In this document: positions 1-64,000 of the stretch, in pieces | Position numbering within the stretch: position 1 is the first letter of the stretch | How the letters are laid out: each line of letters starts with the position of its first letter | Source of the DNA: TPA_inf: Saccharomyces | Lineage: Eukaryota | DNA length: 64,000 nucleotides | Reading direction: 5' to 3' | NCBI GenBank assembly: GCA_000146045.2 | Contig: BK006935.2 | Span: 166,219-230,218 of the forward strand | Program-made: the position numbers and the translations under genes | Notes under the pieces: model-generated | Told to the model about the DNA's origin: nothing | Database searches by the model: none | Seen by the model: the letters and a program-made list of their open reading frames with translations, nothing else

Positions 1-10805: not shown

Positions 10806-13062
10806 TGTATTTGTTGTTTTTTGGGTTATTGCTTAGTGATGATATAGGCTTAACTGGAAGGAAAAGAACAGAGAAATGTCTCAAACAAAGCTGATCAAGC
10901 CGCTGTATTTATATGAAACTTTGAACAACTACATCTGCACACATGGGCTCTTACTGGTCGCCCATCTCACACTCATGCCTTCCACATTCCACTTAGCGAC
11001 TAAGTCATTATTACTATGGGGACGGGTTGTTCTTGAACGATGCTATACTTCGTATAGGAAGCCGTTTTTTTATGCCCCATCCTTTCATATGTTCCATAGC
11101 ACAAGAATGTTCTCTACAGGAAAAGTGCCTATAGGGCTGCAGCTGCAGTTTTGGCCAAGAAATAGAACCAAAGCCAAATTTATTTTGGGCCCTCGTTCAA
11201 GGGCCATCTCACCCTTGGCACTAAACGGTTAGTAGGAGGGAAATCGGACTTTTCCCAAATTAGAAACAATGAAAAATTAAGTGTGAGCTCTTAGAGTCGC
11301 ATCTGCAGGAATATGCACACAAAAAGGGGAGCTGTACGTAAATAATCAGACCACACAAACTATTGCCAACCATTTGATACTCACGCTAGATATGATGGGG
11401 GTTCTTGTTTGGACAACACAAGTCTCAGAGCCAGCGTAGATATGCTTGTACATAAATGACGACTGGGGCATCAATTGAATCGGGTTACATTGTGCGAGCT
11501 ATTACATGAAGAGAATATGCCTTTAGGGTAATTTCCAAATGTAGGAAGTCTCGCTAAGTAGGGCGCCCAAATCTGTATAGCGATGTTGTTGAGGCCATAT
11601 AGTAAAATGACGTGCCAATTACCGAGCTTTTGATGGAGGTAAAATCTAAGATTAATCTTGCGCCTTGAAACCACTAGAAATGAAAGGAATTGGTGAAAAA
11701 ATAATCGCGCAATAGATGACATGGAACGACAGAAGTCTTGTATTGTGCACGAATCCGCAATATTCAAAGCCGAAGTTCATATACGAATGCGAACTATTTC
11801 TTAGGGTAGCTCTCTGTATGGGCCGCCATAAATTAGTACCAAAAGATAGGTTTTTGAAAAGGCTACAATGTGCTTTTTTCCTTCTTGCTTTCGAGTCCGG
11901 TGAACAGAATATTACGACGTCCTTGTATTAAGAGCCAGACCTCCTGTTAGCGTCACTATAAGAGTAAGTCTGAAATACGCAACAACTACAGTGCAATGAA
12001 AAAGTGCTCAACTCAATGACAATAAACAATTTAACCATGGCAGGTTAAAATATTACTGCGATCAGTAAAAATGGGGATATCACCTTTTGACACATAACAT
12101 AGCAATAAAGTAACAGATCATTAGTGATCGGACAACCTGAACCAACGATATAATGTCGAAGCCACCACTACCTTTAAGATTAGTAGCGCTGCAGGGGGAG
12201 ACAATGAGAGAAATTTCCCGCCACATGAACTGAGTCAGGAGTTTTTTTTTTCTTGCTGGAGAATCATTTAATTTCATGGTTAAACTCCTCTATAAGCATC
12301 CCATTCTCCCATGCCTGAAAACACTTTTGTCCATTCGATCCTCATGCAGCCCTCGTTAATATGCTAAAATGGCTCATTAAATTGTAGATTGTATCGTTCG
12401 AGAAACGTCAGGCATGATAGATGTTGCAATCACAGGACATTGATTATTTAATCCTGCTCTCAACATGTTCAATAAGTTGAAGAGTTGCTGATCTCCCCGT
12501 ATATCTTATGAACCAAAGCATGGTGGGTGAATGTTATGGTTATCCTTGTTGAAAAATGATTGATAGACTGGATTGAGCGGAAAAACATGGGTCAATATGC
12601 TGATCTTGACATTTTTCAAAATCCACGGGGGATCAAATCAACTTCTTATAGCGTATGACCTCTTTTACATTGTTTAATGATGTTAAGATTGCGATATTAT
12701 AGTCAGTTAAGTTACTCAAACGCACAGATTTAATAGAAAACTGCGTCTTCGTTGCCTAGTCGATCATAATAAATTCGCAGATTATTTCGAATTTGATCTC
12801 CTTCGAAATCAAGTTTATTCTCTTCACAACAAAAAATGCTTTTAACTTGAACAAAACTCGTAAACTATTTCCCCACTGTTGCTTCGGGACGACCCAGTTA
12901 TTCAATATCTTGCAATGCTAATTTTTTTTGGGAGAGCAGTTGCAAATATTGCAAACACATCTAAAGCGTACCCACAATTTATGACTTCCTGGAGCCCAGA
13001 ACAGCCCAAAAAAAAAAAGATGCGTTCTTTTTATACCAATATATTAGATACGTAAACTCTAC

Positions 13063-13602
13063 TCATATTGCAGGTATGCCCACATCTGGATATTGACTTT
13101 GCCAATATTCCCGCACAGCATGGGCTTGAATTTCGGCTGCTTTAAAGAGGCACCACTTTACGGTTGGTTCAACATCAGAATTTTGAGTTGCAGCCTGATT
13201 TTCTGGAACACTGATGAACGGCTGTGTATTCGCTGTATCCCACTGTACATCAGGATATTTTCCCTTTATGAGATCCTTGAAAAATTCATAGCACTGGTGT
13301 TCACAAAAAAAGTGGTATGGTGTTTTCCATAAGCCAGCCTTGAACAAATATTGATTCATGTTATACGTTATGGTTTTCCATTCTTTCCCAGCTATCGATG
13401 GTCTATGAGTTATTACCTCTAGTAGAAGTTTTGTACGGAATGTTTCATTACTTATTGGTCTACTGAATGACCATATCTGAAGGACTACCATAGAGCCACC
13501 TAAACATATCCGGATCACCATGGCAGGGGAGAGAACACCAGAAAACCAAATGTTTGTTAAAGTCGCCAAAATCGTCAAGACAAAAAGGAGGAAATTGATC
13601 AT
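13063..13602 (-). CDS. YAR023C: DUP240-family integral membrane protein (annotated 179-aa form; homology extends further upstream)
   Basis: The C-terminal part resembles UIP3/MST28: two hydrophobic segments, then [30 protein letters not shown]...YHFFCEHQCYEFF. An internal ATG at 13602 gives 179 aa. The open frame continues to 13881 and still shows DUP240 N-terminal homology (VLPEDEFASYQSYLLYEI). Confidence 0.7.
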   Translation of the reverse strand: MINFLLFVLTILATLTNIWFSGVLSPAMVIRICLGGSMVVLQIWSFSRPISNETFRTKLLLEVITHRPSIAGKEWKTITYNMNQYLFKAGLWKTPYHFFCEHQCYEFFKDLIKGKYPDVQWDTANTQPFISVPENQAATQNSDVEPTVKWCLFKAAEIQAHAVREYWQSQYPDVGIPAI

Positions 13603-14922
13603 TATATACTTGGCGCGTACAATTTCGTAAAGCAAATAACTCTGGTATGATGCAAACTCATCCTCTGGAAGGACGATATCAGCTGAGATTAAAGGACTTT
13701 CAGGGTTGTCAGGAGATCCTTCCCTCAATGGGATTGCTTTAGGATCGTCCGTGACATGAGTGTTTTTTTTAAATAAGATTGCATGTTTAACAAACGATTT
13801 AACTTGCTTTTGCTTACAAGTCAAGTAAACCTTATCCTGATAGCTTAGGAAAAATAGACTTGAATGTGTCGAACATTTCAAACCTCAATTGGTATTTTCC
13901 TTTTTTTCAACTGTACGTACATAGCTTTTCGCTTTCTTTAGCGCCCCCAGATGAAAGTATATATCGTAACAAGGATGGGAACATGAAAGGTACTGAAAAA
14001 ACATCTGTATTTATTAAAAGTAAATCAAAAGCAGACTGGGAAGTTCTGTCGTAGGGATTTTTTTTTTAATGTTATGTGTGTAGGATTATTCTATTTCCTT
14101 GAATTTCTCGATCGAGATTTTTCGTACCTGTGTATTTTTGGATATAAGAGTGTTTCTGATCTATTGAGTGAGCAGGTCTCCAGCGGAATATAGAGTAGAT
14201 TGAATATGGAAGAGGACTACATTAAGGCTTATTGTTAGTTAGTTACTGTTAGGACGCTTCGGCGAGCTGATGTCTGACTTCTCGTTGTATCAAAGAGCTC
14301 CCAATACGCCAGCGCATTTAAACTATGATCACGGAATGCTGGATTAGTAGTATAGCAAAAGTAACACTTGTCCACCGCAGACTCCATCACTTAGTCAACA
14401 CCTTGGGTGTTTTACCGCTGATAATGGCCGTAAAATCGCCAGATATATATCATCATTGTTCTTCGCGAATAATACGTAACACAGTCTCTTTTCGAAATTT
14501 AGATGAGGACCATAGGCATGACTTATTTACTGAGATGTCCCTGCGTTAAAACTTTTACTGGCCGATTGCTAACTTTATATTTGTTAATAAAACTATTCAC
14601 GCCTGTGTCCTAATTGTTGGATAATACCTAAACAATAACGATGTTGTATAGCTAAGAGGACGACCAGACAAAAAGTTATAAACTTTACCCTCGTTGAAAA
14701 TGGGGCAGCCACCTATGAATCACTTCCCATTACAATGCCGAATAGCAAAATATGTAGTAGAACACGTACACGCATGATAATTACTTCCATGCTGTACTTA
14801 TTTTTTGGGTGTCTCTTCAGAAAGAATGCTTTATATAACCATGTGTTTGAATTAGCGATCAGCTAATAACAAGTCAGTGTCCAAATAGTTAAAACATTGT
14901 GACCCAAATATCACAAATAAGT

Positions 14923-15036
14923 GGTTGTTTGGCCGAGCGGTCTAAGGCGCCTGATTCAAGAAATATCTTGACCGCAGTGAACTGTGGGAATACTCAGGTA
15001 TCGTAAGATGCAAGAGTTCGAATCTCTTAGCAACCA
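14923..15036 (+). tRNA. tL(CAA)A: tRNA-Leu, anticodon CAA, intron-containing
   Basis: GGTTGTTTGGCCGAGCGGTCTAAGGCGCCTGATTCAAG...intron...GTTCGAATCTCTTAGCAACCA. It has a type II long variable arm and a ~32-nt intron 3' of the anticodon. Confidence 0.9.
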
Positions 15037-16303
15037 TTATTTTTTCTTTTTCCTCCTATACTTCATAATCTACGTAGGAATGAAAGTACCAACATTATAC
15101 CAATGAGGGTGTGTTTCGTGGATGCATATACTCTGAAGATAAAAACAAACTCAAGTCCGCTTCCTACGGTTTGAGTATTTCTTACCACTACATAATAAAG
15201 AATATTACGTTAACTGTAAAATCAAGTAGACTTGGAAAATACAACGAGAACACTTTCCTGATTCTGCATCAGCGTTTTCTTATCACCAGCTGTACTTCTA
15301 CATTAGCTAACTCTCCTTTCTATAAAGGGCGTCTTTCACTTCACTTGTGCCATGTTACAAAGCTCCAAACGCACTTCTAACTGAGTACAATGCACGATCC
15401 CACTGACAGACAAAACAGCTTCACAGAATTTGATCATGCCATCGTAAAAACCACGTAGTAAGGAATAAAAAATCCCGAAGTCGATCATACTATGTAGAGA
15501 TGTACATGAATAGTCTAGGAATCTGGTCTTCCAGCATGTTGCTTTGGTCTGCTTCAAGCGCTATGGAAGCGCTCGCCATGAGATATGCTGTTTCAAGGCA
15601 AAATAGCAAAGCTCTTTGTAAAGAAATACAATTCAGAGAAGAAGCTACAGCATTTTGTTTCTGGATGATCCCTGCAGGTTCATACTACTAAGTAAATCTT
15701 GAACAGTTCAAATTTCAACAATTCAGAAACCGCTCTTTTTATATATACTCTACCAAACGAGATGAAACAGCATTTTTTTACTCTTATAAGGTACCAATAT
15801 TTTGACGTATGCTTTCTTTAACGTTCACGATCGGGCTGGGCCATTAAACTTACCTTAGATATTATTTGGAACAGCACCGCAAGTGCTGATGTCCCAGAAA
15901 TGGGCGCCGGTTCAATTAGGTCGTGAAGTCAGACATATGGAGACTCTCGGACTGAAAGCACTAAGGGATGATAGCTGGCATGCCAATTCCATTTTAAATT
16001 TACACATCAAGTTACAGGGTTTGGGAAAATCACGTTCAAAGCCTGAAAATTTGAGGTTGTTCACGGAAATCATTTGGTTATGTCTGTCGGCCTGCTATTT
16101 AGAGACATTTTTTATTGCAACAACCTACTCTATGCACTTACACGGAATCGCAGAATAACGCGCGCACAACACAATTGGGAAACGATAGGATTTTGAATAG
16201 TGTATTGCTTTGTACCGATTTAAATAATTCTTTCTCGTGTTGAATCCGAGTTGAAGATGAGTATGCTTTGAAGAGGTGAAATATCATCAGTAAAAAAAAA
16301 TAA

Positions 16304-16385
16304 CGACAACTGCAGGACTCGAACCTGCGCGGGCAAAGCCCAAAAGATTTCTAATCTTTCGCCTTAACCACTCGGCCAAGTTGCC
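16304..16385 (-). tRNA. tS(AGA)A: tRNA-Ser, anticodon AGA
   Basis: The reverse complement reads GGCAACTTGGCCGAGTGGTTAAGGCGAAAGATTAGAAATCTTT...GGTTCGAGTCCTGCAGTTGTCG. It is a class II tRNA with a long variable arm, 82 nt. Confidence 0.9.
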
Positions 16386-16402
16386 AAAATTGTATGTTAT
16401 TT

Positions 16403-16741
16403 GTTGTATCTCAAAATGAGATATGTCAGTATGACAATACGTCACCCTGAACGTTCATAAAACACATATGAAACAACCTTATAACAAAACGAACAACATG
16501 AGACAAAACCCGACCTTCCCTAGCTGAACTACCCAAAGTATAAATGCCTGAACAATTAGTTTAGATCCGAGATTCCGCGCTTCCACCACTTAGTATGATT
16601 CATATTTTATATAATATATAAGATAAGTAACATTCCGTGAATTAATCTGATAAACTGTTTTGACAACTGGTTACTTCCCTAAGACTGTTTATATTAGGAT
16701 TGTCAAGACACTCCGGTATTACTCGAGCCCGTAATACAACA
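16403..16741 (+). mobile_element. Solo Ty3 LTR (sigma element), ~339 bp
   Basis: Starts TGTTGTATCTCAAAATGAGATATGTCAGTATGACAATACGTCACC and ends ...GAGCCCGTAATACAACA, matching the sigma consensus. It lies 17 bp from the 5' end of tS(AGA), the classic Ty3 target position. Confidence 0.85.
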
Positions 16742-16905
16742 TTATTTTCAGTGATAAAATATGTAAACCAATTATAAGAAAAAGGATTGCGTTGCATCAC
16801 AACTGTAAACCATTAATTAAAAAGAGCAATTGCTATTTAGATTTGTTGCTGAGAATTGGCTAAAAAATCTGATAATTGTAGGACTTCTATTATTGCTAGG
16901 GGCAA

Positions 16906-17256
16906 TGTGTTGGAATGCAATTCTGTTGGAATAAAAATCCACTATCGTCTATCAACTAATAGTTATATTATCAATATATTATCATATACGGTGTAGAGAT
17001 GATGGCATAAGGTATGAAAAGCTGTCATCGAAGTTAGAGGAAGCTGAAGTGTAAGGATTGATAATGCAATAGGATAATGAAACATATAAAACGGAATGAG
17101 GAATAATCGTAAGATTGGTATATAGAAATATAGACTCCATTATGGGGATTCCTAGACCCTCGAGGAGAACCTTCAAGTATATTCTGTATACCTAATATTA
17201 TAGCCTTTATCAACAATGGAATCCCAACAATTATCTCAAAATTCCCCCAATTCTCA
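16906..17256 (+). mobile_element. Solo Ty1/Ty2 LTR (delta element) with a short 5' internal duplication
   Basis: TGTTGGAAT...CATATACGGTGTAGAGATGA...GGATTCCTAGACCCTCGAGGAGAAC...AATGGAATCCCAACAATTATCTCAAAATTCCCCCAATTCTCA is delta-like throughout. Its 5' end reads TGTTGGAATGCAATTCTGTTGGAATAAAAATC, i.e. a duplicated terminus. Confidence 0.8.
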
Positions 17257-17551
17257 ACATCCGACTGCCATGCAATGTGCTTTTCTGGATCTCACTCATG
17301 ATCATAATGGCCCTGTAAAAGGCTCGCACTATTATTATTATATCTTCACTATATATTATTTCGGAGGCTGTACCTATCAGTGAAAAAACGCCTCTAAAAA
17401 TGAAAAAAAAAAAGAATATGAAAGGGGTTCTGAATTGCTAAAATATTTCGTCAAAGCTCAATTAGTATCATGATCAAGTCGTAATTCGAATCAGCATAAC
17501 AACCTCCAAAACCATATAATAACCTTACACAAGACAAGATATCAATTCAAC

Positions 17552-18259
17552 ATGCAAACCCCTTCAGAAAATACCGACGTCAAGTTGGATACTCTCGACG
17601 AACCCAGTGCACATTTAATCGAGGAAAATGTGGCTCTTCCAGAGGATACATTCAATTCGTACTGGAGTTATATACTTAATGAAATCGCTCGTTGTAAACC
17701 GCTAATGATTATGTTCCTAATACCTGTGTGTTTGGTTTTATTGATTACGTTTTTTCATGATATCAAAGGTATCCTTGTGTTTTTAGTGATTTCTCTTATC
17801 CTCTCTATTATCATTTTATTGATCGGTATAACTGCCTTCGTGTCTGAGACCTTGAATAAGGGTTTCATAATTAAGCTTTTAGTAGAAGTCATTACACGTA
17901 AACCAGCAGTAGGGGGGAAGGAATGGAGAATAATCGCATATAATATGAACCAGTATCTGTTTGACCATGGGATATGGCATACTCCGTATTACTTTTTTTG
18001 TGAACATAGGTGCCATAAATTTTTCAAAAGCCTTATCAAACAGACAAGGTCGAATGCACATTTGAGTTCACCAACGAACGGTGCAGAGAATACGCAGTCA
18101 AACACACCAGCAAAAGAGGTTTCAAATGAGATGGTAAAACCTTATATCTTTAGTTCTGATCCAGTTTTAGAAGCTTACCTTATTAAAGCTGCGGAAATTC
18201 ACAAAGAAGCTGAATTTGAGTATTGGAGAAAGCAATACCCAGAGGTTGATTTGCCTTAG
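17552..18259 (+). CDS. UIP3: DUP240-family two-TM membrane protein, 235 aa
   Basis: [45 protein letters not shown]..., two hydrophobic segments, then [45 protein letters not shown]. Confidence 0.9.
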
Positions 18260-18673
18260 GGCCGAATTTTTGGTATTTATCTAGTATATTCTAATATAAA
18301 ATGTACGAGCATCATTAACTTCAAGAACATTACGAAGCCCGCAATTAAGTGTCAGTCCATCTGGGTGTAAAAGTTATGTACGCTCGAAACAAATTTTATG
18401 TAGTTTACTTTAGATGCAAATGCTATTATATATTTTGCTTTATGATCCTCGGCTTGATGCTCGCCAACGTGAGATAGCTGGTCATCACAATAGATCAGCC
18501 GGGACGCTTTTCGATCACATCGAATCCCTTCGGGACGTTGCAACAATACGTGAAAAATGCCTCAAAAATAATAAATACAATGGTGAACAACGTTAAAAAA
18601 GCATAAAACAGCTGGCTATTTTGATCAGGATAACATCTATAAGTGCCATATTAAGGCAAGATATCAATTGACC

Positions 18674-19378
18674 ATGCAAACACCTTCAGAAAATACCGAC
18701 GTAAAGATGGATACTCTCGACGAACCCAGTGCACATTTAATCGAAGAGAATGTAGCTCTTCCCGAAGACACATTCAGTTCACATCTGAGTTATGTACTTT
18801 ATGAAATTGCTCATTGTAAACCGATCATGTTTATGATCATCATAATCGTGAGTTTGATCTCATTGATTGTGCTTTTTCATGATAACGACGGGTGCACTGT
18901 GATCTTAGTGATGTCCCTTATAGTAGCCTCCATGGCTTTAATGGTGGTTGCAGCATTCACATTCGGGAAAGCGATCACTGAACAGGAGTTCATGATAAAG
19001 CTTTTAGTGGAGGTGATCGCACGCAAGCCTGCGGGGAAGGAATGGGGTACTGTCGCATATAATATGAACCAATATCTATTCATGAAGAGACTATGGTATA
19101 CCCCGTACTATTTCTATAGCGGCAAGAAGTGCCATGAGTTCTTCACCACTCTTATCAAGGAAGTGAATTCTGGTTCGCACTCGGATTCCTCATCGAATAG
19201 TGCCGAGGATACACAATCACCTGTCTCAGCAGGGAAGACTTCAAATGGTCTAAACAACTTTTATAGTATTAGATCAGACCCTATTTTGATGGCATATGTT
19301 TTGAAGGCAACACAAATAGAAAAGGAGGCTCAAAGTGAATACTGGAGAAAGCAATATCCTGACGCTGATTTACCTTGA
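18674..19378 (+). CDS. YAR028W: DUP240-family membrane protein, 234 aa (true ATG two codons after the track's TTG start)
   Basis: A paralog of UIP3 ([34 protein letters not shown]...) with the same architecture. Confidence 0.9.
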   Translation: MQTPSENTDVKMDTLDEPSAHLIEENVALPEDTFSSHLSYVLYEIAHCKPIMFMIIIIVSLISLIVLFHDNDGCTVILVMSLIVASMALMVVAAFTFGKAITEQEFMIKLLVEVIARKPAGKEWGTVAYNMNQYLFMKRLWYTPYYFYSGKKCHEFFTTLIKEVNSGSHSDSSSNSAEDTQSPVSAGKTSNGLNNFYSIRSDPILMAYVLKATQIEKEAQSEYWRKQYPDADLP

Positions 19379-19739
19379 AGCGGAAGCATTTTATTCACCA
19401 AGTATACTTACTTTTCTTTAAAACGAGAACAAGAATCGAATTCAAGAACATCTCGAAGCCAGAATTGAGCATCATATATTCGAGCTGTACAAACATCATG
19501 GCCTACAACTATCGTATTTGTAAGTTTTTTTAGAGGTTTTCATATTTGTTTAATAAGGGTTCTGTCAGTTTTTGTCACATTCTATTGTTGCGCTTCGCAT
19601 AATGCAGCCAAGAAAATCCAAACAATAGAAAAAGAAAAAAAGGATCTCAAAAAGGGTTTGGTGTTGTAGTTATAAGAATAACTAGTGAATAAAAAAGCTG
19701 TTGTTTGGTCCGTATTACATTCGTCAAAAATTTAGTACT

Positions 19740-20327
19740 CAAATCGTGTATGCAATCGCAACCACAAAATAAAAATATTAGACTGGATGTGTTGAGTGGA
19801 GATGGTGCCAATTTAGTTGAGGGAAATGTGGTCCTTCCCAAAGACATGTTCAATTCGTACTTAAGTTATTCACTTTACGTGTTACGAGGGGGCTCATTGT
19901 AAGCCGATAATGATTATGTTCCTGGCATCTGTAATTTTGATTTCACTGACTAATTTCCGAGTATACCATCTCATGTCCCTTCTATCCTCTTTTTTCATCT
20001 CCGGGACAGACCGACAATAAAGCATCTAATATTAGGCTTTCGTTAGAGGTAAGCACACGCCAGCGTTCGGTGAAAGGGGAATGAAACATTATCACGTACA
20101 AGATGAATAAATATCTATTTGACCATAAAATATGGAGTACTCCTTACTACTTTTATTGCGAAGAAGATTGCCACCGTCTTTTTCTAAGTTTTATTGAGGG
20201 AAGAACTTTCGAGAAGCCAACAAGCAACGCTGAGGAAAATGTACAGGAGACTGAAGCTGGCGAATCTTTCACATTAAATCCCGGAGAAGATTTTCAAAAT
20301 TGCTTTCCAAGACAGCGGATATTGTAG
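19740..20327 (+). pseudogene. YAR029W: Decayed DUP240 gene: N-terminal fragment (19705-19902 ORF) plus C-terminal fragment annotated as YAR029W (20103-20327)
   Basis: The 19705-19902 translation (LDVLSGDGANLVEGNVVLPKDMFNSYLSYSLYVL) is the DUP240 N-terminus. The 20103-20327 translation (MNKYLFDHKIWSTPYYFYCEEDCHRLF) is the DUP240 C-terminus. The region between carries stops and frameshifts and lacks most of the TM segment. Confidence 0.75.
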
Positions 20328-20617
20328 AACAATCTCAAGTGAAGTATTGGCAAGATATTGGTGCAATTATTTGAAAGGAAGGAGAAATATTCTGACAGTA
20401 CCTTGCTAGCAAAGGGATTTACCAATCCACTGACGCTAAAATGGGGTAGTAAATTAGATAAATTGCATTCTAACGTGACTTTATATAGTGGGAAACAGAT
20501 ATGTAGCACACAAAACGGCATGATTATGCTTAATTGATTCCTATTTTTTAACGTAAATACTCTCCCAGAACGATCAGAAAACTTAACCCGCAACCATCTT
20601 TGCTGTGCTAACAACTT

Positions 20618-21514
20618 ATGTCGCCTCAATACCATTTTTATTTTGTATCATTCCGGAACTTAGTATTGAATGAAAAATGCCTCCGAAGTAAAAAGCAGGT
20701 GATGAAAAGTTTCAATTGGTATAAGACAGATCGCTATTTTGATCCGCATAACATCCTTCAACACCATAGCAGAGCTATAGAGAAGACAAGATATAAACTG
20801 GGCATGCAAACATCTTCAGAAAGTACCGACGCCAAGTCGGATTTTCTCGACGAACCCAGTGCATATTTAATTGAGAAAAATGTGGCTCTTCCCAAGGACA
20901 TATTCGGTTCGTACTTAAGTTATTGGATATATGAAGTTACTCGTCATAAAGCGGCAGTAATTTTGCTCGTACTTATTGTGACTTCAATTTTATTATTAGT
21001 GTTTTTTTATAATACGGAATTTTGCGTTGCCTTTGAGATACTATTGTTTTCCTTTTGCTTTCCAGGAACATGCATGGTTGTAATTGCATTTAGTGAACCG
21101 ATCGGTGATCGGGAATTTAAAGTTAAGCTTCTGATGGAAATTATCACACGTAAACCGGCGGTAAAGGGGAAAGAATGGAGGACAATTACATACAAGATGA
21201 ACCAGTATTTATTTGATCATGGGCTATGGGATACTCCCTACTACTTTTACCGTGATGAAGATTGCCACCGTTATTTTCTAAGTCTTATTAAGGGAAGAAC
21301 TTTCAAGAAGCAAAAGGAATCGTCAGCCAGCAATGTTAAAGACGCACAATCAAATGACGAAACCGCTGGCACACCAAACGAAGCCGCTGAGTCTTCTAGT
21401 TTTAGTGCCGGACCGAACTTTATAAAGCTCCTCACCAAGGCAGCCGAAATCGAACAACAATTTCAAAAGGAATATTGGCGACAAGAGTATCCTGGTGTCG
21501 ATGAGTTTTTTTAG
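20618..21514 (+). CDS. PRM9: Pheromone-regulated DUP240-family membrane protein, 298 aa, with a ~62-aa N-terminal extension
   Basis: ATG at 20618. The canonical DUP240 start (MQTSSESTDAKSDFLDEPSAYLIEKNVALPKDIF) appears at codon ~63, followed by two TM segments and [42 protein letters not shown]. Confidence 0.88.
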   Translation: MSPQYHFYFVSFRNLVLNEKCLRSKKQVMKSFNWYKTDRYFDPHNILQHHSRAIEKTRYKLGMQTSSESTDAKSDFLDEPSAYLIEKNVALPKDIFGSYLSYWIYEVTRHKAAVILLVLIVTSILLLVFFYNTEFCVAFEILLFSFCFPGTCMVVIAFSEPIGDREFKVKLLMEIITRKPAVKGKEWRTITYKMNQYLFDHGLWDTPYYFYRDEDCHRYFLSLIKGRTFKKQKESSASNVKDAQSNDETAGTPNEAAESSSFSAGPNFIKLLTKAAEIEQQFQKEYWRQEYPGVDEFF

Positions 21515-21888
21515 ACAGAAGACGGGAGACACTAGCACACAACTTTACCAGGCAAGGTATTTGACGCTAGCATGTGTCCAATTCAGTGTCATTTATGATT
21601 TTTTGTAGTAGGATATAAATATATACAGCGCTCCAAATAGTGCGGTTGCCCCAAAAACACCACGGAACCTCATCTGTTCTCGTACTTTGTTGTGACAAAG
21701 TAGCTCACTGCCTTATTATCACATTTTCATTATGCAACGCTTCGGAAAATACGATGTTGAAAATGCCTCTAGAGATGAAAAACAATCGTAAAAGGGTCCT
21801 GCGTAATTGAAACATTTGATCAGTATGCAGTGGCACAGAAACAACCAGGAATACTATAGTCATAGGCAATACAAGGTATATATTGGCT

Positions 21889-22593
21889 ATGCAGACCCCT
21901 CCAGAAAGTACCGACGTCAAGTTAGATACACTTAACGAACCTAGTGCACATTTAATTGAGAAAAATGTGGCTCTTCCTAAGGACATATTCCGTTCGTACT
22001 TGAGTTATTGGATCTATGAAATCGCTCGCTATACACCAGTCATGATTTTGTCCCTGGTAATAGGGGTTTTGGTTTTATTAATTATATTTTTTAATGACAA
22101 CGAAGCTTGTGTTTTCAATTCTGCAATATTTGCTTTTACTTCTCTTGTAGGTTTGTTAATAATATTAAGTGATGGTAATCCAAAGCTAGTCAGTCGTCGA
22201 AATTTTAGGACCGAGCTTTTAGTGGATGTCATCACACGTAAACCGGCGGTAGAAGGGAAAGAATGGAGGATCATCACATACAACATGAACCAATATTTGT
22301 TTAATCATGGGCAATGGCATACTCCGTATTACTTTTACAGCGATGAGGATTGCTACCGTTATTTTCTACGCCTTGTTGAGGGAGTAACCCCCAAGAAGCA
22401 AACAGCCACGTCAATTGGCAATTCTCCGGTCACCGCTAAGCCTGAAGATGCCATCGAGTCAGCTTCTCCTAGTTCCAGACTGAATTATCAAAACTTTTTG
22501 CTCAAGGCAGCGGAGATCGAACGACAAGCTCAGGAAAATTACTGGCGAAGGCGGCATCCCAATATCGATGCGCTTCTTAAAAAGACGGAATAG
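21889..22593 (+). CDS. MST28: DUP240-family membrane protein implicated in vesicle trafficking, 234 aa
   Basis: [34 protein letters not shown]...[42 protein letters not shown]. The track ORF starts two codons earlier at a TTG. Confidence 0.9.
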   Translation: MQTPPESTDVKLDTLNEPSAHLIEKNVALPKDIFRSYLSYWIYEIARYTPVMILSLVIGVLVLLIIFFNDNEACVFNSAIFAFTSLVGLLIILSDGNPKLVSRRNFRTELLVDVITRKPAVEGKEWRIITYNMNQYLFNHGQWHTPYYFYSDEDCYRYFLRLVEGVTPKKQTATSIGNSPVTAKPEDAIESASPSSRLNYQNFLLKAAEIERQAQENYWRRRHPNIDALLKKTE

Positions 22594-22711
22594 CTTAGAG
22601 ACACTACCATACGTAAAGCGAACATAAACTAGAGTATGATATATAATCAGCACTAACTGGCCGGAAAACGGCCGAAGGAAGCCTCGAAAAGTCGATTCGT
22701 GTTGGACCCAT

Positions 22712-22990
22712 TTGCTGAACAAAGTGGTTCATTGCCTACCTATTATGGTAGTAGTCGTGATAATCGTGTGGTTGGTTTTGTCAACGGTGCATTTGCATTT
22801 TCATGACAATAAACCTTGCGTTTTCGTTCTCGGGATATTACTTTCCCTCCACTTCTTTCGCCTCAATAGCTCCTATAAGCATTCTCAGGGCGTATGTCGG
22901 TGATCGAGATTTCCAAGCAAGCTTTTAGTGGAAATCATCGCGCGCAAGCCAGCGGTAAAGGGAAAAGAACGGAGGACGATTACATACAAG
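22712..22990 (+). pseudogene. DUP240 pseudogene fragment (TM region to the KLLVEI...KMNE* block), cut off by the downstream delta
   Basis: The 22712-22903 ORF encodes a hydrophobic DUP240-like TM stretch. The region 22915-22990 encodes KLLVEIIARKPAVKGKERRTITYKMNE, then a stop. Confidence 0.7.
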
Positions 22991-23207
22991 ATGAACGAAT
23001 AAATAAATTAATAATAAATAATAATAAAAAGTACAGTAGCATTAAATATTATTAAGTTTAATGATTAAAAATTGGTTAATTGTCAAGAAAATCTAAGGTA
23101 TTAATAAATAAATAATACTATGACAACTTGCAGCGAAAGCATCAGCCCCAATGAAAATTAATCAGAATTGAATCTGAGCGTATTTATTTGATAACGGTTT
23201 ACGTAAC

Positions 23208-23538
23208 TGTTGGAATAAAAATCAACTATCATCTACTAACTAGTGTTTACGTTACTAGTATATTATCATATACGGTGTTAGAAGATGACGCAAATGATGA
23301 GAAATAGTCATCGTTTTCAACGGAAGCTGAAATACAAGGATTGATAATGTAATAGGATCAATGAATATCAACATATAAAACGATGATAATAATATTTATA
23401 GAATTGTGTAGAATTGCAGATTCCCTTTTATGGATTCCTAAATCCTCGAGAAGAACTTCTAGTATATCTACGTACCTAATATTATTGCCTTATTAAAAAT
23501 GGAATCCCAACAATTATCTCAAAATTCCCCCAATTCTC
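23208..23538 (+). mobile_element. Solo Ty1/Ty2 LTR (delta element), ~331 bp
   Basis: TGTTGGAATAAAAATCAACTATCATCTACTAACTAGT...CATATACGGTGTTAGAAGATGACGCAAATGATGAGAAATAGTCATC...AATGGAATCCCAACAATTATCTCAAAATTCCCCCAATTCTCA, a near-consensus delta. Confidence 0.88.
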
Positions 23539-23544
23539 ATCAGT

Positions 23545-23600
23545 AACACCCCACCCCGTATTACTTTTACCGTGATGAAGATTGGCATCGTTACTTTCTA
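23545..23600 (+). pseudogene. Continuation of the interrupted DUP240 pseudogene after the delta (TPYYFYRDEDWHRYFLN)
   Basis: Immediately 3' of delta the sequence ccccgtattacttttaccgtgatgaagattggcatcgttactttcta encodes the DUP240 C-terminal PYYFYRDEDCHRYFL block. The delta therefore sits inside a DUP240 copy. Confidence 0.6.
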
Positions 23601-23974
23601 AACGTAGGACGTGCGGAATGACAAAACCATCAGCAGTGTCACGATCTCTCCAGTCACAATGGCAATCATGAGTGCATAGTCCAAAGTAAAGGGGCAAGGA
23701 AAAGCATGATTGAAAGGACTCCCCATCTGGACTCTATATGTCATCAGCGGCTAAAAAAAAGCATATAGCACAACATCAGCATCAGCATCAGCACTAGAGT
23801 CATCGGCCCGGCGGTCCGCGGTCATCCCCGCGGACTTTCCGTCCGCCCGGCGGGCTGTATCAGCGTCAACTGGAACGCGCATATATATACAAGACACACA
23901 TAACATAGAAGCACACCCACGACAATAACCACACGACAATAACCACACCCGCCCACCCCTCCTTTCCGTATACA

Positions 23975-26038
23975 ATGCCAAACTTAAAGAGACTACCCAT
24001 CCCGCCACTGCAGGACACGCTCAACCGCTACCTGGCACGCGTGGAACCCCTGCAGGACGAGCGCCAAAACCGCCGTACGCGCCGCACTGTGCTCTCCGCA
24101 GAAAACCTGGACGCATTGAACACGCTGCACGAGCGGCTGCTAGAATACGACGCACGGCTCGCGGAAAGCAACCCAGAGTCCTCATACATCGAGCAGTTCT
24201 GGTATGACGCGTACTTGCTATATGATGCAACTGTCGTTCTCAACGTCAACCCGTACTTCCAACTGCAGGACGACCCAACCATCAAAGACACACCAGAGAC
24301 GGCGGCACAGGGCCCCTATGGCGCACACACGGTGCAGGTTCGTCGTGCCGCACGACTCACCACCTCTATTCTCAAGTTCATCCGCCAGATTCGCCACGGC
24401 ACACTCCGCACAGACACTGTGCGCGGCAAAACGCCGCTGTCGATGGACCAGTATGAGCGGCTATTCGGCTCCAGTAGAATCCCTCCGGGTCCCGGCGAGC
24501 CCTCTTGCCACTTGCAAACAGACGCCACGTCGCATCACGTGGTGGCGATGTATCGTGGCCAGTTCTACTGGTTCGACGTGCTGGACACACGCAACGAGCC
24601 CATCTTCGCCACCCCAGAACAACTGGAGTGGAACCTCTACTCGATCATCATGGACGCGGAATCCGCCGGAAGCGGATCCGCGCCCTTTGGCGTGTTCACC
24701 ACAGAGTCGCGCCGGGTGTGGTCCAACATCAGGGACTATCTGTTCCATGCGGACGACTGCACCAACTGGCGCAATCTCAAGCTGATCGACTCCGCGCTGT
24801 TCGTGGTCTGTCTCGACGACGTGGCGTTTGCCGCCGATCAGCAGGACGAGCTCACGCGTTCGATGCTGTGCGGGACTTCTACCATCAATCTCGACCCGCA
24901 CCAACACCAGCCGCCATTGAACGTGCAGACAGGCACCTGTCTCAACCGCTGGTACGACAAGTTACAACTGATCGTGACCAAGAACGGTAAGGCGGGCATC
25001 AACTTCGAACACACCGGTGTGGACGGCCACACTGTGCTGCGGCTCGCCACAGACATCTACACAGACTCGATCCTGAGCTTCGCACGCGGTGTCACCAAGA
25101 ACGTCGTCGACATCTTTAGCGACGACGATGGAAAACCATCGTCGTCGTCGTTGGCCTCGGCGGCTCACTCCGCCAACTTGATCACCATCCCTCGTAAACT
25201 GGAATGGCGCACTGACAATTTCCTGCAATCGTCGCTGCACTTTGCCGAGACGCGCATCTCGGACTTGATCTCGCAATACGAGTTTGTTAATCTTGACTTC
25301 TCCAACTACGGCGCGTCCCATATCAAGACAGTGTTCAAGTGCTCGCCAGACGCCTTCGTGCAGCAGGTGTTCCAGGTCGCATACTTCGCGTTGTACGGTC
25401 GCTTCGAGACCGTGTACGAGCCTGCCATGACCAAGGCGTTCCAAAACGGCCGCACAGAGGCCATCCGCTCCGTCACGGGCCAATCGAAGCTCTTTGTCAA
25501 GTCACTACTGGACCAGGATGCCTCGGACGCCACCAAAATTCAGCTCTTGCACGACGCCTGTACGGCGCACTCGCAAATCACAAGGGAATGCTCCCAGGGG
25601 CTCGGCCAGGACCGTCACTTGTATGCGCTCTACTGCCTCTGGAACCAATGGTACAAGGACAAGTTGGAGCTCCCACCCATCTTCCGCGACAAGTCCTGGA
25701 CTACCATGCAGAACAACGTCTTGAGCACCTCCAACTGCGGTAACCCCTGCCTCAAGAGCTTCGGGTTCGGGCCTGTCACCGCCAACGGCTTCGGCATCGG
25801 CTACATCATCAGAGACCACTCCGTCTCTGTGGTGGTGTCCTCAAGGCATCGCCAGACTGCTCGGTTTGCGTCGCTCATGGAAAAGTCGCTGCTGGAGATC
25901 GACCGCATCTTCAAACGGCAGCAAGCTCGCGCAGCAAAACCCGCTGCCAGGACCACTGCTAGCGCCAACACCAAATCAGAAGACATGAAATACCTGTTGT
26001 CCGGCTACGATTACTTCGACGTGAGCGTGTCCGGTTGA
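23975..26038 (+). CDS. YAT1: Carnitine O-acetyltransferase of the outer mitochondrial membrane, 687 aa; strikingly GC-rich
   Basis: Carnitine/choline acyltransferase homology throughout (e.g. the catalytic EHTGVDGHTVLRL block). ATG start. GC content is far above the surrounding DNA. Confidence 0.9.
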   Translation: MPNLKRLPIPPLQDTLNRYLARVEPLQDERQNRRTRRTVLSAENLDALNTLHERLLEYDARLAESNPESSYIEQFWYDAYLLYDATVVLNVNPYFQLQDDPTIKDTPETAAQGPYGAHTVQVRRAARLTTSILKFIRQIRHGTLRTDTVRGKTPLSMDQYERLFGSSRIPPGPGEPSCHLQTDATSHHVVAMYRGQFYWFDVLDTRNEPIFATPEQLEWNLYSIIMDAESAGSGSAPFGVFTTESRRVWSNIRDYLFHADDCTNWRNLKLIDSALFVVCLDDVAFAADQQDELTRSMLCGTSTINLDPHQHQPPLNVQTGTCLNRWYDKLQLIVTKNGKAGINFEHTGVDGHTVLRLATDIYTDSILSFARGVTKNVVDIFSDDDGKPSSSSLASAAHSANLITIPRKLEWRTDNFLQSSLHFAETRISDLISQYEFVNLDFSNYGASHIKTVFKCSPDAFVQQVFQVAYFALYGRFETVYEPAMTKAFQNGRTEAIRSVTGQSKLFVKSLLDQDASDATKIQLLHDACTAHSQITRECSQGLGQDRHLYALYCLWNQWYKDKLELPPIFRDKSWTTMQNNVLSTSNCGNPCLKSFGFGPVTANGFGIGYIIRDHSVSVVVSSRHRQTARFASLMEKSLLEIDRIFKRQQARAAKPAARTTASANTKSEDMKYLLSGYDYFDVSVSG

Positions 26039-26073
26039 GTTTATGCTGAGTTTTTGCGCATCAATATTATTTT

Positions 26074-26103
26074 TACTACTACTACTACTACTACTACTAC
26101 TAC
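26074..26103. repeat. (TAC)10 trinucleotide microsatellite just 3' of YAT1
   Basis: Direct read: tactactactactactactactactactac. Confidence 0.95.
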
Positions 26104-26400
26104 ATACTATTAAATATACTAAATAAGAGGAAAACGCTTTGGAAGTGACTGGCGCCGCCGCTGGCTACTATAATAGCAGCGACTGTAATTTAATCTCATC
26201 CCGTCGTTTGGATTACCTCTTTTACTCGCCGAGCGAACGTGCACCAAAAAGGGAAAGGAAAAAAAGAAAAAAAAAGGAAAAAGGAAACTCAAAACTTGGA
26301 TAAATAGAAGCACTCAAACTAAATTAAACTGCCAAAAAAAAAAAAAATAAAAAGGGAAAAGTTTAAACATCAAAGTACACCTTTCACCCCTCCACACACC

Positions 26401-29400
26401 ATGGAACAACCTGATCTATCGTCTGTGGCCATCAGTAAGCCGCTGCTGAAGTTGAAACTTCTCGACGCCCTTCGCCAGGGAAGTTTCCCCAACCTACAAG
26501 ATCTCCTAAAGAAACAATTCCAGCCGCTAGACGACCCAAACGTCCAACAAGTGCTCCATCTCATGCTCCACTATGCCGTGCAAGTCGCCCCCATGGCTGT
26601 CATAAAGGAAATCGTCCATCATTGGGTCTCAACTACAAACACCACTTTTCTAAACATCCATCTTGATCTAAACGAACGGGACTCCAACGGCAACACCCCA
26701 TTGCACATCGCCGCCTACCAGTCCCGCGGTGATATCGTAGCCTTCCTCCTGGACCAACCAACCATCAACGACTGCGTGCTCAACAACTCCCACTTGCAGG
26801 CCATCGAAATGTGCAAGAACCTAAACATCGCGCAGATGATGCAGGTGAAACGCTCCACATACGTTGCAGAGACCGCCCAGGAATTCAGAACAGCTTTTAA
26901 CAACAGGGACTTCGGCCACCTAGAATCTATCCTCTCCAGCCCTCGAAACGCAGAACTGCTCGACATCAACGGTATGGACCCGGAGACTGGCGATACCGTT
27001 CTGCACGAATTCGTCAAGAAAAGAGACGTCATCATGTGCCGTTGGTTGCTTGAACACGGTGCTGACCCCTTCAAGAGAGACCGCAAGGGCAAACTGCCCA
27101 TCGAGCTCGTTAGGAAAGTCAATGAAAACGACACCGCCACCAACACCAAGATCGCCATCGACATCGAACTGAAAAAACTATTGGAAAGGGCCACCAGGGA
27201 GCAAAGTGTCATCGACGTCACAAACAACAACTTGCACGAGGCCCCCACTTACAAAGGCTACCTGAAAAAATGGACCAACTTCGCTCAAGGCTACAAATTG
27301 CGTTGGTTCATCCTTAGTAGCGATGGGAAACTATCCTACTACATCGATCAGGCCGACACTAAGAATGCCTGCAGGGGCTCCCTAAACATGTCTTCGTGCT
27401 CTCTGCATTTGGATTCGTCTGAAAAGTTGAAATTCGAAATTATCGGCGGTAACAACGGTGTTATCAGGTGGCATTTAAAGGGGAACCACCCCATCGAGAC
27501 AAATAGATGGGTTTGGGCCATCCAGGGCGCCATAAGATACGCAAAGGACAGAGAAATTTTGCTGCACAATGGCCCCTATTCGCCTTCTCTGGCCTTAAGC
27601 CATGGCTTGTCATCCAAAGTGTCCAATAAAGAAAACTTGCATGCAACTTCAAAACGGTTGACCAAGAGCCCGCATCTGTCCAAATCCACACTGACACAAA
27701 ACGATCACGATAATGACGATGACAGCACTAACAACAACAACAACAAAAGTAATAATGATTATGACGATAATAATAATAATAATAATAATGACGATGATGA
27801 TTATGATGATGATGATGAAAGTAGACCCCTCATAGAACCATTACCGTTGATTTCATCCAGAAGCCAAAGCTTAAGCGAAATCACTCCCGGTCCACATTCT
27901 AGGAAGTCTACAGTCTCGTCTACAAGGGCAGCCGATATACCATCAGATGATGAGGGTTACTCTGAGGACGATTCTGATGACGACGGTAACTCCTCTTACA
28001 CAATGGAAAACGGCGGTGAAAACGATGGCGACGAAGATCTAAATGCCATTTATGGTCCCTATATTCAAAAACTACACATGCTACAAAGATCCATTTCCAT
28101 CGAGTTGGCATCTTTGAACGAATTGCTGCAAGATAAACAACAACACGATGAGTACTGGAACACCGTCAACACTTCTATTGAAACCGTCAGCGAATTTTTC
28201 GACAAATTAAATCGGTTGACCTCTCAAAGGGAAAAAAGAATGATTGCCCAAATGACCAAGCAACGGGATGTTAACAATGTTTGGATTCAATCGGTAAAAG
28301 ATCTGGAAATGGAACTGGTTGATAAAGACGAAAAATTGGTTGCCTTGGATAAAGAACGGAAAAATCTGAAAAAAATGCTTCAAAAAAAATTGAACAATCA
28401 ACCACAGGTTGAAACTGAGGCTAATGAAGAATCCGATGATGCAAATTCAATGATAAAAGGATCCCAAGAATCAACAAATACCCTTGAGGAAATCGTAAAA
28501 TTTATCGAAGCAACAAAGGAAAGTGATGAGGATTCTGACGCCGACGAATTTTTCGACGCAGAAGAAGCTGCTTCCGACAAAAAAGCCAATGATTCGGAAG
28601 ACTTAACCACAAACAAGGAGACTCCAGCTAATGCGAAACCACAAGAAGAAGCTCCTGAAGACGAGAGCCTTATTGTGATCAGTTCTCCACAGGTGGAAAA
28701 GAAGAACCAACTATTAAAAGAGGGATCATTCGTCGGATATGAAGACCCAGTGAGAACCAAACTGGCTTTAGACGAAGATAATCGTCCCAAGATTGGTCTC
28801 TGGTCTGTTTTAAAGTCTATGGTCGGTCAAGACTTAACCAAACTAACTCTACCGGTATCGTTCAATGAGCCAACATCCTTACTACAGAGAGTATCTGAAG
28901 ATATTGAGTATTCTCATATTCTTGACCAAGCTGCCACTTTTGAAGACTCCTCTTTAAGAATGCTATATGTAGCTGCCTTTACTGCATCAATGTACGCATC
29001 TACCACTAACAGAGTGTCTAAACCATTCAACCCCTTACTCGGTGAAACTTTTGAATATGCCAGAACTGATGGTCAGTACCGATTCTTCACCGAACAAGTC
29101 TCTCACCACCCACCTATCTCTGCTACTTGGACAGAATCGCCCAAATGGGATTTTTACGGTGAATGTAATGTTGATTCGTCATTCAATGGGCGCACGTTCG
29201 CCGTGCAACATTTAGGATTATGGTACATTACTATCCGGCCTGATCATAATATTAGTGTTCCCGAGGAAACTTATTCCTGGAAAAAACCAAATAACACTGT
29301 TATCGGTATTTTAATGGGGAAACCACAAGTAGACAACAGTGGGGACGTCAAAGTCACAAACCATACCACAGGCGACTATTGTATGCTGCATTACAAAGCC

Positions 29401-29967
29401 CATGGCTGGACCTCAGCCGGTGCATATGAAGTCAGAGGTGAAGTATTCAACAAGGACGATAAAAAATTATGGGTTCTTGGTGGGCATTGGAATGATTCCA
29501 TTTACGGGAAAAAAGTAACTGCTAGAGGCGGAGAACTGACATTAGACAGAATAAAAACGGCAAATTCTGCCACGGGAGGACCAAAACTAGATGGGTCTAA
29601 GTTTCTGATATGGAAAGCAAATGAAAGGCCTTCAGTGCCATTTAATTTAACGTCGTTTGCATTGACTTTGAATGCTTTGCCACCCCACTTGATACCATAT
29701 TTAGCACCCACAGATAGTCGTTTAAGGCCCGATCAAAGGGCTATGGAAAATGGTGAATACGATAAAGCTGCCGCGGAAAAGCATCGTGTTGAAGTAAAAC
29801 AAAGGGCAGCAAAAAAAGAAAGGGAACAAAAAGGAGAAGAATACAGACCTAAGTGGTTTGTCCAGGAGGAGCACCCCGTTACCAAAAGTCTATACTGGAA
29901 ATTTAATGGAGAGTATTGGAACAAAAGAAAAAATCATGACTTTAAAGATTGTGCTGATATTTTCTAA
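26401..29967 (+). CDS. SWH1: Oxysterol-binding protein homolog with ankyrin repeats, PH domain and OSBP-related domain, 1188 aa
   Basis: N-terminal ankyrin repeats, PH-like region (YKGYLKKWTNFAQGYKLRWFILSSDGKLSYY), an Asn/Asp low-complexity tract, and the OSBP signature EQVSHHPPISA in the C-terminal domain. Confidence 0.93.
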   Translation: MEQPDLSSVAISKPLLKLKLLDALRQGSFPNLQDLLKKQFQPLDDPNVQQVLHLMLHYAVQVAPMAVIKEIVHHWVSTTNTTFLNIHLDLNERDSNGNTPLHIAAYQSRGDIVAFLLDQPTINDCVLNNSHLQAIEMCKNLNIAQMMQVKRSTYVAETAQEFRTAFNNRDFGHLESILSSPRNAELLDINGMDPETGDTVLHEFVKKRDVIMCRWLLEHGADPFKRDRKGKLPIELVRKVNENDTATNTKIAIDIELKKLLERATREQSVIDVTNNNLHEAPTYKGYLKKWTNFAQGYKLRWFILSSDGKLSYYIDQADTKNACRGSLNMSSCSLHLDSSEKLKFEIIGGNNGVIRWHLKGNHPIETNRWVWAIQGAIRYAKDREILLHNGPYSPSLALSHGLSSKVSNKENLHATSKRLTKSPHLSKSTLTQNDHDNDDDSTNNNNNKSNNDYDDNNNNNNNDDDDYDDDDESRPLIEPLPLISSRSQSLSEITPGPHSRKSTVSSTRAADIPSDDEGYSEDDSDDDGNSSYTMENGGENDGDEDLNAIYGPYIQKLHMLQRSISIELASLNELLQDKQQHDEYWNTVNTSIETVSEFFDKLNRLTSQREKRMIAQMTKQRDVNNVWIQSVKDLEMELVDKDEKLVALDKERKNLKKMLQKKLNNQPQVETEANEESDDANSMIKGSQESTNTLEEIVKFIEATKESDEDSDADEFFDAEEAASDKKANDSEDLTTNKETPANAKPQEEAPEDESLIVISSPQVEKKNQLLKEGSFVGYEDPVRTKLALDEDNRPKIGLWSVLKSMVGQDLTKLTLPVSFNEPTSLLQRVSEDIEYSHILDQAATFEDSSLRMLYVAAFTASMYASTTNRVSKPFNPLLGETFEYARTDGQYRFFTEQVSHHPPISATWTESPKWDFYGECNVDSSFNGRTFAVQHLGLWYITIRPDHNISVPEETYSWKKPNNTVIGILMGKPQVDNSGDVKVTNHTTGDYCMLHYKAHGWTSAGAYEVRGEVFNKDDKKLWVLGGHWNDSIYGKKVTARGGELTLDRIKTANSATGGPKLDGSKFLIWKANERPSVPFNLTSFALTLNALPPHLIPYLAPTDSRLRPDQRAMENGEYDKAAAEKHRVEVKQRAAKKEREQKGEEYRPKWFVQEEHPVTKSLYWKFNGEYWNKRKNHDFKDCADIF

Positions 29968-32249
29968 GCTGTGCAATGTAGTCACAATAACACTCGTTCA
30001 TTTGTATCCATTGCGAATGCCGGTACATCGGAAAACAGGATAGGACCTATTTAATTATATAGTATGAAGTATTCATAACTTCTTGAGGCATCAATACATC
30101 ATATTCCATGAGCTGCGTGGCATTCATACTCATTGATTTAAAGGTTTTTTATTTTCATGGAAAAGATTAACCGGGCTGAACGAAATATATTAAAGATGCT
30201 AAAACTTATGCTTTCATTGACTTTCAATAGTGTCCACTAACCAAAAAAAAAAACTACTCTAACAAGGGATCCCCATGGATTCAAAGCCGATACCAAACAG
30301 ATATTACTCTGCATAGAATTCAAAATATTATCCATATAAAGATGGGAAAGAATTCCAAAAGGAAAATTCTGCTCTAGAAGGTCACAAAACTAGTAAGAAG
30401 TTGACCCCCCTGCCATTAAAAAACGTTTTTAACAGCTCTAGCAATATTCTAATTTCGAAAGTGCTCTCAAAAGAATTTATTCATTTGCGAAAAAAAGAAT
30501 ATCTCAAAATTTTCTCGATCACGTACAACATCGTAGTATTTAAAGGATTATTAAGTCAACGAATAATTTCCACAAGAAAGGTACCTCTAGTTTTGGTGAT
30601 GAAGCAAGACAATAACTGGCAAGGGCTCTCACTAAATATCAACCCCTTTCAAATAAAAAAAGGATCATGGCTGGCAGCGCCCACAACAATTAAACTCTGT
30701 TACTATCAAAAAACATTGAGCCCAAGAATGGAATAAAATTTTCACTACACCTCGGACATGGATTTGTACATGTCCTATTATCCTGTAATTTTGACATATA
30801 CTGATATGGACCTCTTGTTTCGTATAAATCGCTATTTATTTCCCCAGATAACTAAAGAAAATCCTTCAACCCAGCGTTCTATATTACTATATTCTCAACC
30901 CGCCGTTTTCCTGCTGTGCGATAATTCTCATTCAATACTACCATTTCAAACCTAGAAAAGGGTGTCTTTATTAAAACTGTAAGAAAATTTTATCATGAAC
31001 TCTGATGAAAAGTCTTCGGAAGATCAACTTTTTGATTTTTCAAAAATGAAAGAAACTGTTGTCTCCATTTATGGCCTCATATCTGAAGGAAATTCGTCTG
31101 CTATTAGTCATACCACTATCTTCTTCTTGAAGCTGCATTTCAAGGTTGATTAGGAAGCATCTAACAATCATTCGATAGGGAAAACAGAAAGGCCGTTACA
31201 GTTTTTTAAAAATATCAATATCAAGAGAAAGAACTAGGGATATTGCAAAATCAAAACTTCTGATATTTGGTTTTACGTGAAAATTACCAACACTTAAACG
31301 TTAAAATTTCAAACTATCTACTGAAATATAAATTTTCAGTCAAAGAGATGAAACGATTATTTTCTTGAGTAATTCGTTGTCACAATTTAACAGAAAATTA
31401 CTGTTTTTTTCAAGTAGTTCACAAAGATACTCAAACTAAGATCATGGAGACGTCGGCAAGCAATTGATTGTTAGTGATTATCAAAACTCATTAGCTTCGG
31501 TAAAACTACATAGATTGAAAATCAGTAGTAACATACAACATGGTTTCCATGAGATTACAAACCGGCCAACCTAATGCTTTCAAAAATTCTTTGCTTACTG
31601 ATTCACGGTGGCCAAGAAGCATATAAATCTGTACTTTGCAGTAAAAAACAGATGGTATTGCTCATTCCCAGCGATTGCCAAATACGATTCATAACAGATT
31701 GACTTATCTTTTTCGAAAGCTCTATCATATGGCTTTGAGTAATAAGGTGAGATTTTTTTGGTGATGAAAATAAATACGGTGCCTTGATGCAAAATTTTTA
31801 GCCACAAACCTCTCTTCAGTCCCACATGATTCACCTGATTACGACTCACTATTTCATCTGTTCCATAAATCTCGGCTTTTTATATACAGAACATTAGACG
31901 ACGGGAAGAGAAAAACGTCAGTATAACCCACTTTTGTTCGTAAAAAAAGGTTATTCACTTCTACTCCGTACTAATCAATGACTTTAATGGTGAAACCATG
32001 ATGAGGAGAGTAACACGATGTAATTGTCATAAACTAATATTATCCCATATTAGTTTACTGACGGCTACAAGTGAGAATATATACTTTAAGAGTGTAACCA
32101 TACCAGTAATTGGGTTCCAAACAAGTTTGTGAGGCGCGTGTGCTGAAAGTAAAAAAAACTTACCTTAATAACGCAATTTCTGGCGAGGTTAAAATATTAA
32201 ATATAAAAAGCCTTCCAAGTAATTTTGCCCACTAAAATGTAACACAAAG

Positions 32250-32700
32250 CTCCACTGGTTCTCGGCTTCTTGTTCTTTCAAAAGGATCTTCAAATCCGCT
32301 TCCACTTAAGCAGCCTTCTGCTACGACTTCTTCTGAGACACTCGGTTTCGCGCGGGCACTTCTGCCCACCAAAAAAGTTTATTTTCCGGAAAGCTTATTT
32401 CTAAATAAACTTCTGAGGAATTTTTTTTCCGCAAATTTCCATGCAACGTCGAACTCTCAAATTCTCACGAGATTATTTGACTTGCTTTCCTTTCCCCCTT
32501 TTTCCACGCACTACGTCAATGCAAGTGATCCGCTTTTGAAGAAGCAAAAAATACTTCTTTCAGCTCGTACCGGCATTTTTATTATTTGTCAAAACTGGCG
32601 TTTGGAAACCAGCTCTTCACTTTTTCTTCGTGGTTTCTTCGTGGTTTTTTCGAGAGTTTTGTTTAAGCCCCTTTTATGGATGCATGAGAAAAAAAAAAAG
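32250..32700 (+). repeat. Copy A of a ~400-bp dispersed element (YAR060C-like sequence), ~4.5 kb upstream of FLO1
   Basis: Shares with copy C blocks such as GGCT(C)CTTCTTGTTCT..AAAGGATCTTCAAATCCGCTTCCAC.TA..AGC..T.CTGCTACGACTTCTTCTGA, CTCACGAGATT.TTTGAC and GAAGAAGCAAAA, in the same orientation. Confidence 0.7.
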
Positions 32701-33128
32701 GTTTGCTACAACCATCTCAGGTCTCTTGAAGGATAGTTCGAAGCTCGCCTGACCGTCTTTGGGTGACCAGGCTTGGTTTTCAGTTTTTTTTAGCTCATTG
32801 AGATATGTGATCCCGTTCCTAGATATTATGAGGGAATTTTATATATCAAATTGATTTTCACCGCGAATTCCAGAAGGATGGGCAAAAGAGGGCTTGTTGG
32901 CGTGGGAGGATGGTCGCGGCTGAAAATTTTCACCACGAGCAGTTTCTTGTGAGACATCCTAATACTTTTGCATTTTTACCAAGCAGTCGTCCGTAGCAAA
33001 GCATAGGTTAGTAATAACAATGTGCAAATAAAAAACTATCTTACAGGCAATTATTTTGTGGCAAAGCAAGGTCCATGTTTTCTTGAAAGGTAAGAAGTGG
33101 CTTTGGGACAGCTCATATAGACAGATTT

Positions 33129-33490
33129 AAGTTTTTGATCTGAGAAGCGAATGAAATGTCTTCAGTATCATTCAATTTAGCATCCTTTTCATTGACTTTG
33201 AATGTTTTACCGCCCCAATCAATGCCATAATTAGCACCCCATGGATGGTCGTTTAAGGCCTGAAGAGTTATGGAGCATTGTGAATAAAATAAAAAATTAC
33301 TTAGGAAAAGCATCGTGTTGAAGTAAAGCAAAGAGCAGCAAAAAATAAATGGAGTAAATATGAGAGAAATACAGATCAGAATGGTTCGTTCAAGAGTCCA
33401 TACTATAAACCCGATGGTGACTTTTGCACAAAAAAACAATGGTTTCGAAGATTGTGCTCATATTTTCTGAGCTCAACATATGCTCGCAAA
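33129..33490 (+). pseudogene. Degenerate direct duplicate of the last ~390 bp of SWH1 (C-terminal ~120 codons plus ~20 bp of 3' UTR)
   Basis: 33129-33490 aligns with 29599-29990, for example aagtttttgatctgagaagcgaatgaaatgtcttcagt against aagtttctgatatggaaagcaaatgaaaggccttcagt, and ...ggtcgtttaaggcc...aagcatcgtgttgaagtaaa.caaag.gcagcaaaaaa...gattgtgct.atattttct.agct. The frame is broken by a stop in the fifth codon. Confidence 0.75.
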
Positions 33491-36400
33491 AACACCTACT
33501 AATTGATGTTTACCAAGAACGCGAGTACAGTCATATATAGATGTAGTAGAGTTGAGATATTCTGAATCGGAAGTACGATATTTCAATTCCTATATTGCAA
33601 AAATTTATATATTTGGAGCTTCTTGAAAGAAAAAGTGTCCAACATCCTGCATGAAGTTTGATCACTTTAGCTGGTCCCATTCGAAGAACCTTTTTTTTTT
33701 TTTTTTTTTTTGAGATTCTTCATATTCTGTTATTAAATTTTTAGACTTTAATTTTTACTTTCTATGTAACGTTCACTCTTACCCTAAATATTAAACTATT
33801 TGATAAAATATTACACTGAAAGGTGTTACAACTTTTCCTAGACCAACCTTAATATAAACGTTACGATATAAAATAAACAGTAATTTTAAGATTCCATTGT
33901 TGAATGTGACACGTAACTCTAGGCCATACCTGGTTTAGTATTTTTTAAAAGAACTCTTGCTACAGCATATTTTACGTTTGCATAAAAATAAAAGAAAAGC
34001 TTCCTTATGAAACACTGGTTAAGAAAAGAAAATGGAGTGGTTACATACTCCAAAATAAATTACTCTTAATATCTGTTTATCCAATGAGGAGCAGATCTCA
34101 AAGATAATCAGACTTGTTATTGAAGCAATTGAAGTAAGTCTTCCATTGAAATCACGCTAATTATTAAGCAATATGGTGGATTAAACAACTCTGACGGGAC
34201 CGTACTACTTGATGAAAAGTTATATACAATATTGAATAACAGCATAATGCTGTATGATGTTGAGCGGAAGATTGTATAAAAATGTCCTTTTCTAAAATCA
34301 TGAAAAACGAACCCTTTAAAGTAATTTTGTAGCGAAATTTAACCTCACGAGTTCATGATCATAACTCGTTATCATTTTTGTAATATTGAATCGGTCTCTA
34401 TAGAGCCTCATGAGAAGATAGAGGACCCGAAATAATTCTCCCTTCAAACATTATGGCCAATAAGTGTCAGGAAGTGAAGCATTGACATGACAGCAGCACA
34501 TTAAAACTCTATTGAATATAAATACGATCCACGACATGTCGTTTACAAAGCGCTAAAAACTCATGAGCCAACTATTCCCTAAATTTCCAAGATCTATCAT
34601 ATATTTTTCCCTAATTTTCCAAGAGGAACCTCCATAAAATAATGCAGAAAAACATTTGTTTGATCTATTTTAAAAGGCATATCGCATGTTATAGTGAATC
34701 TGAAGATTGCTTCTCTCGTCAGTATTAATGCACTATATTACGTTTCAAATAATTCGTAGATTGTCTCAAGTTTTCAGTATATTTGCCTTCATGACCCACC
34801 GGTCCTCTTCCCTCAAGTGCTCAACGATGGGAGCTTCAGAAAAATCCAGCAGCATAGTTGAGTTCTGATTCTCTCCTTGGTAGTTTTTTCCTTTGGTGAT
34901 TTCGGATTCATAATGAAAATGTTTCGTATATTCTATGACTAAAGTTGTTATTGTTGTAAGTATTTCTGCTTCCTCTTGCAACAATTCCGCTCCCACTTAT
35001 AATGCACCGAGGTGAATTGGTCATCCTTACGAAAATACCCAGATAGAAATGGAGTAGTTGCGTGATCGTTTACTGCATCTTTTGCGCCTTTTAATCAATC
35101 TTGACGTGGATATCTTGTTTTGCTTGAACCACCACCTGTATTGCTGGTATAAATCACCATATTAACCATCGTTTTCAATCAACGCAACTTTTAGTGTATT
35201 GTCTGCAACATCTGATTTCCCTCTGGTAAGTCACCTAATCTAAAATCTCTATTTTGAATCCACGGAGACATACGTTTGAAAGATATAAAAGAGTTCATTG
35301 AAAAGTCTAGCGTCACAACTGACATTAAAATACTTAAATATGAACCAAAATTTTTTGGCTTTTATTTTCAATGCAATCATTATCTGCCTATACAGGAAAC
35401 GCTTTATTTGGCTCAATAATATGATCATGTTTGTCTGAAGTTGGCAATAAAAGAAACTAAGAAGAGCCACTAAACTTATTTTATGATATGGGAAACACAG
35501 AAAACACTCCAAAAATTTTGGTACAAGAACCTGAAAATAGAACAAAGAAAGAGGCGAGGTTTGGTACATCTAATTTACGTGACCTAGACGTTGCTCACCT
35601 TATGTTAATAGCTTATCAGAATTACAAGTAATTACTTGTAGGAACATCCTCTACTAGTGAATATGAAAGAGCAGAGGTTAGCTCCGTCTCAACCAATTTT
35701 GTACAAGTCGTTGAAAAGGACGGCTCTACTGTAGACAGGTCGATTCAAAGTCTGGTCTCAAAATAGAAGGTAAAATATTATTGAACAAAAGACCACTAAA
35801 AGGCTATGGTATGTCCAATAAGATGCAAAATAGACATTTCACTCGCTAATCGTTAGTGGGATTATATCTTACTATACTCCTTATCTCATTGAATGGCACT
35901 AGTCGATCGAGGAACAAAAAAGGATCGAACCGATTAGCACGGATTTCCTTAAGTAATTTAAATTACCAAAGAAGATCCACATCAGCAGTCGAATGTTCAA
36001 GATGCCGTAAGTTTAAAATCTTTCGTATCTTTCCCCGATCCTGTCTTTCATCAATGAACTTGAATATCAAGAGTGAAAAAAACTCATATGGCTTCTCTTG
36101 AAGAGTTAGAAAGATAGGCACATGCCAATTGTGTGCATAGCACTTACTACTCAACGATTTCACAACCTAGCATAATACGCGAAAAAAAAAGTGCATTTAT
36201 TTAGGTAAGTCTCATTACCTAAACGCCAGTTTGTTTCACGTAATTGGTAACGATGAGGGAACCGCAGTAGAAAAAACTTTCATTCACAAACGATTAAAGT
36301 GTTATGCTAGCCAGTTTCAGGCTTTTTGTTTTATGCAAGAGAACATTCGACTAGATGTCCAGTTAAGTGTGCGTCACTTTTCCTACGGTGCCTCGCACAT

Positions 36401-37184
36401 GAATGTTATCCGGCGCACGATACTTATCACCGAAAAACCTTATTCTACGGAAAACCTTATTTACATTAAAGTTGGAAAAATTTCCTCTTTTTCCTAATAA
36501 GGTGGAGCTTTTGGCTTCCAGTATGCTTTCACGGAATTATTTCTCATGTACATTTAGCTCCATTTCCAGTGCCTCCGATAGGGAGGCATCATGGTACTAC
36601 CGTGACGGAGAATACGTAGGCTGACTTTTTCGTCAGTTTGTTGTCCGTTTACAAAATTGGTGAATGAATTCTAGCCTTCCTCTGCTCATTAATTGCCCTC
36701 ACAAGAATTTGGAAGTGCGTAGAACAGGTAAAAGATTGTACTACAGAGGTATTGTGGAACCTTCTACAGTACTTCGGAATACACCTAAAAGGTTGTTGGA
36801 TGCTAAATTTAGCAAAAGTCTTTTTTAGCTCACTATTAGGCTTGTTAAAGTCTGAAATTGTTGAAAGGCACTCAAAAAGATAAATCAACAATCAGCATTA
36901 ACGGCACAGTTGAAAGAGTCACCCACTTGAAATTAGCTCGGTTATCAAATATAATTATCTCTGGTAAAGAGCTCTGCAGCAGGGTTAATCTATTCGCATA
37001 CTTACGCTGTAGGAACATTTTATTATTAGGATCCGACTACTGCCTACATATTTATTCGGAAGGCATGATGTCGAAAATTTTTGAGCTTATAAAAGGAACA
37101 TATTTCACTCTTGCTCGTTTGATGTAAGCTCTCTTCCGGGTTCTTATTTTTAATTCTTGTCACCAGTAAACAGAACATCCAAAA

Positions 37185-40100
37185 ATGACAATGCCTCATC
37201 GCTATATGTTTTTGGCAGTCTTTACACTTCTGGCACTAACTAGTGTGGCCTCAGGAGCCACAGAGGCGTGCTTACCAGCAGGCCAGAGGAAAAGTGGGAT
37301 GAATATAAATTTTTACCAGTATTCATTGAAAGATTCCTCCACATATTCGAATGCAGCATATATGGCTTATGGATATGCCTCAAAAACCAAACTAGGTTCT
37401 GTCGGAGGACAAACTGATATCTCGATTGATTATAATATTCCCTGTGTTAGTTCATCAGGCACATTTCCTTGTCCTCAAGAAGATTCCTATGGAAACTGGG
37501 GATGCAAAGGAATGGGTGCTTGTTCTAATAGTCAAGGAATTGCATACTGGAGTACTGATTTATTTGGTTTCTATACTACCCCAACAAACGTAACCCTAGA
37601 AATGACAGGTTATTTTTTACCACCACAGACGGGTTCTTACACATTCAAGTTTGCTACAGTTGACGACTCTGCAATTCTATCAGTAGGTGGTGCAACCGCG
37701 TTCAACTGTTGTGCTCAACAGCAACCGCCGATCACATCAACGAACTTTACCATTGACGGTATCAAGCCATGGGGTGGAAGTTTGCCACCTAATATCGAAG
37801 GAACCGTCTATATGTACGCTGGCTACTATTATCCAATGAAGGTTGTTTACTCGAACGCTGTTTCTTGGGGTACACTTCCAATTAGTGTGACACTTCCAGA
37901 TGGTACCACTGTAAGTGATGACTTCGAAGGGTACGTCTATTCCTTTGACGATGACCTAAGTCAATCTAACTGTACTGTCCCTGACCCTTCAAATTATGCT
38001 GTCAGTACCACTACAACTACAACGGAACCATGGACCGGTACTTTCACTTCTACATCTACTGAAATGACCACCGTCACCGGTACCAACGGCGTTCCAACTG
38101 ACGAAACCGTCATTGTCATCAGAACTCCAACAACTGCTAGCACCATCATAACTACAACTGAGCCATGGAACAGCACTTTTACCTCTACTTCTACCGAATT
38201 GACCACAGTCACTGGCACCAATGGTGTACGAACTGACGAAACCATCATTGTAATCAGAACACCAACAACAGCCACTACTGCCATAACTACAACTGAGCCA
38301 TGGAACAGCACTTTTACCTCTACTTCTACCGAATTGACCACAGTCACCGGTACCAATGGTTTGCCAACTGATGAGACCATCATTGTCATCAGAACACCAA
38401 CAACAGCCACTACTGCCATGACTACAACTCAGCCATGGAACGACACTTTTACCTCTACTTCTACCGAATTGACCACAGTCACCGGTACCAATGGTTTGCC
38501 AACTGATGAGACCATCATTGTCATCAGAACACCAACAACAGCCACTACTGCCATGACTACAACTCAGCCATGGAACGACACTTTTACCTCTACTTCTACC
38601 GAATTGACCACAGTCACCGGTACCAATGGTTTGCCAACTGATGAGACCATCATTGTCATCAGAACACCAACAACAGCCACTACTGCCATGACTACAACTC
38701 AGCCATGGAACGACACTTTTACCTCTACATCCACTGAAATCACCACCGTCACCGGTACCAATGGTTTGCCAACTGATGAGACCATCATTGTCATCAGAAC
38801 ACCAACAACAGCCACTACTGCCATGACTACACCTCAGCCATGGAACGACACTTTTACCTCTACATCCACTGAAATGACCACCGTCACCGGTACCAACGGT
38901 TTGCCAACTGATGAAACCATCATTGTCATCAGAACACCAACAACAGCCACTACTGCCATAACTACAACTGAGCCATGGAACAGCACTTTTACCTCTACAT
39001 CCACTGAAATGACCACCGTCACCGGTACCAACGGTTTGCCAACTGATGAAACCATCATTGTCATCAGAACACCAACAACAGCCACTACTGCCATAACTAC
39101 AACTCAGCCATGGAACGACACTTTTACCTCTACATCCACTGAAATGACCACCGTCACCGGTACCAACGGTTTGCCAACTGATGAAACCATCATTGTCATC
39201 AGAACACCAACAACAGCCACTACTGCCATGACTACAACTCAGCCATGGAACGACACTTTTACCTCTACATCCACTGAAATCACCACCGTCACCGGTACCA
39301 CCGGTTTGCCAACTGATGAGACCATCATTGTCATCAGAACACCAACAACAGCCACTACTGCCATGACTACAACTCAGCCATGGAACGACACTTTTACCTC
39401 TACATCCACTGAAATGACCACCGTCACCGGTACCAACGGCGTTCCAACTGACGAAACCGTCATTGTCATCAGAACTCCAACTAGTGAAGGTCTAATCAGC
39501 ACCACCACTGAACCATGGACTGGTACTTTCACCTCTACATCCACTGAGATGACCACCGTCACCGGTACTAACGGTCAACCAACTGACGAAACCGTGATTG
39601 TTATCAGAACTCCAACCAGTGAAGGTTTGGTTACAACCACCACTGAACCATGGACTGGTACTTTTACTTCTACATCTACTGAAATGACCACCATTACTGG
39701 AACCAACGGCGTTCCAACTGACGAAACCGTCATTGTCATCAGAACTCCAACCAGTGAAGGTCTAATCAGCACCACCACTGAACCATGGACTGGTACTTTT
39801 ACTTCTACATCTACTGAAATGACCACCATTACTGGAACCAATGGTCAACCAACTGACGAAACCGTTATTGTTATCAGAACTCCAACTAGTGAAGGTCTAA
39901 TCAGCACTACAACGGAACCATGGACCGGTACTTTCACTTCTACATCTACTGAAATGACGCACGTCACCGGTACCAACGGCGTTCCAACTGACGAAACCGT
40001 CATTGTCATCAGAACTCCAACCAGTGAAGGTCTAATCAGCACCACCACTGAACCATGGACTGGCACTTTCACTTCGACTTCCACTGAGGTTACCACCATC

Positions 40101-41798
40101 ACTGGAACCAACGGTCAACCAACTGACGAAACTGTGATTGTTATCAGAACTCCAACCAGTGAAGGTCTAATCAGCACCACCACTGAACCATGGACTGGTA
40201 CTTTCACTTCTACATCTACTGAAATGACCACCGTCACCGGTACTAACGGTCAACCAACTGACGAAACCGTGATTGTTATCAGAACTCCAACCAGTGAAGG
40301 TTTGGTTACAACCACCACTGAACCATGGACTGGTACTTTTACTTCGACTTCCACTGAAATGTCTACTGTCACTGGAACCAATGGCTTGCCAACTGATGAA
40401 ACTGTCATTGTTGTCAAAACTCCAACTACTGCCATCTCATCCAGTTTGTCATCATCATCTTCAGGACAAATCACCAGCTCTATCACGTCTTCGCGTCCAA
40501 TTATTACCCCATTCTATCCTAGCAATGGAACTTCTGTGATTTCTTCCTCAGTAATTTCTTCCTCAGTCACTTCTTCTCTATTCACTTCTTCTCCAGTCAT
40601 TTCTTCCTCAGTCATTTCTTCTTCTACAACAACCTCCACTTCTATATTTTCTGAATCATCTAAATCATCCGTCATTCCAACCAGTAGTTCCACCTCTGGT
40701 TCTTCTGAGAGCGAAACGAGTTCAGCTGGTTCTGTCTCTTCTTCCTCTTTTATCTCTTCTGAATCATCAAAATCTCCTACATATTCTTCTTCATCATTAC
40801 CACTTGTTACCAGTGCGACAACAAGCCAGGAAACTGCTTCTTCATTACCACCTGCTACCACTACAAAAACGAGCGAACAAACCACTTTGGTTACCGTGAC
40901 ATCCTGCGAGTCTCATGTGTGCACTGAATCCATCTCCCCTGCGATTGTTTCCACAGCTACTGTTACTGTTAGCGGCGTCACAACAGAGTATACCACATGG
41001 TGCCCTATTTCTACTACAGAGACAACAAAGCAAACCAAAGGGACAACAGAGCAAACCACAGAAACAACAAAACAAACCACGGTAGTTACAATTTCTTCTT
41101 GTGAATCTGACGTATGCTCTAAGACTGCTTCTCCAGCCATTGTATCTACAAGCACTGCTACTATTAACGGCGTTACTACAGAATACACAACATGGTGTCC
41201 TATTTCCACCACAGAATCGAGGCAACAAACAACGCTAGTTACTGTTACTTCCTGCGAATCTGGTGTGTGTTCCGAAACTGCTTCACCTGCCATTGTTTCG
41301 ACGGCCACGGCTACTGTGAATGATGTTGTTACGGTCTATCCTACATGGAGGCCACAGACTGCGAATGAAGAGTCTGTCAGCTCTAAAATGAACAGTGCTA
41401 CCGGTGAGACAACAACCAATACTTTAGCTGCTGAAACGACTACCAATACTGTAGCTGCTGAGACGATTACCAATACTGGAGCTGCTGAGACGAAAACAGT
41501 AGTCACCTCTTCGCTTTCAAGATCTAATCACGCTGAAACACAGACGGCTTCCGCGACCGATGTGATTGGTCACAGCAGTAGTGTTGTTTCTGTATCCGAA
41601 ACTGGCAACACCAAGAGTCTAACAAGTTCCGGGTTGAGTACTATGTCGCAACAGCCTCGTAGCACACCAGCAAGCAGCATGGTAGGATATAGTACAGCTT
41701 CTTTAGAAATTTCAACGTATGCTGGCAGTGCCAACAGCTTACTGGCCGGTAGTGGTTTAAGTGTCTTCATTGCGTCCTTATTGCTGGCAATTATTTAA
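37185..41798 (+). CDS. FLO1: Lectin-like flocculin, 1537 aa: N-terminal PA14/mannose-binding domain, 18 x 45-aa tandem repeats, Ser/Thr-rich stalk, GPI signal
   Basis: Signal peptide, PA14-type domain (...[29 protein letters not shown]...[34 protein letters not shown]...), a massive tandem array, and a C-terminal hydrophobic GPI-attachment tail. Confidence 0.95.
38016..40446 (+). repeat. 18 tandem copies of a 135-bp (45-aa) repeat inside FLO1, in near-identical sub-blocks
   Basis: Unit ~[44 protein letters not shown]. Two subtypes ([18 protein letters not shown] and [18 protein letters not shown]) each repeat several times, with long runs of 100% identical nucleotides. Confidence 0.9.
40890..41290 (+). 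repeat. Three imperfect ~50-aa repeats in the FLO1 C-terminal stalk ([46 protein letters not shown])
   Basis: Visible in the translation between residues ~1235 and ~1370. Ser-rich 21-bp-type repeats precede them at about 40540-40640. Confidence 0.8.
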
Positions 41799-44769
41799 TA
41801 AAATTCGCGTTCTTTTTACGTATCTGTGTATCTTTTCTTTGCTAATTATACGCTGACATGAATTATTTTTTAACTGTTTCTCCTCCATACTTTCAAATAT
41901 TCAAATTGACTAAATGATAATTCTTGCGCTTCTTATTTTGAAAAAGTAGATATGTGTATCATAAAGAAAACGTTATTATTATTGTCTTAGGCAACAAAAA
42001 TCCATGAAAAGAATTTTACCGTTATCGATATCATTGTATTTATTTTATTTATTTATTCAATTTTTTTTTTTTTGGTTTATATCCTGCAAACAACACTTCG
42101 AATTCAATTCGATATTTCATAAGTTACAACTAACACTTATAGAAACCGATGTATGAGTACTTATTATTAACGAGGAAAAATGCCCTATTTTCTTTAGCAA
42201 TTAATGAACCATCGCCAACTTTTGCTTTAACAATTATTGCCATTTTCAGCAGTACTAACGTAAGATCTAGTGTGGTTCGCTTAGGATGTTTTCGAGTAGA
42301 AATCTGCTGCACATGCCACACGCAGTACTTGAAACTTGAAATAATGGTGATAATTAGTTATTTAAAGTATGTTAATCTTCCTTGTTCTTTTATATTTATT
42401 TCGAATTCTTTTGCACTAGTATTTAAAATATCAGCAGAGGTGTAAAAGTGCACCAAAATTATTGTAAAACTACTTGCCCTAAAATTGATACTTCATACTT
42501 GACATATTCAAAAGGGGTCCAAGTATAGATGCATCAAAAAAAAAAATTATCCGATGATGAGCAAATGGTAGCTTTTCGTTCCCAGGAAGTGTAGTAGTTC
42601 CATGAAGTCTAATGAGACTTTGGAAAAAGGTTTGTCACGAGCACCTAACTATTGTATTTTGGAATTTTGATAAACTTCAAAACGGGAACGAAGTGTTAAA
42701 CTTAGATGCGGTTGATTTAAGCTTTAAAAGAGGAAAATAATGACTGATGATAAGAAGTCAACAACGATTCAAAGCAGGTGAATTTCCATTACGTTTCGCT
42801 TTTCAATTGAAAAAAATTTGGTGGTTATTCATTTCTTGCTTGACCTCTTTACTTTTTATACTTCTGTGATGAGAAGCAAGTTCGAGGATTTTACGATAAA
42901 GCCTACTGGTTATATTTGTATAAATTAGAACGTTGTCCTTATTTCTCTTTTCGAACAGTATCAAAATAAAGTTTTTGATTAGGGCCAGATTCTCTTCAAG
43001 GAAGAGATACCTCACGTCTGTAATATCTAAGAGCTAATGTTTCGATCGAACTTTCCTTTGCTTTTTTTCTGGATCTCATAATGTCCCACTGTATGTATGT
43101 GCCCTCGCACAGCTTTGCTCATCATAGACATTAATCATTGGTTGTACGATAAAAATATCGCAAAAATTATTCTAACGTTCAGATTAGATTCCGGCCATAT
43201 TTCTGACATTTGTTTTATTAATAAAAATTTGGCGAATGTTTTGATAACTTGATAACTGCTGATATTTCATTGTTGAAAAGGCATGATATTAGATGCACAA
43301 AGTATATTATAACTTATTATCAGAGATATAGGAACAAAAAAAAAGGGAAATTCATATCTATATGTGAAAATACCATTATTTCCTCTTCTATTTAATATAC
43401 TGTCCTTAATTTTCATATTACATTATCAACTTTTGCATTTCAGTGTCCATTAAATCTTGGGACCATTTTCTCAATCTTCATGTCGTGTTTTCACACCGTA
43501 TATAATATACTGGTAATATAAGTACTAGTCGATAGATCGCAGTTGAGTCTTATCCCAACAGTTAATGATTCACTGTGCTTTCTGTTGCTGTAGAATTTCT
43601 GAGGCATTGTCGCTCTCTTCTATGTGATGCTACAACGGAACTAGGCTTCTTATATATCGTGGTCCTACAAGATCTTGGTATCTCGTTTGCTTACTTTGAA
43701 GCTTCACTGATATATAGTATTTAAGCCACTTTCATGTTCATGGATAATCGTAATTGTACTACGCTGGTACCAGTTATGAACCCTATCAAATCATCATTGA
43801 ACACTGCTATTTTTAACTAATCAAGATGTGTATGCGGCGTACTTTATAATTTCACGACACTATTGAAAGCAAACTAAAAATCAAGTAAATACCTATCCAA
43901 GTTGCGGGCTCTGGATTTATGTGGCCTTAAATTTTCGACCTATGGTTCGCTATTCAATATGAGAAAACCAAAATTAGGTACAAGTACTGATTACGTCCGT
44001 GATTCGAAAAGCAGCGTTGAAAGATTACAAGATTTTGCGTGTCCAGGCCGACACTTAACTTTAAGGTCTCGACTTAGTAACATGAGTTGCCAAAAGTTTT
44101 TTTCTCCTATCTGAATATGGGGAACCGGAATTTGTCTTTGACCTGACTTTCAAATTGTTGCATATGTAAAAAAAAACAGAAGAAATATGATCTTCTTCTT
44201 CTAGCGATGCAAAAGGATTCATTACAAATCGTCGCAAAGGCCGACAAGTTGCAGTATATTCACATTGCTTATTTGAAGTATGTTTGTATACACATCGATA
44301 GTATTCATTAACACCACAACTGCTGTGTATACTATGTCAAACAGCATAATAAAGCCCGTCATTTTTGTACCCGCTCATTTCCAATAGGCATCTAAACTTA
44401 CAAATGTGGTACACTACTTCGAATTCATTAATCGATATTGAATGCTAAAAGTCTGCGATTTCTTCCTCAACGTTCAAAAATCTCATCCAAGGCATAATCC
44501 CACATATTGAAGATCGCTACCAATTGTTACGGGCGAACTGAGGTTTTGGAAATGAGCTTGTACTTAGTAAATTTCTCTTTGCTTGCATCTTTTTCTTCCA
44601 TGCCAAAAAATAAAAGATACTCATTTTAAAAGCGCAGCCATATTGACTAAGTAAGTAATCATAATACTATGAGTAATTTTTGAGTACTGTGCTCATTTAC
44701 TAGCTGCTTTTCTGAGAAAGATCCTCGATAATCAATTCCAGGTTAGTGGGGCCCTTCTACGGCTTCTTC

Positions 44770-45010
44770 TAACCAATTGTTCCCCGTGAGTTGCTTTCTC
44801 TGAAAACCTTATTATACATTAGAGTTATAAGAAAATTTTCTTTTTCCCGTAGATTAACCTGCAGTGCCGAACTTCTAGATGTCACACCAGACCGTTTGAC
44901 ACCGCCATTTTCCTTCCTTTTCGGAAAAATGTGCCGATAAATGGTAAGACGCGACGCCACTGCTACGAATATTACGCTTATGATGAAGCAAAAGGAAAAA
45001 GCAAGTTCCC
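44770..45010 (+). repeat. Copy B (partial) of the dispersed YAR060C-like element, 3 kb downstream of FLO1
   Basis: tttcccgtagattaacctgcagtgccgaa...cgccgataaatggtaagacgcgacg...tgatgaagcaaaaggaaaaag aligns with copy C tttcccgtagattgacttgcagcgtcaaaa...cgccgataaagaagtagtacaacag...tgatgaagcaaaagaggaagag. The minus-strand ORF 44769-44960 is a YAR060C-like fragment (LQVNLREKENFL against LQVNLRERRNFL). Confidence 0.7.
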
Positions 45011-45549
45011 CTTAAATTCGTATAACTGTTTCATCAATCTTTAGTTCTGGCATTTGAAAGTTAATTAAACTTTTCTTCGTGGTTTCTACAGGAGTTCTGC
45101 ATGTGCGTAATTCAAAGCCTGTGAAGGAAAAAGTATTGTCCTAAACAACGGTCGTAGAATACGTCAACTGTAGTTTAAAATATTTTCTGGCTCTACTCGG
45201 TGCGATAGGTCTGGCTCTTTTCTATTTACTTTTGTTTGGAGTTGTTGAGGCCGATACCCGTCTAGATGTAAATATGAAATAACAGTTCGAGGTTTTATTA
45301 CGAGAATGAAAAGGGTAATGGATTGGAGCATGTGTAAATGTCAATAGCAGAAAAAATTTACCGCAAATTGTTTCGTAGTCTTATCTTCATCGGACACTCA
45401 AGGGTTGCATAATTTTTACCCAAAGGAACAGTATACTTTTTTGATAAAAAAATCTTGTTACCTATACAGTATTGCAAGCATTTTCAGAAACTCGTCTTTT
45501 GAGTTCTAAATGCATCATACAACAACAACAACAATTTCTTATTACTGTG

Positions 45550-46600
45550 TCCTTTTGGGATTTTTCAGCCTTCCTAGCTTACCCAAAATAGCCTCTCAAG
45601 GTGAAAAAACCATGCCTGCAAGCGGATCTAAGGATGAGTAGCTAGATTACAATAAATCCTGAATTTTCTCTGAGTGTCAACTTTGTCATCGCTTGTTAAA
45701 GGGCTACTACGCTGAAAAAGAACCTGAACTCTGTTAATAGGTTGAAGATTTTATGACTTGGTATACTATTCCATACGGCTGCTCTCCTGATTGCGGTGGG
45801 TCATTGCTATAACAGTAAAATCAAGGAAGATAACAGGAAGAGTAACTTTAGTACAATAAATCTGTTGTCTTCCCGAGGATTATAATTGTTCGGCTTTCAC
45901 ACTAAGTTGAAAAGGGGGACTCAGGAAATGACAGGGTACGTTTTAGTTTCTCCAAATAAATCTTCCACACCCAGCTTCAATGTGGTAAACGGGGGAAAGT
46001 TGATTAATTGATGTTGGCACTTATATTTAACTGATGTAGAGAAGAACAACATACTACTAACGTCACAGTCAATTGTGCCAGTTTTCCAATCAAGTATTTC
46101 GAGATAATGTAAAAGTAATTGATATATGTTCGTACTGGTTTCCCAATTTCCGGGAAAAACTATGTACATGGGTGCAATTCCTTGTGGTTATTTCCTTTTA
46201 GGTTATATTGCCAACCACATCATAGTACTATTTGCGGTCACTTCAGAAGATATGTTTGCTCCTTTGATCATGATATAGACCAGGCCAACTGTACCGCTTC
46301 AGGCTTCAAAGCATTAGGAATAAGCACCACTATTACACAACCATAGAGCTACTCTTACTGTCACGTAGGTAAAACACTTGCTACTACACACACTCGTAGT
46401 GACTCATCTGACTATATTGCCGGTTGTTAAGAGGCACCAGTTAAGCACGCCATCAAGGGTACCGAATAATCTCTTCTGTATCAAGTATTCTACCTTTATG
46501 TCTGACCCACGTATTATGTGGAGCAATTACGTATTTTTCTCATATCAGCTTTGTTTTTACTCAACTTTGATATCTTAGAGAAACAGATCTTGATGTTACA
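45550..46600 (+). pseudogene. Heavily decayed FLO-family relic: N-terminal PA14-type domain plus one repeat and the start of the Ser-rich region
   Basis: The plus strand from ~45900 aligns with the FLO1 N-terminal coding region: ggaaatgacagggtacgttttagtttctccaaataaatcttccacacc against agaaatgacaggttattttttaccaccacagacgggttcttacacattc. The 46119-46346 ORF encodes YVCSFDHDIDQANCT...STTITQP (FLO1: [15 protein letters not shown]...STTTTTTEP). Region 46480-46560 resembles the FLO1/YAR062W segment encoding [14 protein letters not shown]. Many stops and frameshifts. Confidence 0.6.
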
Positions 46601-49600
46601 GCAAGGTCAGGAAAATATTTTGACAAAAACATACTAGTTTCATCCTTAGTAGTTGATTCTATGAATGCTGTACTTGAAAATATTGTTCATAAAATCCATA
46701 AGTTTTACCAACGGTATAATATCCTGCTATTAAATCTGCAATTGCTTTTGCGAAAAGAAGGAAAACATGCAAAACAAAAGCAAAAAAAAATTGGCACCCC
46801 AATTTCTTATAATATAATAATATAACGGAAGTACACCATGCTTTCAATAATAAGATGTTTCCTGAAAAGGGCAACTATCTGACTAGTTCAGAGCCATGCA
46901 AAAGTTAAGGATGAAAATGCCAAATAAGAAGATATTACGGAGTACATTCATTTCAAAAAGAAGAATGTATACTGCTTAGATAAGAAGATCAAGTTTTTAT
47001 ATTTCCGACCAAATAAGCCATCGAAAACTTTTGATGCACCAAACACCGTTCTTGAGAGCCAAGCACAGATGCAATTGTTCTGCCCTTCTTCCAAATTATG
47101 AATTGTGCATCATATCGTAAGGCCAGCCACATAAAAAAAAGGAGCAAAAAACTCAGTATACAGGCGAATATCCATCATACAGTCTAGCTGCCCTCACTAC
47201 TTCCAAAAAAATGGGCTAGTGTTGTACGGTTTATGCCATATATCTAGAGTTAGCATAACTATGCACTACCGCTTTTCGAACAAAAAGTTTGCGAAACCTA
47301 GTTCATTGAATATGACTTACCCAAAATGGATACCAAGATCCTAATAATAAAGTCAATAACTTGAATTTTAGGTGCCATTATTTCCAACAATCATTATAGG
47401 CTAACTCTACCAGCAGACAAGAATACCGTTCTTCTAGTTGAGCACATGGTCAAAATAGTCAATAAAAAACGCCCAGAAATGGCTGTAAATTAGTGTTTGT
47501 AGTACACAAAATAATTTCCTAATTCCTTCCAAATGGGGTTTTCAAAAAGCTGACTCACGTAATTGATCAATACTTCACTAAAGAAGAATCATATGAATAA
47601 AACTAAAATCAACACTAACTGAGAGACTTAGCGGCCAAAGCTTAATCATCATTACATAGAGTATATGAAGGGAGTAAGTGAATATGCAAGGGTGGGAAAC
47701 GGCAAAGCATTTTTATGCAAAAAGCGTATTTACAAATCCCGTAAACTCATGATGTGAATTTTGTAACCAGCTTTAGCTGAGATTATTTCTTTTGCAAAAG
47801 AAATATTCAATAAATTAACAATTTTCAAATAAATTACCCATCCATGGTCGATAACTTGCAAGAGAGATATCATCATTTGGCTTTTGTGATAAATTTACAA
47901 AACGTAATGTTGTATCGAGATATATTGAGTTACAAGTTTTCGTCTCTTTTTCCGAAGCGCCAGACTCCCGTATAAAAAATAAGGTTTATAGCGGGCATTA
48001 TGCGTAGATCAGGACTTAAATTTTTCATTGCAGAAGTCCAATTTCAGACTCAGTATGGTTTGTTGTAGTGCTGGTGTAAAAGATGGTGTTATTACTTAAG
48101 ACTGATTTGGTTGCTCAGGTATTTCATTCAATAAAATTGTGAAAGAGAACCTGGAATATAGAATGGAAATATATATCCTGCTACTAACCCCAATGGAAGG
48201 TGACGATCACTTCTTGTGCGTTCCAATCCCAGTTTTTGAATGTGCGAGTGGAAAAATTCTAGAGGAACAAATTGATATTTTCAAATCAGAATTCATCAAA
48301 TATATGTACTCTGTAAAAACCAAGGATGTGATGAAGTTGAGATATTGTCTTTATGGGAAATTGACTTCTTTGTTTAATATGAATAATGCAATTTTACTCC
48401 TCAGCTCAAGTAGTGTAAAGATTCAGTAGCCGTCATCAAATAGACTAAAAATTAAAAAATAAGATTCAATGTGGTATGATAATGATAGATGAGAAGAAAT
48501 TGCAAGAAAACGAATAAATACCTTGTCTCTTTGCACTGAATATCTTAAAGGACATACAGTCGCAATAACGTCTACTCATTGGTGTGTGTCAAAAACAGTA
48601 CGTTTATTATCTGGACAGCCAAAAAATAAGATCTATTCAAACATGGAATATAGCGTATTTTTATTTAATCACGGTACAATGGAGATATTTGCATGCCTAT
48701 AGAAACAAGTAATAGTTATCATATTATTTTCTAGATTTTGTCACTGAACTTTTCCACTAATGAATCCTATCAAAATTATATATCCAATATGGCTGCATTC
48801 CCAACTAAATATTAAAATGCCGCTAAGTATAAAATGTCTCCGCATCGGTAAAAAGCATTACAAATGCGTATTATACTAGCGAGAAAAAAGTATAAGTATC
48901 AATGCCAATCACCCTCTGACCATAAACTTTCTAAACATGAATAATAAAGGTGTTGAGAGTTATTATCCTAATTGATCAATTAATTTGAAGCAAAGTTATT
49001 ATGTTAAAGAAAAAGGGATGTCACAATCCTAACTATAATTTTTGCACTATACTCTGTAGGCGTACAAAATGGTTTGTACCGACTATATTCTCTTTATTTT
49101 TGACAATCCTTTACGATATATGATTAAGAATACCATGTTATTTTTATGAAAATCTGTGATTTTTTTGTTTTCATACACTTTTTATTTTTGTCACGTAGTG
49201 CACTTTGATTAATACAAAAAAAAATGCTGCAAAAGCATCGACTACATAAATTCATTAGGACGCATTCCTCATTACCACCTGGGTCTAATTTTTATTTTGA
49301 AATTGATATTATTCTTTATATGATGAGGTAAAAAGCATTATATTCGTTGTAAACTCATATACTTATCCTCATTTTAGGCACCATCAGGGACTAAGGGCTA
49401 AAGTATCAGAGCCGCATTTCAACAGTGTACAGAGATTTTAGAAACATTATCACGCACTGCCTTTTGCTTTGTTTACCCGTAATGAGTATACAGTGGATTT
49501 TCTGGTGCTAAAGCATATTGCCCTTTCGGCAATACTTGATGCCCTAAACATTTTCATCCTGGAACATACGAGTAAGAGCACATTTATGTGCCTATATTCC

Positions 49601-50938
49601 TCGTTTTTTACTGGTGCTGAATTTCTTATTTTCCACAGATAACAATCATGTTAATAAATTATGCACTGTGCTAATTTTTCAATTAAGGTTCTATTACCCC
49701 TCTATCACCGACAGAAACACGTAATGATGTGTTATTTCCATTATAATTCCGTAAGAATGGTGTTTATAGGTAGTCTAAAGAACGTGCATCAGAGAAGAAT
49801 AACTGTCGCAAAAAATGACTATTCTTTACCTTTTCAAACTTAACTGAGATAGTTATCTCTATTATTACCAGTGGCACACACGCGAACTACATCACTCACC
49901 ACTATCGTCTTAGGAACTCAAGATTTTATAGTAATGCAGCCGAAGACATTCAAGTCCTGAGAGAAAATGTAGACATTTTAAGAAAAGTACCGGAAATAAA
50001 GCACATGTAAAGCATTGAGCTCTGTACTCTATAAAAATTAGCTGCATTCAAACAACAATGTTTGAAATTTTTGCAAAAGTTATTGAAAAAGATTGCTGTT
50101 TTCAGCCTTGTTCAGATCATGTCTCAAAAATGAGAAACTGGAACTCTCATAATCAGTACCTCGTATTTTTTTTTCCTTATAGTTTCGTTATTAAAAATTT
50201 TTTTGCTGCTAATTTAAGTACGCTTTTGGTCATAAATGCTACCCACCAGTTGAATTATTGACATGATTAAAATACATTTCAGAACTTTACGGATTAAAAA
50301 CTTTAAAGAACCTTTCAATCCATGTTGCTGGAGGGCCATGAATCCACGAATTACAGCAAAAGAAGACAGTAACTACTTAGGGTTCAATAATTACTTGCAT
50401 AAACACACACTAACAACCAAATCGTACTAAAATTTGCAATTAACAAAACTCCATCATATCACGCTGAATTATGTAGGGCTTCTTAATGCAATAGGTTGCC
50501 TGAATTTTGCTTACTCGTGCTGCCGGGAACACTTAGCAGTTGGGAGGCCGTTTCTCCCATATATTTCATAATTTTCTGTCCTTCTTAGAGTAGGATGCTG
50601 AAAATCAAAAGAAGACCGTCAATAGGACCAGATTTTGTGGGTCAATTTTGGGCCAGACACATGATACCCTAGGAAGTTTAACGGTATACAACTCAAGGAC
50701 GAGGAGTATTCGGAAACTACCGGTTTTTAACAAGCTGCAAATTTCCAGTAGCTGTTTTGGTTGCGACTACGGATAAAAATTCATACTTTAGGAAGTGAAG
50801 CAAGATAAAAAATCATGCTGCATCCTAATTCGTGAAGTTTGTTAGGAATATTATTGTAAACAAGGAACCGTTTCAGTAAACTTGCTCTCTACTCTTCTAA
50901 GCTGTAATTTAAAAAAAGCGATAAAACAATGATTTTGA

Positions 50939-51274
50939 TTATCTGCAACTTCTGGAAACTCGAGATACTACGCTAGACGAGATACCTATTAATTGTTTTC
51001 CTAAAAAATCAGGAACAGTTCCTGGCAGCTTTCGGCTCCTTCTTGTTCTGGAAAGGATCTTCAAATCCGCTTCCACGTAGCAGTCCTCGCTACGACTTCT
51101 TCTGAAGTATTTTGATTTTTGGCTGCATTTACCTTTTATTGCCGAAAATCTTATTTTCCAAGAAAAAAGCTTATTTTGCATTAAGTTTAAAAAATTTCTT
51201 CTTTCCCGTAGATTGACTTGCAGCGTCAAAATTCCGGAGGCCTCACGAGATTTTTTGACATCGGTTTTTGACAT
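50939..51274 (-). CDS. YAR060C: Annotated small ORF of unknown function (111 aa within a 164-aa track ORF); probably non-coding and coincident with repeat copy C
   Basis: An ORF is present, but it lies entirely within a three-copy nucleotide repeat whose other copies do not preserve the frame. It is Lys/Arg/Ser-rich with no recognisable domain. Confidence 0.3.
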   Translation of the reverse strand: MSKTDVKKSREASGILTLQVNLRERRNFLNLMQNKLFSWKIRFSAIKGKCSQKSKYFRRSRSEDCYVEADLKILSRTRRSRKLPGTVPDFLGKQLIGISSSVVSRVSRSCR

Positions 51275-51440
51275 CTCTTTTTCCTTCCTTTTTCTTTCTT
51301 TTCCTGCGCACGCCGATAAAGAAGTAGTACAACAGACAACGTCAAAATGATCCTCTTGTGATGAAGCAAAAGAGGAAGAGTATACTCCTTTTCCGCTTGT
51401 ACAAATATTTTTTTTGATAATAAAATTTGGCACTTCAGAG
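51040..51440 (+). repeat. Copy C of the dispersed ~400-bp element, ~500 bp upstream of the YAR061W/YAR062W FLO pseudogene
   Basis: See copies A and B for the alignments. Same orientation in all three. Confidence 0.7.
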
Positions 51441-51906
51441 CTTATCGTATCTTCTCCCGGAGTTCCTCAAGACTTATACTTCAGCCCGTTTAGGAATGCA
51501 TAAAAGCAAATAGGATTCGTTACAACTGCTGCAGGACTCTTTAGGACTGCATCAAGGTAAGCCTCGCTGCACCTAAACGCAAAATGTGGTTGTAACCTTT
51601 TTAATTTTTTTCTTGAACTTGTTGAGTCGTAATAAATCGTTTCTGGGAAGTGGAAGGTAATAATGTAATGGAATCGGCGTTACTCGCATGTGCAGATATC
51701 AGCGACAAAAAGTGTTGTAGGGACGTTTCGATACCAAAATTTCCTAAATACAGCGCAGGAACATCACTACGCTAAACAAATCGTAGCGCATACATCTGAT
51801 CGAAAAAAGACAGTTCCCAAAACAATGACATATGAAGAGACCAGCATCAAAATTTTCATCATTAACAGCATGGCTAAAAGTTATTGTTTAATATACCCAT
51901 ACCTGA

Positions 51907-53110
51907 TTGACGAACCAAGAAATGCCTTATCACTATTTATTTTTGGCACTCTTCACCTACCTGGCCACGTCCAATGTTGTTTCAGGAAGTACACAAGCAT
52001 GCCTGCCAGTGGGCCCGAGGAAAAATGGGATGAATGTCAACTTTTATAAATACTCATTACTGGATTCAACAACGTATTCCTACCCGCAATATATGACTTC
52101 TGGATATGCCTCGAATTGGAATTAGGTTCCGTTGGCGGACAGACGGATTTCTCAATTGACTACGATCTTTCTTGTGTTATCTCTTCAGGAACTTTTAAAT
52201 GTGCTCAATCAGATGCTTATGGAAACTGGGGATGCAGAGGTCATAGTGAATGTTCAAAATAGCCAAGAAAGACCTATTGGAGTACTGATTTACTTGGTTT
52301 CTTACTATCCCAAAAAACGCTACTCTAGAAATGACAGGTTACTTTTTACCACCACAAACAAGTTCTTACACGTTCAGGTTTGCTAAGGTCGATGACTCTG
52401 CAATTCTATCAGTCGGTGGTAACGTTGCGTTCGAATGTTGTGCACAAGAACAACCTCCAATTACATCGACGGATTTTACAATCAATGGTATTAAGCCATG
52501 GCAAGGAAGTTTGCCTGATAACATCGGAGGGACTGTCTACATGTATGCAGGCTACTATTATCCGCTGAAGGTTGTTTACTCCAATGCCGTTTCCTGGGGC
52601 ACGCTTCCAATTAGCGTGGAATTGCCTGATGGTACTACTGTTAGTGATGACTTTGAAGGGTACGTTTACTCTTTTGACGATGATTTAAGTCAGTCAAATT
52701 GTACTATCCCTGATCCTTCAAAACATACTACTAGCATCGTCACAACTACTACCGAACTGTGGACTGGTACTTTTACTTCTACATCTACTGAAATGACCAC
52801 CGTCACCGGTACTAATGGTCAACCAACTGACGAAACCGTTATTGTTGCCAAAGCTCCAACCACTGCCACCTCATCCAGTTTGTCATCATCTTCTTCAGAA
52901 CAAATCACCAGCTCTATCACGTCTTAGCATCCAATTATTACTCCATTCTATCGCAGCAATGGAACTTCTGTAGTTTCTTCCTCAGTCATGTCTTCCTCGG
53001 TCATTTCTTCTTCTGCAACGACCTCCACTTCTATATTCTCTGAATCATCTAAATCATCCGTCATTCAAACCAGTAGTTCCACCTCTGGTTCTTCTGAGAG
53101 CGAAACAATC
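51907..53110 (+). pseudogene. YAR062W: FLO1-like flocculin pseudogene (annotated pieces YAR061W and YAR062W): N-terminal domain with frameshifts/stops, repeat array collapsed to one unit, abrupt 3' truncation
   Basis: MTNQEMPYHYLFLALFTYLATSNVVSGSTQACLPVGPRKNGMNVNFYKYSL... (51907-52125) matches the FLO1 signal peptide and N-terminus and then loses frame. 52331-52927 encodes [30 protein letters not shown]...[34 protein letters not shown]..., then a single 45-aa repeat and [18 protein letters not shown]. Homology to the FLO1 Ser-rich region continues to ~53110 and then stops. Confidence 0.85.
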
Positions 53111-53979
53111 TTAGTGATTGCTGGCATGTCATTAGCGACAAGACGCTTATTACCGTAGTAGCCCCCCAAGGCAAACATCTCTTTATCAGTAATATCCAAA
53201 GCTGTTCAACTTCTCGAATTGGCCCAGGAAAAGAGCATTGGGGCGGCAACTAACTCTGGCATACTTACAGTTTCTGCTCTTGACAGCGCTAAAAAAGGGC
53301 TTGTTTTGTAATGCCCGGTTCGCAATTCTACAAGTACCACGCACTAGCTGCTAAAAGTGTCTAACCTTGCGAACAAATCTGGACTTTCTTATGAGAATCC
53401 CATCGTCAAGAAACAAAATTATACAGACAGGCGTAAATGTAGCTCGTAAGCGCCTGATCAAGTAAGCCAAATGCGCTAACTTGAGGAAATATAGCCATCT
53501 AAATCTCTGCAACATGCCAATTCGCACGTGACTTGAAACTATGGAAAGTGTCTAGAAGATTACCAAGAACCACGTTATTTGAGAGAGGATGGCAAGGTGA
53601 CGACAATCACACCAAGACCACATTTTGGGTGCGCCTGGAAGCAAGACCTGAGAAACTGGGCCAAAATATTCAAACCAAGCATAAGATAGTTGGAGGTAGG
53701 AATACACTATCTAATCTGTGCTGATGAAATGCTGGCGAAAACGGGCGATGTAGTGGTACAGAAGGTGCCGGTTATCCGTTTGTCCGTTTTTCTTCATTTT
53801 TTTTTTGTTTTTCCCTTTTGTCTTTTGCACCGCTTATATATGGGTATGAAACAAGTTCAAGAATTTATAATGGAACCCAAAGGTTCAGTCTTTGTAGTTC
53901 GAGCGACATTGCGCGTTTCCTTAGAAAACGCTGGAAAGATATTCTTTAACGAGACGGAGTAATTCTCGTCAGGAATAGG

Positions 53980-54279
53980 ATGTTGATTGATTTTTGCTGT
54001 AGTTATATAGCAGGGACCCACGGAAGAGAGCGAGCGCCTTCTTTCACAGGGACTTTTGTCAGCCACGTCTCCGGGGAAAACAATTGCCGTCCGCGTCGCA
54101 GTGAGATTACGCAGCCGTGCGCTTCAGGGACAGAAAAGAAGCATTTCGCGGCTACGGAGAAACCGTGCACTAACTCTCTCGAGGGTAGCCGCAAAGATTT
54201 CTTGTCTCTTCCATTAGGACATAGCTATCTTTTTCTTTTCTGTTTTTGGCGTATGATCTGTTCTGAGCCAAAGTTATAG
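53980..54279 (+). CDS. YAR064W: Small ORF of unknown function (99 aa), weak coding evidence
   Basis: An ORF exists with an ATG start, but there is no domain, no homology I can recognise, and its composition is like the flanks. Confidence 0.25.
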   Translation: MLIDFCCSYIAGTHGRERAPSFTGTFVSHVSGENNCRPRRSEITQPCASGTEKKHFAATEKPCTNSLEGSRKDFLSLPLGHSYLFLFCFWRMICSEPKL

Positions 54280-54424
54280 ATCATTGCTTGAATAAGCACC
54301 TCACAGAGTAGGGATTGTATAGAAAGTAGCTGAGCGTCTGCCCACGTAACAAACAATCTTGCCCCTTCCCCGCTCTTGTTTTCGCGTGCCTCTTCTACAA
54401 TAATCTGGCCAGGCTGAATCGCGT

Positions 54425-54468
54425 TCTGCTGCTGCTGCTGCTATTGTTATTGTTGTTGTTGTTGTTTT
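54425..54468. repeat. Compound trinucleotide microsatellite (GCT)5-(GTT/ATT)n
   Basis: Direct read: tgctgctgctgctgctattgttattgttgttgttgttgtt. Confidence 0.9.
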
Positions 54469-54830
54469 GGCCAATTGCTTATGTGTTGGTCTGCAAATTA
54501 GCACCTCGTTCCCTGTTGGCAAACGCGCGCGTACAAGCCTTACAGGGCTTGAGAATGTTCTTCGTAGAAATGCATGCACAAAAATTCTGATCTAGCACAC
54601 CATCGGTCTCTGTAGCTTCGGGCTCTATAGCTATGGGTTAGGAGTCCGTGAGTAGTAACAAGAAGAAGTATATAAAAAGCAGGTAAATCGTACTTCAATA
54701 TGCTTCATTGTCACTGGATCGTCATATTCACTCTTGTTCTCATAATAGCAGTCCAAGTTTTCATCTTTGCAAGCTTTACTATTTCTTTCTTTTTATTGGT
54801 AAACTCTCGCCCATTACAAAAAAAAAAGAG

Positions 54831-55442
54831 ATGTTCAATCGTTTTAACAAATTCCAAGCTGCTGTCGCTTTGGCCCTACTCTCTCGCGGCGCTCTCGGTG
54901 ACTCTTACACCAATAGCACCTCCTCCGCAGACTTGAGTTCTATCACTTCCGTCTCGTCAGCTAGTGCAAGTGCCACCGCTTCCGACTCACTTTCTTCCAG
55001 TGACGGTACCGTTTATTTGCCATCCACAACAATTAGCGGTGATCTCACAGTTACTGGTAAAGTAATTGCAACCGAGGCCGTGGAAGTCGCTGCCGGTGGT
55101 AAGTTGACTTTACTTGACGGTGAAAAATACGTCTTCTCATCTGATCTAAAAGTTCACGGTGATTTGGTTGTCGAAAAGTCTGAAGCAAGCTACGAAGGTA
55201 CCGCGTTCGACGTTTCTGGTGAGACTTTTGAAGTTTCCGGTAACTTCAGTGCTGAAGAAACTGGCGCTGTCTCCGCATCTATCTATTCATTCACACCTAG
55301 CTCGTTCAAGAGCAGCGGTGACATTTCTTTGAGTTTGTCAAAGGCCAAGAAGGGTGAAGTCACCTTTTCTCCATACTCTAACGCTGGTACCTTTTCTTTG
55401 TCAAATGCTATTCTCAACGGTGGTTCTGTTTCCGGTTTGTAA
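54831..55442 (+). CDS. YAR066W: Putative secreted/GPI cell-wall protein N-terminal portion (203 aa), HPF1/YIL169C-like; terminated by a TAA with the frame open beyond it
   Basis: MFNRFNKFQAAVALALLSRGALG is a signal peptide, followed by a Ser/Thr-rich and beta-rich N-domain. The TAA at 55440-55442 is followed in the same frame by 1284 nt of open reading frame. Confidence 0.8.
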   Translation: MFNRFNKFQAAVALALLSRGALGDSYTNSTSSADLSSITSVSSASASATASDSLSSSDGTVYLPSTTISGDLTVTGKVIATEAVEVAAGGKLTLLDGEKYVFSSDLKVHGDLVVEKSEASYEGTAFDVSGETFEVSGNFSAEETGAVSASIYSFTPSSFKSSGDISLSLSKAKKGEVTFSPYSNAGTFSLSNAILNGGSVSGL

Positions 55443-56726
55443 CGTAGAGACGACGATGAAGGCTCTGTAAATAACGGTGAAATCAACCTAGACAATGGAA
55501 GTACCTATGTTATCGTTGAACCAGTTTCTGGAAACGGTACAATCAACATCGTCTCTGGTAACCTATACTTGCACTACCCTGACACCTTTACTGGCCAAAC
55601 TGTTGTATTCAAGGGTGAAGGTGTTCTTGCCGTTGACCCAACCGAAACCAACGCCACTCCTATTCCTGTTGTTGGCTACACCGGTAAGAACCAAATTGCC
55701 ATTACCGCCGACATCACTGCTCTTTCTTACGACGGTACTACTGGTGTCTTAACTGCAACCCAAGGTAACAGACAATTCTCTTTTGAAATTGGTACTGGAT
55801 TCTCTAGTTCTGGCTTCAGTGTCTCCGAAGGAATCTTCGCAGGCGCCTACTCATATTACCTAAACTATGACGGTGTCATCGCTACAAGCGCCGCATCCAC
55901 ATCCGCATCCACTACCTCTGGTGTTGTCTCTACTGCCACTGGTTCAGTCACTTTATCCTCTAACGCTTCTACCACCGTCTCTTCTACGATCTCTTCTAGC
56001 GCCCCAGACTCAATAATTCCTTCATCTAGCGCCTCTATCTCTGGTGTCTCAAACTCCACTACAGCATCTGGTTCAATCGCTTCTACTGCTTCCACCGCTT
56101 CCACTACTTCTACTGCATCCGCTGCATCCGCCACCAGCTTCACCTCAGGTTCCGCTTCTGTCTACACTACTACATTAACTTACTTGAATGCCACAAGTAC
56201 AGTCGTGGTTTCCTGTTCAGAAACAACCGACGCTAGCGGTAACATTTACACCATTACCACAACTGTCCCATGCTCATCTACCACTGCCACCATCACATCT
56301 TGTGACGAAAACGGATGCCATGTTCCAGCACCAACTGCTACCGACGCAACTGCAACCGTTTCCTCCAAGTCATACACCACTGTTACTGTTACTCACTGTG
56401 ACAACAATGGCTGTAACACCAAGACTGTCACTTCTGAATGTTCTAAAGAAACTGCAGCAACCACCATTTCTCCAAAATCATACACTACTGTTACCGTTAC
56501 TCACTGTGACGACAACGGCTGTAACACCAAGACTGTCACTTCCGAGGCTTCCAAACAAACATCATTGGCCACTAGCACAGTCACCAAGTCTGCTGCTCCA
56601 ACTTCTCATACTGCTGCTTCCAGCACCTTCACTGGTATTGTCGTTCAATCCGAAGGTATGGCTGCTGGTTTGAGAACCAATGCTTTAAGTACTTTGGCAG
56701 GTATTTTCATCCTTGCTTTTTTTTAA
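55443..56726 (+). pseudogene. Same-frame continuation of the YAR066W gene after the in-frame stop: central domain, Ser/Thr-rich stalk, 2 x [23 protein letters not shown] repeats, hydrophobic GPI-type C-terminus
   Basis: 54831 and 55569 are in the same frame, and I translated the 42 codons between the TAA and 55569 without finding a stop. The C-terminus ...[26 protein letters not shown] looks like a GPI-anchor signal. Confidence 0.65.
56188..56673 (+). CDS. YAR068W: Annotated 161-aa ORF lying in an alternative frame over the continuation of the YAR066W gene; doubtful as an independent gene
   Basis: Reading frame +1 relative to the YAR066W frame. Its Pro/Leu/Thr-rich translation is what a shifted frame over Ser/Thr/Ala-codon DNA would produce. 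Confidence 0.25.
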
Positions 56727-56907
56727 AATGAGTGCGTAACCGTACTTTCCTAAAAATAACTAAGTAGAAAGTATTTTAATATATAAACGTCAGTGTAAAC
56801 ATTCAAGTGATTTTAACTTTACGCGGTTGAAGAATGCTGTGTTCGAACTATAAAGCGTCAGAAAAGATGGTTTAGCGAAGGCACCATTATGAAGATAGAC
56901 ACATTCT

Positions 56908-56908
<1 letters not shown>

Positions 56909-56945
<37 letters not shown>
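56909..56945. repeat. Uninterrupted poly(dT) tract of ~37 nt
   Basis: Direct read, in the intergenic region 3' of the cell-wall gene. Confidence 0.95.
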
Positions 56946-58957
56946 CATTTACTTTTATTTCGCGCGGTCGGTAAATTTTTCGTGGGTTTCTTTGAATCTA
57001 TTAGCCGACATAAGAATAATGCATAAATAATATTTTTAATGTCTTCCTATGCCCAAAAGAAGAAGTCTTGAAGTTGCCGCACATGGAAATCACATGACCA
57101 TGGCTTGGCCCTTCGTTTTAAATGCAACATGCAATATGGAATGTGTCATGAATACTATCAGCAGGAACAGAAAGCGTCGTTTTGTTTCTGCAAATGCTGT
57201 AGTTTTGGGCCGAAAATAGATGTAGTAGAATATATAGTGAAACGTGATGTACAAAAGAAAAAGGTAGTTTAAAAAAAATTAGATAACTTGGATTTTTACC
57301 CTGAATATTGCATGTGATTCGTAAAGAACTGAGTTACCTCAAACGGACCTCCCTTTTCATTTCGTATTCCGCGAATCATGAAGTCATGCAATTACCTCTG
57401 AAGAGCTGACTGTCCCAAAAGAAGCTATCGAATCTGTCCTTGATTTATTTAAGCCTTGCGTTTCGAGAAAGTGAAAACCAATTGAATACAAAATAAAAAA
57501 AAAGAAGAAAGAAATAGCAGGTCTAAGATATATAAGAAAGTTAATATCATTTTTGAACATTTTATTTTAGACGCCTTCAGCCGCGCGACGCCCGGAGTAA
57601 TCATATGCCCATGACTTTACCAAAAGGCAACAGGGAGGAACATGCATTAATGTGAAGCATCACTGCTGCAATTCTCGGTGTTGCTAATAATTCATGGATC
57701 GAGAAAGAGACATAACATTTAGGCCAATTTTTTGAATAAATATGAACTCAGCTAAGACTCGACAATACAATTTTCTTATACTAAACGTAGATTTATAAAA
57801 TAAACACAACTGTAAGGGCAATGCAACCGTAGATGCATATATCATTTATAGAAATTATATCCAACAGAAAGCTCAGACTTATATCCGGTTTAAGAGAGAA
57901 ATTCTTGCTCATATTACCCCAAGACCAGGTGGCGTGTTGAAGTTTATAACATATAAGAACTACTACCTCATGAATTCTAGTGGATGAAAGAAGCAGCACG
58001 AACACCATTTCTACAGACAACGACACATGGAAAGGTTCACCATTCCCAAAGAAAACAACGATGGCCACAAGGGTGTGGTCCTCCATTCTCCTACTGTTGG
58101 AAGGAGATATTATCCGACCGACTGTTTTGTGATATGGCAAACTATTTTTTTAAATGAGCAAAATTACTTCTTTTGGCTGGAAATGTCATTAGAAAGTGCC
58201 CAAGTGACATTTAGCTAAACTCGGGTATTGTCTACAAGACCGGTGCTGTGACCGTTTCCAATACGGAAAGAAACGGTACTGGGAGCAGGAGTTGCTTTTA
58301 CAGATATGAACAATGCCAATAGAGCCGCACATGTAATTACTGGTTCACACTCGTGGGGCCCACACGATTCCTGTGCAAAGTTTGACAAGAGGATGGAGTT
58401 TCACGTAAATGCTGCCAAAGGTGATGCGGTTTTGTTTTTGGGCAGCCTCTACCATGTTGCAAGTGCGAACCATACTGTGGCCACATAGATTACAAAAAAA
58501 GTCCAGGATATCTTGCAAACCTAGCTTGTTTTGTAAACGACATTGAAAAAAGCGTATTAAGGTGAAACAATCAAGATTATCTATGCCGATGAAAAATGAA
58601 AGGTATGATTTCTGCCACAAATATATAGTAGTTATTTTATACATCAAGATGAGAAAATAAAGGGATTTTTTCGTTCTTTTATCATTTTCTCTTTCTCACT
58701 TCCGACTACTTCTTATATCTACTTTCATCGTTTCATTCATCGTGGGTGTCTAATAAAGTTTTAATGACAGAGATAACCTTGATAAGCTTTTTCTTATACG
58801 CTGTGTCACGTATTTATTAAATTACCACGTTTTCGCATAACATTCTGTAGTTCATGTGTACTAAAAAAAAAAAAAAAAAAGAAATAGGAAGGAAAGAGTA
58901 AAAAGTTAATAGAAAACAGAACACATCCCTAAACGAAGCCGCACAATCTTGGCGTTC

Positions 58958-58963
58958 ACACGT
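58958..58963. promoter_or_regulatory. CACGTG E-box (candidate Pho4 site) ~280 bp upstream of PHO11
   Basis: Exact CACGTG in the PHO11 5' region. A TATA-like TATATAAG lies at about 59118. PHO-family acid phosphatase promoters use Pho4 E-boxes. Confidence 0.45.
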
Positions 58964-59241
58964 GGGTTTAAAAAGGCAAATTACACAGAATTTCAGACCC
59001 TGTTTACCGGAGAGATTCCATATTCCGCACGTCACATTGCCAAATTGGTCATCTCACCAGATATGTTATACCCGTTTTGGAATGAGCATAAACAGCGTCG
59101 AATTGCCAAGTAAAACGTATATAAGCTCTTACATTTCGATAGATTCAAGCTCAGTTTCGCCTTGGTTGTAAAGTAGGAAGAAGAAGAAGAAGAAGAGGAA
59201 CAACAACAGCAAAGAGAGCAAGAACATCATCAGAAATACCA

Positions 59242-60645
59242 ATGTTGAAGTCAGCCGTTTATTCAATTTTAGCCGCTTCTTTGGTTAATGCAGGTACCAT
59301 ACCCCTCGGAAAGTTATCTGACATTGACAAAATCGGAACTCAAACGGAAATTTTCCCATTTTTGGGTGGTTCTGGGCCATACTACTCTTTCCCTGGTGAT
59401 TATGGTATTTCTCGTGATTTGCCGGAAAGTTGTGAAATGAAGCAAGTGCAAATGGTTGGTAGACACGGTGAAAGATACCCCACTGTCAGCAAAGCCAAAA
59501 GTATCATGACAACATGGTACAAATTGAGTAACTATACCGGTCAATTCAGCGGAGCATTGTCTTTCTTGAACGATGACTACGAATTTTTCATTCGTGACAC
59601 CAAAAACCTAGAAATGGAAACCACACTTGCCAATTCGGTCAATGTTTTGAACCCATATACCGGTGAGATGAATGCTAAGAGACACGCTCGTGATTTCTTG
59701 GCGCAATATGGCTACATGGTCGAAAACCAAACCAGTTTTGCCGTTTTTACGTCTAACTCGAACAGATGTCATGATACTGCCCAGTATTTCATTGACGGTT
59801 TGGGTGATAAATTCAACATATCCTTGCAAACCATCAGTGAAGCCGAGTCTGCTGGTGCCAATACTCTGAGTGCCCACCATTCGTGTCCTGCTTGGGACGA
59901 TGATGTCAACGATGACATTTTGAAAAAATATGATACCAAATATTTGAGTGGTATTGCCAAGAGATTAAACAAGGAAAACAAGGGTTTGAATCTGACTTCA
60001 AGTGATGCAAACACTTTTTTTGCATGGTGTGCATATGAAATAAACGCTAGAGGTTACAGTGACATCTGTAACATCTTCACCAAAGATGAATTGGTCCGTT
60101 TCTCCTACGGCCAAGACTTGGAAACTTATTATCAAACGGGACCAGGCTATGACGTCGTCAGATCCGTCGGTGCCAACTTGTTCAACGCTTCAGTGAAACT
60201 ACTAAAGGAAAGTGAGGTCCAGGACCAAAAGGTTTGGTTGAGTTTCACCCACGATACCGATATTCTGAACTATTTGACCACTATCGGCATAATCGATGAC
60301 AAAAATAACTTGACCGCCGAACATGTTCCATTCATGGAAAACACTTTCCACAGATCCTGGTACGTTCCACAAGGTGCTCGTGTTTACACTGAAAAGTTCC
60401 AGTGTTCCAATGACACCTATGTTAGATACGTCATCAACGATGCTGTCGTTCCAATTGAAACCTGTTCTACTGGTCCAGGGTTCTCCTGTGAAATAAATGA
60501 CTTCTACGACTATGCTGAAAAGAGAGTAGCCGGTACTGACTTCCTAAAGGTCTGTAACGTCAGCAGCGTCAGTAACTCTACTGAATTGACCTTTTTCTGG
60601 GACTGGAATACCAAGCACTACAACGACACTTTATTAAAACAGTAA
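59242..60645 (+). CDS. PHO11: Secreted repressible acid phosphatase (histidine acid phosphatase), 467 aa
   Basis: Signal peptide MLKSAVYSILAASLVNA, the RHGERYP histidine-phosphatase signature, and many N-glycosylation sequons. PHO11/PHO12/PHO5 cannot be told apart from sequence alone; the call rests on position next to IMD1 and the telomere. Confidence 0.85.
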   Translation: MLKSAVYSILAASLVNAGTIPLGKLSDIDKIGTQTEIFPFLGGSGPYYSFPGDYGISRDLPESCEMKQVQMVGRHGERYPTVSKAKSIMTTWYKLSNYTGQFSGALSFLNDDYEFFIRDTKNLEMETTLANSVNVLNPYTGEMNAKRHARDFLAQYGYMVENQTSFAVFTSNSNRCHDTAQYFIDGLGDKFNISLQTISEAESAGANTLSAHHSCPAWDDDVNDDILKKYDTKYLSGIAKRLNKENKGLNLTSSDANTFFAWCAYEINARGYSDICNIFTKDELVRFSYGQDLETYYQTGPGYDVVRSVGANLFNASVKLLKESEVQDQKVWLSFTHDTDILNYLTTIGIIDDKNNLTAEHVPFMENTFHRSWYVPQGARVYTEKFQCSNDTYVRYVINDAVVPIETCSTGPGFSCEINDFYDYAEKRVAGTDFLKVCNVSSVSNSTELTFFWDWNTKHYNDTLLKQ

Positions 60646-61523
60646 ATAGATAATATGATTATGTAATTTTAGAAACTAATTATGAATACCGATTTATTTT
60701 TTTTTTTTTTTTTCACTTTTGCTGGCAAGAAATACGAAATTGCAATGACGATCACAGTCCAAAGAGGTAAGCACAAAGGCGCAGTATGTGATTACTCTAT
60801 CATTCTTTAGCAAAACCAGGATAGGAGTATATGTATAAGAAATATGCAACGCCATCATTTAATGCAATAGACACGACATGCCCTTTACATGAGGTGGTAC
60901 AATGTTTTAATATTGTGTCAGGGCAAGTACATGATAATATCGTTTAAAGATGATGCTAGAGTAAAAGTATGAAGTGAAAGAAAAGGGCAATTGATTGACT
61001 AAGCGGATGTTGTAGGATGATATAGTGGCTCATGATCTGTAAATGATCGGTTGACCGCAGTATTATATAATAACATCCGTATAAGTACATATACTACCAT
61101 GTCTGTTCTCTACATTGCTTTTTATTCAAGATTATTGGTTTTCCTAACCGCCGCGCCGCGCAGGTACCCCGCGCATCTCTTCTTCTCGAAGAAAGCGGAA
61201 AAAACAAAAAAAAAAGTATAAATAGTGGAGTCTTTTCCCATTTAACATTTAGAAAAAAATTCGAATGGAAATTTCTTGCCGAACATTTAACCGGAGACCC
61301 TTGGCGGCTTTTTCTCAGTTTCGTGGGCTAGTACATTTTACCTAGTATGCTGGGAACTTTTTTTCCGTATTCTATTCTATTCCTTGCCTTACTTTTCTTA
61401 TCATTTTTTATATAACCAATTTCAAAAATACTTTTTAACTGTCATAGACGCATTTTGTTTATTACAAATTAAAAGAATCAAATATAATATGTGCAATTAA
61501 TAACTCCACAAGTAGCGAAAGCA

Positions 61524-63099
61524 ATGGCCGCCATTAGAGACTACAAGACCGCACTAGATCTTACCAAGAGCCTACCAAGACCGGATGGTTTGTCAGTGCA
61601 GGAACTGATGGACTCCAAGATCAGAGGTGGGTTGGCTTATAACGATTTTTTAATCTTACCAGGTTTAGTCGATTTTGCGTCCTCTGAAGTTAGCCTACAG
61701 ACCAAGCTAACCAGGAATATTACTTTAAACATTCCATTAGTATCCTCTCCAATGGACACTGTGACGGAATCTGAAATGGCCACTTTTATGGCTCTGTTGG
61801 ATGGTATCGGTTTCATTCACCATAACTGTACTCCAGAGGACCAAGCTGACATGGTCAGAAGAGTCAAGAACTATGAAAATGGGTTTATTAACAACCCTAT
61901 AGTGATTTCTCCAACTACGACCGTTGGTGAAGCTAAGAGCATGAAGGAAAAGTATGGATTTGCAGGCTTCCCTGTCACGGCAGATGGAAAGAGAAATGCA
62001 AAGTTGGTGGGTGCCATCACCTCTCGTGATATACAATTCGTTGAGGACAACTCTTTACTCGTTCAGGATGTCATGACCAAAAACCCTGTTACCGGCGCAC
62101 AAGGTATCACATTATCAGAAGGTAACGAAATTCTAAAGAAAATCAAAAAGGGTAGGCTACTGGTTGTTGATGAAAAGGGTAACTTAGTTTCTATGCTTTC
62201 CCGAACTGATTTAATGAAAAATCAGAAGTACCCATTAGCGTCCAAATCTGCCAACACCAAGCAACTGTTATGGGGTGCTTCTATTGGGACTATGGACGCT
62301 GATAAAGAAAGACTAAGATTATTGGTAAAAGCTGGCTTGGATGTCGTCATATTGGATTCCTCTCAAGGTAACTCTATTTTCCAATTGAACATGATCAAAT
62401 GGATTAAAGAAACTTTCCCAGATTTGGAAATCATTGCTGGTAACGTTGTCACCAAGGAACAAGCTGCCAATTTGATTGCTGCCGGTGCGGACGGTTTGAG
62501 AATTGGTATGGGAACTGGCTCTATTTGTATTACCCAAAAAGTTATGGCTTGTGGTAGGCCACAAGGTACAGCCGTCTACAACGTGTGTGAATTTGCTAAC
62601 CAATTCGGTGTTCCATGTATGGCTGATGGTGGTGTTCAAAAACATTGGTCATATTATTACCAAAGCTTTGGCTCTTGGTTCTTCTACTGTTATGATGGGT
62701 GGTATGTTGGCCGGTACTACCGAATCACCAGGTGAATATCTCTATCAAGATGGTAAAAGATTGAAGGCGTATCGTGGTATGGGCTCCATTGACGCCATGC
62801 AAAAGACTGGTACCAAAGGTAATGCATCTACCTCCCGTTACTTTTCCGAATCAGACAGTGTTTTGGTCGCACAAGGTGTCTCTGGCGCTGTCGTTGACAA
62901 AGGATCCATTAAGAAATTTATTCCGTACTTGTACAATGGATTACAACATTCTTGTCAAGACATCGGCTGTAGGTCGTTAACTTTACTAAAGGAAAATGTC
63001 CAAAGCGGTAAAGTTAGATTTGAATTCAGAACCGCTTCTGCTCAACTAGAAGGTGGTGTTAATAACTTACATTCCTACGAAAAACGTTTACATAACTGA
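61524..63099 (+). pseudogene. IMD1: IMP dehydrogenase gene disrupted by a +1 frameshift (annotated as YAR073W plus YAR075W)
   Basis: [36 protein letters not shown]... is full-length IMPDH homology, with the CBS pair and the catalytic loop [11 protein letters not shown]. The frame is lost in the A-run at 62638-62642 (GGVQ then KHWSYYYQS). The -1 frame resumes [21 protein letters not shown]... and runs to the natural stop at 63099. Confidence 0.9.
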
Positions 63100-63192
63100 A
63101 TGTTAAATGGGATCATTAATACAATAGTACTGTACGTATGGCACCTGTACATACTGCGTTATAAATGTACTAATGGAATGATATATTAATAT

Positions 63193-63890
63193 ATAGTGTG
63201 TTTATACCTTATTATTGATGATTAGTATATATTTTTATATTTAGGTGATTTTAGTGGAGATTATTTGGTGGTAATTACACTAGTATACATAAAATGGGTA
63301 GTGGATATTTGTATAGAAAGGGCATTACGCATGGAGTTAAGAGTATTTACATGATAATTGGGGTTCCGTGATTCATTATAGATAATAAAACGTGGATAAT
63401 ATTGGGTGTTATAGGTAAATGGGACAGGGTATAGACCGCTGAGGCAAGTGCCGTGTATGGTGATGTGGTATGGTATCGAGTACCGATGGAGTGAGAGATG
63501 GCCTTGGTGTAGAGTATTATGGCGGGTAAGTTAGATGATGTATTGTTTACGTTATATTTGTTTAAATTGGATTTGTTTACATTAGATTTGTTTACATTTC
63601 AATATATCAATGGAGGGTATGTAGCATTATGGTAAGTAGCACGTGGTAGATGGGGATTGTAGGTGGATGGTAGGATGAGTGGTAGTGAGAGTTGGATAAG
63701 ATATATTGGGCAGGGGATAGATGGTTGTTGGGGTGTGGTGATGGATAGTGAGTGGATAGTGAGTGGATGGATGGTGGAGTGGGGGAATGAGACAGGGCAT
63801 GGGGTGGTGAGGTAAGTGCCGTGGATTGTGATGATGGAGAGGGAGGGTAGTTGACATGGAGTTAGAATTGGGTCAGTGTTAGTGTTAGTG
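63193..63890. repeat. Subtelomeric X element (core X plus short combinatorial repeats); no Y' element
   Basis: Non-coding, with TTAGGG-like and degenerate G-rich repeats (gggtag, ggtggatag) at 63600-63890 leading into the telomeric tract. Its position directly distal to IMD1 matches an X-only chromosome end. Confidence 0.6.
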
Positions 63891-63898
63891 TTAGTATT

Positions 63899-64000
63899 AG
63901 GGTGTGGTGTGTGGGTGTGGTGTGGGTGTGGGTGTGGGTGTGGGTGTGGGTGTGGGTGTGGTGTGGTGTGTGGGTGTGGTGTGGGTGTGGTGTGTGTGGG
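63899..64000. repeat. Telomeric TG1-3 / C1-3A repeats running to the end of the window
   Basis: Direct read: gggtgtggtgtgtgggtgtggtgtgggtgtgggtgtgg..., the irregular yeast telomerase product. Confidence 0.95.

What the first reader, a model, noticed from the sequence alone, without database searches (positions are those of the whole stretch)
23700..26040. Sharply bounded GC-rich island coextensive with YAT1
From ~23750 to the YAT1 stop the DNA is roughly 55-60% G+C, against under 40% on both sides. The ORF track fills all six frames with spurious ORFs here, the usual signature of stop-poor GC-rich DNA. The island begins just after the delta/DUP240 debris, includes ~220 bp 5' of the ATG (ccggcggtccgcggtcatccccgcgg...), and ends within ~40 bp of the stop at a (TAC)10 microsatellite. 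Such an isolated compositional island could reflect strong codon or biased-gene-conversion history, or a foreign or introgressed origin of the gene.
Basis: seen in the sequence. Interest (0 to 1): 0.5.

Follow-up and report, generated by a model that had tools for sequence, protein, structure and literature searches.

The report
GC-rich island over yeast YAT1 gene
The yeast carnitine acetyltransferase gene YAT1 really is a sharp island of GC-rich DNA, but it is an ordinary inherited gene whose silent sites have been driven towards G and C at this one chromosomal spot in the whole Saccharomyces genus, not a foreign gene.

Summary
The 687-codon YAT1 ORF (23975-26038) has 58.0% G+C and GC3 0.767, in a window averaging 39.5% with other ORFs at GC3 0.33-0.47. 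Maximum-likelihood segmentation places the island at 23785-26035.

It is not strictly coextensive with YAT1. At silent sites it runs past the AT-rich intergenic spacer into the first ~420 codons of SWH1 (GC3 0.57-0.77), then falls to 0.30-0.45.

The gene is not foreign:
- It sits in the ancestral ADE1-KIN3-CDC15-YAT1-OSH order, as in Torulaspora and Kluyveromyces.
- Its protein nests within Saccharomycetaceae.
- Orthologs in S. paradoxus, S. mikatae, S. arboricola, S. uvarum and S. eubayanus show the same or a stronger island (GC3 0.70-0.91).
- A second YAT1 copy in S. uvarum and S. eubayanus lies in the duplicated sister block on chromosome IV. It has ordinary composition (GC3 0.37).

Codon adaptation is excluded: Fop is 0.49 and rare codons such as CGC, CTG, GCG and TCG dominate. 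Polarised substitutions show excess AT-to-GC and a deficit of GC-to-AT changes relative to the 3' part of SWH1.

The best explanation is long-lived GC-biased gene conversion at a conserved recombination hotspot. This is inferred, because no recombination data could be examined. YAT1's GC-richness is already well known from its use as an R-loop reporter.

The parts
23975..26038 (+). YAT1 coding sequence (687 codons), the core of the island: GC 0.580, GC3 0.767
   Evidence: ORF listed; composition; Pfam PF00755 Carn_acyltransf at E=5e-184; 100% identical to S. cerevisiae Yat1 proteins.
23797..23860 (+). Conserved GC-rich promoter block (73% GC) rich in CGG/CCG triplets; this is the 5' extension of the island
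   Evidence: GC. The block aligns with many invariant columns in all six Saccharomyces species. That it is an upstream activating sequence for zinc-cluster activators is inference from the CGG/CCG triplets and from YAT1's known ethanol induction (own knowledge).
23839..23849 (+). CCGTCCGCCCG, a match to the carbon-source-responsive element consensus CCRTYSRNCCG (Cat8/Sip4 type)
   Evidence: It is the only match in the 64-kb window. Chance expectation is 0.54, so it is not significant alone. The consensus is recalled from own knowledge. S. paradoxus and S. mikatae differ at some positions.
23881..23890 (+). TATA-like element ATATATATAC
   Evidence: Read from the sequence; conserved in the six-species promoter alignment.
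26039..26400 (.). AT-rich YAT1-SWH1 spacer (35.6% GC) interrupting the silent-site island; holds (TAC)n at 26074-26109 and A-tracts at 26246-26353
   Evidence: The (TAC)n array is absent or degenerate in the other five species. That the spacer is a candidate nucleosome-free double-strand-break site is inference.
26401..27660 (+). SWH1 (OSH1) codons 1-420: the shoulder of the island, total GC 0.499, GC3 0.57-0.77
   Evidence: GC3 profile in all six species; GC; Pfam Oxysterol_BP, PH and Ank domains.
27661..29967 (+). SWH1 codons 421 to end: baseline composition (GC3 0.25-0.46), used as the local control
23211..23541 (+). Solo Ty delta-like LTR (30% GC), left neighbour of the island
   Evidence: Recognised from the TGTTGG...TCTCA termini in the sequence using own knowledge; not tested with a tool. 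GC.
21883..22593 (+). DUP240-family ORF upstream, ordinary composition (GC3 0.409)
   Evidence: Pfam PF00674 DUP at E=1.6e-31; composition. DUP genes lie upstream of YAT1 in S. paradoxus, S. mikatae, S. uvarum and S. eubayanus; none was called in the S. arboricola locus.

Best explanation
YAT1 is a vertically inherited carnitine O-acetyltransferase gene at its ancestral chromosomal position. Its GC-richness comes from a locus-specific, long-running substitution bias towards G and C. The bias began after the whole-genome duplication and before the Saccharomyces species split.

**Where the bias acts**
- It covers about 3.7 kb: YAT1 plus the first ~1.2 kb of SWH1.
- It is strongest at silent third positions.
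- It has also pushed the protein towards Gly/Ala/Arg/Pro.

**Where it is masked**
- The promoters and the terminator spacer must stay AT-rich, so the bias is hidden there.
- The exception is a conserved CGG-rich regulatory block upstream of YAT1.

**Most likely mechanism (inferred, not shown)**
- GC-biased gene conversion from evolutionarily conserved meiotic break sites in the YAT1 and SWH1 promoters.
- YAT1 would be bathed in conversion tracts from both sides and SWH1 from its 5' side only.
- The tendency of GC-rich DNA to recombine more may reinforce this.

**State of the bias today**
- Strongest in S. uvarum, S. eubayanus and S. arboricola.
- Weaker but still active in S. cerevisiae.
- Apparently lost in S. 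paradoxus.
For: **Shown: vertical descent**
- The order ADE1-KIN3-CDC15-YAT1-OSH in Torulaspora and Kluyveromyces is the same as in the window.
- The six chromosome-I Yat1 proteins form a 100% clade inside Saccharomycetaceae and never group with GC-rich K. naganishii.

**Shown: the island is locus-specific**
- GC3 is 0.767 in S. cerevisiae, 0.704 in S. paradoxus, 0.739 in S. mikatae, 0.857 in S. arboricola, 0.914 in S. uvarum and 0.893 in S. eubayanus. Flanking genes are ordinary.
- The chromosome-IV sister copy has GC3 0.372 in both S. uvarum and S. eubayanus, and the adjacent OSH2 shows no 5' gradient.
- Orthologs in K. africana, V. polyspora, T. delbrueckii and K. lactis match their neighbours in composition.

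**Shown: the force is not codon-level**
- GARP amino acids make up 0.24-0.28 of the protein, against 0.18 in the sister copy.
- The 3' spacer is GC-richer in S. uvarum and S. mikatae.
- GC3 declines gradually along SWH1.

**Shown: substitution bias**
- Pooled over terminal branches, the W>S rate is 0.229 against 0.134 in the control (p=1.4e-4).
- The S>W rate is 0.066 against 0.154 (p=3.8e-13).
- Implied equilibrium GC3 is 0.82 on the S. cerevisiae branch and 0.95 on the S. uvarum branch, against 0.39-0.55 in the control apart from S. arboricola (0.69).
- Overall third-position divergence is similar to the control.

**Literature**
- Yeast GC3 follows distance from break sites that lie outside coding sequence (PMC3020949).
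- Hotspot positions and strengths are conserved across Saccharomyces (bioRxiv 10.1101/023176).
- A 63% GC URA3 allele is itself a meiotic and mitotic recombination hotspot (PMC6064992).
Against: - No recombination or break-map data for this locus could be consulted, and no paper linking YAT1 to a hotspot was found.
- Measured GC-biased conversion in S. cerevisiae is described as crossover-specific (PMC3649680), and I recall it being small. A GC3 of 0.77-0.91 is far beyond the average gene-end effect.
- GC3 is roughly flat across the 2 kb of YAT1 rather than clearly peaked at the ends.
- Divergence data alone cannot separate a fixation bias from a local change in mutation spectrum.
- Parsimony polarisation in GC-rich, fairly diverged sequence somewhat inflates W>S counts (my estimate is 2-3 of the 26 on the S. 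cerevisiae branch).
- Requiring agreement among reference species enriches for conserved sites.
Confidence: 0.6

Rival explanations
1. A local mutational bias unrelated to meiotic conversion produces more AT-to-GC and fewer GC-to-AT mutations at this locus. Candidate sources are transcription, R-loop-associated repair or error-prone polymerase activity on GC-rich templates.
For: - The substitution asymmetry is equally predicted by a changed mutation spectrum.
- YAT1 forms R-loops when highly transcribed (PMC10511428).
- GC-rich URA3 has a sevenfold higher, polymerase-zeta-dependent mutation rate (PMC6064992).
Against: - Third-position divergence in YAT1 is not elevated relative to SWH1 3', which argues against a hypermutable locus.
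- Known yeast mutation spectra are AT-biased (own knowledge).
- The gradient crosses a transcription-unit boundary into SWH1.
- YAT1 is a glucose-repressed, weakly expressed gene (own knowledge).
Confidence: 0.15
2. Natural selection favours GC-rich sequence in YAT1 itself, for example for mRNA structure or stability, nucleosome occupancy, or THO-dependent regulated expression.
For: - The island has been maintained for the whole history of the genus.
- The GC-to-AT rate is reduced in five of six lineages, significantly in four.
- GC-rich ORFs have distinctive transcription requirements (title of Chavez et al. 2001, as cited in PMC11893903).
Against: - The enrichment extends into the unrelated neighbouring gene SWH1.
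- The normal-GC sister copy and all non-Saccharomyces orthologs do without it.
- S. paradoxus has lost the bias while keeping the gene intact.
- Protein composition has been dragged along. That looks like a by-product rather than a target of selection.
Confidence: 0.1
3. Foreign or introgressed origin: before the Saccharomyces radiation the chromosome-I copy was replaced by a xenolog from a GC-rich yeast.
For: - The composition is highly atypical.
- The chromosome-I clade groups with the Zygosaccharomyces/Torulaspora clade rather than with the chromosome-IV copy (73% against 7% bootstrap).
Against: - The ancestral gene order is exact.
- No donor-like relative exists: the closest non-Saccharomyces proteins are only about 70% identical.
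- The ZT affinity is expected under the hybrid-origin model of the genome duplication (own knowledge). It may also be a compositional artefact.
- GC3 grades into SWH1 instead of stopping at an insertion boundary.
- The bias is still operating on terminal branches, which a one-off transfer does not explain.
Confidence: 0.04
4. Translational codon selection in a highly expressed gene.
For: Many C-ending two-fold codons that are optimal in yeast (GAC, AAC, TAC, TTC, ATC, CAC) are strongly preferred.
Against: - Fop is 0.494, within the range of its weakly expressed neighbours (0.39-0.60).
- Arg is CGC 24 against AGA 3, and Leu is CTG+CTC 46 against TTG 13.
- GCG, TCG, GTG, CAG, GAG and GGC are all over-used although non-optimal.
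- First and second positions are shifted too.
Confidence: 0.02

Closest known systems
GC3 enrichment of yeast coding sequence near meiotic double-strand-break sites (Marsolier-Kergoat model, PMC3020949), with hotspots conserved across Saccharomyces (Lam and Keeney, bioRxiv 10.1101/023176)
   Same: - Silent-site GC is raised in coding DNA adjacent to promoter-containing intergenic regions.
- It decays over about 1-2 kb into SWH1.
- The pattern persists across species, as expected if hotspot positions are conserved.
   Different: - The amplitude is far larger: GC3 reaches 0.77-0.91, against a genome-typical rise that I recall as only a few points.
- GC3 across YAT1 forms a plateau rather than end peaks.
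- Hotspot activity at this locus was not examined here.
Mouse Fxy (Mid1) gene straddling the pseudoautosomal boundary, a textbook case of a gene made GC-rich by a move into a highly recombining region (own knowledge)
   Same: - One gene, or part of one, becomes extremely GC3-rich, with accompanying amino-acid changes.
- The comparison copy in a normal recombination environment keeps ordinary composition. Here that copy is the chromosome-IV sister gene in S. uvarum and S. eubayanus.
   Different: - Here the gene has not moved: it is at the ancestral locus.
- The comparison is between duplicated copies within one genome.
- The high recombination rate is inferred rather than known.
Published use of YAT1 as the standard 'GC-rich yeast ORF' in THO/R-loop studies (PMC10511428, PMC11893903; Chavez et al. 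2001 as cited there)
   Same: Same gene and same property. The literature states that the YAT1 ORF is GC-rich and forms R-loops when highly transcribed.
   Different: None of the papers found in my searches addresses the evolutionary origin of the composition, its extent into SWH1, its state in other species, or the normal-GC sister copy.
Horizontally acquired genes of S. cerevisiae, such as URA1, BDS1, BIO3/4 and the wine-yeast regions from Zygosaccharomyces or Torulaspora (own knowledge)
   Same: Composition is atypical relative to the host genome, and the gene lies in a subtelomere-like neighbourhood containing DUP240, PAU and FLO genes and a Ty LTR.
   Different: Synteny is ancestral, the phylogeny is ordinary fungal, and the gene is present at the same locus across the genus.

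Membership tests
Choline/carnitine O-acyltransferase (Pfam PF00755); YAT1 orthogroup | Full-length match to the family profile above the curated cut-off | tested here: met
   PF00755 at E=5e-184, 613.5 bits against a cut-off of 22.3, covering residues 7-636 and profile positions 1-573 of 574.
Choline/carnitine O-acyltransferase (Pfam PF00755); YAT1 orthogroup | Orthology to YAT1 by identity and conserved neighbours | tested here: met
   100% identity to S. cerevisiae Yat1 proteins. An oxysterol-binding-protein gene lies downstream in all 11 species examined across 12 gene copies.
GC-biased-gene-conversion island at a recombination hotspot | GC excess greatest at silent sites but also seen at replacement sites and in non-coding DNA | tested here: met
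   - GC3 is 0.767, GC1 0.549 and GC2 0.424, against neighbours at about 0.40, 0.45 and 0.35.
- GARP amino acids are 0.24-0.28 against 0.18 in the sister copy.
- The 3' spacer is 0.44-0.47 GC in S. mikatae and S. uvarum but only 0.31-0.36 in S. cerevisiae, S. paradoxus and S. arboricola.
GC-biased-gene-conversion island at a recombination hotspot | Enrichment ignores gene boundaries and decays with distance | tested here: met
   SWH1 GC3 is 0.57-0.87 over codons 1-420 and falls to 0.25-0.45 beyond about codon 660, in all six species. No such gradient exists in OSH2 of the sister block.
GC-biased-gene-conversion island at a recombination hotspot | Polarised substitutions show raised AT-to-GC and lowered GC-to-AT rates at unchanged total rate | tested here: met
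   Pooled odds ratios are 1.92 (p=1.4e-4) and 0.39 (p=3.8e-13) against SWH1 3'. Third-position divergence is similar to the control. S. paradoxus is an exception, with no bias. Polarisation was by parsimony only.
GC-biased-gene-conversion island at a recombination hotspot | Coincides with a measured meiotic double-strand-break or crossover hotspot | not testable with these tools
   No break or crossover map is available here, and literature searches for YAT1/YAR035W with hotspot or recombination found nothing relevant.
GC-biased-gene-conversion island at a recombination hotspot | AT-to-GC derived alleles segregate at higher frequency than GC-to-AT alleles | not tested
   Only three S. uvarum alleles were in hand, with 3 differences in total. 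This is too few to test.
Horizontally transferred or introgressed gene | Phylogenetic position conflicts with the species tree or points to a distant donor | tested here: not met
   All 120 best hits that carry a source name are budding yeasts (Saccharomycotina), with identity falling as phylogenetic distance grows. The neighbour-joining tree gives a 100% Saccharomyces clade inside a 100% Saccharomycetaceae clade.
Horizontally transferred or introgressed gene | Absent from the syntenic position in relatives (insertion into the recipient) | tested here: not met
   YAT1 lies between CDC15 and the OSH gene in T. delbrueckii and K. lactis and at the same place in the window.
Horizontally transferred or introgressed gene | Atypical base composition | tested here: met
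   About 5.7 sd above other 2-kb windows. This feature is not specific to transfer.
Translationally selected, highly expressed yeast gene | High frequency of yeast-optimal codons | tested here: not met
   Fop is 0.494 against 0.39-0.60 in neighbours, and rare GC-ending codons are heavily used. The optimal-codon list was taken from own knowledge.

The most novel reading that the evidence does not exclude
The YAT1-SWH1 island may mark an exceptionally strong recombination hotspot on the smallest yeast chromosome. It would have been active since before the Saccharomyces radiation and possibly be self-reinforcing. That would make it a yeast counterpart of the mouse Fxy case.

It comes with a built-in control, because S. 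uvarum and S. eubayanus carry two YAT1 copies from the genome duplication with GC3 0.91 and 0.37 in the same nucleus. It also shows lineage-specific switching: the bias is lost in S. paradoxus and strongest in S. uvarum. Together these could calibrate how strong GC-biased conversion can become in yeast, where direct measurements find it weak.
Probability: 0.3. Interest if true: 0.5.

Novelty: already known. Interest (0 to 1): 0.3.

Why it matters
That YAT1 is unusually GC-rich is textbook-level knowledge among people who study transcription-associated instability, so the feature itself is not new. It is also not evidence of gene transfer.

What this analysis adds is the evolutionary picture:
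- The island is genus-wide and reaches GC3 0.91.
- It spills into SWH1.
- It is still being maintained in most lineages.
- It has a normal-composition duplicate in S. uvarum and S. eubayanus.

If the cause is biased gene conversion, this locus is an unusually clean natural experiment. It could measure how far that process can drive composition and protein sequence in a genome where it is thought to be weak.

Tried and rejected
- **Foreign origin:** rejected on synteny, phylogeny and the composition of orthologs.
- **Attraction to GC-rich K. naganishii:** 0% bootstrap. There the whole region is GC-rich rather than the gene alone.
- **Codon adaptation:** rejected.
- **(TAC)n as a conserved boundary element:** it is specific to S. 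cerevisiae.
- **Carbon-source element match as statistical evidence:** there is one hit against 0.54 expected, so it is only suggestive.
- **Polymorphism test in S. uvarum:** only 3 differences among three alleles, which is uninformative.
- **Literature on a hotspot at YAT1/YAR035W, or on the chromosome-IV copy:** nothing found.
- **Papers not held in the library:** Chavez et al. 2001 and the paper I tried to open by a recalled PMC id for Pan et al. 2011.
- **Unnamed homologs P0026, P0030 and P0052,** considered as possible closer chromosome-I-type orthologs: their amino-acid composition is ordinary, and no look-ups remained to fetch their DNA.
- **Not attempted:** a search for a relic of the chromosome-IV copy in S. 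cerevisiae, a side issue I judged not worth a capped whole-database search.
Full report
**1. The observation**

The window is the right arm of S. cerevisiae chromosome I. The evidence:
- The 687-codon ORF at 23975-26038 is 100% identical to S. cerevisiae Yat1 proteins. It is a full-length choline/carnitine acyltransferase (PF00755, E=5e-184).
- The ORF downstream, 26401-29967, is an ankyrin/PH/oxysterol-binding protein (SWH1/OSH1).
- Upstream lie a DUP240-family ORF and a Ty delta-like LTR, recognised by eye.
- ADE1-, KIN3- and CDC15-like ORFs lie at 3157-8917. The CDC15-like kinase was confirmed by Pfam; the other two were matched by ORF size, order and strand to the Torulaspora and Kluyveromyces loci.

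Composition of the island:
- The YAT1 CDS is 58.0% G+C (GC1 0.549, GC2 0.424, GC3 0.767).
- The window averages 39.5%, and 17 other ORFs have GC3 0.33-0.47.
- 2-kb windows elsewhere average 0.387 (sd 0.034, maximum 0.471).
- A likelihood segmentation puts the island at 23785-26035.
- Stop-free stretches of at least 80 codons occupy all six frames, at 5.8 per kb against 1.8 per kb elsewhere.
- (TAC)11.7 lies at 26074-26109.

The description is therefore accurate, with two refinements.
- The 5' extension is a single 64-bp block of 73% GC (23797-23860), followed by a TATA element and a leader of 48% GC.
- The 3' side is not 'under 40%'. Beyond the 362-bp spacer, the first 1.26 kb of SWH1 is 49.9% GC.

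**2. The island is larger at silent sites**

GC3 in 60-codon bins is 0.66-0.87 all along YAT1. In SWH1 it is 0.57-0.77 over codons 1-420, and it then declines to 0.25-0.46. The same profile is seen in all six Saccharomyces species.

The AT-rich spacer carries the microsatellite and long A-tracts. It interrupts the island in total GC, presumably because terminator and promoter function requires AT-rich sequence (inference). Upstream, the DUP240 gene shows no enrichment (GC3 0.41).

**3. Relatives**

The chromosome-I ortholog, always followed by SWH1, has these values:

| Species | GC3 | Total GC |
|---|---|---|
| S. paradoxus | 0.704 | not quoted |
| S. mikatae | 0.739 | not quoted |
| S. arboricola | 0.857 | not quoted |
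| S. uvarum | 0.914 | 65.6% |
| S. eubayanus | 0.893 | not quoted |

Outside the genus the ortholog has the composition of its neighbours:
- K. africana GC3 0.30.
- V. polyspora GC3 0.21.
- T. delbrueckii GC3 0.43.
- K. lactis GC3 0.43.
- K. naganishii GC3 0.81, but there every gene in the region is 0.67-0.85.

In T. delbrueckii and K. lactis the gene order is ADE1-KIN3-CDC15-YAT1-OSH. This is the order in the window apart from the inserted PAU/DUP240/LTR material. YAT1 is therefore at its ancestral locus.

**4. A natural control**

S. uvarum and S. eubayanus each carry a second YAT1 that is 64% identical to S. cerevisiae Yat1.
- It lies between an ERP3-like gene and a 1292-residue OSH2-like gene, flanked by TSC13-, CDC7-, GPM2- and GPD1-like genes.
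- This is the sister block of YAT1-SWH1 from the whole-genome duplication.
- That copy has GC 0.39 and GC3 0.372 in both species, and the adjacent OSH2 has no 5' GC3 rise.
- No protein of this type from S. cerevisiae, S. paradoxus, S. mikatae or S. arboricola appeared among the best 120 hits.
- Kazachstania species keep their single copy in the chromosome-IV-type block.

The GC enrichment is therefore a property of the chromosome-I locus in Saccharomyces. It is not a property of the gene family or of the protein's function.

**5. Phylogeny**

A neighbour-joining tree was built from 585 gap-free columns with Kimura distances and 300 bootstraps.
- The six chromosome-I proteins form a 100% clade, nested in a 100% Saccharomycetaceae clade.
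- The clade never groups with K. naganishii.
- It groups with the Zygosaccharomyces/Torulaspora clade at 73% and with the chromosome-IV pair at 7%.

The 73% grouping is compatible with a hybrid origin of the duplication (own knowledge). It could also be a compositional artefact, because GARP residues are 0.24-0.28 in the chromosome-I proteins, 0.18 in the sister copy and about 0.20 in the ZT species. Nothing suggests a non-yeast or distant donor.

**6. Nature of the bias**

Codon adaptation is excluded.
- Fop is 0.494, against 0.39-0.60 in neighbours.
- Non-optimal GC-ending codons dominate: CGC 24 against AGA 3, CTG+CTC 46 against TTG 13, and GCG, TCG, GTG, CAG, GAG and GGC are all favoured.

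Parsimony-polarised third-position changes gave these counts:

| Branch | W>S | S>W | Implied equilibrium GC3 |
|---|---|---|---|
| S. cerevisiae | 26 | 22 | 0.82 |
| S. mikatae | 10 | 36 | 0.70 |
| S. arboricola | 2 | 14 | 0.87 |
| S. uvarum | 9 | 13 | 0.95 |
| S. eubayanus | 2 | 20 | 0.81 |
| S. paradoxus | 10 | 50 | 0.49 |
| SWH1 3' control (all branches) | - | - | 0.39-0.55 (0.69 in S. arboricola) |

- Pooled, the W>S rate is 1.9-fold higher (p=1.4e-4) and the S>W rate 2.5-fold lower (p=3.8e-13) than in the control.
- Total third-position divergence is similar to the control.
- On the branch leading to S. cerevisiae, S. paradoxus and S. mikatae there are 31 S>W changes against 1 W>S.

The genus ancestor was therefore probably at GC3 of about 0.9 or more, and the S. 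cerevisiae clade has partly relaxed.

**7. The promoter block**

The 23797-23860 block aligns in all six species with many invariant positions. It is rich in CGG/CCG triplets. It also contains the only match in the window to the carbon-source-responsive element consensus (23839-23849; 0.54 expected by chance).

YAT1 is ethanol-inducible (title of Schmalix and Bandlow 1993, cited in PMC10085025). I therefore read this block as a conserved activator-binding region, not as compositional spill-over. This is inference.

**8. Mechanism**

The pattern has these features:
- It is silent-site-dominated.
- It crosses a gene boundary and decays over about 1-2 kb.
- It affects amino acids.
- It persists across a genus in which hotspot positions and strengths are conserved (bioRxiv 10.1101/023176).
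- It shows a substitution asymmetry without a rate increase.

This matches GC-biased gene conversion from break sites in the two promoter regions (model in PMC3020949; mechanism in PMC3649680). GC-rich DNA is itself recombinogenic (PMC6064992), so positive feedback is possible.

Three weaknesses remain.
- The recombination activity of this locus was not examined.
- The amplitude far exceeds the typical yeast effect.
- A local mutation bias cannot be excluded from divergence data alone.

I give 0.6 to the whole statement. The vertical-descent part I hold at about 0.95.

**9. Novelty**

The GC-richness of YAT1 is established knowledge. The gene is the standard 'GC-rich ORF' and R-loop-forming reporter (PMC10511428, PMC11893903, and Chavez et al. 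2001 cited there).

I found no paper in the held library on four points:
- the cause of the composition;
- its extension into SWH1;
- its strength in other species;
- the normal-GC sister copy.

The feature as flagged is already known and is not a transfer event. The evolutionary details are a modest addition.

Noticed in passing
L001:10001-12145 (S. eubayanus) and L014:6001-8139 (S. uvarum): Both species keep a second YAT1, 64% identical to S. cerevisiae Yat1, between ERP3-like and OSH2-like genes. This is the duplicated sister block of YAT1-SWH1. Its composition is ordinary (GC3 0.372). No such protein from S. cerevisiae, S. paradoxus, S. mikatae or S. arboricola appeared among the best hits.
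   Followed up: partly
window:26401-27660: SWH1 codons 1-420 have GC3 0.57-0.77, falling to 0.25-0.46 downstream, in all six Saccharomyces species. OSH2 in the sister block shows no such gradient.
   Followed up: yes
L005:10001-12079 (S. paradoxus YAT1): On the S. paradoxus branch the AT-to-GC and GC-to-AT rates in YAT1 equal those of the control region (10 against 50 changes, implied equilibrium GC3 0.49). The GC-favouring process appears to have stopped in that lineage.
   Followed up: partly
window:24652-24681; L002 and L013 YAT1: S. cerevisiae has an imperfect 16-bp tandem repeat here. At this region of the protein, S. eubayanus Yat1 carries a longer Ala/Gly/Ser-rich insertion (NGAGGGAAASATSATSAAP against SAGSGSAP); a second Ala-rich stretch lies further on. 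S. uvarum Yat1 is similarly long (732 aa) and Ala-rich. This looks like slippage-type expansion in GC-rich DNA.
   Followed up: no
window:26074-26109: The (TAC)n microsatellite just after the YAT1 stop is specific to S. cerevisiae. It is degenerate in S. paradoxus, replaced by (TG)n in S. mikatae, and absent in the other species.
   Followed up: yes
window:23918-23948: A perfect 14-bp direct repeat, CACGACAATAACCA, present in 2.2 copies in the YAT1 5' leader. It is not conserved in the other species' promoters.
   Followed up: no
window:5993-8917 (-): The CDC15-like ORF has GC3 0.51-0.56 in its first 300 codons and 0.37-0.44 afterwards. This is a mild 5' rise, either the generic gene-end effect or a faint relic of its former adjacency to YAT1.
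   Followed up: no
window:37185-41798 and 52120-53011: A FLO1-like 1537-codon ORF contains 17 copies of a 135-bp tandem repeat (38003-40462). Partial copies of its flanks, at 74-86% identity, lie about 14.7 kb downstream.
   Followed up: no
window:17531-22593: Four tandemly arranged DUP240-family copies at 61-81% identity, plus an inverted partial copy at 13277-13431. They lie between CDC15 and YAT1, where non-duplicated yeasts have no genes.
   Followed up: no
L008 (K. naganishii, whole 18-kb locus): The entire syntenic region is GC-rich, with all nine genes at GC3 0.53-0.85. High GC3 in that species' YAT1 is regional or genomic rather than gene-specific.
   Followed up: no

Follow-up and report, generated by a model that had tools for sequence, protein, structure and literature searches.

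A probable upstream control module of FLO1-type flocculin promoters, present in four copies on the right arm of yeast chromosome I

FLO1 is a textbook model of long-range repression by Tup1-Cyc8 that is reversed by Swi-Snf. FLO11, which is not a PA14-type FLO gene, has a large flocculin promoter that is characterized by competition between Flo8 and Sfl1, a toggle of the non-coding RNAs ICR1 and PWR1, and Tup1-linked repression. The FLO11 promoter resembles the element described here in being large, Flo8-controlled and subject to Tup1-linked repression. The FLO11 gene itself lies outside the 64-kb (64,000-nucleotide) stretch of DNA that was analysed, hereafter the window.

The FLO1 promoter has been dissected in some detail. 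Kobayashi et al. 1999, cited by Fichtner et al. 2007 (PMC2780560), placed a 28 bp Flo8-dependent activation site at -751..-724; according to Fichtner et al., Sfl1 is dispensable for FLO1 repression. Flo8-Myc is reported to occupy the promoter. A Tup1-Cyc8 DNase I hypersensitive site of ~100 bp lies at about -700 (Fleming et al. 2014, PMC4316177). Tup1-dependent chromatin differences are reported in two zones, at -1000..-1 and -5000..-4000 of FLO1 (PMC3203618), and a 2026 paper describes as still open how complexes bound no more than about 500 bp from the start site can remodel chromatin at a distance of several kb.

Four copies of one element and their place in FLO promoters

The initial annotation of the window described three related, same-strand copies of an element (A, B and C) near FLO-family genes. 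This relationship is real: for all copy pairs, local alignment scores exceed those of all 200 dinucleotide shuffles (A-C, 67% identity over 258 columns, z=29; B-C, 73% over 120 columns, z=24; A-B, 64% over 112 columns, z=9). The count of three, on the other hand, missed a fourth copy, D, at 36311-36760 in the proximal promoter of FLO1. A search with a hidden Markov model (HMM) of the core finds these four copies in the 64-kb window and none further. The features are as follows.

32255..32700, + strand: copy A, orphan module; core 32350-32484, doubled TTATT motif 32379-32399
33118..33529, + strand: pseudo-copy of the SWH1 3' end with ~60 nt of 3' flank; the second duplication unit begins here
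36311..36760, + strand: copy D, module of the FLO1 promoter itself; core 36423-36548
36434-36461 (-751..-724 of FLO1), + strand: Flo8 site AAAACCTTATTCTACGGAAAACCTTATT in copy D; base-for-base match to the published site
37185..41798, + strand: FLO1 ORF, 1537 aa, served by copy D
44758..45060, + strand: copy B, orphan module; single GAAAACCTTATT at 44802-44813
45520..46343, + strand: decayed FLO N-terminal (PA14) relic; ATG-equivalent at ~45520
50939..51274, - strand: YAR060C, 111-codon ORF opposite copy C; most plausibly a chance ORF
51025..51450, + strand: copy C, putative YAR061W/YAR062W promoter module; core 51120-51262, tripled TTATT motif 51136-51175
51922..52927, + strand: FLO-type pseudogene YAR061W/YAR062W, presumably served by copy C (tblastn, Flo1 aa 3-318, three frames)

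The copies are diverged, and to speak of long identical blocks, as the initial annotation did, is an overstatement: whole-copy pairwise identity is 55-62% (64-73% in the best stretches), and exact matches extend over at most 25 nt (A-C), 14 nt (B-C) and 10 nt (A-B). Detecting the similarity required lenient blastn, Smith-Waterman alignment with shuffles, and nhmmer. A gapless repeat finder and default blastn under-report it; the former returns the B-C pair alone, and plain blastn only pieces of 71 nt and 102 nt.

What the copies have in common is an ordered core. It consists of (i) one to three AAAnCTTATT repeats, followed by (ii) the block CATTAAAGTT, (iii) a T-rich/CCG block, (iv) TGCAGC...CTTC.AGA, and (v) TCTCACGAGATTATTTGAC. 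At FLO1, the AAAnCTTATT repeats form the Flo8-dependent activation site. Every copy carries a repeat of the AAAACCTTATT type known from the published Flo8 site: it is exact in D, doubled or tripled with 1-3 changes in A and C, doubled with 1-3 changes in the copy of the FLO10-syntenic gene, and present as one repeat each at FLO5 and FLO9, while B retains a single exact GAAAACCTTATT. The doubled motif TTATT-N5-12-AAANNTTATT is found four times in 64 kb (against 0.18 expected), on the + strand only and confined to A, D and C.

Copy D spans -874..-425 of FLO1 and its core -762..-637, so that two landmarks of the FLO1 promoter fall within the core. Firstly, the core of D contains the published Flo8 site base for base; that site, however, is 28 bp long and was described in one promoter, whereas the module extends over ~430 bp, with common blocks across about 140-430 bp, and belongs to the whole FLO1-type family, including two gene-less orphan copies. 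Secondly, the Tup1-Cyc8 hypersensitive site (PMC4316177) coincides with the core of D, which is where the Tup1 and Cyc8 ChIP signals focus. The kind of element is thus already known from FLO1, as a Flo8 site plus a Tup1-Cyc8 site, and the extra copies are new members of it.

The position of the element is as regular as its core. It lies 0.6-0.95 kb upstream of, and in the same orientation as, FLO5, FLO9, the FLO10-syntenic gene and a FLO-like gene on chromosome VI, with distances to the ATG of ~-690 (FLO5), ~-695 (FLO9), ~-694 (chromosome VI) and -937 (FLO10-syntenic gene), compared with -751 for D, -778 for C and about -720 from the ATG-equivalent of the relic for B. The core HMM matches all copies at E values of 1e-16 to 1e-28, including one that was outside its training set (FLO10-syntenic gene, -946..-819, E 1.4e-16). 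The exception is copy A, at -4814 from FLO1. Since FLO1 has its own copy, D, at -750, copy A (at -4.8 kb) is not the promoter copy of FLO1; the earlier statement that each copy sits 5' of a FLO-type sequence is right for B (the relic) and C (YAR061W), and for FLO1 it applies to D rather than to A. Given that the element recurs at the same place upstream of other FLO genes, the ~430-bp repeat is very probably an upstream control module of FLO1-type flocculin promoters, normally located from ~-900 to ~-450 of the ATG. The suggestion of a cis element of FLO loci, for which presence upstream of the remaining FLO genes was the proposed check, is borne out.

The same regularity bears on whether the element could be a mobile or subtelomeric repeat (LTR or X/Y'-type) that came to lie near FLO genes by chance. 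The setting is subtelomeric and rich in repeats, delta LTRs among them, but all four copies that the core HMM finds in 64 kb are in FLO units, each is oriented as a FLO unit and most are equally distant from it, and none matches the three delta LTRs of the window. A chance association of this kind is scarcely credible.

S. eubayanus and S. kudriavzevii each have a single unit. In S. kudriavzevii there is one element, orthologous to A, in which 50-55% of positions are conserved as compared with 35-45% in the flanks, a modest difference. The core HMM detected no module in the upstream regions of those FLO genes of S. eubayanus and S. uvarum that were examined, and S. eubayanus gives only a weak nhmmer match to the 3' part of A (E 0.0017).

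Duplication history and the remnants of FLO genes

The module copies also appear, from their collinearity with other duplicated sequence, to be relics of duplication units, as had been suggested. Copies A and D are collinear with the two copies of the SWH1 3' end. In a comparison of the first and second units, 32255-32622 aligns with 36311-36684 (E 9e-7); the SWH1 3' pseudo-copy is 76% identical to 29588-29868, and nhmmer aligns 29590-30027 with 33120-33529 (E 3.8e-48). This collinearity of A with the pseudo-copy argues for an old tandem duplication: A would have arisen by duplication of a ~3.5-4 kb unit bounded by the SWH1 3' end and the FLO promoter. A search with a Flo N-terminal profile shows no FLO coding relic downstream of A.

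Regarding A as a simple twin of D is only partly right. Copy A is nearer to C than to D, and the 3' part of D is common to the FLO10-type module; hence the history must be more complex than one tandem duplication.

Copies B, C and D have FLO N-terminal sequence at matching distances. Behind B there is a heavily decayed FLO relic, and B lies at ~-760..-460 relative to its ATG-equivalent. The existence of the relic had been proposed and is upheld by two collinear Flo N-terminal profile matches (45886-46008, E 9e-5; 46119-46343, E 1e-5), a tblastn match (Flo1 aa 238-282) and collinear DNA. In C, the motif begins at -778 relative to the ATG at 51922. By position, B and C thus appear to be the promoter homologues of the decayed relic and of YAR061W/YAR062W, respectively. 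YAR061W RNA is reported to be a substrate of nonsense-mediated decay (NMD; PMC5393182), and YHR213W, the chromosome VIII twin of the pseudogene behind C, is reported to be induced by MSS11 overexpression.

Both B and C, along with their FLO relics, are contained in the duplication between the right arms of chromosomes I and VIII (YAR050W-YAR068W versus YHR211W-YHR214W-A; Katju et al. 2009, PMC2728529), and their chromosome VIII counterparts are 99-99.8% identical. That duplication is recent (Ks about 0, PMC2728529), whereas the divergence among A, B, C and D in one block is far older (55-62% identity).

Between the module and the start codon, the units no longer resemble each other. When the proximal promoters (-450..-1) of the four units were compared, no similarity above shuffles was found; it follows that only the module has been kept, and that the right end of the duplication is not mappable. 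Taken together, the copies suggest that (i) a FLO unit was duplicated several times, leaving four copies in the window, (ii) D serves FLO1, and C would serve the transcribed pseudogene YAR061W/YAR062W, and (iii) B would have been left behind by a FLO copy of which the coding region has almost vanished.

YAR060C as a probable chance open reading frame on copy C

YAR060C overlaps copy C and has a twin locus on chromosome VIII (YHR212C), where the copy of C is 99.8% identical. Both the coincidence and the twin were noted initially, as was the proposal that YAR060C is not a protein gene. Two alternatives can be distinguished: conservation of the DNA, with an open frame in C by chance, or a genuine small protein gene, YAR060C/YHR212C, of which the other copies are pseudogenes.

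The copies have no common reading frame. The frame of YAR060C is open only in C and its chromosome VIII twin; A, B, D and the FLO5, FLO9 and chromosome VI copies carry 1-8 stops in each minus-strand frame, and any pair of copies differs by 3-8 indels that are not multiples of three, most indels being frame-breaking. The earlier claim of frame-destroying indels and DNA-level conservation therefore stands. In addition, the blocks conserved under YAR060C are the published FLO1 regulatory sites, on the opposite strand, and YAR060C has no Pfam match on record. A protein gene would account for a 111-codon frame that many S. cerevisiae assemblies carry intact and without differences (39 index blocks), and a SUMO proteomics appendix assigns one 8-residue modified peptide to YHR212C; yet the p value of that peptide is about 0.01, and the list includes other unnamed ORFs known by systematic name only. 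We consider a genuine gene highly improbable. As its frame is open only in C and the chromosome VIII twin, YAR060C is best read, from its sequence, as a chance ORF on promoter element C.

Chromatin and factor occupancy at the copies

In published ChIP-chip data (PMC3084262), the array elements containing C and D are listed with Tup1-Ssn6 peaks. Z scores for Tup1/Ssn6 are 4.83/1.83 at iYAR047C-1, 3.55/2.60 at iYAR044W-1 (neighbouring elements -0 at 0.61 and -2 at 2.04) and 3.54/1.69 at iYARCdelta8-0 (PMC3084262). The YAR060C ORF probe scores 4.14/2.53 (PMC3084262), a value that applies to C and its chromosome VIII twin alike, the YAR060C and YHR212C probes being cross-hybridising and hence indistinguishable in ChIP-chip. 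Elements at other FLO promoters are listed too (iYAL063C-0 at FLO9, Z 4.70; iYKR101W-2 at FLO10, Z 3.82; PMC3084262), and the list of Phd1-bound elements includes iYAR044W-1, iYAR047C-1, iYAL063C-0 and iYKR101W-2. We infer that iYAR044W-1 holds A and iYARCdelta8-0 holds B, with array positions obtained by dividing long spacers into equal parts and from the one delta LTR of the window that lies on the Crick strand (YARCdelta8 was taken as the LTR at 43239-43564 by strand, order and array naming); a finer spacer split would put the peaks beside A and B. Tup1-Cyc8 binding may thus persist at A and B, and Phd1 binding at A.

These data bear on a further reading, namely that A and B, possibly C as well, are inert relics with no present regulatory role, recognisable solely because, among what is left of duplicated FLO units, they are the youngest or decay most slowly. 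A and B do stem from duplications, and B is down to one repeat. In S288C, the CATTAAAGTT block of A has drifted from the family consensus, which a divergent allele of A still follows, and A is just slightly better conserved than its flanks in the comparison with S. kudriavzevii. Against this, the module is still recognisable in units whose flanking promoter DNA has diverged past detection, and B is better preserved than the coding relic that follows it. Furthermore, Tup1-Ssn6 peaks fall on the element holding C and on those that probably hold A and B, Phd1 is listed on the probable A element, and Tup1-dependent chromatin change is seen at -5000..-4000 of FLO1 (PMC3203618). Inertness is therefore rather unlikely in our view.

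The two reported chromatin zones contain D (-874..-425) and A (-4930..-4485), respectively. In the Tup1-Ssn6/Swi-Snf domain defined by Fleming and Pennings 2001, as far as it is summarised in PMC3203618 and PMC13458707, the distal zone at -5000..-4000 corresponds to the position of copy A. The literature, in these summaries, attributes the distal effect to the proximal site acting from afar, whereas the sequence suggests that a paralogous module provides a second docking site. In the 3.5 kb upstream that they analysed, Fleming et al. 2014 (PMC4316177) found one focus; A, at -4.8 kb, lies outside that range.

An additional possibility is that the copies mainly give rise to non-coding RNAs, as their templates or their promoters, and that these RNAs control FLO genes in cis in the manner of ICR1/PWR1 at FLO11. 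The literature mentions unannotated transcripts upstream of FLO1 in cyc8 mutants, and an orphan upstream activating sequence such as A could drive them. However, conservation tracks blocks resembling transcription-factor sites in a region that is nucleosome-free at FLO1, and an Rfam search of 30000-54000 gave no match at the gathering threshold, leaving the non-coding RNA template proposed in the initial annotation without support from Rfam families. Overall, we regard a mainly RNA-based role as improbable.

Under the preferred reading, that of a promoter control module, the core stretch at FLO1 is nucleosome-free, with Flo8 (together with Mss11) binding and Tup1-Cyc8 focused there; from the core, Tup1-Cyc8, with Hda1 and Rpd3, sets up a repressive nucleosome array. 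We tentatively extend this to the orphan copies, as a reading that is possible but not quite probable: copy A may be a working second docking platform for Tup1-Cyc8 and Phd1-type factors, produced when the FLO1 control module was duplicated in tandem. The long-known remodelling zone at -4 to -5 kb would then stem from A and not from the -700 site acting at a distance, and A may also drive the intergenic transcripts of cyc8 mutants, while B and C may keep the co-repressor bound across the 20-kb subtelomeric FLO1-YAR062W block.

The work defines a module that would be family-wide among FLO promoters, with conserved blocks besides the Flo8 site; these blocks are candidate recruitment sites for Tup1-Cyc8 at FLO1. 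YAR060C/YHR212C would drop off the list of candidate protein genes. Finally, a paralogous docking module located exactly in the distal remodelled zone offers a simple hypothesis for how chromatin several kb from FLO1 may come to be remodelled.

Copies of the FLO module in the window

The YAR060C product has exact matches on chromosome-sized S. cerevisiae contigs, which puts the window on the right arm of chromosome I. The initial annotation had described three related elements (A, B and C) with long identical blocks. Their kinship holds at similar boundaries: once lenient scoring and gaps are allowed, homology is clear against dinucleotide shuffles (A-C, 67% over 258 columns, z=29; B-C, 73% over 120 columns, z=24; A-B, 64% over 112 columns, z=9). 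The "long identical blocks" were overstated, because the longest exact runs are just 25 nt (A-C), 14 nt (B-C) and 10 nt (A-B); a gapless repeat finder gives a single weak pair (B-C, 70% over 90 nt), and plain blastn only A-C (71 nt at 87%) and B-C (102 nt at 75%). With lenient blastn, B and C each additionally match 36424–36494, a segment ~700 bp 5' of the FLO1 start codon; this fourth copy, D, reaches z=7–13 in comparison with the other three. Over the whole 64 kb a core HMM detects four copies and no more, each on the + strand.

Features of the window (gene names, e.g., SWH1, FLO1 and YAR060C, are those of S. cerevisiae chromosome I)
16916–17245, +, solo delta LTR
23201–23528, +, solo delta LTR
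26401–29967, oxysterol-binding-protein gene (SWH1), 1188 aa (ORF map)
32255–32700, +, copy A
36311–36760, +, copy D (lenient blastn, shuffle scores, core HMM)
37185–41798, flocculin gene (FLO1), 1537 aa (ORF map)
43239–43564, -, solo delta LTR between FLO1 and copy B
44758–45060, +, copy B
51025–51450, +, copy C
51922–52927, broken FLO N-terminus (ORF map, tblastn)

The published Flo8 site of S288C FLO1, AAAACCTTATTCTACGGAAAACCTTATT (-751 to -724; Fichtner et al. 2007, PMC2780560, citing Kobayashi et al. 1999), is window 36434–36461, the core of D. For Tup1 and Cyc8, one ~100-bp DNase I hypersensitive site has been reported at ~-700 in the 3.5 kb analysed (Fleming et al. 2014, PMC4316177); Flo8-Myc is present at the FLO1 promoter, and Cyc8 is enriched at the -585 amplicon (Lee et al. 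2023). The module is the control region of a FLO1-type promoter, and its core comprises two published features of FLO1, the Flo8 site and the hypersensitive site of Tup1-Cyc8; for FLO1, both the kind of element and the core were described before. The window contains four instances of the doubled motif TTATT-N5-12-AAANNTTATT (0.18 expected), always on the + strand: once each in A and D, and twice in C.

The motif starts at -751 from the FLO1 ATG in D and at -778 from the YAR061W ATG in C, while B lies at about -760 to -460 from the ATG-equivalent (~45520) of a heavily decayed FLO relic. This relic is supported by tblastn and collinear DNA matches, and by two collinear Flo N-terminal profile matches (45886–46008, E 9e-5; 46119–46343, E 1e-5). 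Given these similar distances, B, C and D are positional homologues. Copy A is the exception: it lies at -4814 from FLO1, and a Flo N-terminal profile search found no FLO coding relic after it. The proposed pairing of each copy with a FLO-type sequence stands for B and C; for FLO1, the promoter's own copy is D, not A.

Several local differences were observed. D alone carries a CArG/Mcm1-like CCTAATAAGG (36493–36502) where the other copies have CCCGTAGATT; FLO1 remained repressed after mutation of the Mcm1 site (Fleming et al.). The A-C 25-mer, AAAGGATCTTCAAATCCGCTTCCAC (32281–32305 and 51052–51076), includes the inverted repeat GGAT...ATCC and falls inside the 71-nt A-C stretch, whose identity is far above that of the remaining alignment, suggesting either gene conversion or a site for a separate factor.

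The module at other FLO loci and the status of YAR060C

Other FLO loci were retrieved through exact protein matches. At FLO5 (L011/L017; ~300 bp align with C), a FLO9 allele (L014; real ATG L014:9674) and a chromosome VI FLO-like gene (L013), the module sits at about -700. The FLO10-syntenic gene beside SIR1 (L018), left out of HMM training, gives a core match (E=1.4e-16) at -946 to -819 with doubled AAACCTTATT. The anticipated presence of the element upstream of other FLO genes was thus confirmed; the core HMM detected none upstream of the fetched S. eubayanus and S. uvarum FLO genes. At the chromosome VIII twin locus (L003), B is 99.1% and C 99.8% identical, as expected from the recent chrI/chrVIII duplicated block (Katju et al. 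2009, PMC2728529). The YAR064W-to-PHO11/IMD block follows the chromosome VI gene in one strain (L013) and lies at both ends of a single chromosome I contig in another (L007/L008), placements indicating that it moves among subtelomeres.

Nine independent copies share the blocks TTTnCTACGGC, AAAnCTTATTTTnCATTAnAGTT, TTnTTTnCCGnA, AnTAnCnTGCAGCnTCnAnCTTCnAGA and TTnTCAC...ATTnTTT. Phd1/Sok2-type factors recognise TGCA-containing sites, which the conserved TGCAGC block would fit. Among the four units, the proximal promoters (-450 to -1) are no more similar than shuffled sequences, and the coding relic that follows B gives a weaker signal than B. These decayed flanks and the weak relic suggest that the module is under constraint, although gene conversion among the copies may play a part.

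YAR060C runs over 111 codons on the minus strand at copy C, and its frame is open in C only: A, B, D and the FLO5, FLO9 and chromosome VI copies carry 1–8 stops in every minus-strand frame, and the majority of their indels against C have lengths not divisible by three. The earlier views that indels break any common reading frame and that YAR060C is probably not a protein gene are both supported; no Pfam match is on record for its product. One short modified peptide assigned to the twin YHR212C (proteomics appendix) is weak counter-evidence. On balance, these comparisons support reading YAR060C as an ORF that is open by chance over a promoter.

Origin of the orphan copy A

The SWH1-FLO1 spacer contains a 76% identical pseudo-copy of the SWH1 3' end (33118–33529), comprising the last ~380 nt of the gene and ~60 nt past its stop codon. 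When unit 1 (29588–33117) was compared with unit 2 (33118–37184), nhmmer returned two collinear matches: one pairs the SWH1 3' end with its pseudo-copy (E 4e-48), the other A (32255–32622) with D (36311–36684; E 9e-7). In S. eubayanus the SWH1-FLO spacer is 2966 bp long and contains one unit. In S. kudriavzevii there is a single SWH1 3' end with a single element (core match L020:17734–17793, E 6e-7), with window 31076–32599 aligning to L020:16490–17935 (E 1e-10). The collinear pairs, together with the single units in these species, point to a tandem duplication, within the S. cerevisiae lineage, of the SWH1-3'-end-to-FLO-module stretch. The history is not simple: A is closer to C than to D, and the 3' part of D is shared with the FLO10-type module, making later exchange among FLO promoters likely.

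In S. kudriavzevii (L020 13498–19760) a module remnant lies downstream of SWH1, but a tblastn search with Flo1 detected no FLO gene inside 10 kb; the gene called next encodes a 649-aa protein without a Pfam match. Another S. cerevisiae chromosome I assembly (L012 5100–9400, against window 32300–36500) is 98–99% identical on both flanks. Between A and D it is still collinear but only 60–79% identical, with identity dropping and recovering inside A and D (84–90%); this interval is either a highly diverged haplotype or an introgressed stretch with its ends in the two modules. Its copy D carries AAAAACCTTATTTCACGGAAAAAAACCTTATT (about 9240–9275), similar to the Sigma1278b Flo8-site variant, which is proposed to be inactive (Fichtner et al., PMC2780560).

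Co-repressor occupancy and proposed function

Hanlon et al. (2011, PMC3084262) list 282 Tup1 ChIP-chip peaks (FDR<0.001; PCR arrays, chromatin sheared to 0.8 kb). Tup1/Ssn6 Z scores are 4.83/1.83 for iYAR047C-1, the FLO1-proximal half-spacer holding D; 3.55/2.60 for iYAR044W-1 (neighbours -0 at 0.61, -2 at 2.04); 3.54/1.69 for iYARCdelta8-0; 4.14/2.53 for the YAR060C ORF probe; and 4.37/2.37 for YHR212C. The FLO9 (iYAL063C-0) and FLO10 (iYKR101W-2) promoters score 4.70 and 3.82, and iYAR053W is unbound (0.29). The Phd1-bound list includes iYAR044W-1, iYAR047C-1, iYAL063C-0 and iYKR101W-2. The YAR064W ORF probe (53980–54279) is in the Tup1-bound list (Z 2.65), and the core HMM finds no module there.

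If the array cut long spacers into equal pieces of at most ~1.5 kb, a rule consistent with the division of the 1615-bp iYAR047C spacer in two, iYAR044W-1 would be 31288–32607 and hold the core of A. YARCdelta8 is most likely the LTR at 43239–43564, since this is the only Crick-strand delta LTR of the three in the window; iYARCdelta8-0 would then be about 43565–45039 and hold B. The first array segment past this LTR is a Tup1 peak, also listed as Nrg1-bound. Rizzo et al. (PMC3203618) place Tup1-dependent chromatin differences at -1000 to -1 and -5000 to -4000 of FLO1, and speak of Tup1 enrichment peaks, in the plural; D spans -874 to -425 and A -4930 to -4485 from the FLO1 ATG. Overexpression of MSS11 induces YHR213W, the chromosome VIII twin of the pseudogene behind C, and the neighbour of YHR213W, along with FLO1 and FLO11, and YAR061W RNA is an NMD substrate (PMC5393182), indicating that the C promoter is still active.

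At FLO1, the cited papers describe sequence-specific factors binding a nucleosome-free stretch, from which Flo8, with Mss11, activates; from the same stretch Tup1-Cyc8 and Hda1/Rpd3 organise repressive nucleosomes, opposed by Swi-Snf. Paralogous copies would do likewise at the pseudogene and at FLO5, FLO9 and FLO10. Co-repressor may still bind the orphans A and B, and A may, by binding it, create the distal remodelled zone. In the open-access literature the motif string appeared in Fichtner et al. 2007 (PMC2780560) only, and a literature search of partial coverage found no prior description of a family-wide module or orphan copies. The module offers a testable link to the question of how Tup1-Cyc8 and Swi-Snf can work over a distance of several kb upstream.

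What the first reader, a model, noticed from the sequence alone, without database searches (positions are those of the whole stretch)
33129..33490. Degenerate relic of the SWH1 3' end lying 3.2 kb downstream of SWH1, immediately after repeat copy A
About 360 bp align collinearly with the last ~390 bp of SWH1, covering C-terminal codons, the stop and the first ~20 bp of the 3' UTR. I estimate roughly 70-75% identity. The frame is dead. A partial tandem duplication of SWH1, or the remnant of a once-adjacent OSH paralog, is not something I know to be described. Its placement between copy A and FLO1 suggests the long FLO1 upstream interval was assembled by insertion and rearrangement.
Basis: seen in the sequence. 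Interest (0 to 1): 0.52.

Follow-up and report, generated by a model that had tools for sequence, protein, structure and literature searches.

The report
Dead SWH1 tail fragment, already catalogued
This is a real but non-functional leftover copy of the last fifth of the yeast gene SWH1, lying 3 kb downstream of the gene; it was already listed in a 2010 pseudogene catalogue (SACE0Ap7), so it is ordinary.

Summary
Window 33118-33396 aligns collinearly, on the same strand, with SWH1 29588-29868 at 76% identity over 284 bp (E 3e-46). The similarity continues through the stop codon into the 3' flank.

The relic is larger than reported. It runs from about 32996 to about 33567 and corresponds to SWH1 codons ~973-1188 plus at least 68 bp of 3' flank, broken by deletions, stops and frameshifts.

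It derives from SWH1, not OSH2 (76% against 62% identity; 100% bootstrap with Saccharomyces SWH1).

Orthologous copies sit at the collinear position in S. paradoxus, S. mikatae and a deeply diverged wild S. cerevisiae haplotype (HLJ1). They share derived deletions and a TAA>TGA change. None is detectable within 10 kb downstream of SWH1 in S. kudriavzevii/S. arboricola or S. uvarum. The duplication is therefore old: it predates the S. mikatae split and decays neutrally.

Its 5' end abuts a complete FLO-promoter-like module ("copy A"), and a second such module sits in register upstream of FLO1. That order fits a ~4 kb tandem duplication from SWH1 codon ~973 to about -145 of FLO1. This step is inferred, not proven.

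The relic is already listed as pseudogene SACE0Ap7 (best match YAR042W; 8 stops, 5 frameshifts) in Lafontaine & Dujon 2010. Low interest.

The parts
26401..29967 (+). Parent gene SWH1/OSH1 (YAR042W), 1188 codons. The segment that was copied starts near 29317 (codon ~973) and runs past the stop to at least ~30035.
   Evidence: ORF list. The translation is identical to S288C NP_009421.3. Pfam Oxysterol_BP positions 170-368 of 368 cover codons 973-1188.
32101..32995 (+). 'Copy A': a complete FLO-gene upstream (promoter-like) module, which ends where the relic begins.
   Evidence: A profile built from the four orthologous copies hits window 50887-51712 (E 2e-78, 210 bp before the FLO pseudogene ATG at 51922). 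It also hits 44707-45376 (E 9e-39), 36311-36489 (E 2e-7) and S. uvarum L009 16741-17139 (470 bp before the FLO ATG).
32996..33117 (+). Weakly recognisable 5' part of the relic (SWH1 codons ~973-1062). It carries a ~90 bp deletion shared with the S. paradoxus and HLJ1 copies and a further 44 bp loss specific to S288C.
   Evidence: 12-sequence alignment. Block identities are 60% to SWH1 and 83-89% to the S. paradoxus relic. Profile hit 32996-33080, E 6e-9. The HLJ1 and S. mikatae copies match SWH1 residues 976-995 / 973-1188 by tblastn.
33118..33470 (+). Core of the relic: SWH1 codons ~1063-1188 and the stop position (TGA at 33468-33470, against TAA in SWH1). It has 4 bp, 20 bp and 5 bp deletions, a 2 bp insertion, stops and frameshifts.
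   Evidence: blastn 76% over 284 bp, E 3e-46. Alignments A1 and A2. tblastn E 7e-16 with internal stops.
33471..33567 (+). 3'-flank (3'-UTR) homology of the relic. It is firm to ~33537 and weaker to ~33567.
   Evidence: 33431-33537 matches the S. paradoxus SWH1 3' end and flank, L025 13510-13616 (67%, E 4e-10), which is 67 bp past the stop. The profile hit extends to 33567.
36311..36489 (+). Diverged second FLO-upstream module (A'), in register with the FLO1 start codon (37185).
   Evidence: Profile positions 164-338 match, E 1.8e-7. Extrapolating to the module end gives ~37042, which is 143 bp before the FLO1 ATG. The corresponding gaps are 134 bp at the FLO pseudogene and ~190 bp in S. uvarum.
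37185..41798 (+). FLO1 (YAR050W), the gene on the far side of the interval.
   Evidence: ORF list.

Best explanation
The region is a non-functional, 5'-truncated, DNA-level duplicate (gene relic) of the 3' end of SWH1/OSH1.

What was copied (shown): the last ~216 codons, i.e. the C-terminal half of the oxysterol-binding domain, plus the stop codon and roughly 70-140 bp of 3' flank. The copy lies in direct orientation a few kb downstream of SWH1.

When (shown by presence and absence; the possibility of loss in other lineages is inferred): the copy arose in the common ancestor of S. cerevisiae, S. paradoxus and S. mikatae. This was after the whole-genome duplication and most likely after the S. 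kudriavzevii lineage split off.

What happened since (shown): with no promoter-linked start codon and only half a domain, it has decayed neutrally. S288C has multiple stops and frameshifts and several deletions. In S. mikatae, ~420 bp of the relic has been overwritten by ectopic gene conversion from the intact SWH1.

How it most likely arose (inferred): a single ~4 kb tandem duplication. The left breakpoint was at SWH1 codon ~973. The right breakpoint was ~145 bp upstream of the FLO start codon. This converts 'SWH1 - spacer - FLO promoter module - FLO' into 'SWH1 - spacer - module A - SWH1 tail - spacer' - module A' - FLO1', which is the observed order.

Later change (shown): in the S288C-type haplotype, a 4.4 kb segment flanked by two A repeats, still present in S. 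paradoxus and HLJ1, is missing. That is why the relic lies only 3.2 kb from SWH1 in S288C.
For: Homology and direction:
- blastn 76% over 284 bp, E 3e-46, same strand, crossing the stop.
- Shuffle control: score 136 against 12.6 +/- 1.4.

Parent is SWH1:
- Identity is 76.1% to S. cerevisiae SWH1 and 73.6-77.5% to SWH1 of five other Saccharomyces species.
- Identity is 61.8% to OSH2 and 60.6% to a more distant SWH1-like gene.
- Among 120 OSH1/OSH2 homologues, the best single tblastn match is S. cerevisiae SWH1.
- NJ bootstrap is 100% for relics plus Saccharomyces SWH1, excluding OSH2.

Dead frame: stops and frame changes. The catalogue counts 8 stops and 5 frameshifts.

Single old origin:
- There are collinear copies in S. 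paradoxus (L025 ~20734-21346), S. mikatae (L024 20128-20808) and HLJ1 (L012 21177-21665).
- All four share upstream flank sequence and the same 5' limit at codon ~973.
- The S288C, S. paradoxus and HLJ1 copies share a 4 bp deletion, TAA>TGA, a ~90 bp deletion and a 1 bp UTR deletion.
- The S288C and S. paradoxus copies also share a 20 bp deletion and a 2 bp insertion.
- The relic shares none of the 7 S. cerevisiae-specific SWH1 changes and only 1 of the 7 S. paradoxus-specific ones.

Absence elsewhere: no second hit within 10 kb downstream of SWH1 in S. kudriavzevii, S. arboricola or S. uvarum by blastn, tblastn or profile search.

Gene conversion in S. mikatae: 98-99% identity to its own SWH1 over ~420 bp, against 59-65% in the 5' part.

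Neutral decay: S288C and S. paradoxus are 88.5% identical over 33118-34758, which spans most of the relic and 1.2 kb beyond it. The neighbouring blocks are 83.6% and 91.5%.

Tandem model:
- Module A abuts the relic, and module A' is in register with the FLO1 ATG.
- The two unit lengths are similar, 3678 and ~4047 bp.
- S. uvarum shows the simple SWH1 - spacer - A - FLO arrangement.

Catalogue: SACE0Ap7, chromosome A 199239-199682 W, best match YAR042W. The coordinate offset was checked with the FLO pseudogene.
Against: - The two spacers that a tandem duplication should have made paralogous (29968-32100 and 33570-36311) show no detectable similarity by blastn, nhmmer or a four-species profile. 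The tandem step therefore rests on element order and spacing alone.
- Module A' next to FLO1 is far more diverged than the orphan module A, which is not what simple expectation predicts.
- The branching point of the relic within Saccharomyces SWH1 is unresolved by sequence. Informative sites split 8/6/4, and bootstraps for the interior nodes are 16-34%. The dating therefore rests on presence and absence.
- S. kudriavzevii and S. arboricola are not independent witnesses for absence. They share ~94% identity from SWH1 outward.
Confidence: 0.88

Rival explanations
1. The relic is what remains of a complete tandem SWH1 paralogue, or of a larger duplicated block SWH1...FLO. Its 5' four-fifths, and any intervening FLO copy, were then removed by one deletion before the S. 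mikatae split.
For: The final structure is identical to that of a direct partial duplication. The stop-to-stop spacing in S288C (about 3500 bp) is close to the SWH1 length (3567 bp). All four relic copies share the same 5' limit, so truncation predates their divergence.
Against: It needs two events instead of one. tblastn of full-length SWH1 against 29968-33600 and against the HLJ1 interval finds no collinear trace of codons 1-972. The 5' limit abuts a FLO promoter module directly.
Confidence: 0.1
2. The relic is a retro-copied (cDNA-derived), 5'-truncated fragment of SWH1 mRNA that was captured at a chromosome break in the FLO1 upstream region.
For: The copy covers only the 3' end of the transcript and includes 3'-UTR sequence, as 5'-truncated cDNAs do.
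Against: No A-run follows the 3' homology; the nearest homopolymer is a T21 run at 33691-33711 on the same strand. No Ty LTR termini were found in the SWH1-FLO1 interval. The flanking arrangement A - relic - ... - A' is explained by a DNA-level duplication but not by fragment capture. Lafontaine & Dujon argue that yeast truncated pseudogenes generally arise by DNA deletion rather than incomplete cDNA. SWH1 has no intron, so the intron test is unavailable.
Confidence: 0.02
3. The relic is the remnant of a different OSH paralogue, either the whole-genome-duplication partner OSH2 or an older family member that once sat next to SWH1.
For: OSH2 also matches the region significantly (61.8% over 225 bp, E 2e-11).
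Against: The relic is 14 points closer to SWH1 than to OSH2, and SWH1 and OSH2 are themselves 67.7% identical here. NJ bootstrap is 100% for relics plus Saccharomyces SWH1, excluding OSH2 and a more distant SWH1-like gene. The 3'-UTR similarity is to SWH1 orthologues only.
Confidence: 0.01
4. The region is a functional element kept by selection, for example a promoter-driven non-coding transcript or short peptide upstream of FLO1, rather than neutral debris.
For: A complete FLO promoter-like module lies directly upstream. S. mikatae has an open 96-codon frame with a strong Oxysterol_BP match. The relic has survived since before the S. mikatae split.
Against: Each lineage has accumulated its own deletions: HLJ1 lacks ~190 bp and S288C lacks 44 bp. 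S. cerevisiae-S. paradoxus identity in the block spanning the relic is no higher than in the flanks. The S. mikatae frame is explained by recent gene conversion. There is no Rfam match. The fragment encodes only half of a lipid-binding domain.
Confidence: 0.03

Closest known systems
Pseudogene SACE0Ap7 in Table S1 of Lafontaine & Dujon 2010, BMC Genomics 11:260 (PMC2876123)
   Same: It is the same object. The catalogue gives chromosome A (I) 199239-199682, Watson strand, best match YAR042W, relative length 0.11, amino-acid divergence 0.46, nucleotide divergence 0.36, 8 stops and 5 frameshifts. With the offset checked on the FLO pseudogene, this maps to window ~33021-33472.
   Different: The catalogue gives only coordinates and counts. 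As far as I could read, it does not report the following, which were worked out here: the orthologues in S. paradoxus and S. mikatae, the S. mikatae gene conversion, the further 5' extension to ~32996, the 3'-flank homology, or the junction with a FLO promoter module.
'One CDS + one relic' tandem gene arrays (Despons et al. 2010, BMC Genomics 11:56, PMC2822764)
   Same: An intact gene followed in the same orientation by a degenerate copy of itself, interpreted as birth-and-death evolution of tandem duplicates.
   Different: That survey states the 1CDS-relic class is absent from S288C, and its supplementary files do not list YAR042W. Here only the last fifth of the gene was copied, and 3 kb of unrelated sequence separates gene and relic.
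OSH2 (YDL019C), the whole-genome-duplication partner of SWH1
   Same: It has the same domain architecture and a homologous C-terminal region, and it matches the relic detectably.
   Different: Identity is only 62% against 76% for SWH1, there is no 3'-UTR similarity, and it falls outside the relic + SWH1 clade. It is not the source.
Processed (retro-copied) pseudogenes
   Same: A 5'-truncated copy that includes 3'-UTR sequence.
   Different: There is no poly(A) tail, no Ty sequence at the junctions, and the flanking duplicated promoter modules point to a DNA-level event.

Membership tests
Duplicated (non-processed) pseudogene / gene relic of SWH1 | Statistically significant, collinear nucleotide similarity to the parent gene | tested here: met
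   76% over 284 bp, E 3e-46. The local alignment score is 136 against 12.6 +/- 1.4 for shuffles.
Duplicated (non-processed) pseudogene / gene relic of SWH1 | Disabling mutations: no intact reading frame in the parental frame | tested here: met
   A single-frame tblastn alignment carries 5 stops, and parts match only in other frames. There are several indels that are not multiples of 3. The catalogue counts 8 stops and 5 frameshifts.
Duplicated (non-processed) pseudogene / gene relic of SWH1 | Closer to SWH1 than to any other family member | tested here: met
   SWH1 76%, OSH2 62%. Bootstrap is 100% with Saccharomyces SWH1. Of 120 homologues, the best single match is S. cerevisiae SWH1. OSH3-7 were not separately aligned.
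Duplicated (non-processed) pseudogene / gene relic of SWH1 | DNA-level rather than RNA-mediated origin (no poly(A), homology or structure beyond the transcript, introns retained) | tested here: inconclusive
   There is no A-run after the 3' homology and no LTR termini nearby, and duplicated promoter modules flank the unit. However, SWH1 has no intron, and its poly(A) site could not be mapped with these tools.
Duplicated (non-processed) pseudogene / gene relic of SWH1 | Orthologous copies at the syntenic position in sister species, with shared disabling mutations | tested here: met
   S. paradoxus, S. mikatae and the HLJ1 haplotype all have copies, with shared deletions, TGA stop, flank and 5' limit.
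Tandem segmental duplication product | Both copies of the unit contain the same ordered elements (SWH1 tail, spacer, FLO promoter module) | tested here: inconclusive
   The SWH1 tail and the promoter module are each present twice, in the right order and with similar unit lengths (3678 and ~4047 bp). The two spacers show no detectable homology.
Oxysterol-binding protein (Pfam PF01237) coding gene | A complete, open ORD domain | tested here: not met
   The copied segment covers only profile positions 170-368 of 368 and is interrupted by stops in S288C. Only the gene-converted S. mikatae copy keeps an open 96-codon tail (positions 290-368).
Catalogued pseudogene SACE0Ap7 | Same chromosome, strand, coordinates and parent gene | tested here: met
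   199239-199682 W, best match YAR042W. The offset of 166218 was checked on the FLO pseudogene: window 51922 corresponds to 218140, against the catalogue's 218132.

The most novel reading that the evidence does not exclude
The relic marks the junction of an ancient ~4 kb tandem duplication that left a complete, still well-conserved FLO promoter module (32101-32995) pointing into the SWH1 tail. If that orphan promoter still fires under FLO8 control, it would produce a non-coding or chimeric transcript. That transcript would run across the relic towards FLO1 and could modulate FLO1 by transcriptional interference, in the manner known for the ICR1/PWR1 transcripts upstream of FLO11 (from my own knowledge).
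Probability: 0.04. Interest if true: 0.5.

Novelty: already known. Interest (0 to 1): 0.12.

Why it matters
It matters little. The relic is one of about 80 catalogued S. cerevisiae pseudogenes, in a chromosome end known to be rich in them.

The added value here is descriptive:
- It dates the duplication to before the S. mikatae split.
- It shows an example of a dead gene fragment being partly 'repaired' by gene conversion from its parent in S. mikatae.
- It identifies the relic as a marker of how the unusually long FLO1 upstream interval was built, with duplicated FLO promoter modules and a 4.4 kb presence/absence polymorphism.

These points could help people who study FLO1 regulation or chromosome I subtelomere evolution. 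They open no new question.

Tried and rejected
1. Is the whole 29968-33118 interval a decayed full-length SWH1 copy? tblastn of full SWH1 against it and against the HLJ1 interval found nothing 5' of codon ~973.
2. Homology between the two spacers predicted by the tandem model: blastn with word size 7, nhmmer, and a four-species profile all found nothing.
3. Resolving the branching point of the relic by site patterns and NJ bootstrap: the result was unresolved.
4. Summed tblastn bit scores over 120 homologues were noisy because of frameshifts and were not used for ranking. Only single-HSP scores were used.
5. Searching the protein database with the antisense ORF (33113-33439) to fish out other species returned only one S. 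cerevisiae cluster. The sister species were reached through YAT1 instead.
It worked after obtaining an id through the cluster look-up.
7. The 4.4 kb extra segment of S. paradoxus/HLJ1 was tested as a possible FLO gene remnant. There was no tblastn similarity to FLO1, the S. uvarum FLO or the S. kudriavzevii neighbour, and no ORF of 100 codons or more.
8. An Rfam scan of 29900-37300 gave no match.
9. A search for Ty LTR termini found none in the interval.
10. The G3 2017 FLO1/SWH1 QTL paper (PMC5345705) says nothing about the interval.

Full report
**Context.** The window carries a 1188-codon ORF at 26401-29967 and a 1537-codon ORF at 37185-41798. The first translates exactly to S. cerevisiae S288C Swh1p, NP_009421.3. 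The second is FLO1. From my memory of SGD coordinates (SWH1 192619-196185, FLO1 203403-208016, chromosome I 230218 bp), the window is chromosome I 166219-230218. I checked this offset of 166218 independently. The FLO1-like pseudogene in the window starts at 51922, which maps to 218140, and the published catalogue places it at 218132.

**Step 1: the observation.**
- blastn of 32900-33700 against the whole window gives a single strong non-self hit. It is 33118-33396 against 29588-29868, same strand, 76.1% over 284 columns, E 2.9e-46; E 3.6e-53 with scoring suited to diverged DNA.
- A second collinear piece, 33431-33495 against 29928-29993 (74%), crosses the SWH1 stop codon and continues ~25 bp (repeat family D1).
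- A local alignment scores 136, against 12.6 +/- 1.4 for 300 base-shuffled copies.
- The parental frame is dead. One tblastn alignment spanning SWH1 residues 1056-1188 has five internal stops. A 13-residue stretch identical to SWH1 is readable only in another frame.
- The pairwise alignment shows 4, 20 and 5 bp deletions and a 2 bp insertion.

**Step 2: it is already catalogued.** Table S1 of Lafontaine & Dujon 2010 (PMC2876123) lists pseudogene SACE0Ap7. The entry reads: chromosome A 199239-199682, Watson strand, best match YAR042W, relative length 0.11, amino-acid divergence 0.46, nucleotide divergence 0.36, 8 in-frame stops, 5 frameshifts, and no sister pseudogene with the same pattern. With the checked offset, this is window ~33021-33472. 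A survey of tandem gene arrays from the same year states that the 'one CDS plus one relic' class is absent from S288C and does not list YAR042W. So the relic has been recorded as a pseudogene but not as a tandem array.

**Step 3: the parent is SWH1.**
- I fetched the OSH2 locus and SWH1 loci from other yeasts.
- The core of the relic is 76.1% identical to S. cerevisiae SWH1 and 77.5% to S. paradoxus SWH1. It is 72.4% identical to S. mikatae, 75.0% to S. kudriavzevii, 75.4% to S. arboricola and 73.6% to S. uvarum SWH1.
- It is only 61.8% identical to OSH2 and 60.6% to a more distant SWH1-like gene.
- In a neighbour-joining analysis of 390 columns, the relics group with all Saccharomyces SWH1 genes, to the exclusion of OSH2, in 100% of 500 bootstraps.

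**Step 4: true extent and age.** Sister-species loci were reached through the neighbouring gene YAT1 and the cluster look-up.
- S. paradoxus CBS432 has the relic at the collinear position. S288C 32173-33121, 33118-34758 and 34758-35623 align with L025 19904-20860, 20896-22504 and 22686-23549 at 83.6, 88.5 and 91.5%.
- S. mikatae IFO1815 has it too. SWH1 residues 973-1188 match L024 20126-20665 in one frame, E 9e-68. The genome annotation there even calls a 74-residue ORF with an Oxysterol_BP hit.
- A wild Chinese S. cerevisiae, HLJ1, carries a much more decayed copy at L012 21177-21665.
- In a 12-sequence alignment, all four relics share the non-SWH1 sequence immediately upstream and the same 5' limit at SWH1 codon ~973.
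- The S288C, S. paradoxus and HLJ1 copies share a 4 bp deletion, the TAA>TGA change, a ~90 bp deletion and a 1 bp deletion in the 3' UTR. S288C and S. paradoxus also share a 20 bp deletion and a 2 bp insertion.
- These shared derived states show a single origin, followed by a period of common decay.
- In the window, the relic therefore runs from ~32996 to at least 33537 and probably 33567.
- The copied segment is Pfam Oxysterol_BP positions 170-368 of 368, i.e. half a domain.
- The relic shares none of the seven S. cerevisiae-specific SWH1 substitutions and only one of the seven S. paradoxus-specific ones. Scer+Spar SWH1 exclude the relics in 95% of bootstraps.
- No second copy is detectable within 10 kb downstream of SWH1 in S. 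kudriavzevii, S. arboricola or S. uvarum by blastn, tblastn or a profile search.
- S. kudriavzevii and S. arboricola count as one witness, because they are ~94% identical from SWH1 outward but 87% identical in YAT1.
- The simplest dating is an origin after the S. kudriavzevii split and before the S. mikatae split. The sequence tree itself does not resolve this node.

**Step 5: fate.**
- The S288C-S. paradoxus block that spans most of the relic (33118-34758) is 88.5% identical; the neighbouring blocks are 83.6% and 91.5%. Within the relic, block identities are 83-96%. Different lineages have lost different pieces. All this fits neutral decay.
- In S. mikatae the relic is a mosaic. About 420 bp, from about codon 1080 to ~50 bp past the stop, is 98-99% identical to S. 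mikatae's own SWH1, while the 5' part is 59-65% identical. This indicates recent ectopic gene conversion from the parent gene, and it explains the open 96-codon frame there.
- Six S. cerevisiae contigs from public sequencing runs are collinear with S288C across 30252-37526 at 98.2-99.8%. The S288C arrangement is therefore common.

**Step 6: how it arose.**
- A profile of the four orthologous copies hits window 50887-51712 (E 2e-78), which ends 210 bp before the ATG of the FLO pseudogene at 51922.
- It also hits 44707-45376 (E 9e-39) and 36311-36489 (E 2e-7).
- It hits just upstream of the FLO gene of S. uvarum (L009 16741-17139; ATG at 17612). It also hits the S. kudriavzevii and S. arboricola intervals.
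- In S288C a complete module (32101-33001) ends where the relic begins.
- The weak module at 36311-36489 is in register with FLO1. Extrapolated to its end, it stops ~143 bp before the ATG.
- S. uvarum shows the simple order SWH1 - 3.3 kb - module - FLO, with no relic.
- The S288C order is SWH1 - spacer - A - SWH1 tail - spacer' - A' - FLO1. A single tandem duplication with breakpoints at SWH1 codon ~973 and about -145 of the FLO gene would produce exactly this order. The two units are 3678 and ~4047 bp.
- This step is an inference. The two spacers share no detectable similarity, although this interval evolves so fast that S288C and S. paradoxus are only ~65% identical in 31305-32504.
- A full-length tandem copy followed by a deletion would give the same end state and cannot be excluded. 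No trace of codons 1-972 remains.
- A cDNA origin is unlikely. There is no A-run after the 3' homology, there are no Ty LTR termini in the interval, and a cDNA origin would not explain the flanking modules.

**Step 7: later rearrangement.**
- S. paradoxus and HLJ1 carry two full A modules (L025 15039-15953 and 19828-20739; 82% identical over 336 bp). Between the end of the first module and the start of the second lies ~3.9 kb with no ORF of 100 codons or more and no FLO similarity.
- S288C has one module, and its left part matches both. S288C therefore lacks ~4.4 kb (one repeat plus the sequence between), most simply through recombination between the repeats.

**Comparison with what is known, and verdict.**
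- The object is a member of the well-known class of duplicated, truncated pseudogenes (gene relics) that crowd yeast chromosome ends, and it is individually listed as SACE0Ap7.
- It is not a functional OSBP gene, not an OSH2 remnant, and not an RNA family member.
- The antisense 108-codon ORF (33113-33439) appears in public data only as a 66-residue automatic gene call from S. cerevisiae sequencing runs (a cluster of 4 member sequences on 61 contigs). It has no homologues elsewhere. I treat it as a chance ORF.
- Novelty: already known. Interest: low.

Noticed in passing
window 32101-33001, 36311-36489, 44707-45376, 50887-51712; L009 16741-17139; L001 17514-17925; L011 18038-18728: An ~830-890 bp module recurs upstream of FLO1, of two FLO-like pseudogenes in the window, and of the S. 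uvarum FLO gene. It ends ~130-200 bp before the start codon. It looks like a conserved FLO-family promoter block, and one complete orphan copy has no gene behind it.
   Followed up: partly
L025 15436-19904 and L012 16044-20348, against window ~32173-32500: S. paradoxus CBS432 and the wild S. cerevisiae HLJ1 carry ~4.4 kb that S288C lacks. It is flanked by two direct copies of the module, and S288C and six other S. cerevisiae contigs have a single copy. The extra segment has no long ORF and no FLO similarity, so its content is unexplained.
   Followed up: partly
L012 20348-23543 against window 32173-35395: HLJ1 is 96.5% identical to S288C up to ~32455 but only 60-76% identical from 32173 onward. 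That is more diverged than S. paradoxus is from S288C there (84-91%). This is a very deep haplotype, or an introgression from an unsampled lineage, in the FLO1 upstream region.
   Followed up: no
window 30373-32504 against L025 13956-15436: The first 2 kb downstream of SWH1 is only ~65% identical between S. cerevisiae and S. paradoxus, with stretches that have no detectable match. SWH1 itself and the relic region are 84-91% identical.
   Followed up: no
L024 20378-20668 (S. mikatae IFO1815 chromosome I): About 420 bp of the S. mikatae copy of the relic is overwritten by gene conversion from its own SWH1 (98-99% identity). The copy now holds an open 96-codon frame, and the genome annotation calls a 74-residue 'gene' with an Oxysterol_BP domain there. 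This is probably an annotation artefact.
   Followed up: yes
L011 10019-23504 against L001 10019-23310: S. arboricola H-6 and S. kudriavzevii IFO1802 are 93.7-95% identical from SWH1 to the end of the fetched locus but 86.9% identical in the adjacent YAT1. This suggests exchange of the distal chromosome I end between these lineages, or an assembly mix-up.
   Followed up: no
L005 and L008 (unnamed yeast from public sequencing runs): In this species a 1330-residue SWH1-like gene follows ADE1-, KIN3-, CDC15- and YAT1-like genes. After it come THI20-, GPM-, peptidase M49- and ARG1-like genes, which in S. cerevisiae lie on chromosome XV (YOL055C-YOL058W; gene order from my own knowledge). SWH1 is therefore the last gene of conserved synteny on the right arm of Saccharomyces chromosome I, and everything beyond it is subtelomere-like.
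   Followed up: no
window 33113-33439, minus strand: A 108-codon ORF (66 codons from the first ATG) lies antisense to the relic. It is called as a gene on 61 contigs from S. cerevisiae sequencing runs and has no homologue elsewhere. It is most likely a chance ORF.
   Followed up: yes
window 33691-33711: A run of 21 T lies ~125 bp after the end of the relic. Its only match in the window is a longer T run near 56909-56945.
   Followed up: no

What the first reader, a model, noticed from the sequence alone, without database searches (positions are those of the whole stretch)
44770..46600. Unannotated third FLO-type unit: a YAR060C-like element followed by a heavily decayed flocculin relic
About 500 bp 3' of repeat copy B, roughly 850-1050 bp of DNA aligns with the FLO1/YAR062W N-terminal coding region and then with the collapsed repeat / Ser-rich junction seen in YAR062W. 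The same arrangement recurs at 51040-53110 (copy C followed by YAR061W/YAR062W). In 5'-to-3' order the arm therefore carries three tandemly oriented FLO-type units in graded decay: FLO1 (intact), this relic, and YAR061W/YAR062W. None of the ORF-track ORFs here covers the relic except the fragment 46119-46346. It looks like an older tandem duplication of an element-plus-FLO-pseudogene module that has not, to my knowledge, been described as a pseudogene.
Basis: seen in the sequence. Interest (0 to 1): 0.62.

Follow-up and report, generated by a model that had tools for sequence, protein, structure and literature searches.

The report
Decayed FLO flocculin gene relic, already catalogued
Between the yeast flocculation gene FLO1 and the known pseudogene YAR061W/YAR062W lies the dead front half of a third flocculin gene with its upstream flank; it is real, but it is an ordinary subtelomeric gene relic that a 2010 pseudogene catalogue already lists.

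Summary
Window 44607-46420 is collinear with the YAR060C/YAR061W/YAR062W unit (nhmmer E=8.7e-39) and with the FLO1 5' end (E=8.4e-16). A frameshift-tolerant alignment places FLO1 residues 2-334 on 45531-46503, with a score of 218 against 49±7 for shuffled DNA. The alignment is convincing only to about 46365. The unit has two parts: a ~900-bp copy of the FLO 5' flank (44607-45509) and a relic of the N-terminal lectin domain (45510 to ~46420). The relic has at least 3 stop codons and roughly 17 frameshifts.
- **Collapsed repeat / Ser-rich junction:** 46340-47000, which covers the claimed 46421-46600, scores at null level.
- **Older duplication:** the four 5'-flank copies in the window are about equally diverged. 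The excess divergence of the relic is confined to coding sequence, which fits early loss of constraint.
- **Not previously described:** Lafontaine & Dujon 2010 (PMC2876123, Table S1) list SACE0Ap9, chrI 212096-212535 W, best match YAR050W (FLO1). This converts to window 45887-46326. They also list a mirror relic on the left arm.

The whole 9.1-kb spacer is ~99% identical in 10 other S. cerevisiae loci, one on a contig of chromosome VIII size. The finding is ordinary and already known, so interest is low.

The parts
44607..45509 (+). Copy B of the ~0.9-kb FLO 5' flank (promoter region). It contains the 'YAR060C-like' block 44803-44904.
   Evidence: nhmmer against unit C starts at 44708 (E 8.7e-39). 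nhmmer against copy Z at 32145-32947 covers 44606-45375 (E 8.6e-18). blastn aligns 44803-44904 to 51165-51263 at 75% identity. The antisense ORF 44769-44960 shares only 19/33 residues with YAR060C and is truncated.
45510..45641 (+). Retained ATG and hydrophobic, signal-peptide-like start of the relic (43-aa ORF MHHTTTTTISYYCVLLGFFSLPSLPKIAS...).
   Evidence: ORF list. It aligns to FLO1 aa 2-38 in the frameshift-aware alignment. On its own the profile hit is not significant (E 7.3).
45510..46420 (+). Relic of the flocculin N-terminal (PA14/GLEYA-type) lectin domain. It has at least 3 in-frame stops and about 17 frameshifts against FLO1, and the Ca-binding Asp-Asp pair is lost (VDD becomes VNG).
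   Evidence: It is catalogued as SACE0Ap9, which converts to window 45887-46326.
45886..46008 (+). Best-preserved segment 1 (FLO1 aa 126-166, includes LFGF...EMTGY).
   Evidence: tblastn E 0.007. Family HMM E 2.4e-4, profile positions 126-161.
46215..46337 (+). Best-preserved segment 2 (FLO1 aa 238-278, includes YVxSFDxDxxQxNCT). It lies inside ORF 46119-46346.
   Evidence: tblastn E 3e-5. Family HMM E 2.2e-6, profile positions 237-279.
46421..46600 (.). Tail of the reported interval. It has no significant homology to FLO repeats or the Ser-rich region and should not be counted as part of the relic.
   Evidence: Frameshift-aware alignments of the FLO1 repeat, the P0003 tail and the FLO1 Ser-rich region against 46340-47000 score 25-34. 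Null means are 28-34. nhmmer finds nothing.
51001..53125 (+). Unit C: 5'-flank copy (51001-51921, overlaps YAR060C on the minus strand) plus the YAR061W/YAR062W collapsed FLO pseudogene. This is the comparator unit.
   Evidence: nhmmer A against C, 36310-38099 to 51024-52828, E 2e-168. tblastn of FLO1. The 3' end aligns 52738-53125 to FLO1 40304-40736.
36310..41798 (+). Unit A: 5' flank (36310-37184) plus intact FLO1 (37185-41798, 1537 aa).
32146..32947 (+). Copy Z: a fourth copy of the FLO 5' flank with no FLO coding relic after it. It is followed at once by a duplicated SWH1 3' fragment (33110-33529).
   Evidence: nhmmer against C E 3.8e-33 and against B E 2.7e-18; tblastn of FLO1 on 28000-36300 is negative. 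The SWH1 fragment is 77% identical to 29598-29868.

Best explanation
The interval is the non-functional remnant of a third FLO1/FLO5/FLO9-type flocculin gene. It sat in a head-to-tail array with FLO1 and the YAR061W/YAR062W gene inside a subtelomeric block.

Shown here: a ~0.9-kb FLO 5' flank and the ~0.9-kb N-terminal lectin-domain coding region survive, in the same order and orientation as in the two neighbouring units. The reading frame is destroyed by several stops and many frameshifts.

Inferred:
- The unit arose by local segmental (tandem) duplication that carried the promoter flank with it.
- It lost function early and has drifted without constraint since. That is why its coding part is far more diverged than its neighbours while its flank is not.
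- Its repeat and C-terminal parts were deleted or have decayed beyond recognition.
- The whole spacer, relic included, was later copied between chromosome ends by subtelomeric recombination.

It most likely does nothing today.
For: - **Homology and collinearity:** (E down to 8.7e-39; alignment score 218 against a null of 49±7).
- **Disabling lesions:** 3 stops and about 17 frameshifts. Only short ORFs of 82 aa or less remain.
- **Clade:** the relic scores best against FLO1/5/9-type N-terminal domains (190-234) and lower against FLO10-type (153-164). It falls inside Saccharomyces flocculins relative to a Z. rouxii outgroup.
- **Relaxed constraint rather than greater age:** in coding columns the relic has 224 unique changes against 30-47 for the other copies, while the 5' flanks are star-like at 48-59% identity.
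- **Fixed and copied with the block:** the entire 9.1-kb FLO-to-YAR060C spacer is about 99% identical in 10 other S. cerevisiae loci. These include a contig of chromosome VIII size and both ends of one chromosome I. Variable columns are no rarer in the relic unit than in the distal spacer around it.
- **Independent catalogue entry:** SACE0Ap9, with a matching relic SACE0Ap6 between FLO9 and YAL065C on the left arm.
Against: - Pfam PA14/GLEYA models do not detect the reconstructed peptide. Family assignment therefore rests on direct comparison with Saccharomyces flocculins.
- No trace of FLO repeats, C-terminal region or 3' flank follows the relic. It cannot be shown that a complete gene ever stood here.
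- No orthologous relic or intact gene was seen at the one S. eubayanus and one S. uvarum FLO locus examined.
- The frameshift count depends on the alignment. Lafontaine & Dujon count 5 over a shorter span.
Confidence: 0.88

Rival explanations
1. This was a partial duplication that was never a gene. Only the promoter flank and the 5' third of a FLO gene were copied into this position, with a breakpoint at or near the start of the repeats. On this view nothing was 'lost' afterwards.
For: - Homology stops at about 46365-46420, exactly where the 45-aa repeats begin in FLO1. Nothing FLO-like follows.
- The same arm holds a clear partial duplication: copy Z of the flank is joined to a SWH1 3' fragment with no FLO coding sequence.
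Against: - Repeat-mediated deletion gives the same end point. The neighbouring unit C shows just such a collapse.
- After this much decay (about 50-58% nucleotide identity), a low-complexity Ser/Thr-rich tail would be the first part to become unrecognisable.
- The catalogue places a different gene relic (YMR316W-like) about 400 bp downstream. That is compatible with either history.
Confidence: 0.2
2. The resemblance is compositional or due to chance, and there is no FLO homology.
For: - Pfam domain models give no hit.
- Plain blastn finds only a 102-bp match to unit C.
- Gap-permissive global alignments give similar percent identities for shuffled DNA.
Against: - nhmmer E 8.7e-39 and 8.4e-16.
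- The two tblastn hits are collinear to within 7 nt over 330 nt.
- The frameshift-aware score lies 23 SD above shuffles and above every other spacer segment.
- The global alignment scores are 433-471 against about 33±13 for shuffles.
- The family HMM picks the same two fragments out of 443.
Confidence: 0.01
3. The unit, or its 5'-flank copy, is kept because it still works, for example as a regulatory or chromatin element, a non-coding RNA promoter, or a small-ORF gene.
For: - Four copies of the flank share about the same 5' boundary and some well-kept blocks, such as TTTCCCGTAGATTAAC and GATGAAGCAAAAG.
- The spacer is nearly invariant among strains.
Against: - The flank copies are only 48-59% identical, with no grouping. 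An exact run of about 14 nt is expected by chance in about 1600 columns at 58% identity (my own calculation).
- The low within-species diversity is shared by the whole distal spacer and is not specific to the unit.
- The YAR060C-like ORF is not preserved.
- The 82-aa antisense ORF has no homologue below 94% identity in 5.8 billion proteins.
Confidence: 0.04

Closest known systems
SACE0Ap9 in Lafontaine & Dujon 2010, BMC Genomics 11:260 (PMC2876123), Table S1
   Same: It is the same locus. SACE0Ap9 lies at chrI 212096-212535 W, which is window 45887-46326 using the 166209 offset derived from their FLO1 and YAR061W coordinates. Its best match is YAR050W (FLO1), family GL3C3528, with 3 stops and 5 frameshifts.
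   Different: The catalogue entry covers only the 440-bp core (relative length 0.09). Here the relic is traced 5' to its ATG at 45510 and to a ~900-bp copy of the FLO promoter flank. I found no discussion of the three-unit arrangement in the text passages I searched. The twin on a contig of chromosome VIII size (L003, 99% identical) is not in their table.
YAR061W/YAR062W (and, from memory, YHR213W and YAL065C): the recognised FLO pseudogenes next to FLO1, FLO5 and FLO9
   Same: It has the same parent clade, the same orientation, the same kind of 5' flank and the same subtelomeric block. PMC5345705 cites these three as the known FLO pseudogenes.
   Different: YAR061W/YAR062W is about 77% identical to FLO1 at the nucleotide level with few indels. 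It still has one repeat and part of the Ser-rich region. The relic is about 50-60% identical with dozens of indels and keeps no repeat.
Tandem gene array no. 49 (FLO1 + YAR062W) and no. 45 (YAL065C + FLO9) of Despons et al. 2010, BMC Genomics 11:56 (PMC2822764)
   Same: That paper describes birth-and-death evolution of tandem FLO copies on both arms of chromosome I. The relic is a middle member of array 49.
   Different: Their list names only two members per array. The relic is not listed there.
REMYFR054C (REMFLO13) gene remnant, 'Core gene set of the species S. cerevisiae' preprint (PMC12157680)
   Same: It is another flocculin gene remnant with numerous stops and frameshifts lying in a large gene-free gap.
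   Different: REMFLO13 is on chromosome VI in the central region and spans about 3.9 kb. It has intact orthologues in other Saccharomyces species. No intact orthologue of the present relic was found.

Membership tests
FLO1/FLO5/FLO9-type flocculin gene | Homology to the N-terminal PA14/GLEYA lectin domain | tested here: met
   Direct comparison with FLO1 and 16 family members is positive. The generic Pfam PA14/GLEYA models give no hit on the reconstructed peptide.
FLO1/FLO5/FLO9-type flocculin gene | Uninterrupted open reading frame | tested here: not met
   There are at least 3 in-frame stops and about 17 frameshifts. The longest same-strand ORF is 75 aa.
FLO1/FLO5/FLO9-type flocculin gene | Central array of 45-aa Ser/Thr-rich repeats | tested here: not met
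   nhmmer of the FLO1 repeats against 46300-50950 gives no hit. Protein/DNA alignment scores are at null level.
FLO1/FLO5/FLO9-type flocculin gene | C-terminal Ser-rich / GPI-anchor region and 3' flank | tested here: not met
   nhmmer of FLO1 40300-44650 and of C 52700-54900 against 46300-50950 gives only hits with E above 4.
FLO1/FLO5/FLO9-type flocculin gene | Ca-binding Asp-Asp pair of the lectin site (VDD in FLO1; its role is stated from memory of the Flo5 structure work) | tested here: not met
   In the alignment FLO1 'ATVDDSAIL' pairs with relic 'NVVNGGKLI'.
FLO1/FLO5/FLO9-type flocculin gene | N-terminal secretion signal | tested here: inconclusive
   An ATG at 45510 is followed by a hydrophobic stretch aligned to the FLO1 signal region. 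No signal-peptide predictor was available.
Gene relic / pseudogene in the sense of Lafontaine et al. | Recognisable similarity to a functional paralogue together with multiple disabling mutations and no ORF | tested here: met
   It is listed as SACE0Ap9.
Tandem gene array with relic (Despons et al. 2010) | Paralogous copies in the same orientation, adjacent on the chromosome, with shared flanks | tested here: met
   Units A, B and C are all on the + strand. Each has a ~0.9-kb homologous 5' flank with about the same 5' boundary. The published catalogue places relics of two other genes between the units, so the array is interleaved.

The most novel reading that the evidence does not exclude
The four diverged copies of the ~0.9-kb FLO 5' flank (32146-32947, 36310-37184, 44607-45509, 51001-51921) are not all debris. 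On this reading, the copies at the relic and at YAR060C are retained as working regulatory or chromatin elements that influence FLO1 silencing or switching. Examples would be binding platforms for FLO regulators or promoters of non-coding transcripts.
Probability: 0.04. Interest if true: 0.45.

Novelty: already known. Interest (0 to 1): 0.13.

Why it matters
It matters little beyond tidy annotation. None of the 10 NCBI assemblies I looked at calls a gene over the relic. To my knowledge it is also not a named feature in the reference annotation, although its core is in a published pseudogene catalogue. The locus documents birth-and-death turnover of the subtelomeric flocculin family. At least three FLO units once stood in tandem on this block, and one died early enough to be almost unrecognisable. 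The relic also explains about 1.8 kb of an otherwise empty 9-kb gap. Finally, it is a reminder that short ORFs here (46119-46346, and 45921-46169 on the minus strand) are by-products of a dead gene.

Tried and rejected
- **Plain blastn (word 7)** found only the 102-bp YAR060C-like block. Profile-based nhmmer was needed.
- **Global pairwise alignments.** With permissive gap costs, percent identities were no better than for shuffled DNA. With free end gaps the shuffle baseline was not comparable. I used only the alignment scores from these, and shared ungapped columns of multiple alignments for distances.
- **Pfam scan** of the reconstructed peptide and of the raw ORF fragments gave nothing.
- **FLO repeats, C-terminus or 3' flank downstream of the relic:** nothing found.
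- **Relics of the S. eubayanus amidohydrolase and short-chain dehydrogenase genes in the window:** nothing found.
- **Search for the relic in other species.** I used the 82-aa antisense ORF, which is present in the protein collection. Only S. cerevisiae-level clusters at 99% and 94% came back. The one S. eubayanus and one S. uvarum FLO locus fetched show no second or third unit.
- **Check of the catalogue's YMR316W-like relic** with a 69-aa fragment (47135-47341) against 1.84 billion proteins. The only hit was a repetitive junk ORF, so that relic is not independently verified.
- **Bacterial promoter/terminator scan.** Counts were at shuffle level and the scan is irrelevant to yeast.
- **Papers not held:** Bussey et al. 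1995 and Lafontaine et al. 2004.
- **NJ tree.** It places the relic as a long branch outside the crown group. I treat this as long-branch placement, not as evidence of great age.

Full report
**Setting**

The window carries a 1537-aa ORF at 37185-41798 whose product is FLO1. A collapsed FLO copy lies at 51922-53125, corresponding to YAR061W/YAR062W. An antisense 111-aa ORF at 50939-51274 corresponds to YAR060C. This is the right end of S. cerevisiae chromosome I. The finding concerns 44770-46600, inside the 9.1-kb gene-poor spacer between FLO1 and YAR060C.

Yes. Five independent tests agree.

- tblastn of FLO1 against 42000-51000 returns two hits: aa 126-166 at 45886-46008 (39% identity, E 0.007) and aa 238-278 at 46215-46337 (41%, E 3e-5). 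They are in different frames. Their spacing (329 nt) matches the spacing in FLO1 (336 nt) to within 7 nt.
- nhmmer aligns the YAR060C-YAR062W unit (51044-52840) to 44708-46421 in one collinear alignment, E 8.7e-39, 58% identity over 1621 aligned columns. It aligns FLO1 37173-38050 to 45513-46361, E 8.4e-16.
- A frameshift-tolerant protein-to-DNA alignment that I wrote places FLO1 aa 2-334 on 45531-46503 with a score of 218. Sixty dinucleotide-preserving shuffles give 48.9±7.4 (max 68). The reverse complement and ten other spacer segments give 36-67.
- A profile built from 16 Saccharomyces FLO N-terminal domains was searched against all 443 stop-to-stop fragments of the spacer in six frames. 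It picks 46119-46343 (E 2e-6, profile positions 237-279) and 45886-46008 (E 2e-4, positions 126-161) as its only significant hits.
- Plain blastn sees only a 102-bp block, 44803-44904 against 51165-51263 at 75% identity.

**Anatomy**

The unit has two parts.

- **5' flank, 44607-45509.** This is a copy of the ~0.9-kb sequence that precedes both FLO1 (36310-37184) and YAR061W (51001-51921, where YAR060C lies antisense). The 'element' is therefore the FLO 5' flank, not an independent repeat. The YAR060C-like ORF is not preserved: it is 63 aa against 111 aa, with 19/33 identities over the shared block.
- **Coding relic, 45510 to about 46365-46420.** It begins with an ATG and a hydrophobic, signal-like stretch (43-aa ORF) and covers the whole N-terminal lectin domain. 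Against FLO1 it shows 110/345 identical positions, 3 in-frame stops and about 17 frameshifts. The frameshift count depends on the alignment. The VDD motif of FLO1 is VNG in the relic.

Beyond 46365-46420 nothing is detectable. The FLO1 repeat, the tail of an intact YAR061/62-type protein (P0003) and the FLO1 Ser-rich region all score at null level on 46340-47000. nhmmer with FLO1 repeats, 3' coding sequence, 3' flank and the 3' part of unit C finds nothing in 46300-50950.

**A fourth flank copy**

A further copy of the 5' flank (Z) lies at 32146-32947 (E 3.8e-33 against C, 2.7e-18 against B) with no FLO coding relic after it. It is followed directly by a 77%-identical duplicate of the last ~390 bp of SWH1 (33110-33529 against 29580-30027). 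This looks like an old local tandem duplication of the segment from the SWH1 3' end to the FLO promoter. In S. eubayanus chromosome I a single FLO gene starts about 3 kb after SWH1. That is where copy Z sits in S. cerevisiae.

**Which flocculin, and how old?**

The relic scores best against FLO1/5/9-type N-terminal domains (190-234; the best is P0003, an intact YAR061/62-like protein of other strains). It scores lower against FLO10-type proteins (153-164). In a neighbour-joining tree it falls within Saccharomyces flocculins relative to Z. rouxii, but as a long basal branch. I read that placement as a long-branch effect.

The claim of an 'older duplication' can be tested with site patterns.

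| Region | Shared ungapped columns | Pairwise identity | Informative patterns | Unique changes |
|---|---|---|---|---|
| 5' flanks (Z, A, B, C) | 529 | 48-59% for all six pairs | 30/26/25 | A 70, B 64, Z 45, C 31 |
| Coding (S. eubayanus, A, B, C) | 791 | B about 50% to each; the others 73-77% to each other | 30/24/20 | B 224; the others 30-47 |

The flanks give a star-like pattern, and B's terminal branch is no longer than A's. The excess decay of B is confined to what used to be coding sequence. This is what early loss of constraint predicts. It does not require B to be older than the A/C split. All of these duplications are old, because flank distances are near saturation.

**Distribution**

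The YAR060C protein was used to fetch ten other S. cerevisiae loci. They include a 568-kb contig of chromosome VIII size and both ends of one strain's chromosome I. All carry the entire 9.1-kb spacer at about 99% identity with the same spacing. Variable columns number 19 in the 1.9-kb unit and are similarly sparse across the distal spacer. No gene is called over the relic in any of these assemblies. The 82-aa antisense ORF (45921-46169) is in the protein collection but has no relative below 94% identity. The S. eubayanus chromosome I locus and one S. uvarum FLO locus show no second or third unit. I therefore could not establish presence or absence in other species.

**Is it known?**

Yes.

- Lafontaine & Dujon 2010 (PMC2876123), Table S1, list SACE0Ap9: Sace0A 212096-212535, W strand, best match YAR050W, family GL3C3528, relative length 0.09, 3 stops, 5 frameshifts.
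- Their coordinate system places FLO1 at 203394-208007 and SACE0Ap11 (YAR061W/062W) at 218132. This gives an offset of 166209, so SACE0Ap9 is window 45887-46326, exactly the two best-preserved segments.
- The same table lists SACE0Ap7 (SWH1 fragment, about window 33030-33473), SACE0Ap8 (YAL064W-like, about 43939-44257, minus strand) and SACE0Ap10 (YMR316W-like, about 46839-47470).
- On the left arm it lists SACE0Ap6 (FLO-like, 19572-20030 C) and SACE0Ap5 (YMR316W-like). These lie between FLO9 (24001-27969) and YAL065C (11566-11952). That mirrors the order seen on the right arm.
- Despons et al. 2010 (PMC2822764) list FLO1 + YAR062W as tandem gene array 49.
- A recent preprint describes a comparable flocculin remnant, REMFLO13, on chromosome VI.

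What this analysis adds is modest:
- the relic extends 5' to its start codon and carries its own promoter flank;
- there is a fourth, flank-only copy;
- the twin on the chromosome VIII-size contig, absent from the catalogue, exists at 99% identity;
- the 'older duplication' reading is not needed.

I could not verify the YMR316W-like neighbour with my own search.

**Mechanism**

- Shown: three same-strand FLO units with homologous 5' flanks. The middle one has a destroyed frame, no repeat or C-terminal part, and is fixed in all copies of the block examined.
- Inferred: local segmental duplication produced a FLO array. The middle copy lost function early, drifted neutrally, and lost or never had its 3' two-thirds. 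The block then spread between chromosome ends by subtelomeric recombination.
- At 50-60% identity the relic is too diverged to serve as a recombination partner for live FLO genes. This last point is an inference from general knowledge of homology requirements.
- The main rival is a partial duplication that was never a complete gene. It cannot be excluded (about 0.2).
- Chance similarity is excluded.
- A surviving regulatory role for the flank copies is unsupported (about 0.04).

**Verdict**

The feature is real and was correctly recognised by eye. It is an ordinary subtelomeric gene relic of a well-known kind and is already in a published catalogue. Interest is low.

Noticed in passing
window 32146-32947 and 33110-33529: There is a fourth copy of the FLO 5' flank with no FLO coding relic after it. 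It is followed at once by a 77%-identical duplicate of the SWH1 3' end (compare 29580-30027). This looks like an old tandem duplication of the segment from the SWH1 3' end to the FLO promoter. The SWH1 fragment is catalogued as SACE0Ap7; I did not find the flank copy mentioned.
   Followed up: partly
window 43220-43562 (minus strand): A decayed solo delta (Ty1/Ty2) LTR lies between FLO1 and the relic unit. It is roughly 70% identical by eye to LTRs at 23203-23713 and 16922-17256 and ends with TTATCCCAACA.
   Followed up: partly
window 41799-44800: Of the 138 variable columns between this copy of the spacer and 10 other S. cerevisiae loci, 80 are private to this copy. Variable columns as a whole cluster in the FLO1-proximal 3 kb, while the distal 6 kb is nearly invariant. 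I did not map the private ones separately. The cause is unknown; it could be a different haplotype or gene-conversion history next to FLO1.
   Followed up: no
window 46126-46278: The 50-aa ORF inside the relic is stored in NCBI as 'hypothetical protein GCM10010217_73690 [Streptomyces tubercidicus]'. This is most likely yeast DNA contaminating a bacterial assembly.
   Followed up: no
window 42827-43143 vs 53796-54145: There is weak collinear similarity (E 5e-4) between DNA about 1 kb downstream of FLO1 and DNA about 0.7 kb downstream of the YAR062W unit. This suggests units A and C also share a remnant of their 3' flank. No counterpart was found after the relic.
   Followed up: partly
window ~46839-47470 and ~43939-44257: Lafontaine & Dujon list a YMR316W (DIA1)-like relic just after the FLO relic and a YAL064W-like relic just before the unit. 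My single check of the first (a 69-aa fragment against 1.84 billion proteins) gave only a junk repetitive hit, so neither is verified here.
   Followed up: partly
L011 (S. eubayanus chrI) 10001-12666 and 13993-17459: S. eubayanus has one FLO gene about 3 kb after SWH1. The called ORF is 345 aa, but FLO1-like repeat and C-terminal DNA continue after it. It is followed by amidohydrolase and short-chain dehydrogenase genes that leave no trace in the S. cerevisiae window.
   Followed up: partly
L007/L008 (GCA_947370345.1 contig CANCCP010000001.1) and L002: In one strain the whole block from FLO through the spacer, YAR060C and YAR062W to PHO sits at both ends of the same ~221-kb contig. In another strain it sits at the start of a 270-kb contig. 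This shows the block moves between chromosome ends.
   Followed up: no

What the first reader, a model, noticed from the sequence alone, without database searches (positions are those of the whole stretch)
54831..56726. YAR066W is the 5' third of a ~631-codon GPI cell-wall protein gene interrupted by one in-frame TAA; YAR068W lies in its alternate frame
After the TAA at 55440-55442 the same frame stays open for 1284 nt. It encodes a beta-rich domain, a Ser/Thr/Ala stalk, duplicated Cys-containing [23 protein letters not shown] motifs and a textbook GPI-anchor C-terminus. That is the architecture of HPF1/YIL169C-type mannoproteins, with the N-terminal similarity recalled from memory. It is either a very recent pseudogene, or a gene expressed by stop-codon readthrough or intact in other strains. 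The annotated YAR068W (56188-56673) is in a different frame over this region and is likely not a real gene.
Basis: seen in the sequence. Interest (0 to 1): 0.6.

Follow-up and report, generated by a model that had tools for sequence, protein, structure and literature searches.

The report
Nonsense-disabled HPF1-family cell-wall gene
The short reference ORF "YAR066W" is the first third of a 631-codon cell-wall mannoprotein gene that a single C-to-T change (Gln204 to stop) cut short in this strain, while other yeast strains and sister species keep it whole and the neighbouring "YAR068W" is a wrong-frame artefact; this is a useful annotation correction, not a new kind of biology.

Summary
ATG 54831 opens a frame interrupted only by TAA 55440-55442, which then runs to TAA 56724-56726.

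**It is one gene.**
- Pfam PF11765 (Hyphal_reg_CWP) crosses the stop.
- PF20646 (Hpf1_C) lies downstream, followed by a hydrophobic GPI-type C-terminus.
- The predicted fold matches the Candida glabrata Awp1/Awp3b adhesin A-domains.

**The stop is derived and recent.**
- Many S. cerevisiae strains, and the S. paradoxus, S. uvarum and S. kudriavzevii-type orthologues, carry uninterrupted 631-638-codon genes with CAA (Gln) at codon 204.
- The nearest intact allele found, from wine strain QA23, differs at three sites within 33 nt over the 1179 nt available.
- The truncated allele also occurs in non-laboratory strains, on contigs the size of chromosome I and of chromosome VIII.

**YAR068W is the wrong frame.**
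- Across its span (56188-56673) dN/dS is 0.14-0.21 in the long frame and 1.3-2.0 in the YAR068W frame.
- The YAR068W frame contains stops in two sister species.
- An open run this long arises in 13% of codon shuffles.

**Readthrough is not supported.** The stop is the strongest terminator (UAA), the context is ordinary, and the stop is not conserved. No expression data could be examined.

**Verdict:** a recent, segregating nonsense allele of an HPF1/CSS1-family gene. Interest is modest.

The parts
54669..54677 (+). Putative TATA element (TATATAAAA) about 155 nt upstream of the ATG
   Evidence: Read from the sequence only. Its function is inferred, not tested.
54831..55439 (+). Codons 1-203, the annotated YAR066W ORF. 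It is the 5' third of the gene: signal peptide (codons 1-23, nt 54831-54899), a short Ser/Ala-rich stretch, and the first ~140 residues of the beta-helix A-region.
   Evidence: The exact product is named YAR066W (NP_009430.1). The 23-aa signal peptide drives secretion of fusion proteins (PMC4508530).
55026..55874 (+). A-region (residues 66-348): PF11765 Hyphal_reg_CWP domain, predicted beta-helix plus alpha-crystallin-like cap. The stop interrupts it.
   Evidence: Pfam E 2.4e-22, 79.7 bits. AF2 model pLDDT 75-92 over residues 60-350, except the loop 197-211. Foldseek hits to Awp3b/Awp1 A-domains 7o9o/7o9q, E 1.6e-8 to 3.5e-7, probability 1.0.
55440..55442 (+). Premature TAA at codon 204, a derived C>T change from CAA (Gln). 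The context is TTG TAA CGT AGA.
   Evidence: CAA is present in all intact S. cerevisiae alleles, in the S. paradoxus and S. uvarum orthologues, and in the chrIX- and chrXV-sized-contig paralogues. The S. kudriavzevii-type gene has GAA (Glu). Gln204 is nearly invariant and L203, R205 and R206 are invariant in the family alignment.
55440..55472 (+). Cluster of three derived transitions (55440 C>T, 55463 T>C, 55472 C>T) that marks every truncated allele sampled
   Evidence: These are the only differences from the wine-strain QA23 intact allele over 1179 nt. They are derived relative to S. paradoxus. They are absent from orthologues and from the chrIX- and chrXV-sized-contig paralogues.
55443..56723 (+). 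Codons 205-631, unannotated in the reference. They hold the rest of the A-region, the Ser/Thr/Ala stalk (codons 351-445, nt 55881-56165), the Cys-containing repeat region and the GPI signal.
   Evidence: Open frame. dN/dS in this frame is 0.13 (S. paradoxus), 0.17 and 0.22. 13 of 16 differences from an intact allele are synonymous.
56163..56267 (+). Hpf1 C-terminal YTTT repeat (PF20646)
   Evidence: E 3.1e-8, 33.6 bits against a cut-off of 25.
56370..56546 (+). Two copies of [23 protein letters not shown] (56370-56438 and 56478-56546)
   Evidence: The motifs are conserved in orthologues.
56646..56726 (+). GPI-attachment-type C-terminus (…[28 protein letters not shown]) followed by the natural TAA terminator
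   Evidence: Kyte-Doolittle mean of the last 10 residues is 2.82, against 1.00 for the C-terminus of the 203-aa product. The sequence matches the family consensus C-terminus. No dedicated GPI predictor was available.
56188..56673 (+). Annotated YAR068W (161 codons, +1 frame): a spurious ORF
   Evidence: No Pfam match. dN/dS is 1.3-2.0 in its own frame against 0.14-0.21 in the long frame. The frame has 2 stops in S. uvarum and 1 in the S. kudriavzevii-type gene. A 161-codon open +1 run arises in 13% of codon shuffles of codons 350-631.
56780..56786 (+). TATATAA in an A/T-rich stretch after the natural terminator; a putative 3'-end formation element
   Evidence: Read from the sequence only; inferred. 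No comparable A/T-rich block follows the premature stop.

Best explanation
Window 54831-56726 is a single gene for a secreted, GPI-anchored cell-wall mannoprotein of the Hpf1/Css1(Hzy1)/Awa1 group, part of the Hyr/Iff/Awp family defined by PF11765 plus PF20646.

The intact product (631 aa) has these parts:
- a 23-aa signal peptide;
- an A-region predicted to be a right-handed beta-helix capped by an alpha-crystallin-like sandwich (about residues 61-350);
- a heavily O-glycosylatable Ser/Thr/Ala stalk;
- Cys-containing repeats;
- a GPI-attachment signal.

In the haplotype of this window a C>T transition turned CAA (Gln204) into TAA. The change lies in a loop about two thirds of the way along the beta-helix. 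Translation therefore ends after 203 residues. The product lacks the rest of the helix, its cap, the stalk and the anchor, so it cannot be wall-anchored (inferred).

The mutation is recent and segregates in the species. It also occurs on chrVIII-sized contigs, in line with the known I/VIII subtelomeric duplication. At this locus the strain is a loss-of-function, or at best a producer of a secreted fragment. Full-length protein could arise only from basal readthrough.

YAR068W is an accidental open +1 frame. It stays open because 57% of the overlapping codons have C at position 2 and so cannot seed a stop in that frame.

Shown: gene unity, family, derived nonsense change, intact alleles elsewhere, and the wrong frame of YAR068W. 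Inferred: fate of the truncated product, very low readthrough, and the cell-surface role of the intact protein.
For: **One gene**
- PF11765 spans the stop, and each piece alone matches complementary halves of the profile.
- PF20646 lies downstream.
- Distant relatives at 25-37% identity align in one stretch across the stop position.
- The AF2 model gives one beta-rich domain over residues 60-350 that matches the Awp1/Awp3b crystal structures.

**Intact alleles elsewhere**
- P0001 is 99% identical over 100% of the query. Its cluster holds 104 sequences, including K7_03371p of sake strain Kyokai 7 and alleles from wild Chinese isolates.
- Several of these differ from the window's translation by one residue besides Gln204.
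- Orthologues of 633-638 aa exist in S. paradoxus, S. uvarum and an S. kudriavzevii-type subgenome, with Gln or Glu at this position.

**Derived and recent**
- Polarised with S. paradoxus, T at 55440 is derived.
- The QA23 allele differs at only 3 sites over the 1179 nt available.
- Truncated alleles differ from one another by 1-7 nt.

**Long-term purifying selection in the long frame downstream of the stop**
- dN/dS is 0.13-0.22.
- Against S. paradoxus, the 128 downstream substitutions split 23/14/91 by codon position.

**A real natural allele, not an error**
- The exact 203-aa product is indexed in 719 blocks of assemblies, including YJM and other non-laboratory strain assemblies, on chrI- and chrVIII-sized contigs.

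**No rescue by reinitiation**
- The only in-frame Met after the stop is codon 610.

**No leaky context**
- The stop is UAA, the strongest terminator. UAA-C gives about median readthrough, and U at -2 and G at -1 are not favourable (PMC8087045).

**YAR068W is spurious**
Against: - All ten truncated-allele loci examined keep the 427-codon downstream frame open. This is expected for a very young nonsense allele, but it is also what functional readthrough would predict.
- One strain carries TGA instead of TAA at codon 204, a stop-preserving change.
- Relaxed constraint downstream among truncated alleles (5 nonsynonymous: 4 synonymous, against 5:20 in the intact-allele polymorphism plus fixed differences) is only suggestive, Fisher p = 0.085.
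- No ribosome-profiling, mRNA-stability or protein data could be examined.
- The three polymorphisms upstream of the stop among truncated alleles are all synonymous, so the 203-aa fragment might still be under constraint.
Confidence: 0.9

Rival explanations
1. The stop is functionally read through, either constitutively at low level or conditionally in [PSI+] or termination-defective cells. On this reading the locus is a conditionally expressed full-length wall protein rather than a dead gene.
For: The downstream frame is intact in 10 of 10 truncated alleles, and one allele has a stop-to-stop change, TAA to TGA. C at +4 is the most permissive nucleotide at that position (PMC8087045). Two loci (chrI and chrVIII) would be rescued together.
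Against: The stop is absent from all orthologues, paralogues and many conspecific alleles, so it is not a conserved feature. UAA is the strongest terminator, UAA-C is only about median, and there is no CAR-YYA-type motif. The allele is so young that an intact downstream frame carries little weight: there are 3 differences from an intact allele over 1179 nt. Downstream polymorphism on truncated haplotypes is 5 nonsynonymous: 4 synonymous, which leans towards relaxation. A 1.3-kb stretch after a premature stop would be expected to trigger nonsense-mediated decay (established knowledge; not tested).
Confidence: 0.05
2. The 203-aa truncated protein is itself a useful product, a secreted unanchored beta-helix fragment. 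On this reading the nonsense allele spread because of that, not by drift.
For: The signal peptide works (PMC4508530). The stop lies in a low-confidence, probably exposed loop just before an invariant Arg-Arg that could be a Kex2 site, so the fragment may resemble a natural processing product. The three polymorphisms upstream of the stop on truncated haplotypes are all synonymous. The allele is common and present at two loci.
Against: The fragment lacks about a third of the beta-helix and the alpha-crystallin domain. That domain is described as the C-terminal cap of this fold (PMC8746771), so the fragment is likely to be unstable. Three synonymous changes carry no statistical weight. Kex2 cleavage is untested, and no such report turned up in a literature search. 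Subtelomeric duplication and drift explain the spread equally well.
Confidence: 0.12
3. YAR068W is a genuine overlapping (overprinted) gene in the +1 frame.
For: It is a 161-codon ATG-initiated ORF that is also open in S. paradoxus. The literature treats it as a gene, reports transcript changes, and reports a ketoconazole-resistance phenotype on overexpression (PMC1097725; PMC2535606).
Against: dN/dS is 1.3-2.0 in its own frame, because the variable sites are its second codon positions. The frame has stops in S. uvarum and in the S. kudriavzevii-type gene. It has no family match. Its length is unremarkable given the overlapping Ser/Thr/Ala codons (13% of shuffles). Its transcript signal is what a single mRNA spanning the long frame would give: YHR214W and YHR214W-A fall together in mucin (PMC8527512).
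Confidence: 0.02
4. The stop is a sequencing or assembly error in this window.
For: None was found.
Against: The identical 203-aa product is called in hundreds of independent assemblies, and the TAA was read directly in ten of them.
Confidence: 0.005

Closest known systems
HPF1 (YOL155C), haze-protective-factor mannoprotein of S. cerevisiae
   Same: It has the PF11765 A-region, the Hpf1_C repeat, Ser/Thr-rich regions, CDxNGC repeats and the same C-terminal consensus (…QSEGIAAGL…LVGIFVLAFF). Proteins named Hpf1p are among the hits at 71-78% identity.
   Different: HPF1 is a separate locus; the HPF1-type paralogue sampled here sits on a chrXV-sized contig. [quoted passage not shown] The gene here has only about 37 residues before the A-region and is interrupted in this strain. 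HPF1 repeat length controls buoyancy and chronological life span (PMC7263189). No phenotype is known for this locus.
CSS1/HZY1 (YIL169C)
   Same: It is the closest named paralogue. Several annotators transferred the names 'Css1p' and 'YIL169C-like' to intact alleles and orthologues of this locus. It is also a strain-polymorphic wall glycoprotein. According to bioRxiv 10.1101/2023.07.10.548400, its S288C allele lacks the GPI signal predicted in a wine strain and a brewing strain.
   Different: It lies on chromosome IX and carries long serine-rich N-terminal repeats. The defect reported for it in S288C is loss of the anchor signal, not a nonsense codon inside the A-region.
Candida glabrata Awp1/Awp3b (and C. 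albicans Hyr1/Iff) adhesin-like wall proteins
   Same: The predicted A-region fold matches the crystal structures 7o9q and 7o9o, which show a beta-helix plus an alpha-crystallin cap. It belongs to the same InterPro/Pfam family and has the same A-region, stalk and GPI layout (PMC8746771).
   Different: Sequence identity is only 15-22%. The disulfide between the A-region C-terminus and the alpha-crystallin domain described for Awp1/Awp3b has no counterpart, because there is no Cys before residue 462. Adhesive function has not been shown for the Saccharomyces proteins.
Other reference-strain genes split by a single stop, such as VTH3 (YNR066C/YNR065C)
   Same: In each case one in-frame stop splits a subtelomeric gene into reference 'ORFs', while many other strains carry the intact gene. 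VTH3 is intact in 30 of 93 strains (PMC12157680).
   Different: That survey does not list this locus as a split gene. It mentions YAR066W only as the first variable gene of the chromosome I right arm.

Membership tests
Hpf1/Css1/Awa1 group of the Hyr/Iff/Awp wall-protein family (PF11765, IPR021031) | N-terminal secretion signal | tested here: met
   MFNRFNKFQAAVALALLSRGALG has a hydrophobic core. The signal drives secretion experimentally as fusion partner TFP1 (PMC4508530).
Hpf1/Css1/Awa1 group of the Hyr/Iff/Awp wall-protein family (PF11765, IPR021031) | Hyphal_reg_CWP domain scoring above Pfam's gathering score | tested here: met
   79.7 bits against a cut-off of 28 over residues 66-348 when the stop is masked. 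The 5' piece alone scores 28.6 bits, barely above the cut-off.
Hpf1/Css1/Awa1 group of the Hyr/Iff/Awp wall-protein family (PF11765, IPR021031) | Beta-helix plus alpha-crystallin A-region fold | tested here: met
   The test used a predicted model only. pLDDT is 75-92 over residues 60-350. Foldseek finds 7o9o and 7o9q at E 1.6e-8 to 3.5e-7, probability 1.0, with target-normalised TM-score 0.59-0.66.
Hpf1/Css1/Awa1 group of the Hyr/Iff/Awp wall-protein family (PF11765, IPR021031) | Ser/Thr-rich stalk and Hpf1_C YTTT repeat | tested here: met
   Residues 351-445 are 75% Ser+Thr+Ala. PF20646 scores 33.6 bits against 25.
Hpf1/Css1/Awa1 group of the Hyr/Iff/Awp wall-protein family (PF11765, IPR021031) | C-terminal GPI-attachment signal | tested here: inconclusive
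   The sequence features fit: small residues (…SEGMAAG…), a polar spacer, and a hydrophobic tail with Kyte-Doolittle mean 2.82. The C-terminus matches the family consensus. No GPI predictor or experiment was available.
Hpf1/Css1/Awa1 group of the Hyr/Iff/Awp wall-protein family (PF11765, IPR021031) | Uninterrupted reading frame that yields the whole protein | tested here: not met
   This window has TAA at codon 204. The feature is met by alleles in other strains and species. In this strain the locus is therefore a disabled member.
Programmed stop-codon readthrough gene | Stop codon conserved in orthologues | tested here: not met
   Every orthologue, paralogue and intact allele examined has Gln (CAA) or Glu (GAA) at this position.
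Programmed stop-codon readthrough gene | Leaky stop and stimulatory 3' context | tested here: not met
   The context is UAA CGU AGA. UAA is the least permissive stop, and UAA-C gives about median readthrough.
Programmed stop-codon readthrough gene | Purifying selection downstream on lineages that carry the stop | tested here: inconclusive
   Among truncated alleles there are 5 nonsynonymous and 4 synonymous downstream changes, against 5:20 elsewhere, p = 0.085. There are too few mutations to decide.
Programmed stop-codon readthrough gene | Translation observed beyond the stop | not testable with these tools
   This needs ribosome profiling or protein detection.
Segregating nonsense allele (young unitary pseudogene) | Disabling change that is derived relative to the outgroup and absent from conspecific alleles | tested here: met
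   C>T at 55440 is derived relative to S. paradoxus. The nearest intact allele differs at 3 of 1179 nt.
YAR068W as a protein-coding gene | Frame conserved and under purifying selection | tested here: not met
   dN/dS is 1.3-2.0 in its own frame. The frame has stops in two sister species. There is no family match.

The most novel reading that the evidence does not exclude
The two nonsense copies (chromosomes I and VIII) act as a reservoir of hidden variation. In [PSI+] cells or under impaired termination, readthrough of UAA-C at codon 204 would restore a full-length GPI-anchored Hpf1-like wall protein from both loci at once and change cell-surface properties. The intact downstream frame and the stop-preserving TGA variant would then reflect selection for this conditional expression.
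Probability: 0.05. Interest if true: 0.55.

Novelty: new member of a known kind. Interest (0 to 1): 0.3.

Why it matters
**Annotation.** The result corrects four reference ORFs.
- YAR066W and YHR214W are nonsense-truncated alleles of a 631-codon HPF1-family gene.
- The 'putative GPI protein' label of the 203-aa product rests on a weak C-terminus. The real anchor-type signal lies 428 codons downstream.
- YAR068W and YHR214W-A should be treated as dubious.

**A published inference.** PMC1097725 cites YAR068W as having one of the highest Ka/Ks ratios in the sensu stricto yeasts and as a possible target of positive selection. That signal is a wrong-frame artefact.

**Family size.** The structural study of this family says that S288c has only two members, Hpf1 and Css1 (PMC8746771). 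The species has at least one further locus, which is intact in sake and wild strains and in the 1179 nt available from a wine strain.

**Possible phenotypes.** HPF1 and CSS1/HZY1 alleles influence buoyancy, life span and beverage haze. Presence or absence of a working copy here is therefore a plausible contributor to strain differences in surface properties, though that is untested.

**Laboratory strain.** With the reported loss of the GPI signal from S288C CSS1, the laboratory strain appears defective at three of its four family loci.

Tried and rejected
- **Domain-only homologue search.** A second word-indexed search with the A-region alone returned fewer hits, all from Saccharomyces. It did not help to reach distant relatives. 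The exhaustive representative search did reach them.
- **PDB profile search.** A profile search of PDB sequences gave only weak, irrelevant hits: a protein named mL77 and Clumping factor A. Fold comparison was needed instead.
- **Apparent divergent alleles.** Two truncated alleles looked divergent: L013 with '102 differences' and L008 with a different C-terminus. Both were runs of N or scaffolding artefacts.
- **Gene conversion as the source of the three-site cluster.** I tested whether the changes at 55440-55472 came from the chrIX- or chrXV-sized-contig paralogues. Neither paralogue, nor any orthologue, carries the derived bases. That donor is rejected, and the origin of the cluster stays open.
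- **Reinitiation downstream of the stop.** Rejected, because the only in-frame Met is codon 610 and any such product would lack a signal peptide.
- **Earlier descriptions.** I searched for YAR066W, YAR068W and YHR214W in the supplements of the hemiascomycete pseudogene survey and of the yeast readthrough survey, and in the core-gene-set preprint. Nothing was found. Only the abstract and references of the 2001 re-annotation paper are held, so its tables could not be read.
- **Kex2 processing of Hpf1-type proteins.** A literature search found no relevant report.
Full report
**1. Observation**

Reading the window directly confirms all the coordinates.
- An ATG at 54831 opens a frame that meets TAA at 55440-55442 (codon 204).
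- The frame then stays open for 427 more sense codons to TAA at 56724-56726.
- The 161-codon ORF at 56188-56673 lies in the +1 frame relative to it.
- The two [23 protein letters not shown] motifs are at residues 514-536 and 550-572.
- The exact 203-aa and 161-aa products carry the database names YAR066W and YAR068W of S. cerevisiae S288C.
- The window ends in TG1-3 telomere repeats 7274 nt after the gene, so this is a chromosome end.

**2. One gene, and which family**

With the stop masked, a single Pfam PF11765 (Hyphal_reg_CWP) match runs from residue 66 to 348 (profile 11-307 of 328; 79.7 bits, cut-off 28). The 5' piece alone covers profile 11-145 and the 3' piece covers 162-307. The YAR068W translation matches nothing. 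The 3' part also holds the Hpf1 C-terminal YTTT repeat, PF20646 (33.6 bits, cut-off 25; nt 56163-56267).

An exhaustive phmmer search found only 21 representative relatives. Those at 25-37% identity align in one stretch across the stop position, and the five of them scanned are PF11765 proteins.

An AlphaFold2 model of an intact allele's first 393 residues is confident (pLDDT 75-92) from residue 60 to 350, except for a loop at 197-211, and that loop is where codon 204 lies. Its best structural matches are the crystal structures of the Candida glabrata Awp3b and Awp1 A-domains (7o9o, 7o9q; E 1.6e-8 to 3.5e-7, probability 1.0). These structures show a right-handed beta-helix capped by an alpha-crystallin-like domain (PMC8746771).

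The rest of the long frame continues as follows:
- a stalk that is 75% Ser+Thr+Ala (residues 351-445);
- a region with nine cysteines and three CDxNGC motifs;
- a C-terminus (…[28 protein letters not shown]) whose last ten residues average 2.82 on the Kyte-Doolittle scale and which matches the family consensus.

The C-terminus of the 203-aa product averages only 1.00. The 'putative GPI protein' label of YAR066W therefore rests on a weak tail, while the convincing anchor-type signal lies 428 codons further on.

**3. The stop is a derived, recent nonsense mutation**

A search of about 5.8 billion proteins found full-length relatives at once.
- P0001 (634 aa, S. cerevisiae) is 99% identical over 100% of the query and represents a cluster of 104 sequences.
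- There are orthologues in S. paradoxus (SPAR_A00820, 638 aa, 90%), S. uvarum (633 aa) and an S. kudriavzevii-type subgenome (633 aa). Proteins named Css1p, Hpf1p and Awa1 also appear.
- In the alignment every uninterrupted sequence reads SGL-Q-RRDDDEG, or E in the S. kudriavzevii-type gene, where the window has the stop. L203, R205 and R206 are invariant and Q204 is nearly invariant across 25 family members.
- Some deposited gene models skip the stop with an invented gap (P0008-P0010, P0016).
- Intact 631-aa alleles occur in sake strain Kyokai 7 (K7_03371p), in wild Chinese isolates and in many other assemblies, on contigs the size of chromosome I and of chromosome VIII. Several differ from the window's conceptual translation by a single residue besides Gln204.

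At the DNA level the picture is the same.
- One intact allele differs from the window at 22 of 1896 positions: 18 synonymous third-position changes, the TAA/CAA site, and 3 nonsynonymous changes.
- Polarised with S. paradoxus, T at 55440 is derived.
- The nearest intact allele I found, from wine strain Lalvin QA23 with 1179 nt available, differs from the window at only three positions: 55440, 55463 and 55472.
- All three are derived transitions within 33 nt. They are shared by every truncated allele sampled and absent from orthologues and from the chrIX- and chrXV-sized-contig paralogues. Gene conversion from those paralogues is therefore excluded as their source.

The truncated allele is no laboratory oddity.
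- Its exact product is indexed in 719 blocks of assemblies, though this count is inflated by S288C-derived sequencing runs. It includes YJM and other non-laboratory strain assemblies on chrI- and chrVIII-sized contigs.
- The I/VIII duplication of this block (19.6 kb, Ks 0.0066 for YAR066W/YHR214W) is on record (PMC2728529).

**4. Selection and the frame question**

Nei-Gojobori estimates are as follows.

| Comparison with | Codons 205-631, long frame | YAR068W span, long frame | YAR068W span, YAR068W frame |
|---|---|---|---|
| S. paradoxus | 0.13 | 0.14 | 1.57 |
| S. kudriavzevii-type gene | 0.17 | 0.21 | 1.42 |
| S. uvarum | 0.22 | 0.175 | 1.96 |
| Intact S. cerevisiae allele | 0.08 | 0.17 | 1.33 |

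- The variable sites are third positions of the long frame, which are second positions of the YAR068W frame.
- That frame has two stops in S. uvarum and one in the S. kudriavzevii-type gene.
- Its length is unremarkable. 57% of the overlapping codons have C at position 2, so they cannot start a stop in the +1 frame, and a 161-codon open run appears in 13% of codon shuffles.

This explains a published oddity. YAR068W was cited as having one of the highest Ka/Ks ratios among the sensu stricto yeasts and as possibly under positive selection (PMC1097725). That is what a wrong frame over a constrained gene produces.

Transcript data fit one mRNA. YHR214W (-13x) and YHR214W-A (-5.2x) fall together with HPF1 (-5.5x) in mucin medium (PMC8527512).

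**5. How it most likely works**

*Shown:* the locus encodes, in intact form, a Hpf1/Css1-type secreted wall protein, and here a CAA>TAA change ends translation at residue 203.

*Inferred:*
- The 203-aa product retains the working signal peptide (PMC4508530) and about 140 residues of beta-helix.
- It lacks the remaining turns, the alpha-crystallin domain described as the cap of this fold, the stalk and the anchor.
- It cannot be wall-anchored, and it is probably unstable or released.

Reinitiation cannot rescue the rest, because the only downstream in-frame Met is codon 610.

Readthrough should be low. UAA is the strongest terminator, UAA-C is about median, and the -2/-1 and +5/+6 bases are not the favourable ones (PMC8087045).

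**6. Rivals**

*Functional or conditional readthrough.*
- It has in its favour that all ten truncated alleles keep the downstream frame open, and that one carries TGA at codon 204.
- With an allele this young, an intact downstream frame is expected anyway.
- Downstream mutations on truncated haplotypes are 5 nonsynonymous to 4 synonymous. The ratio is 5:20 for intact-allele polymorphism plus fixed differences (Fisher p = 0.085). That is a hint of relaxation, not proof.
- The stop is not conserved in any relative.

*A useful secreted fragment.*
- This cannot be excluded.
- The stop sits two codons before an invariant Arg-Arg in an apparently exposed loop. The dibasic pair persists in relatives of 34-37% identity, and P0143 (29%) has Lys-Lys there, but Candida-type members have none. 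It could be a Kex2 site.
- This is an untested idea.

*YAR068W as a real overlapping gene, and sequencing error.* Both are effectively excluded.

**7. Comparison with what is known, and novelty**

The nearest known genes are HPF1, CSS1/HZY1 and AWA1. The nearest solved structures are Awp1 and Awp3b.

All family-defining features that could be tested are met, apart from the GPI signal, which could only be judged from sequence features. The exception is an uninterrupted frame, which this strain lacks and other strains have.

The pattern of a single stop splitting a subtelomeric gene into reference 'ORFs' that are whole in other strains is familiar; VTH3 is intact in 30 of 93 strains (PMC12157680). 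That survey does not list this locus as such a case. The structural paper on the family counts only Hpf1 and Css1 in S288c.

Full-length alleles are already in public databases as unnamed predicted proteins. What is new is the link to the reference ORFs and the dismissal of YAR068W and YHR214W-A. I found no paper in the held library that states this. I could not consult SGD.

According to a preprint, the S288C allele of CSS1/HZY1 also lacks its GPI signal. The laboratory strain therefore seems defective at three of its four family loci.

**8. Verdict**

This is a recent, segregating nonsense allele of an HPF1-family wall-protein gene, duplicated on chromosomes I and VIII, with a spurious ORF in its alternative frame. 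It is a worthwhile annotation correction and a possible source of strain differences in surface properties. It is not mechanistically new, and interest is modest (0.3).

Noticed in passing
window 58006-58596 (+): A decayed relic of a PhyH-family (PF05721) gene: three tblastn pieces in different frames, 48-61% identical to an intact 346-aa gene. In S. paradoxus (L006) and in S. cerevisiae strains L019 and L020 that gene lies between the HPF1-like gene and the acid-phosphatase gene. The adjacent Aminotran_3 gene (437 aa) of those strains has left no trace in the window.
   Followed up: partly
window 51922-52963 (+): Flocculin N-terminal fragments (similar to a PA14/GLEYA-bearing flocculin ORF of strain L019) in several frames, so a disabled flocculin. 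In three strains with the intact HPF1-like allele (L001, L019, L022) the upstream neighbour is a 1004-1675-aa ORF, and the L019 copy is the flocculin-like query. Several neighbouring genes are therefore decayed together on this haplotype.
   Followed up: partly
L013 8610-8612 (equivalent to window 55440-55442): One YJM-collection assembly (GCA_000977355.3, chrVIII-sized contig) has TGA instead of TAA at codon 204, a stop-preserving A>G change at the position equivalent to 55441. This is a single observation in a short-read assembly that also contains an N gap.
   Followed up: partly
window 55440-55472: Three derived transitions within 33 nt (C>T, T>C, C>T) are in complete linkage in all truncated alleles sampled. 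They are the only differences from the QA23 intact allele over 1179 nt. They are not found in paralogues or orthologues, so they may be one clustered mutational event of unknown origin.
   Followed up: yes
L011 and L012 (equivalent to window 56725): Two truncated copies in one strain (GCA_029990865.1) have lost the natural terminator (TAA>TTA), which extends the frame by Leu-Lys. L012 also has an in-frame 15-nt deletion at 55966-55980.
   Followed up: no
residues 203-206 of the long frame (window 55437-55448): Leu-Gln-Arg-Arg sits in a low-confidence loop of the model. The Arg-Arg is invariant in Saccharomyces family members and kept in relatives of 34-37% identity, while P0143 (29% identity) has Lys-Lys there. 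It could be a Kex2 dibasic site immediately after the position of the stop. No report was found.
   Followed up: partly
window 63600-64000: The window ends in TG1-3 telomere repeats preceded by degenerate G-rich subtelomeric sequence.
   Followed up: no
paralogue YIL169C (not in the window): A preprint reports that the S288C allele of CSS1/HZY1 lacks the GPI signal predicted in a wine strain and a brewing strain (bioRxiv 10.1101/2023.07.10.548400). Together with this finding, S288C would be defective at three of four family loci.
   Followed up: no
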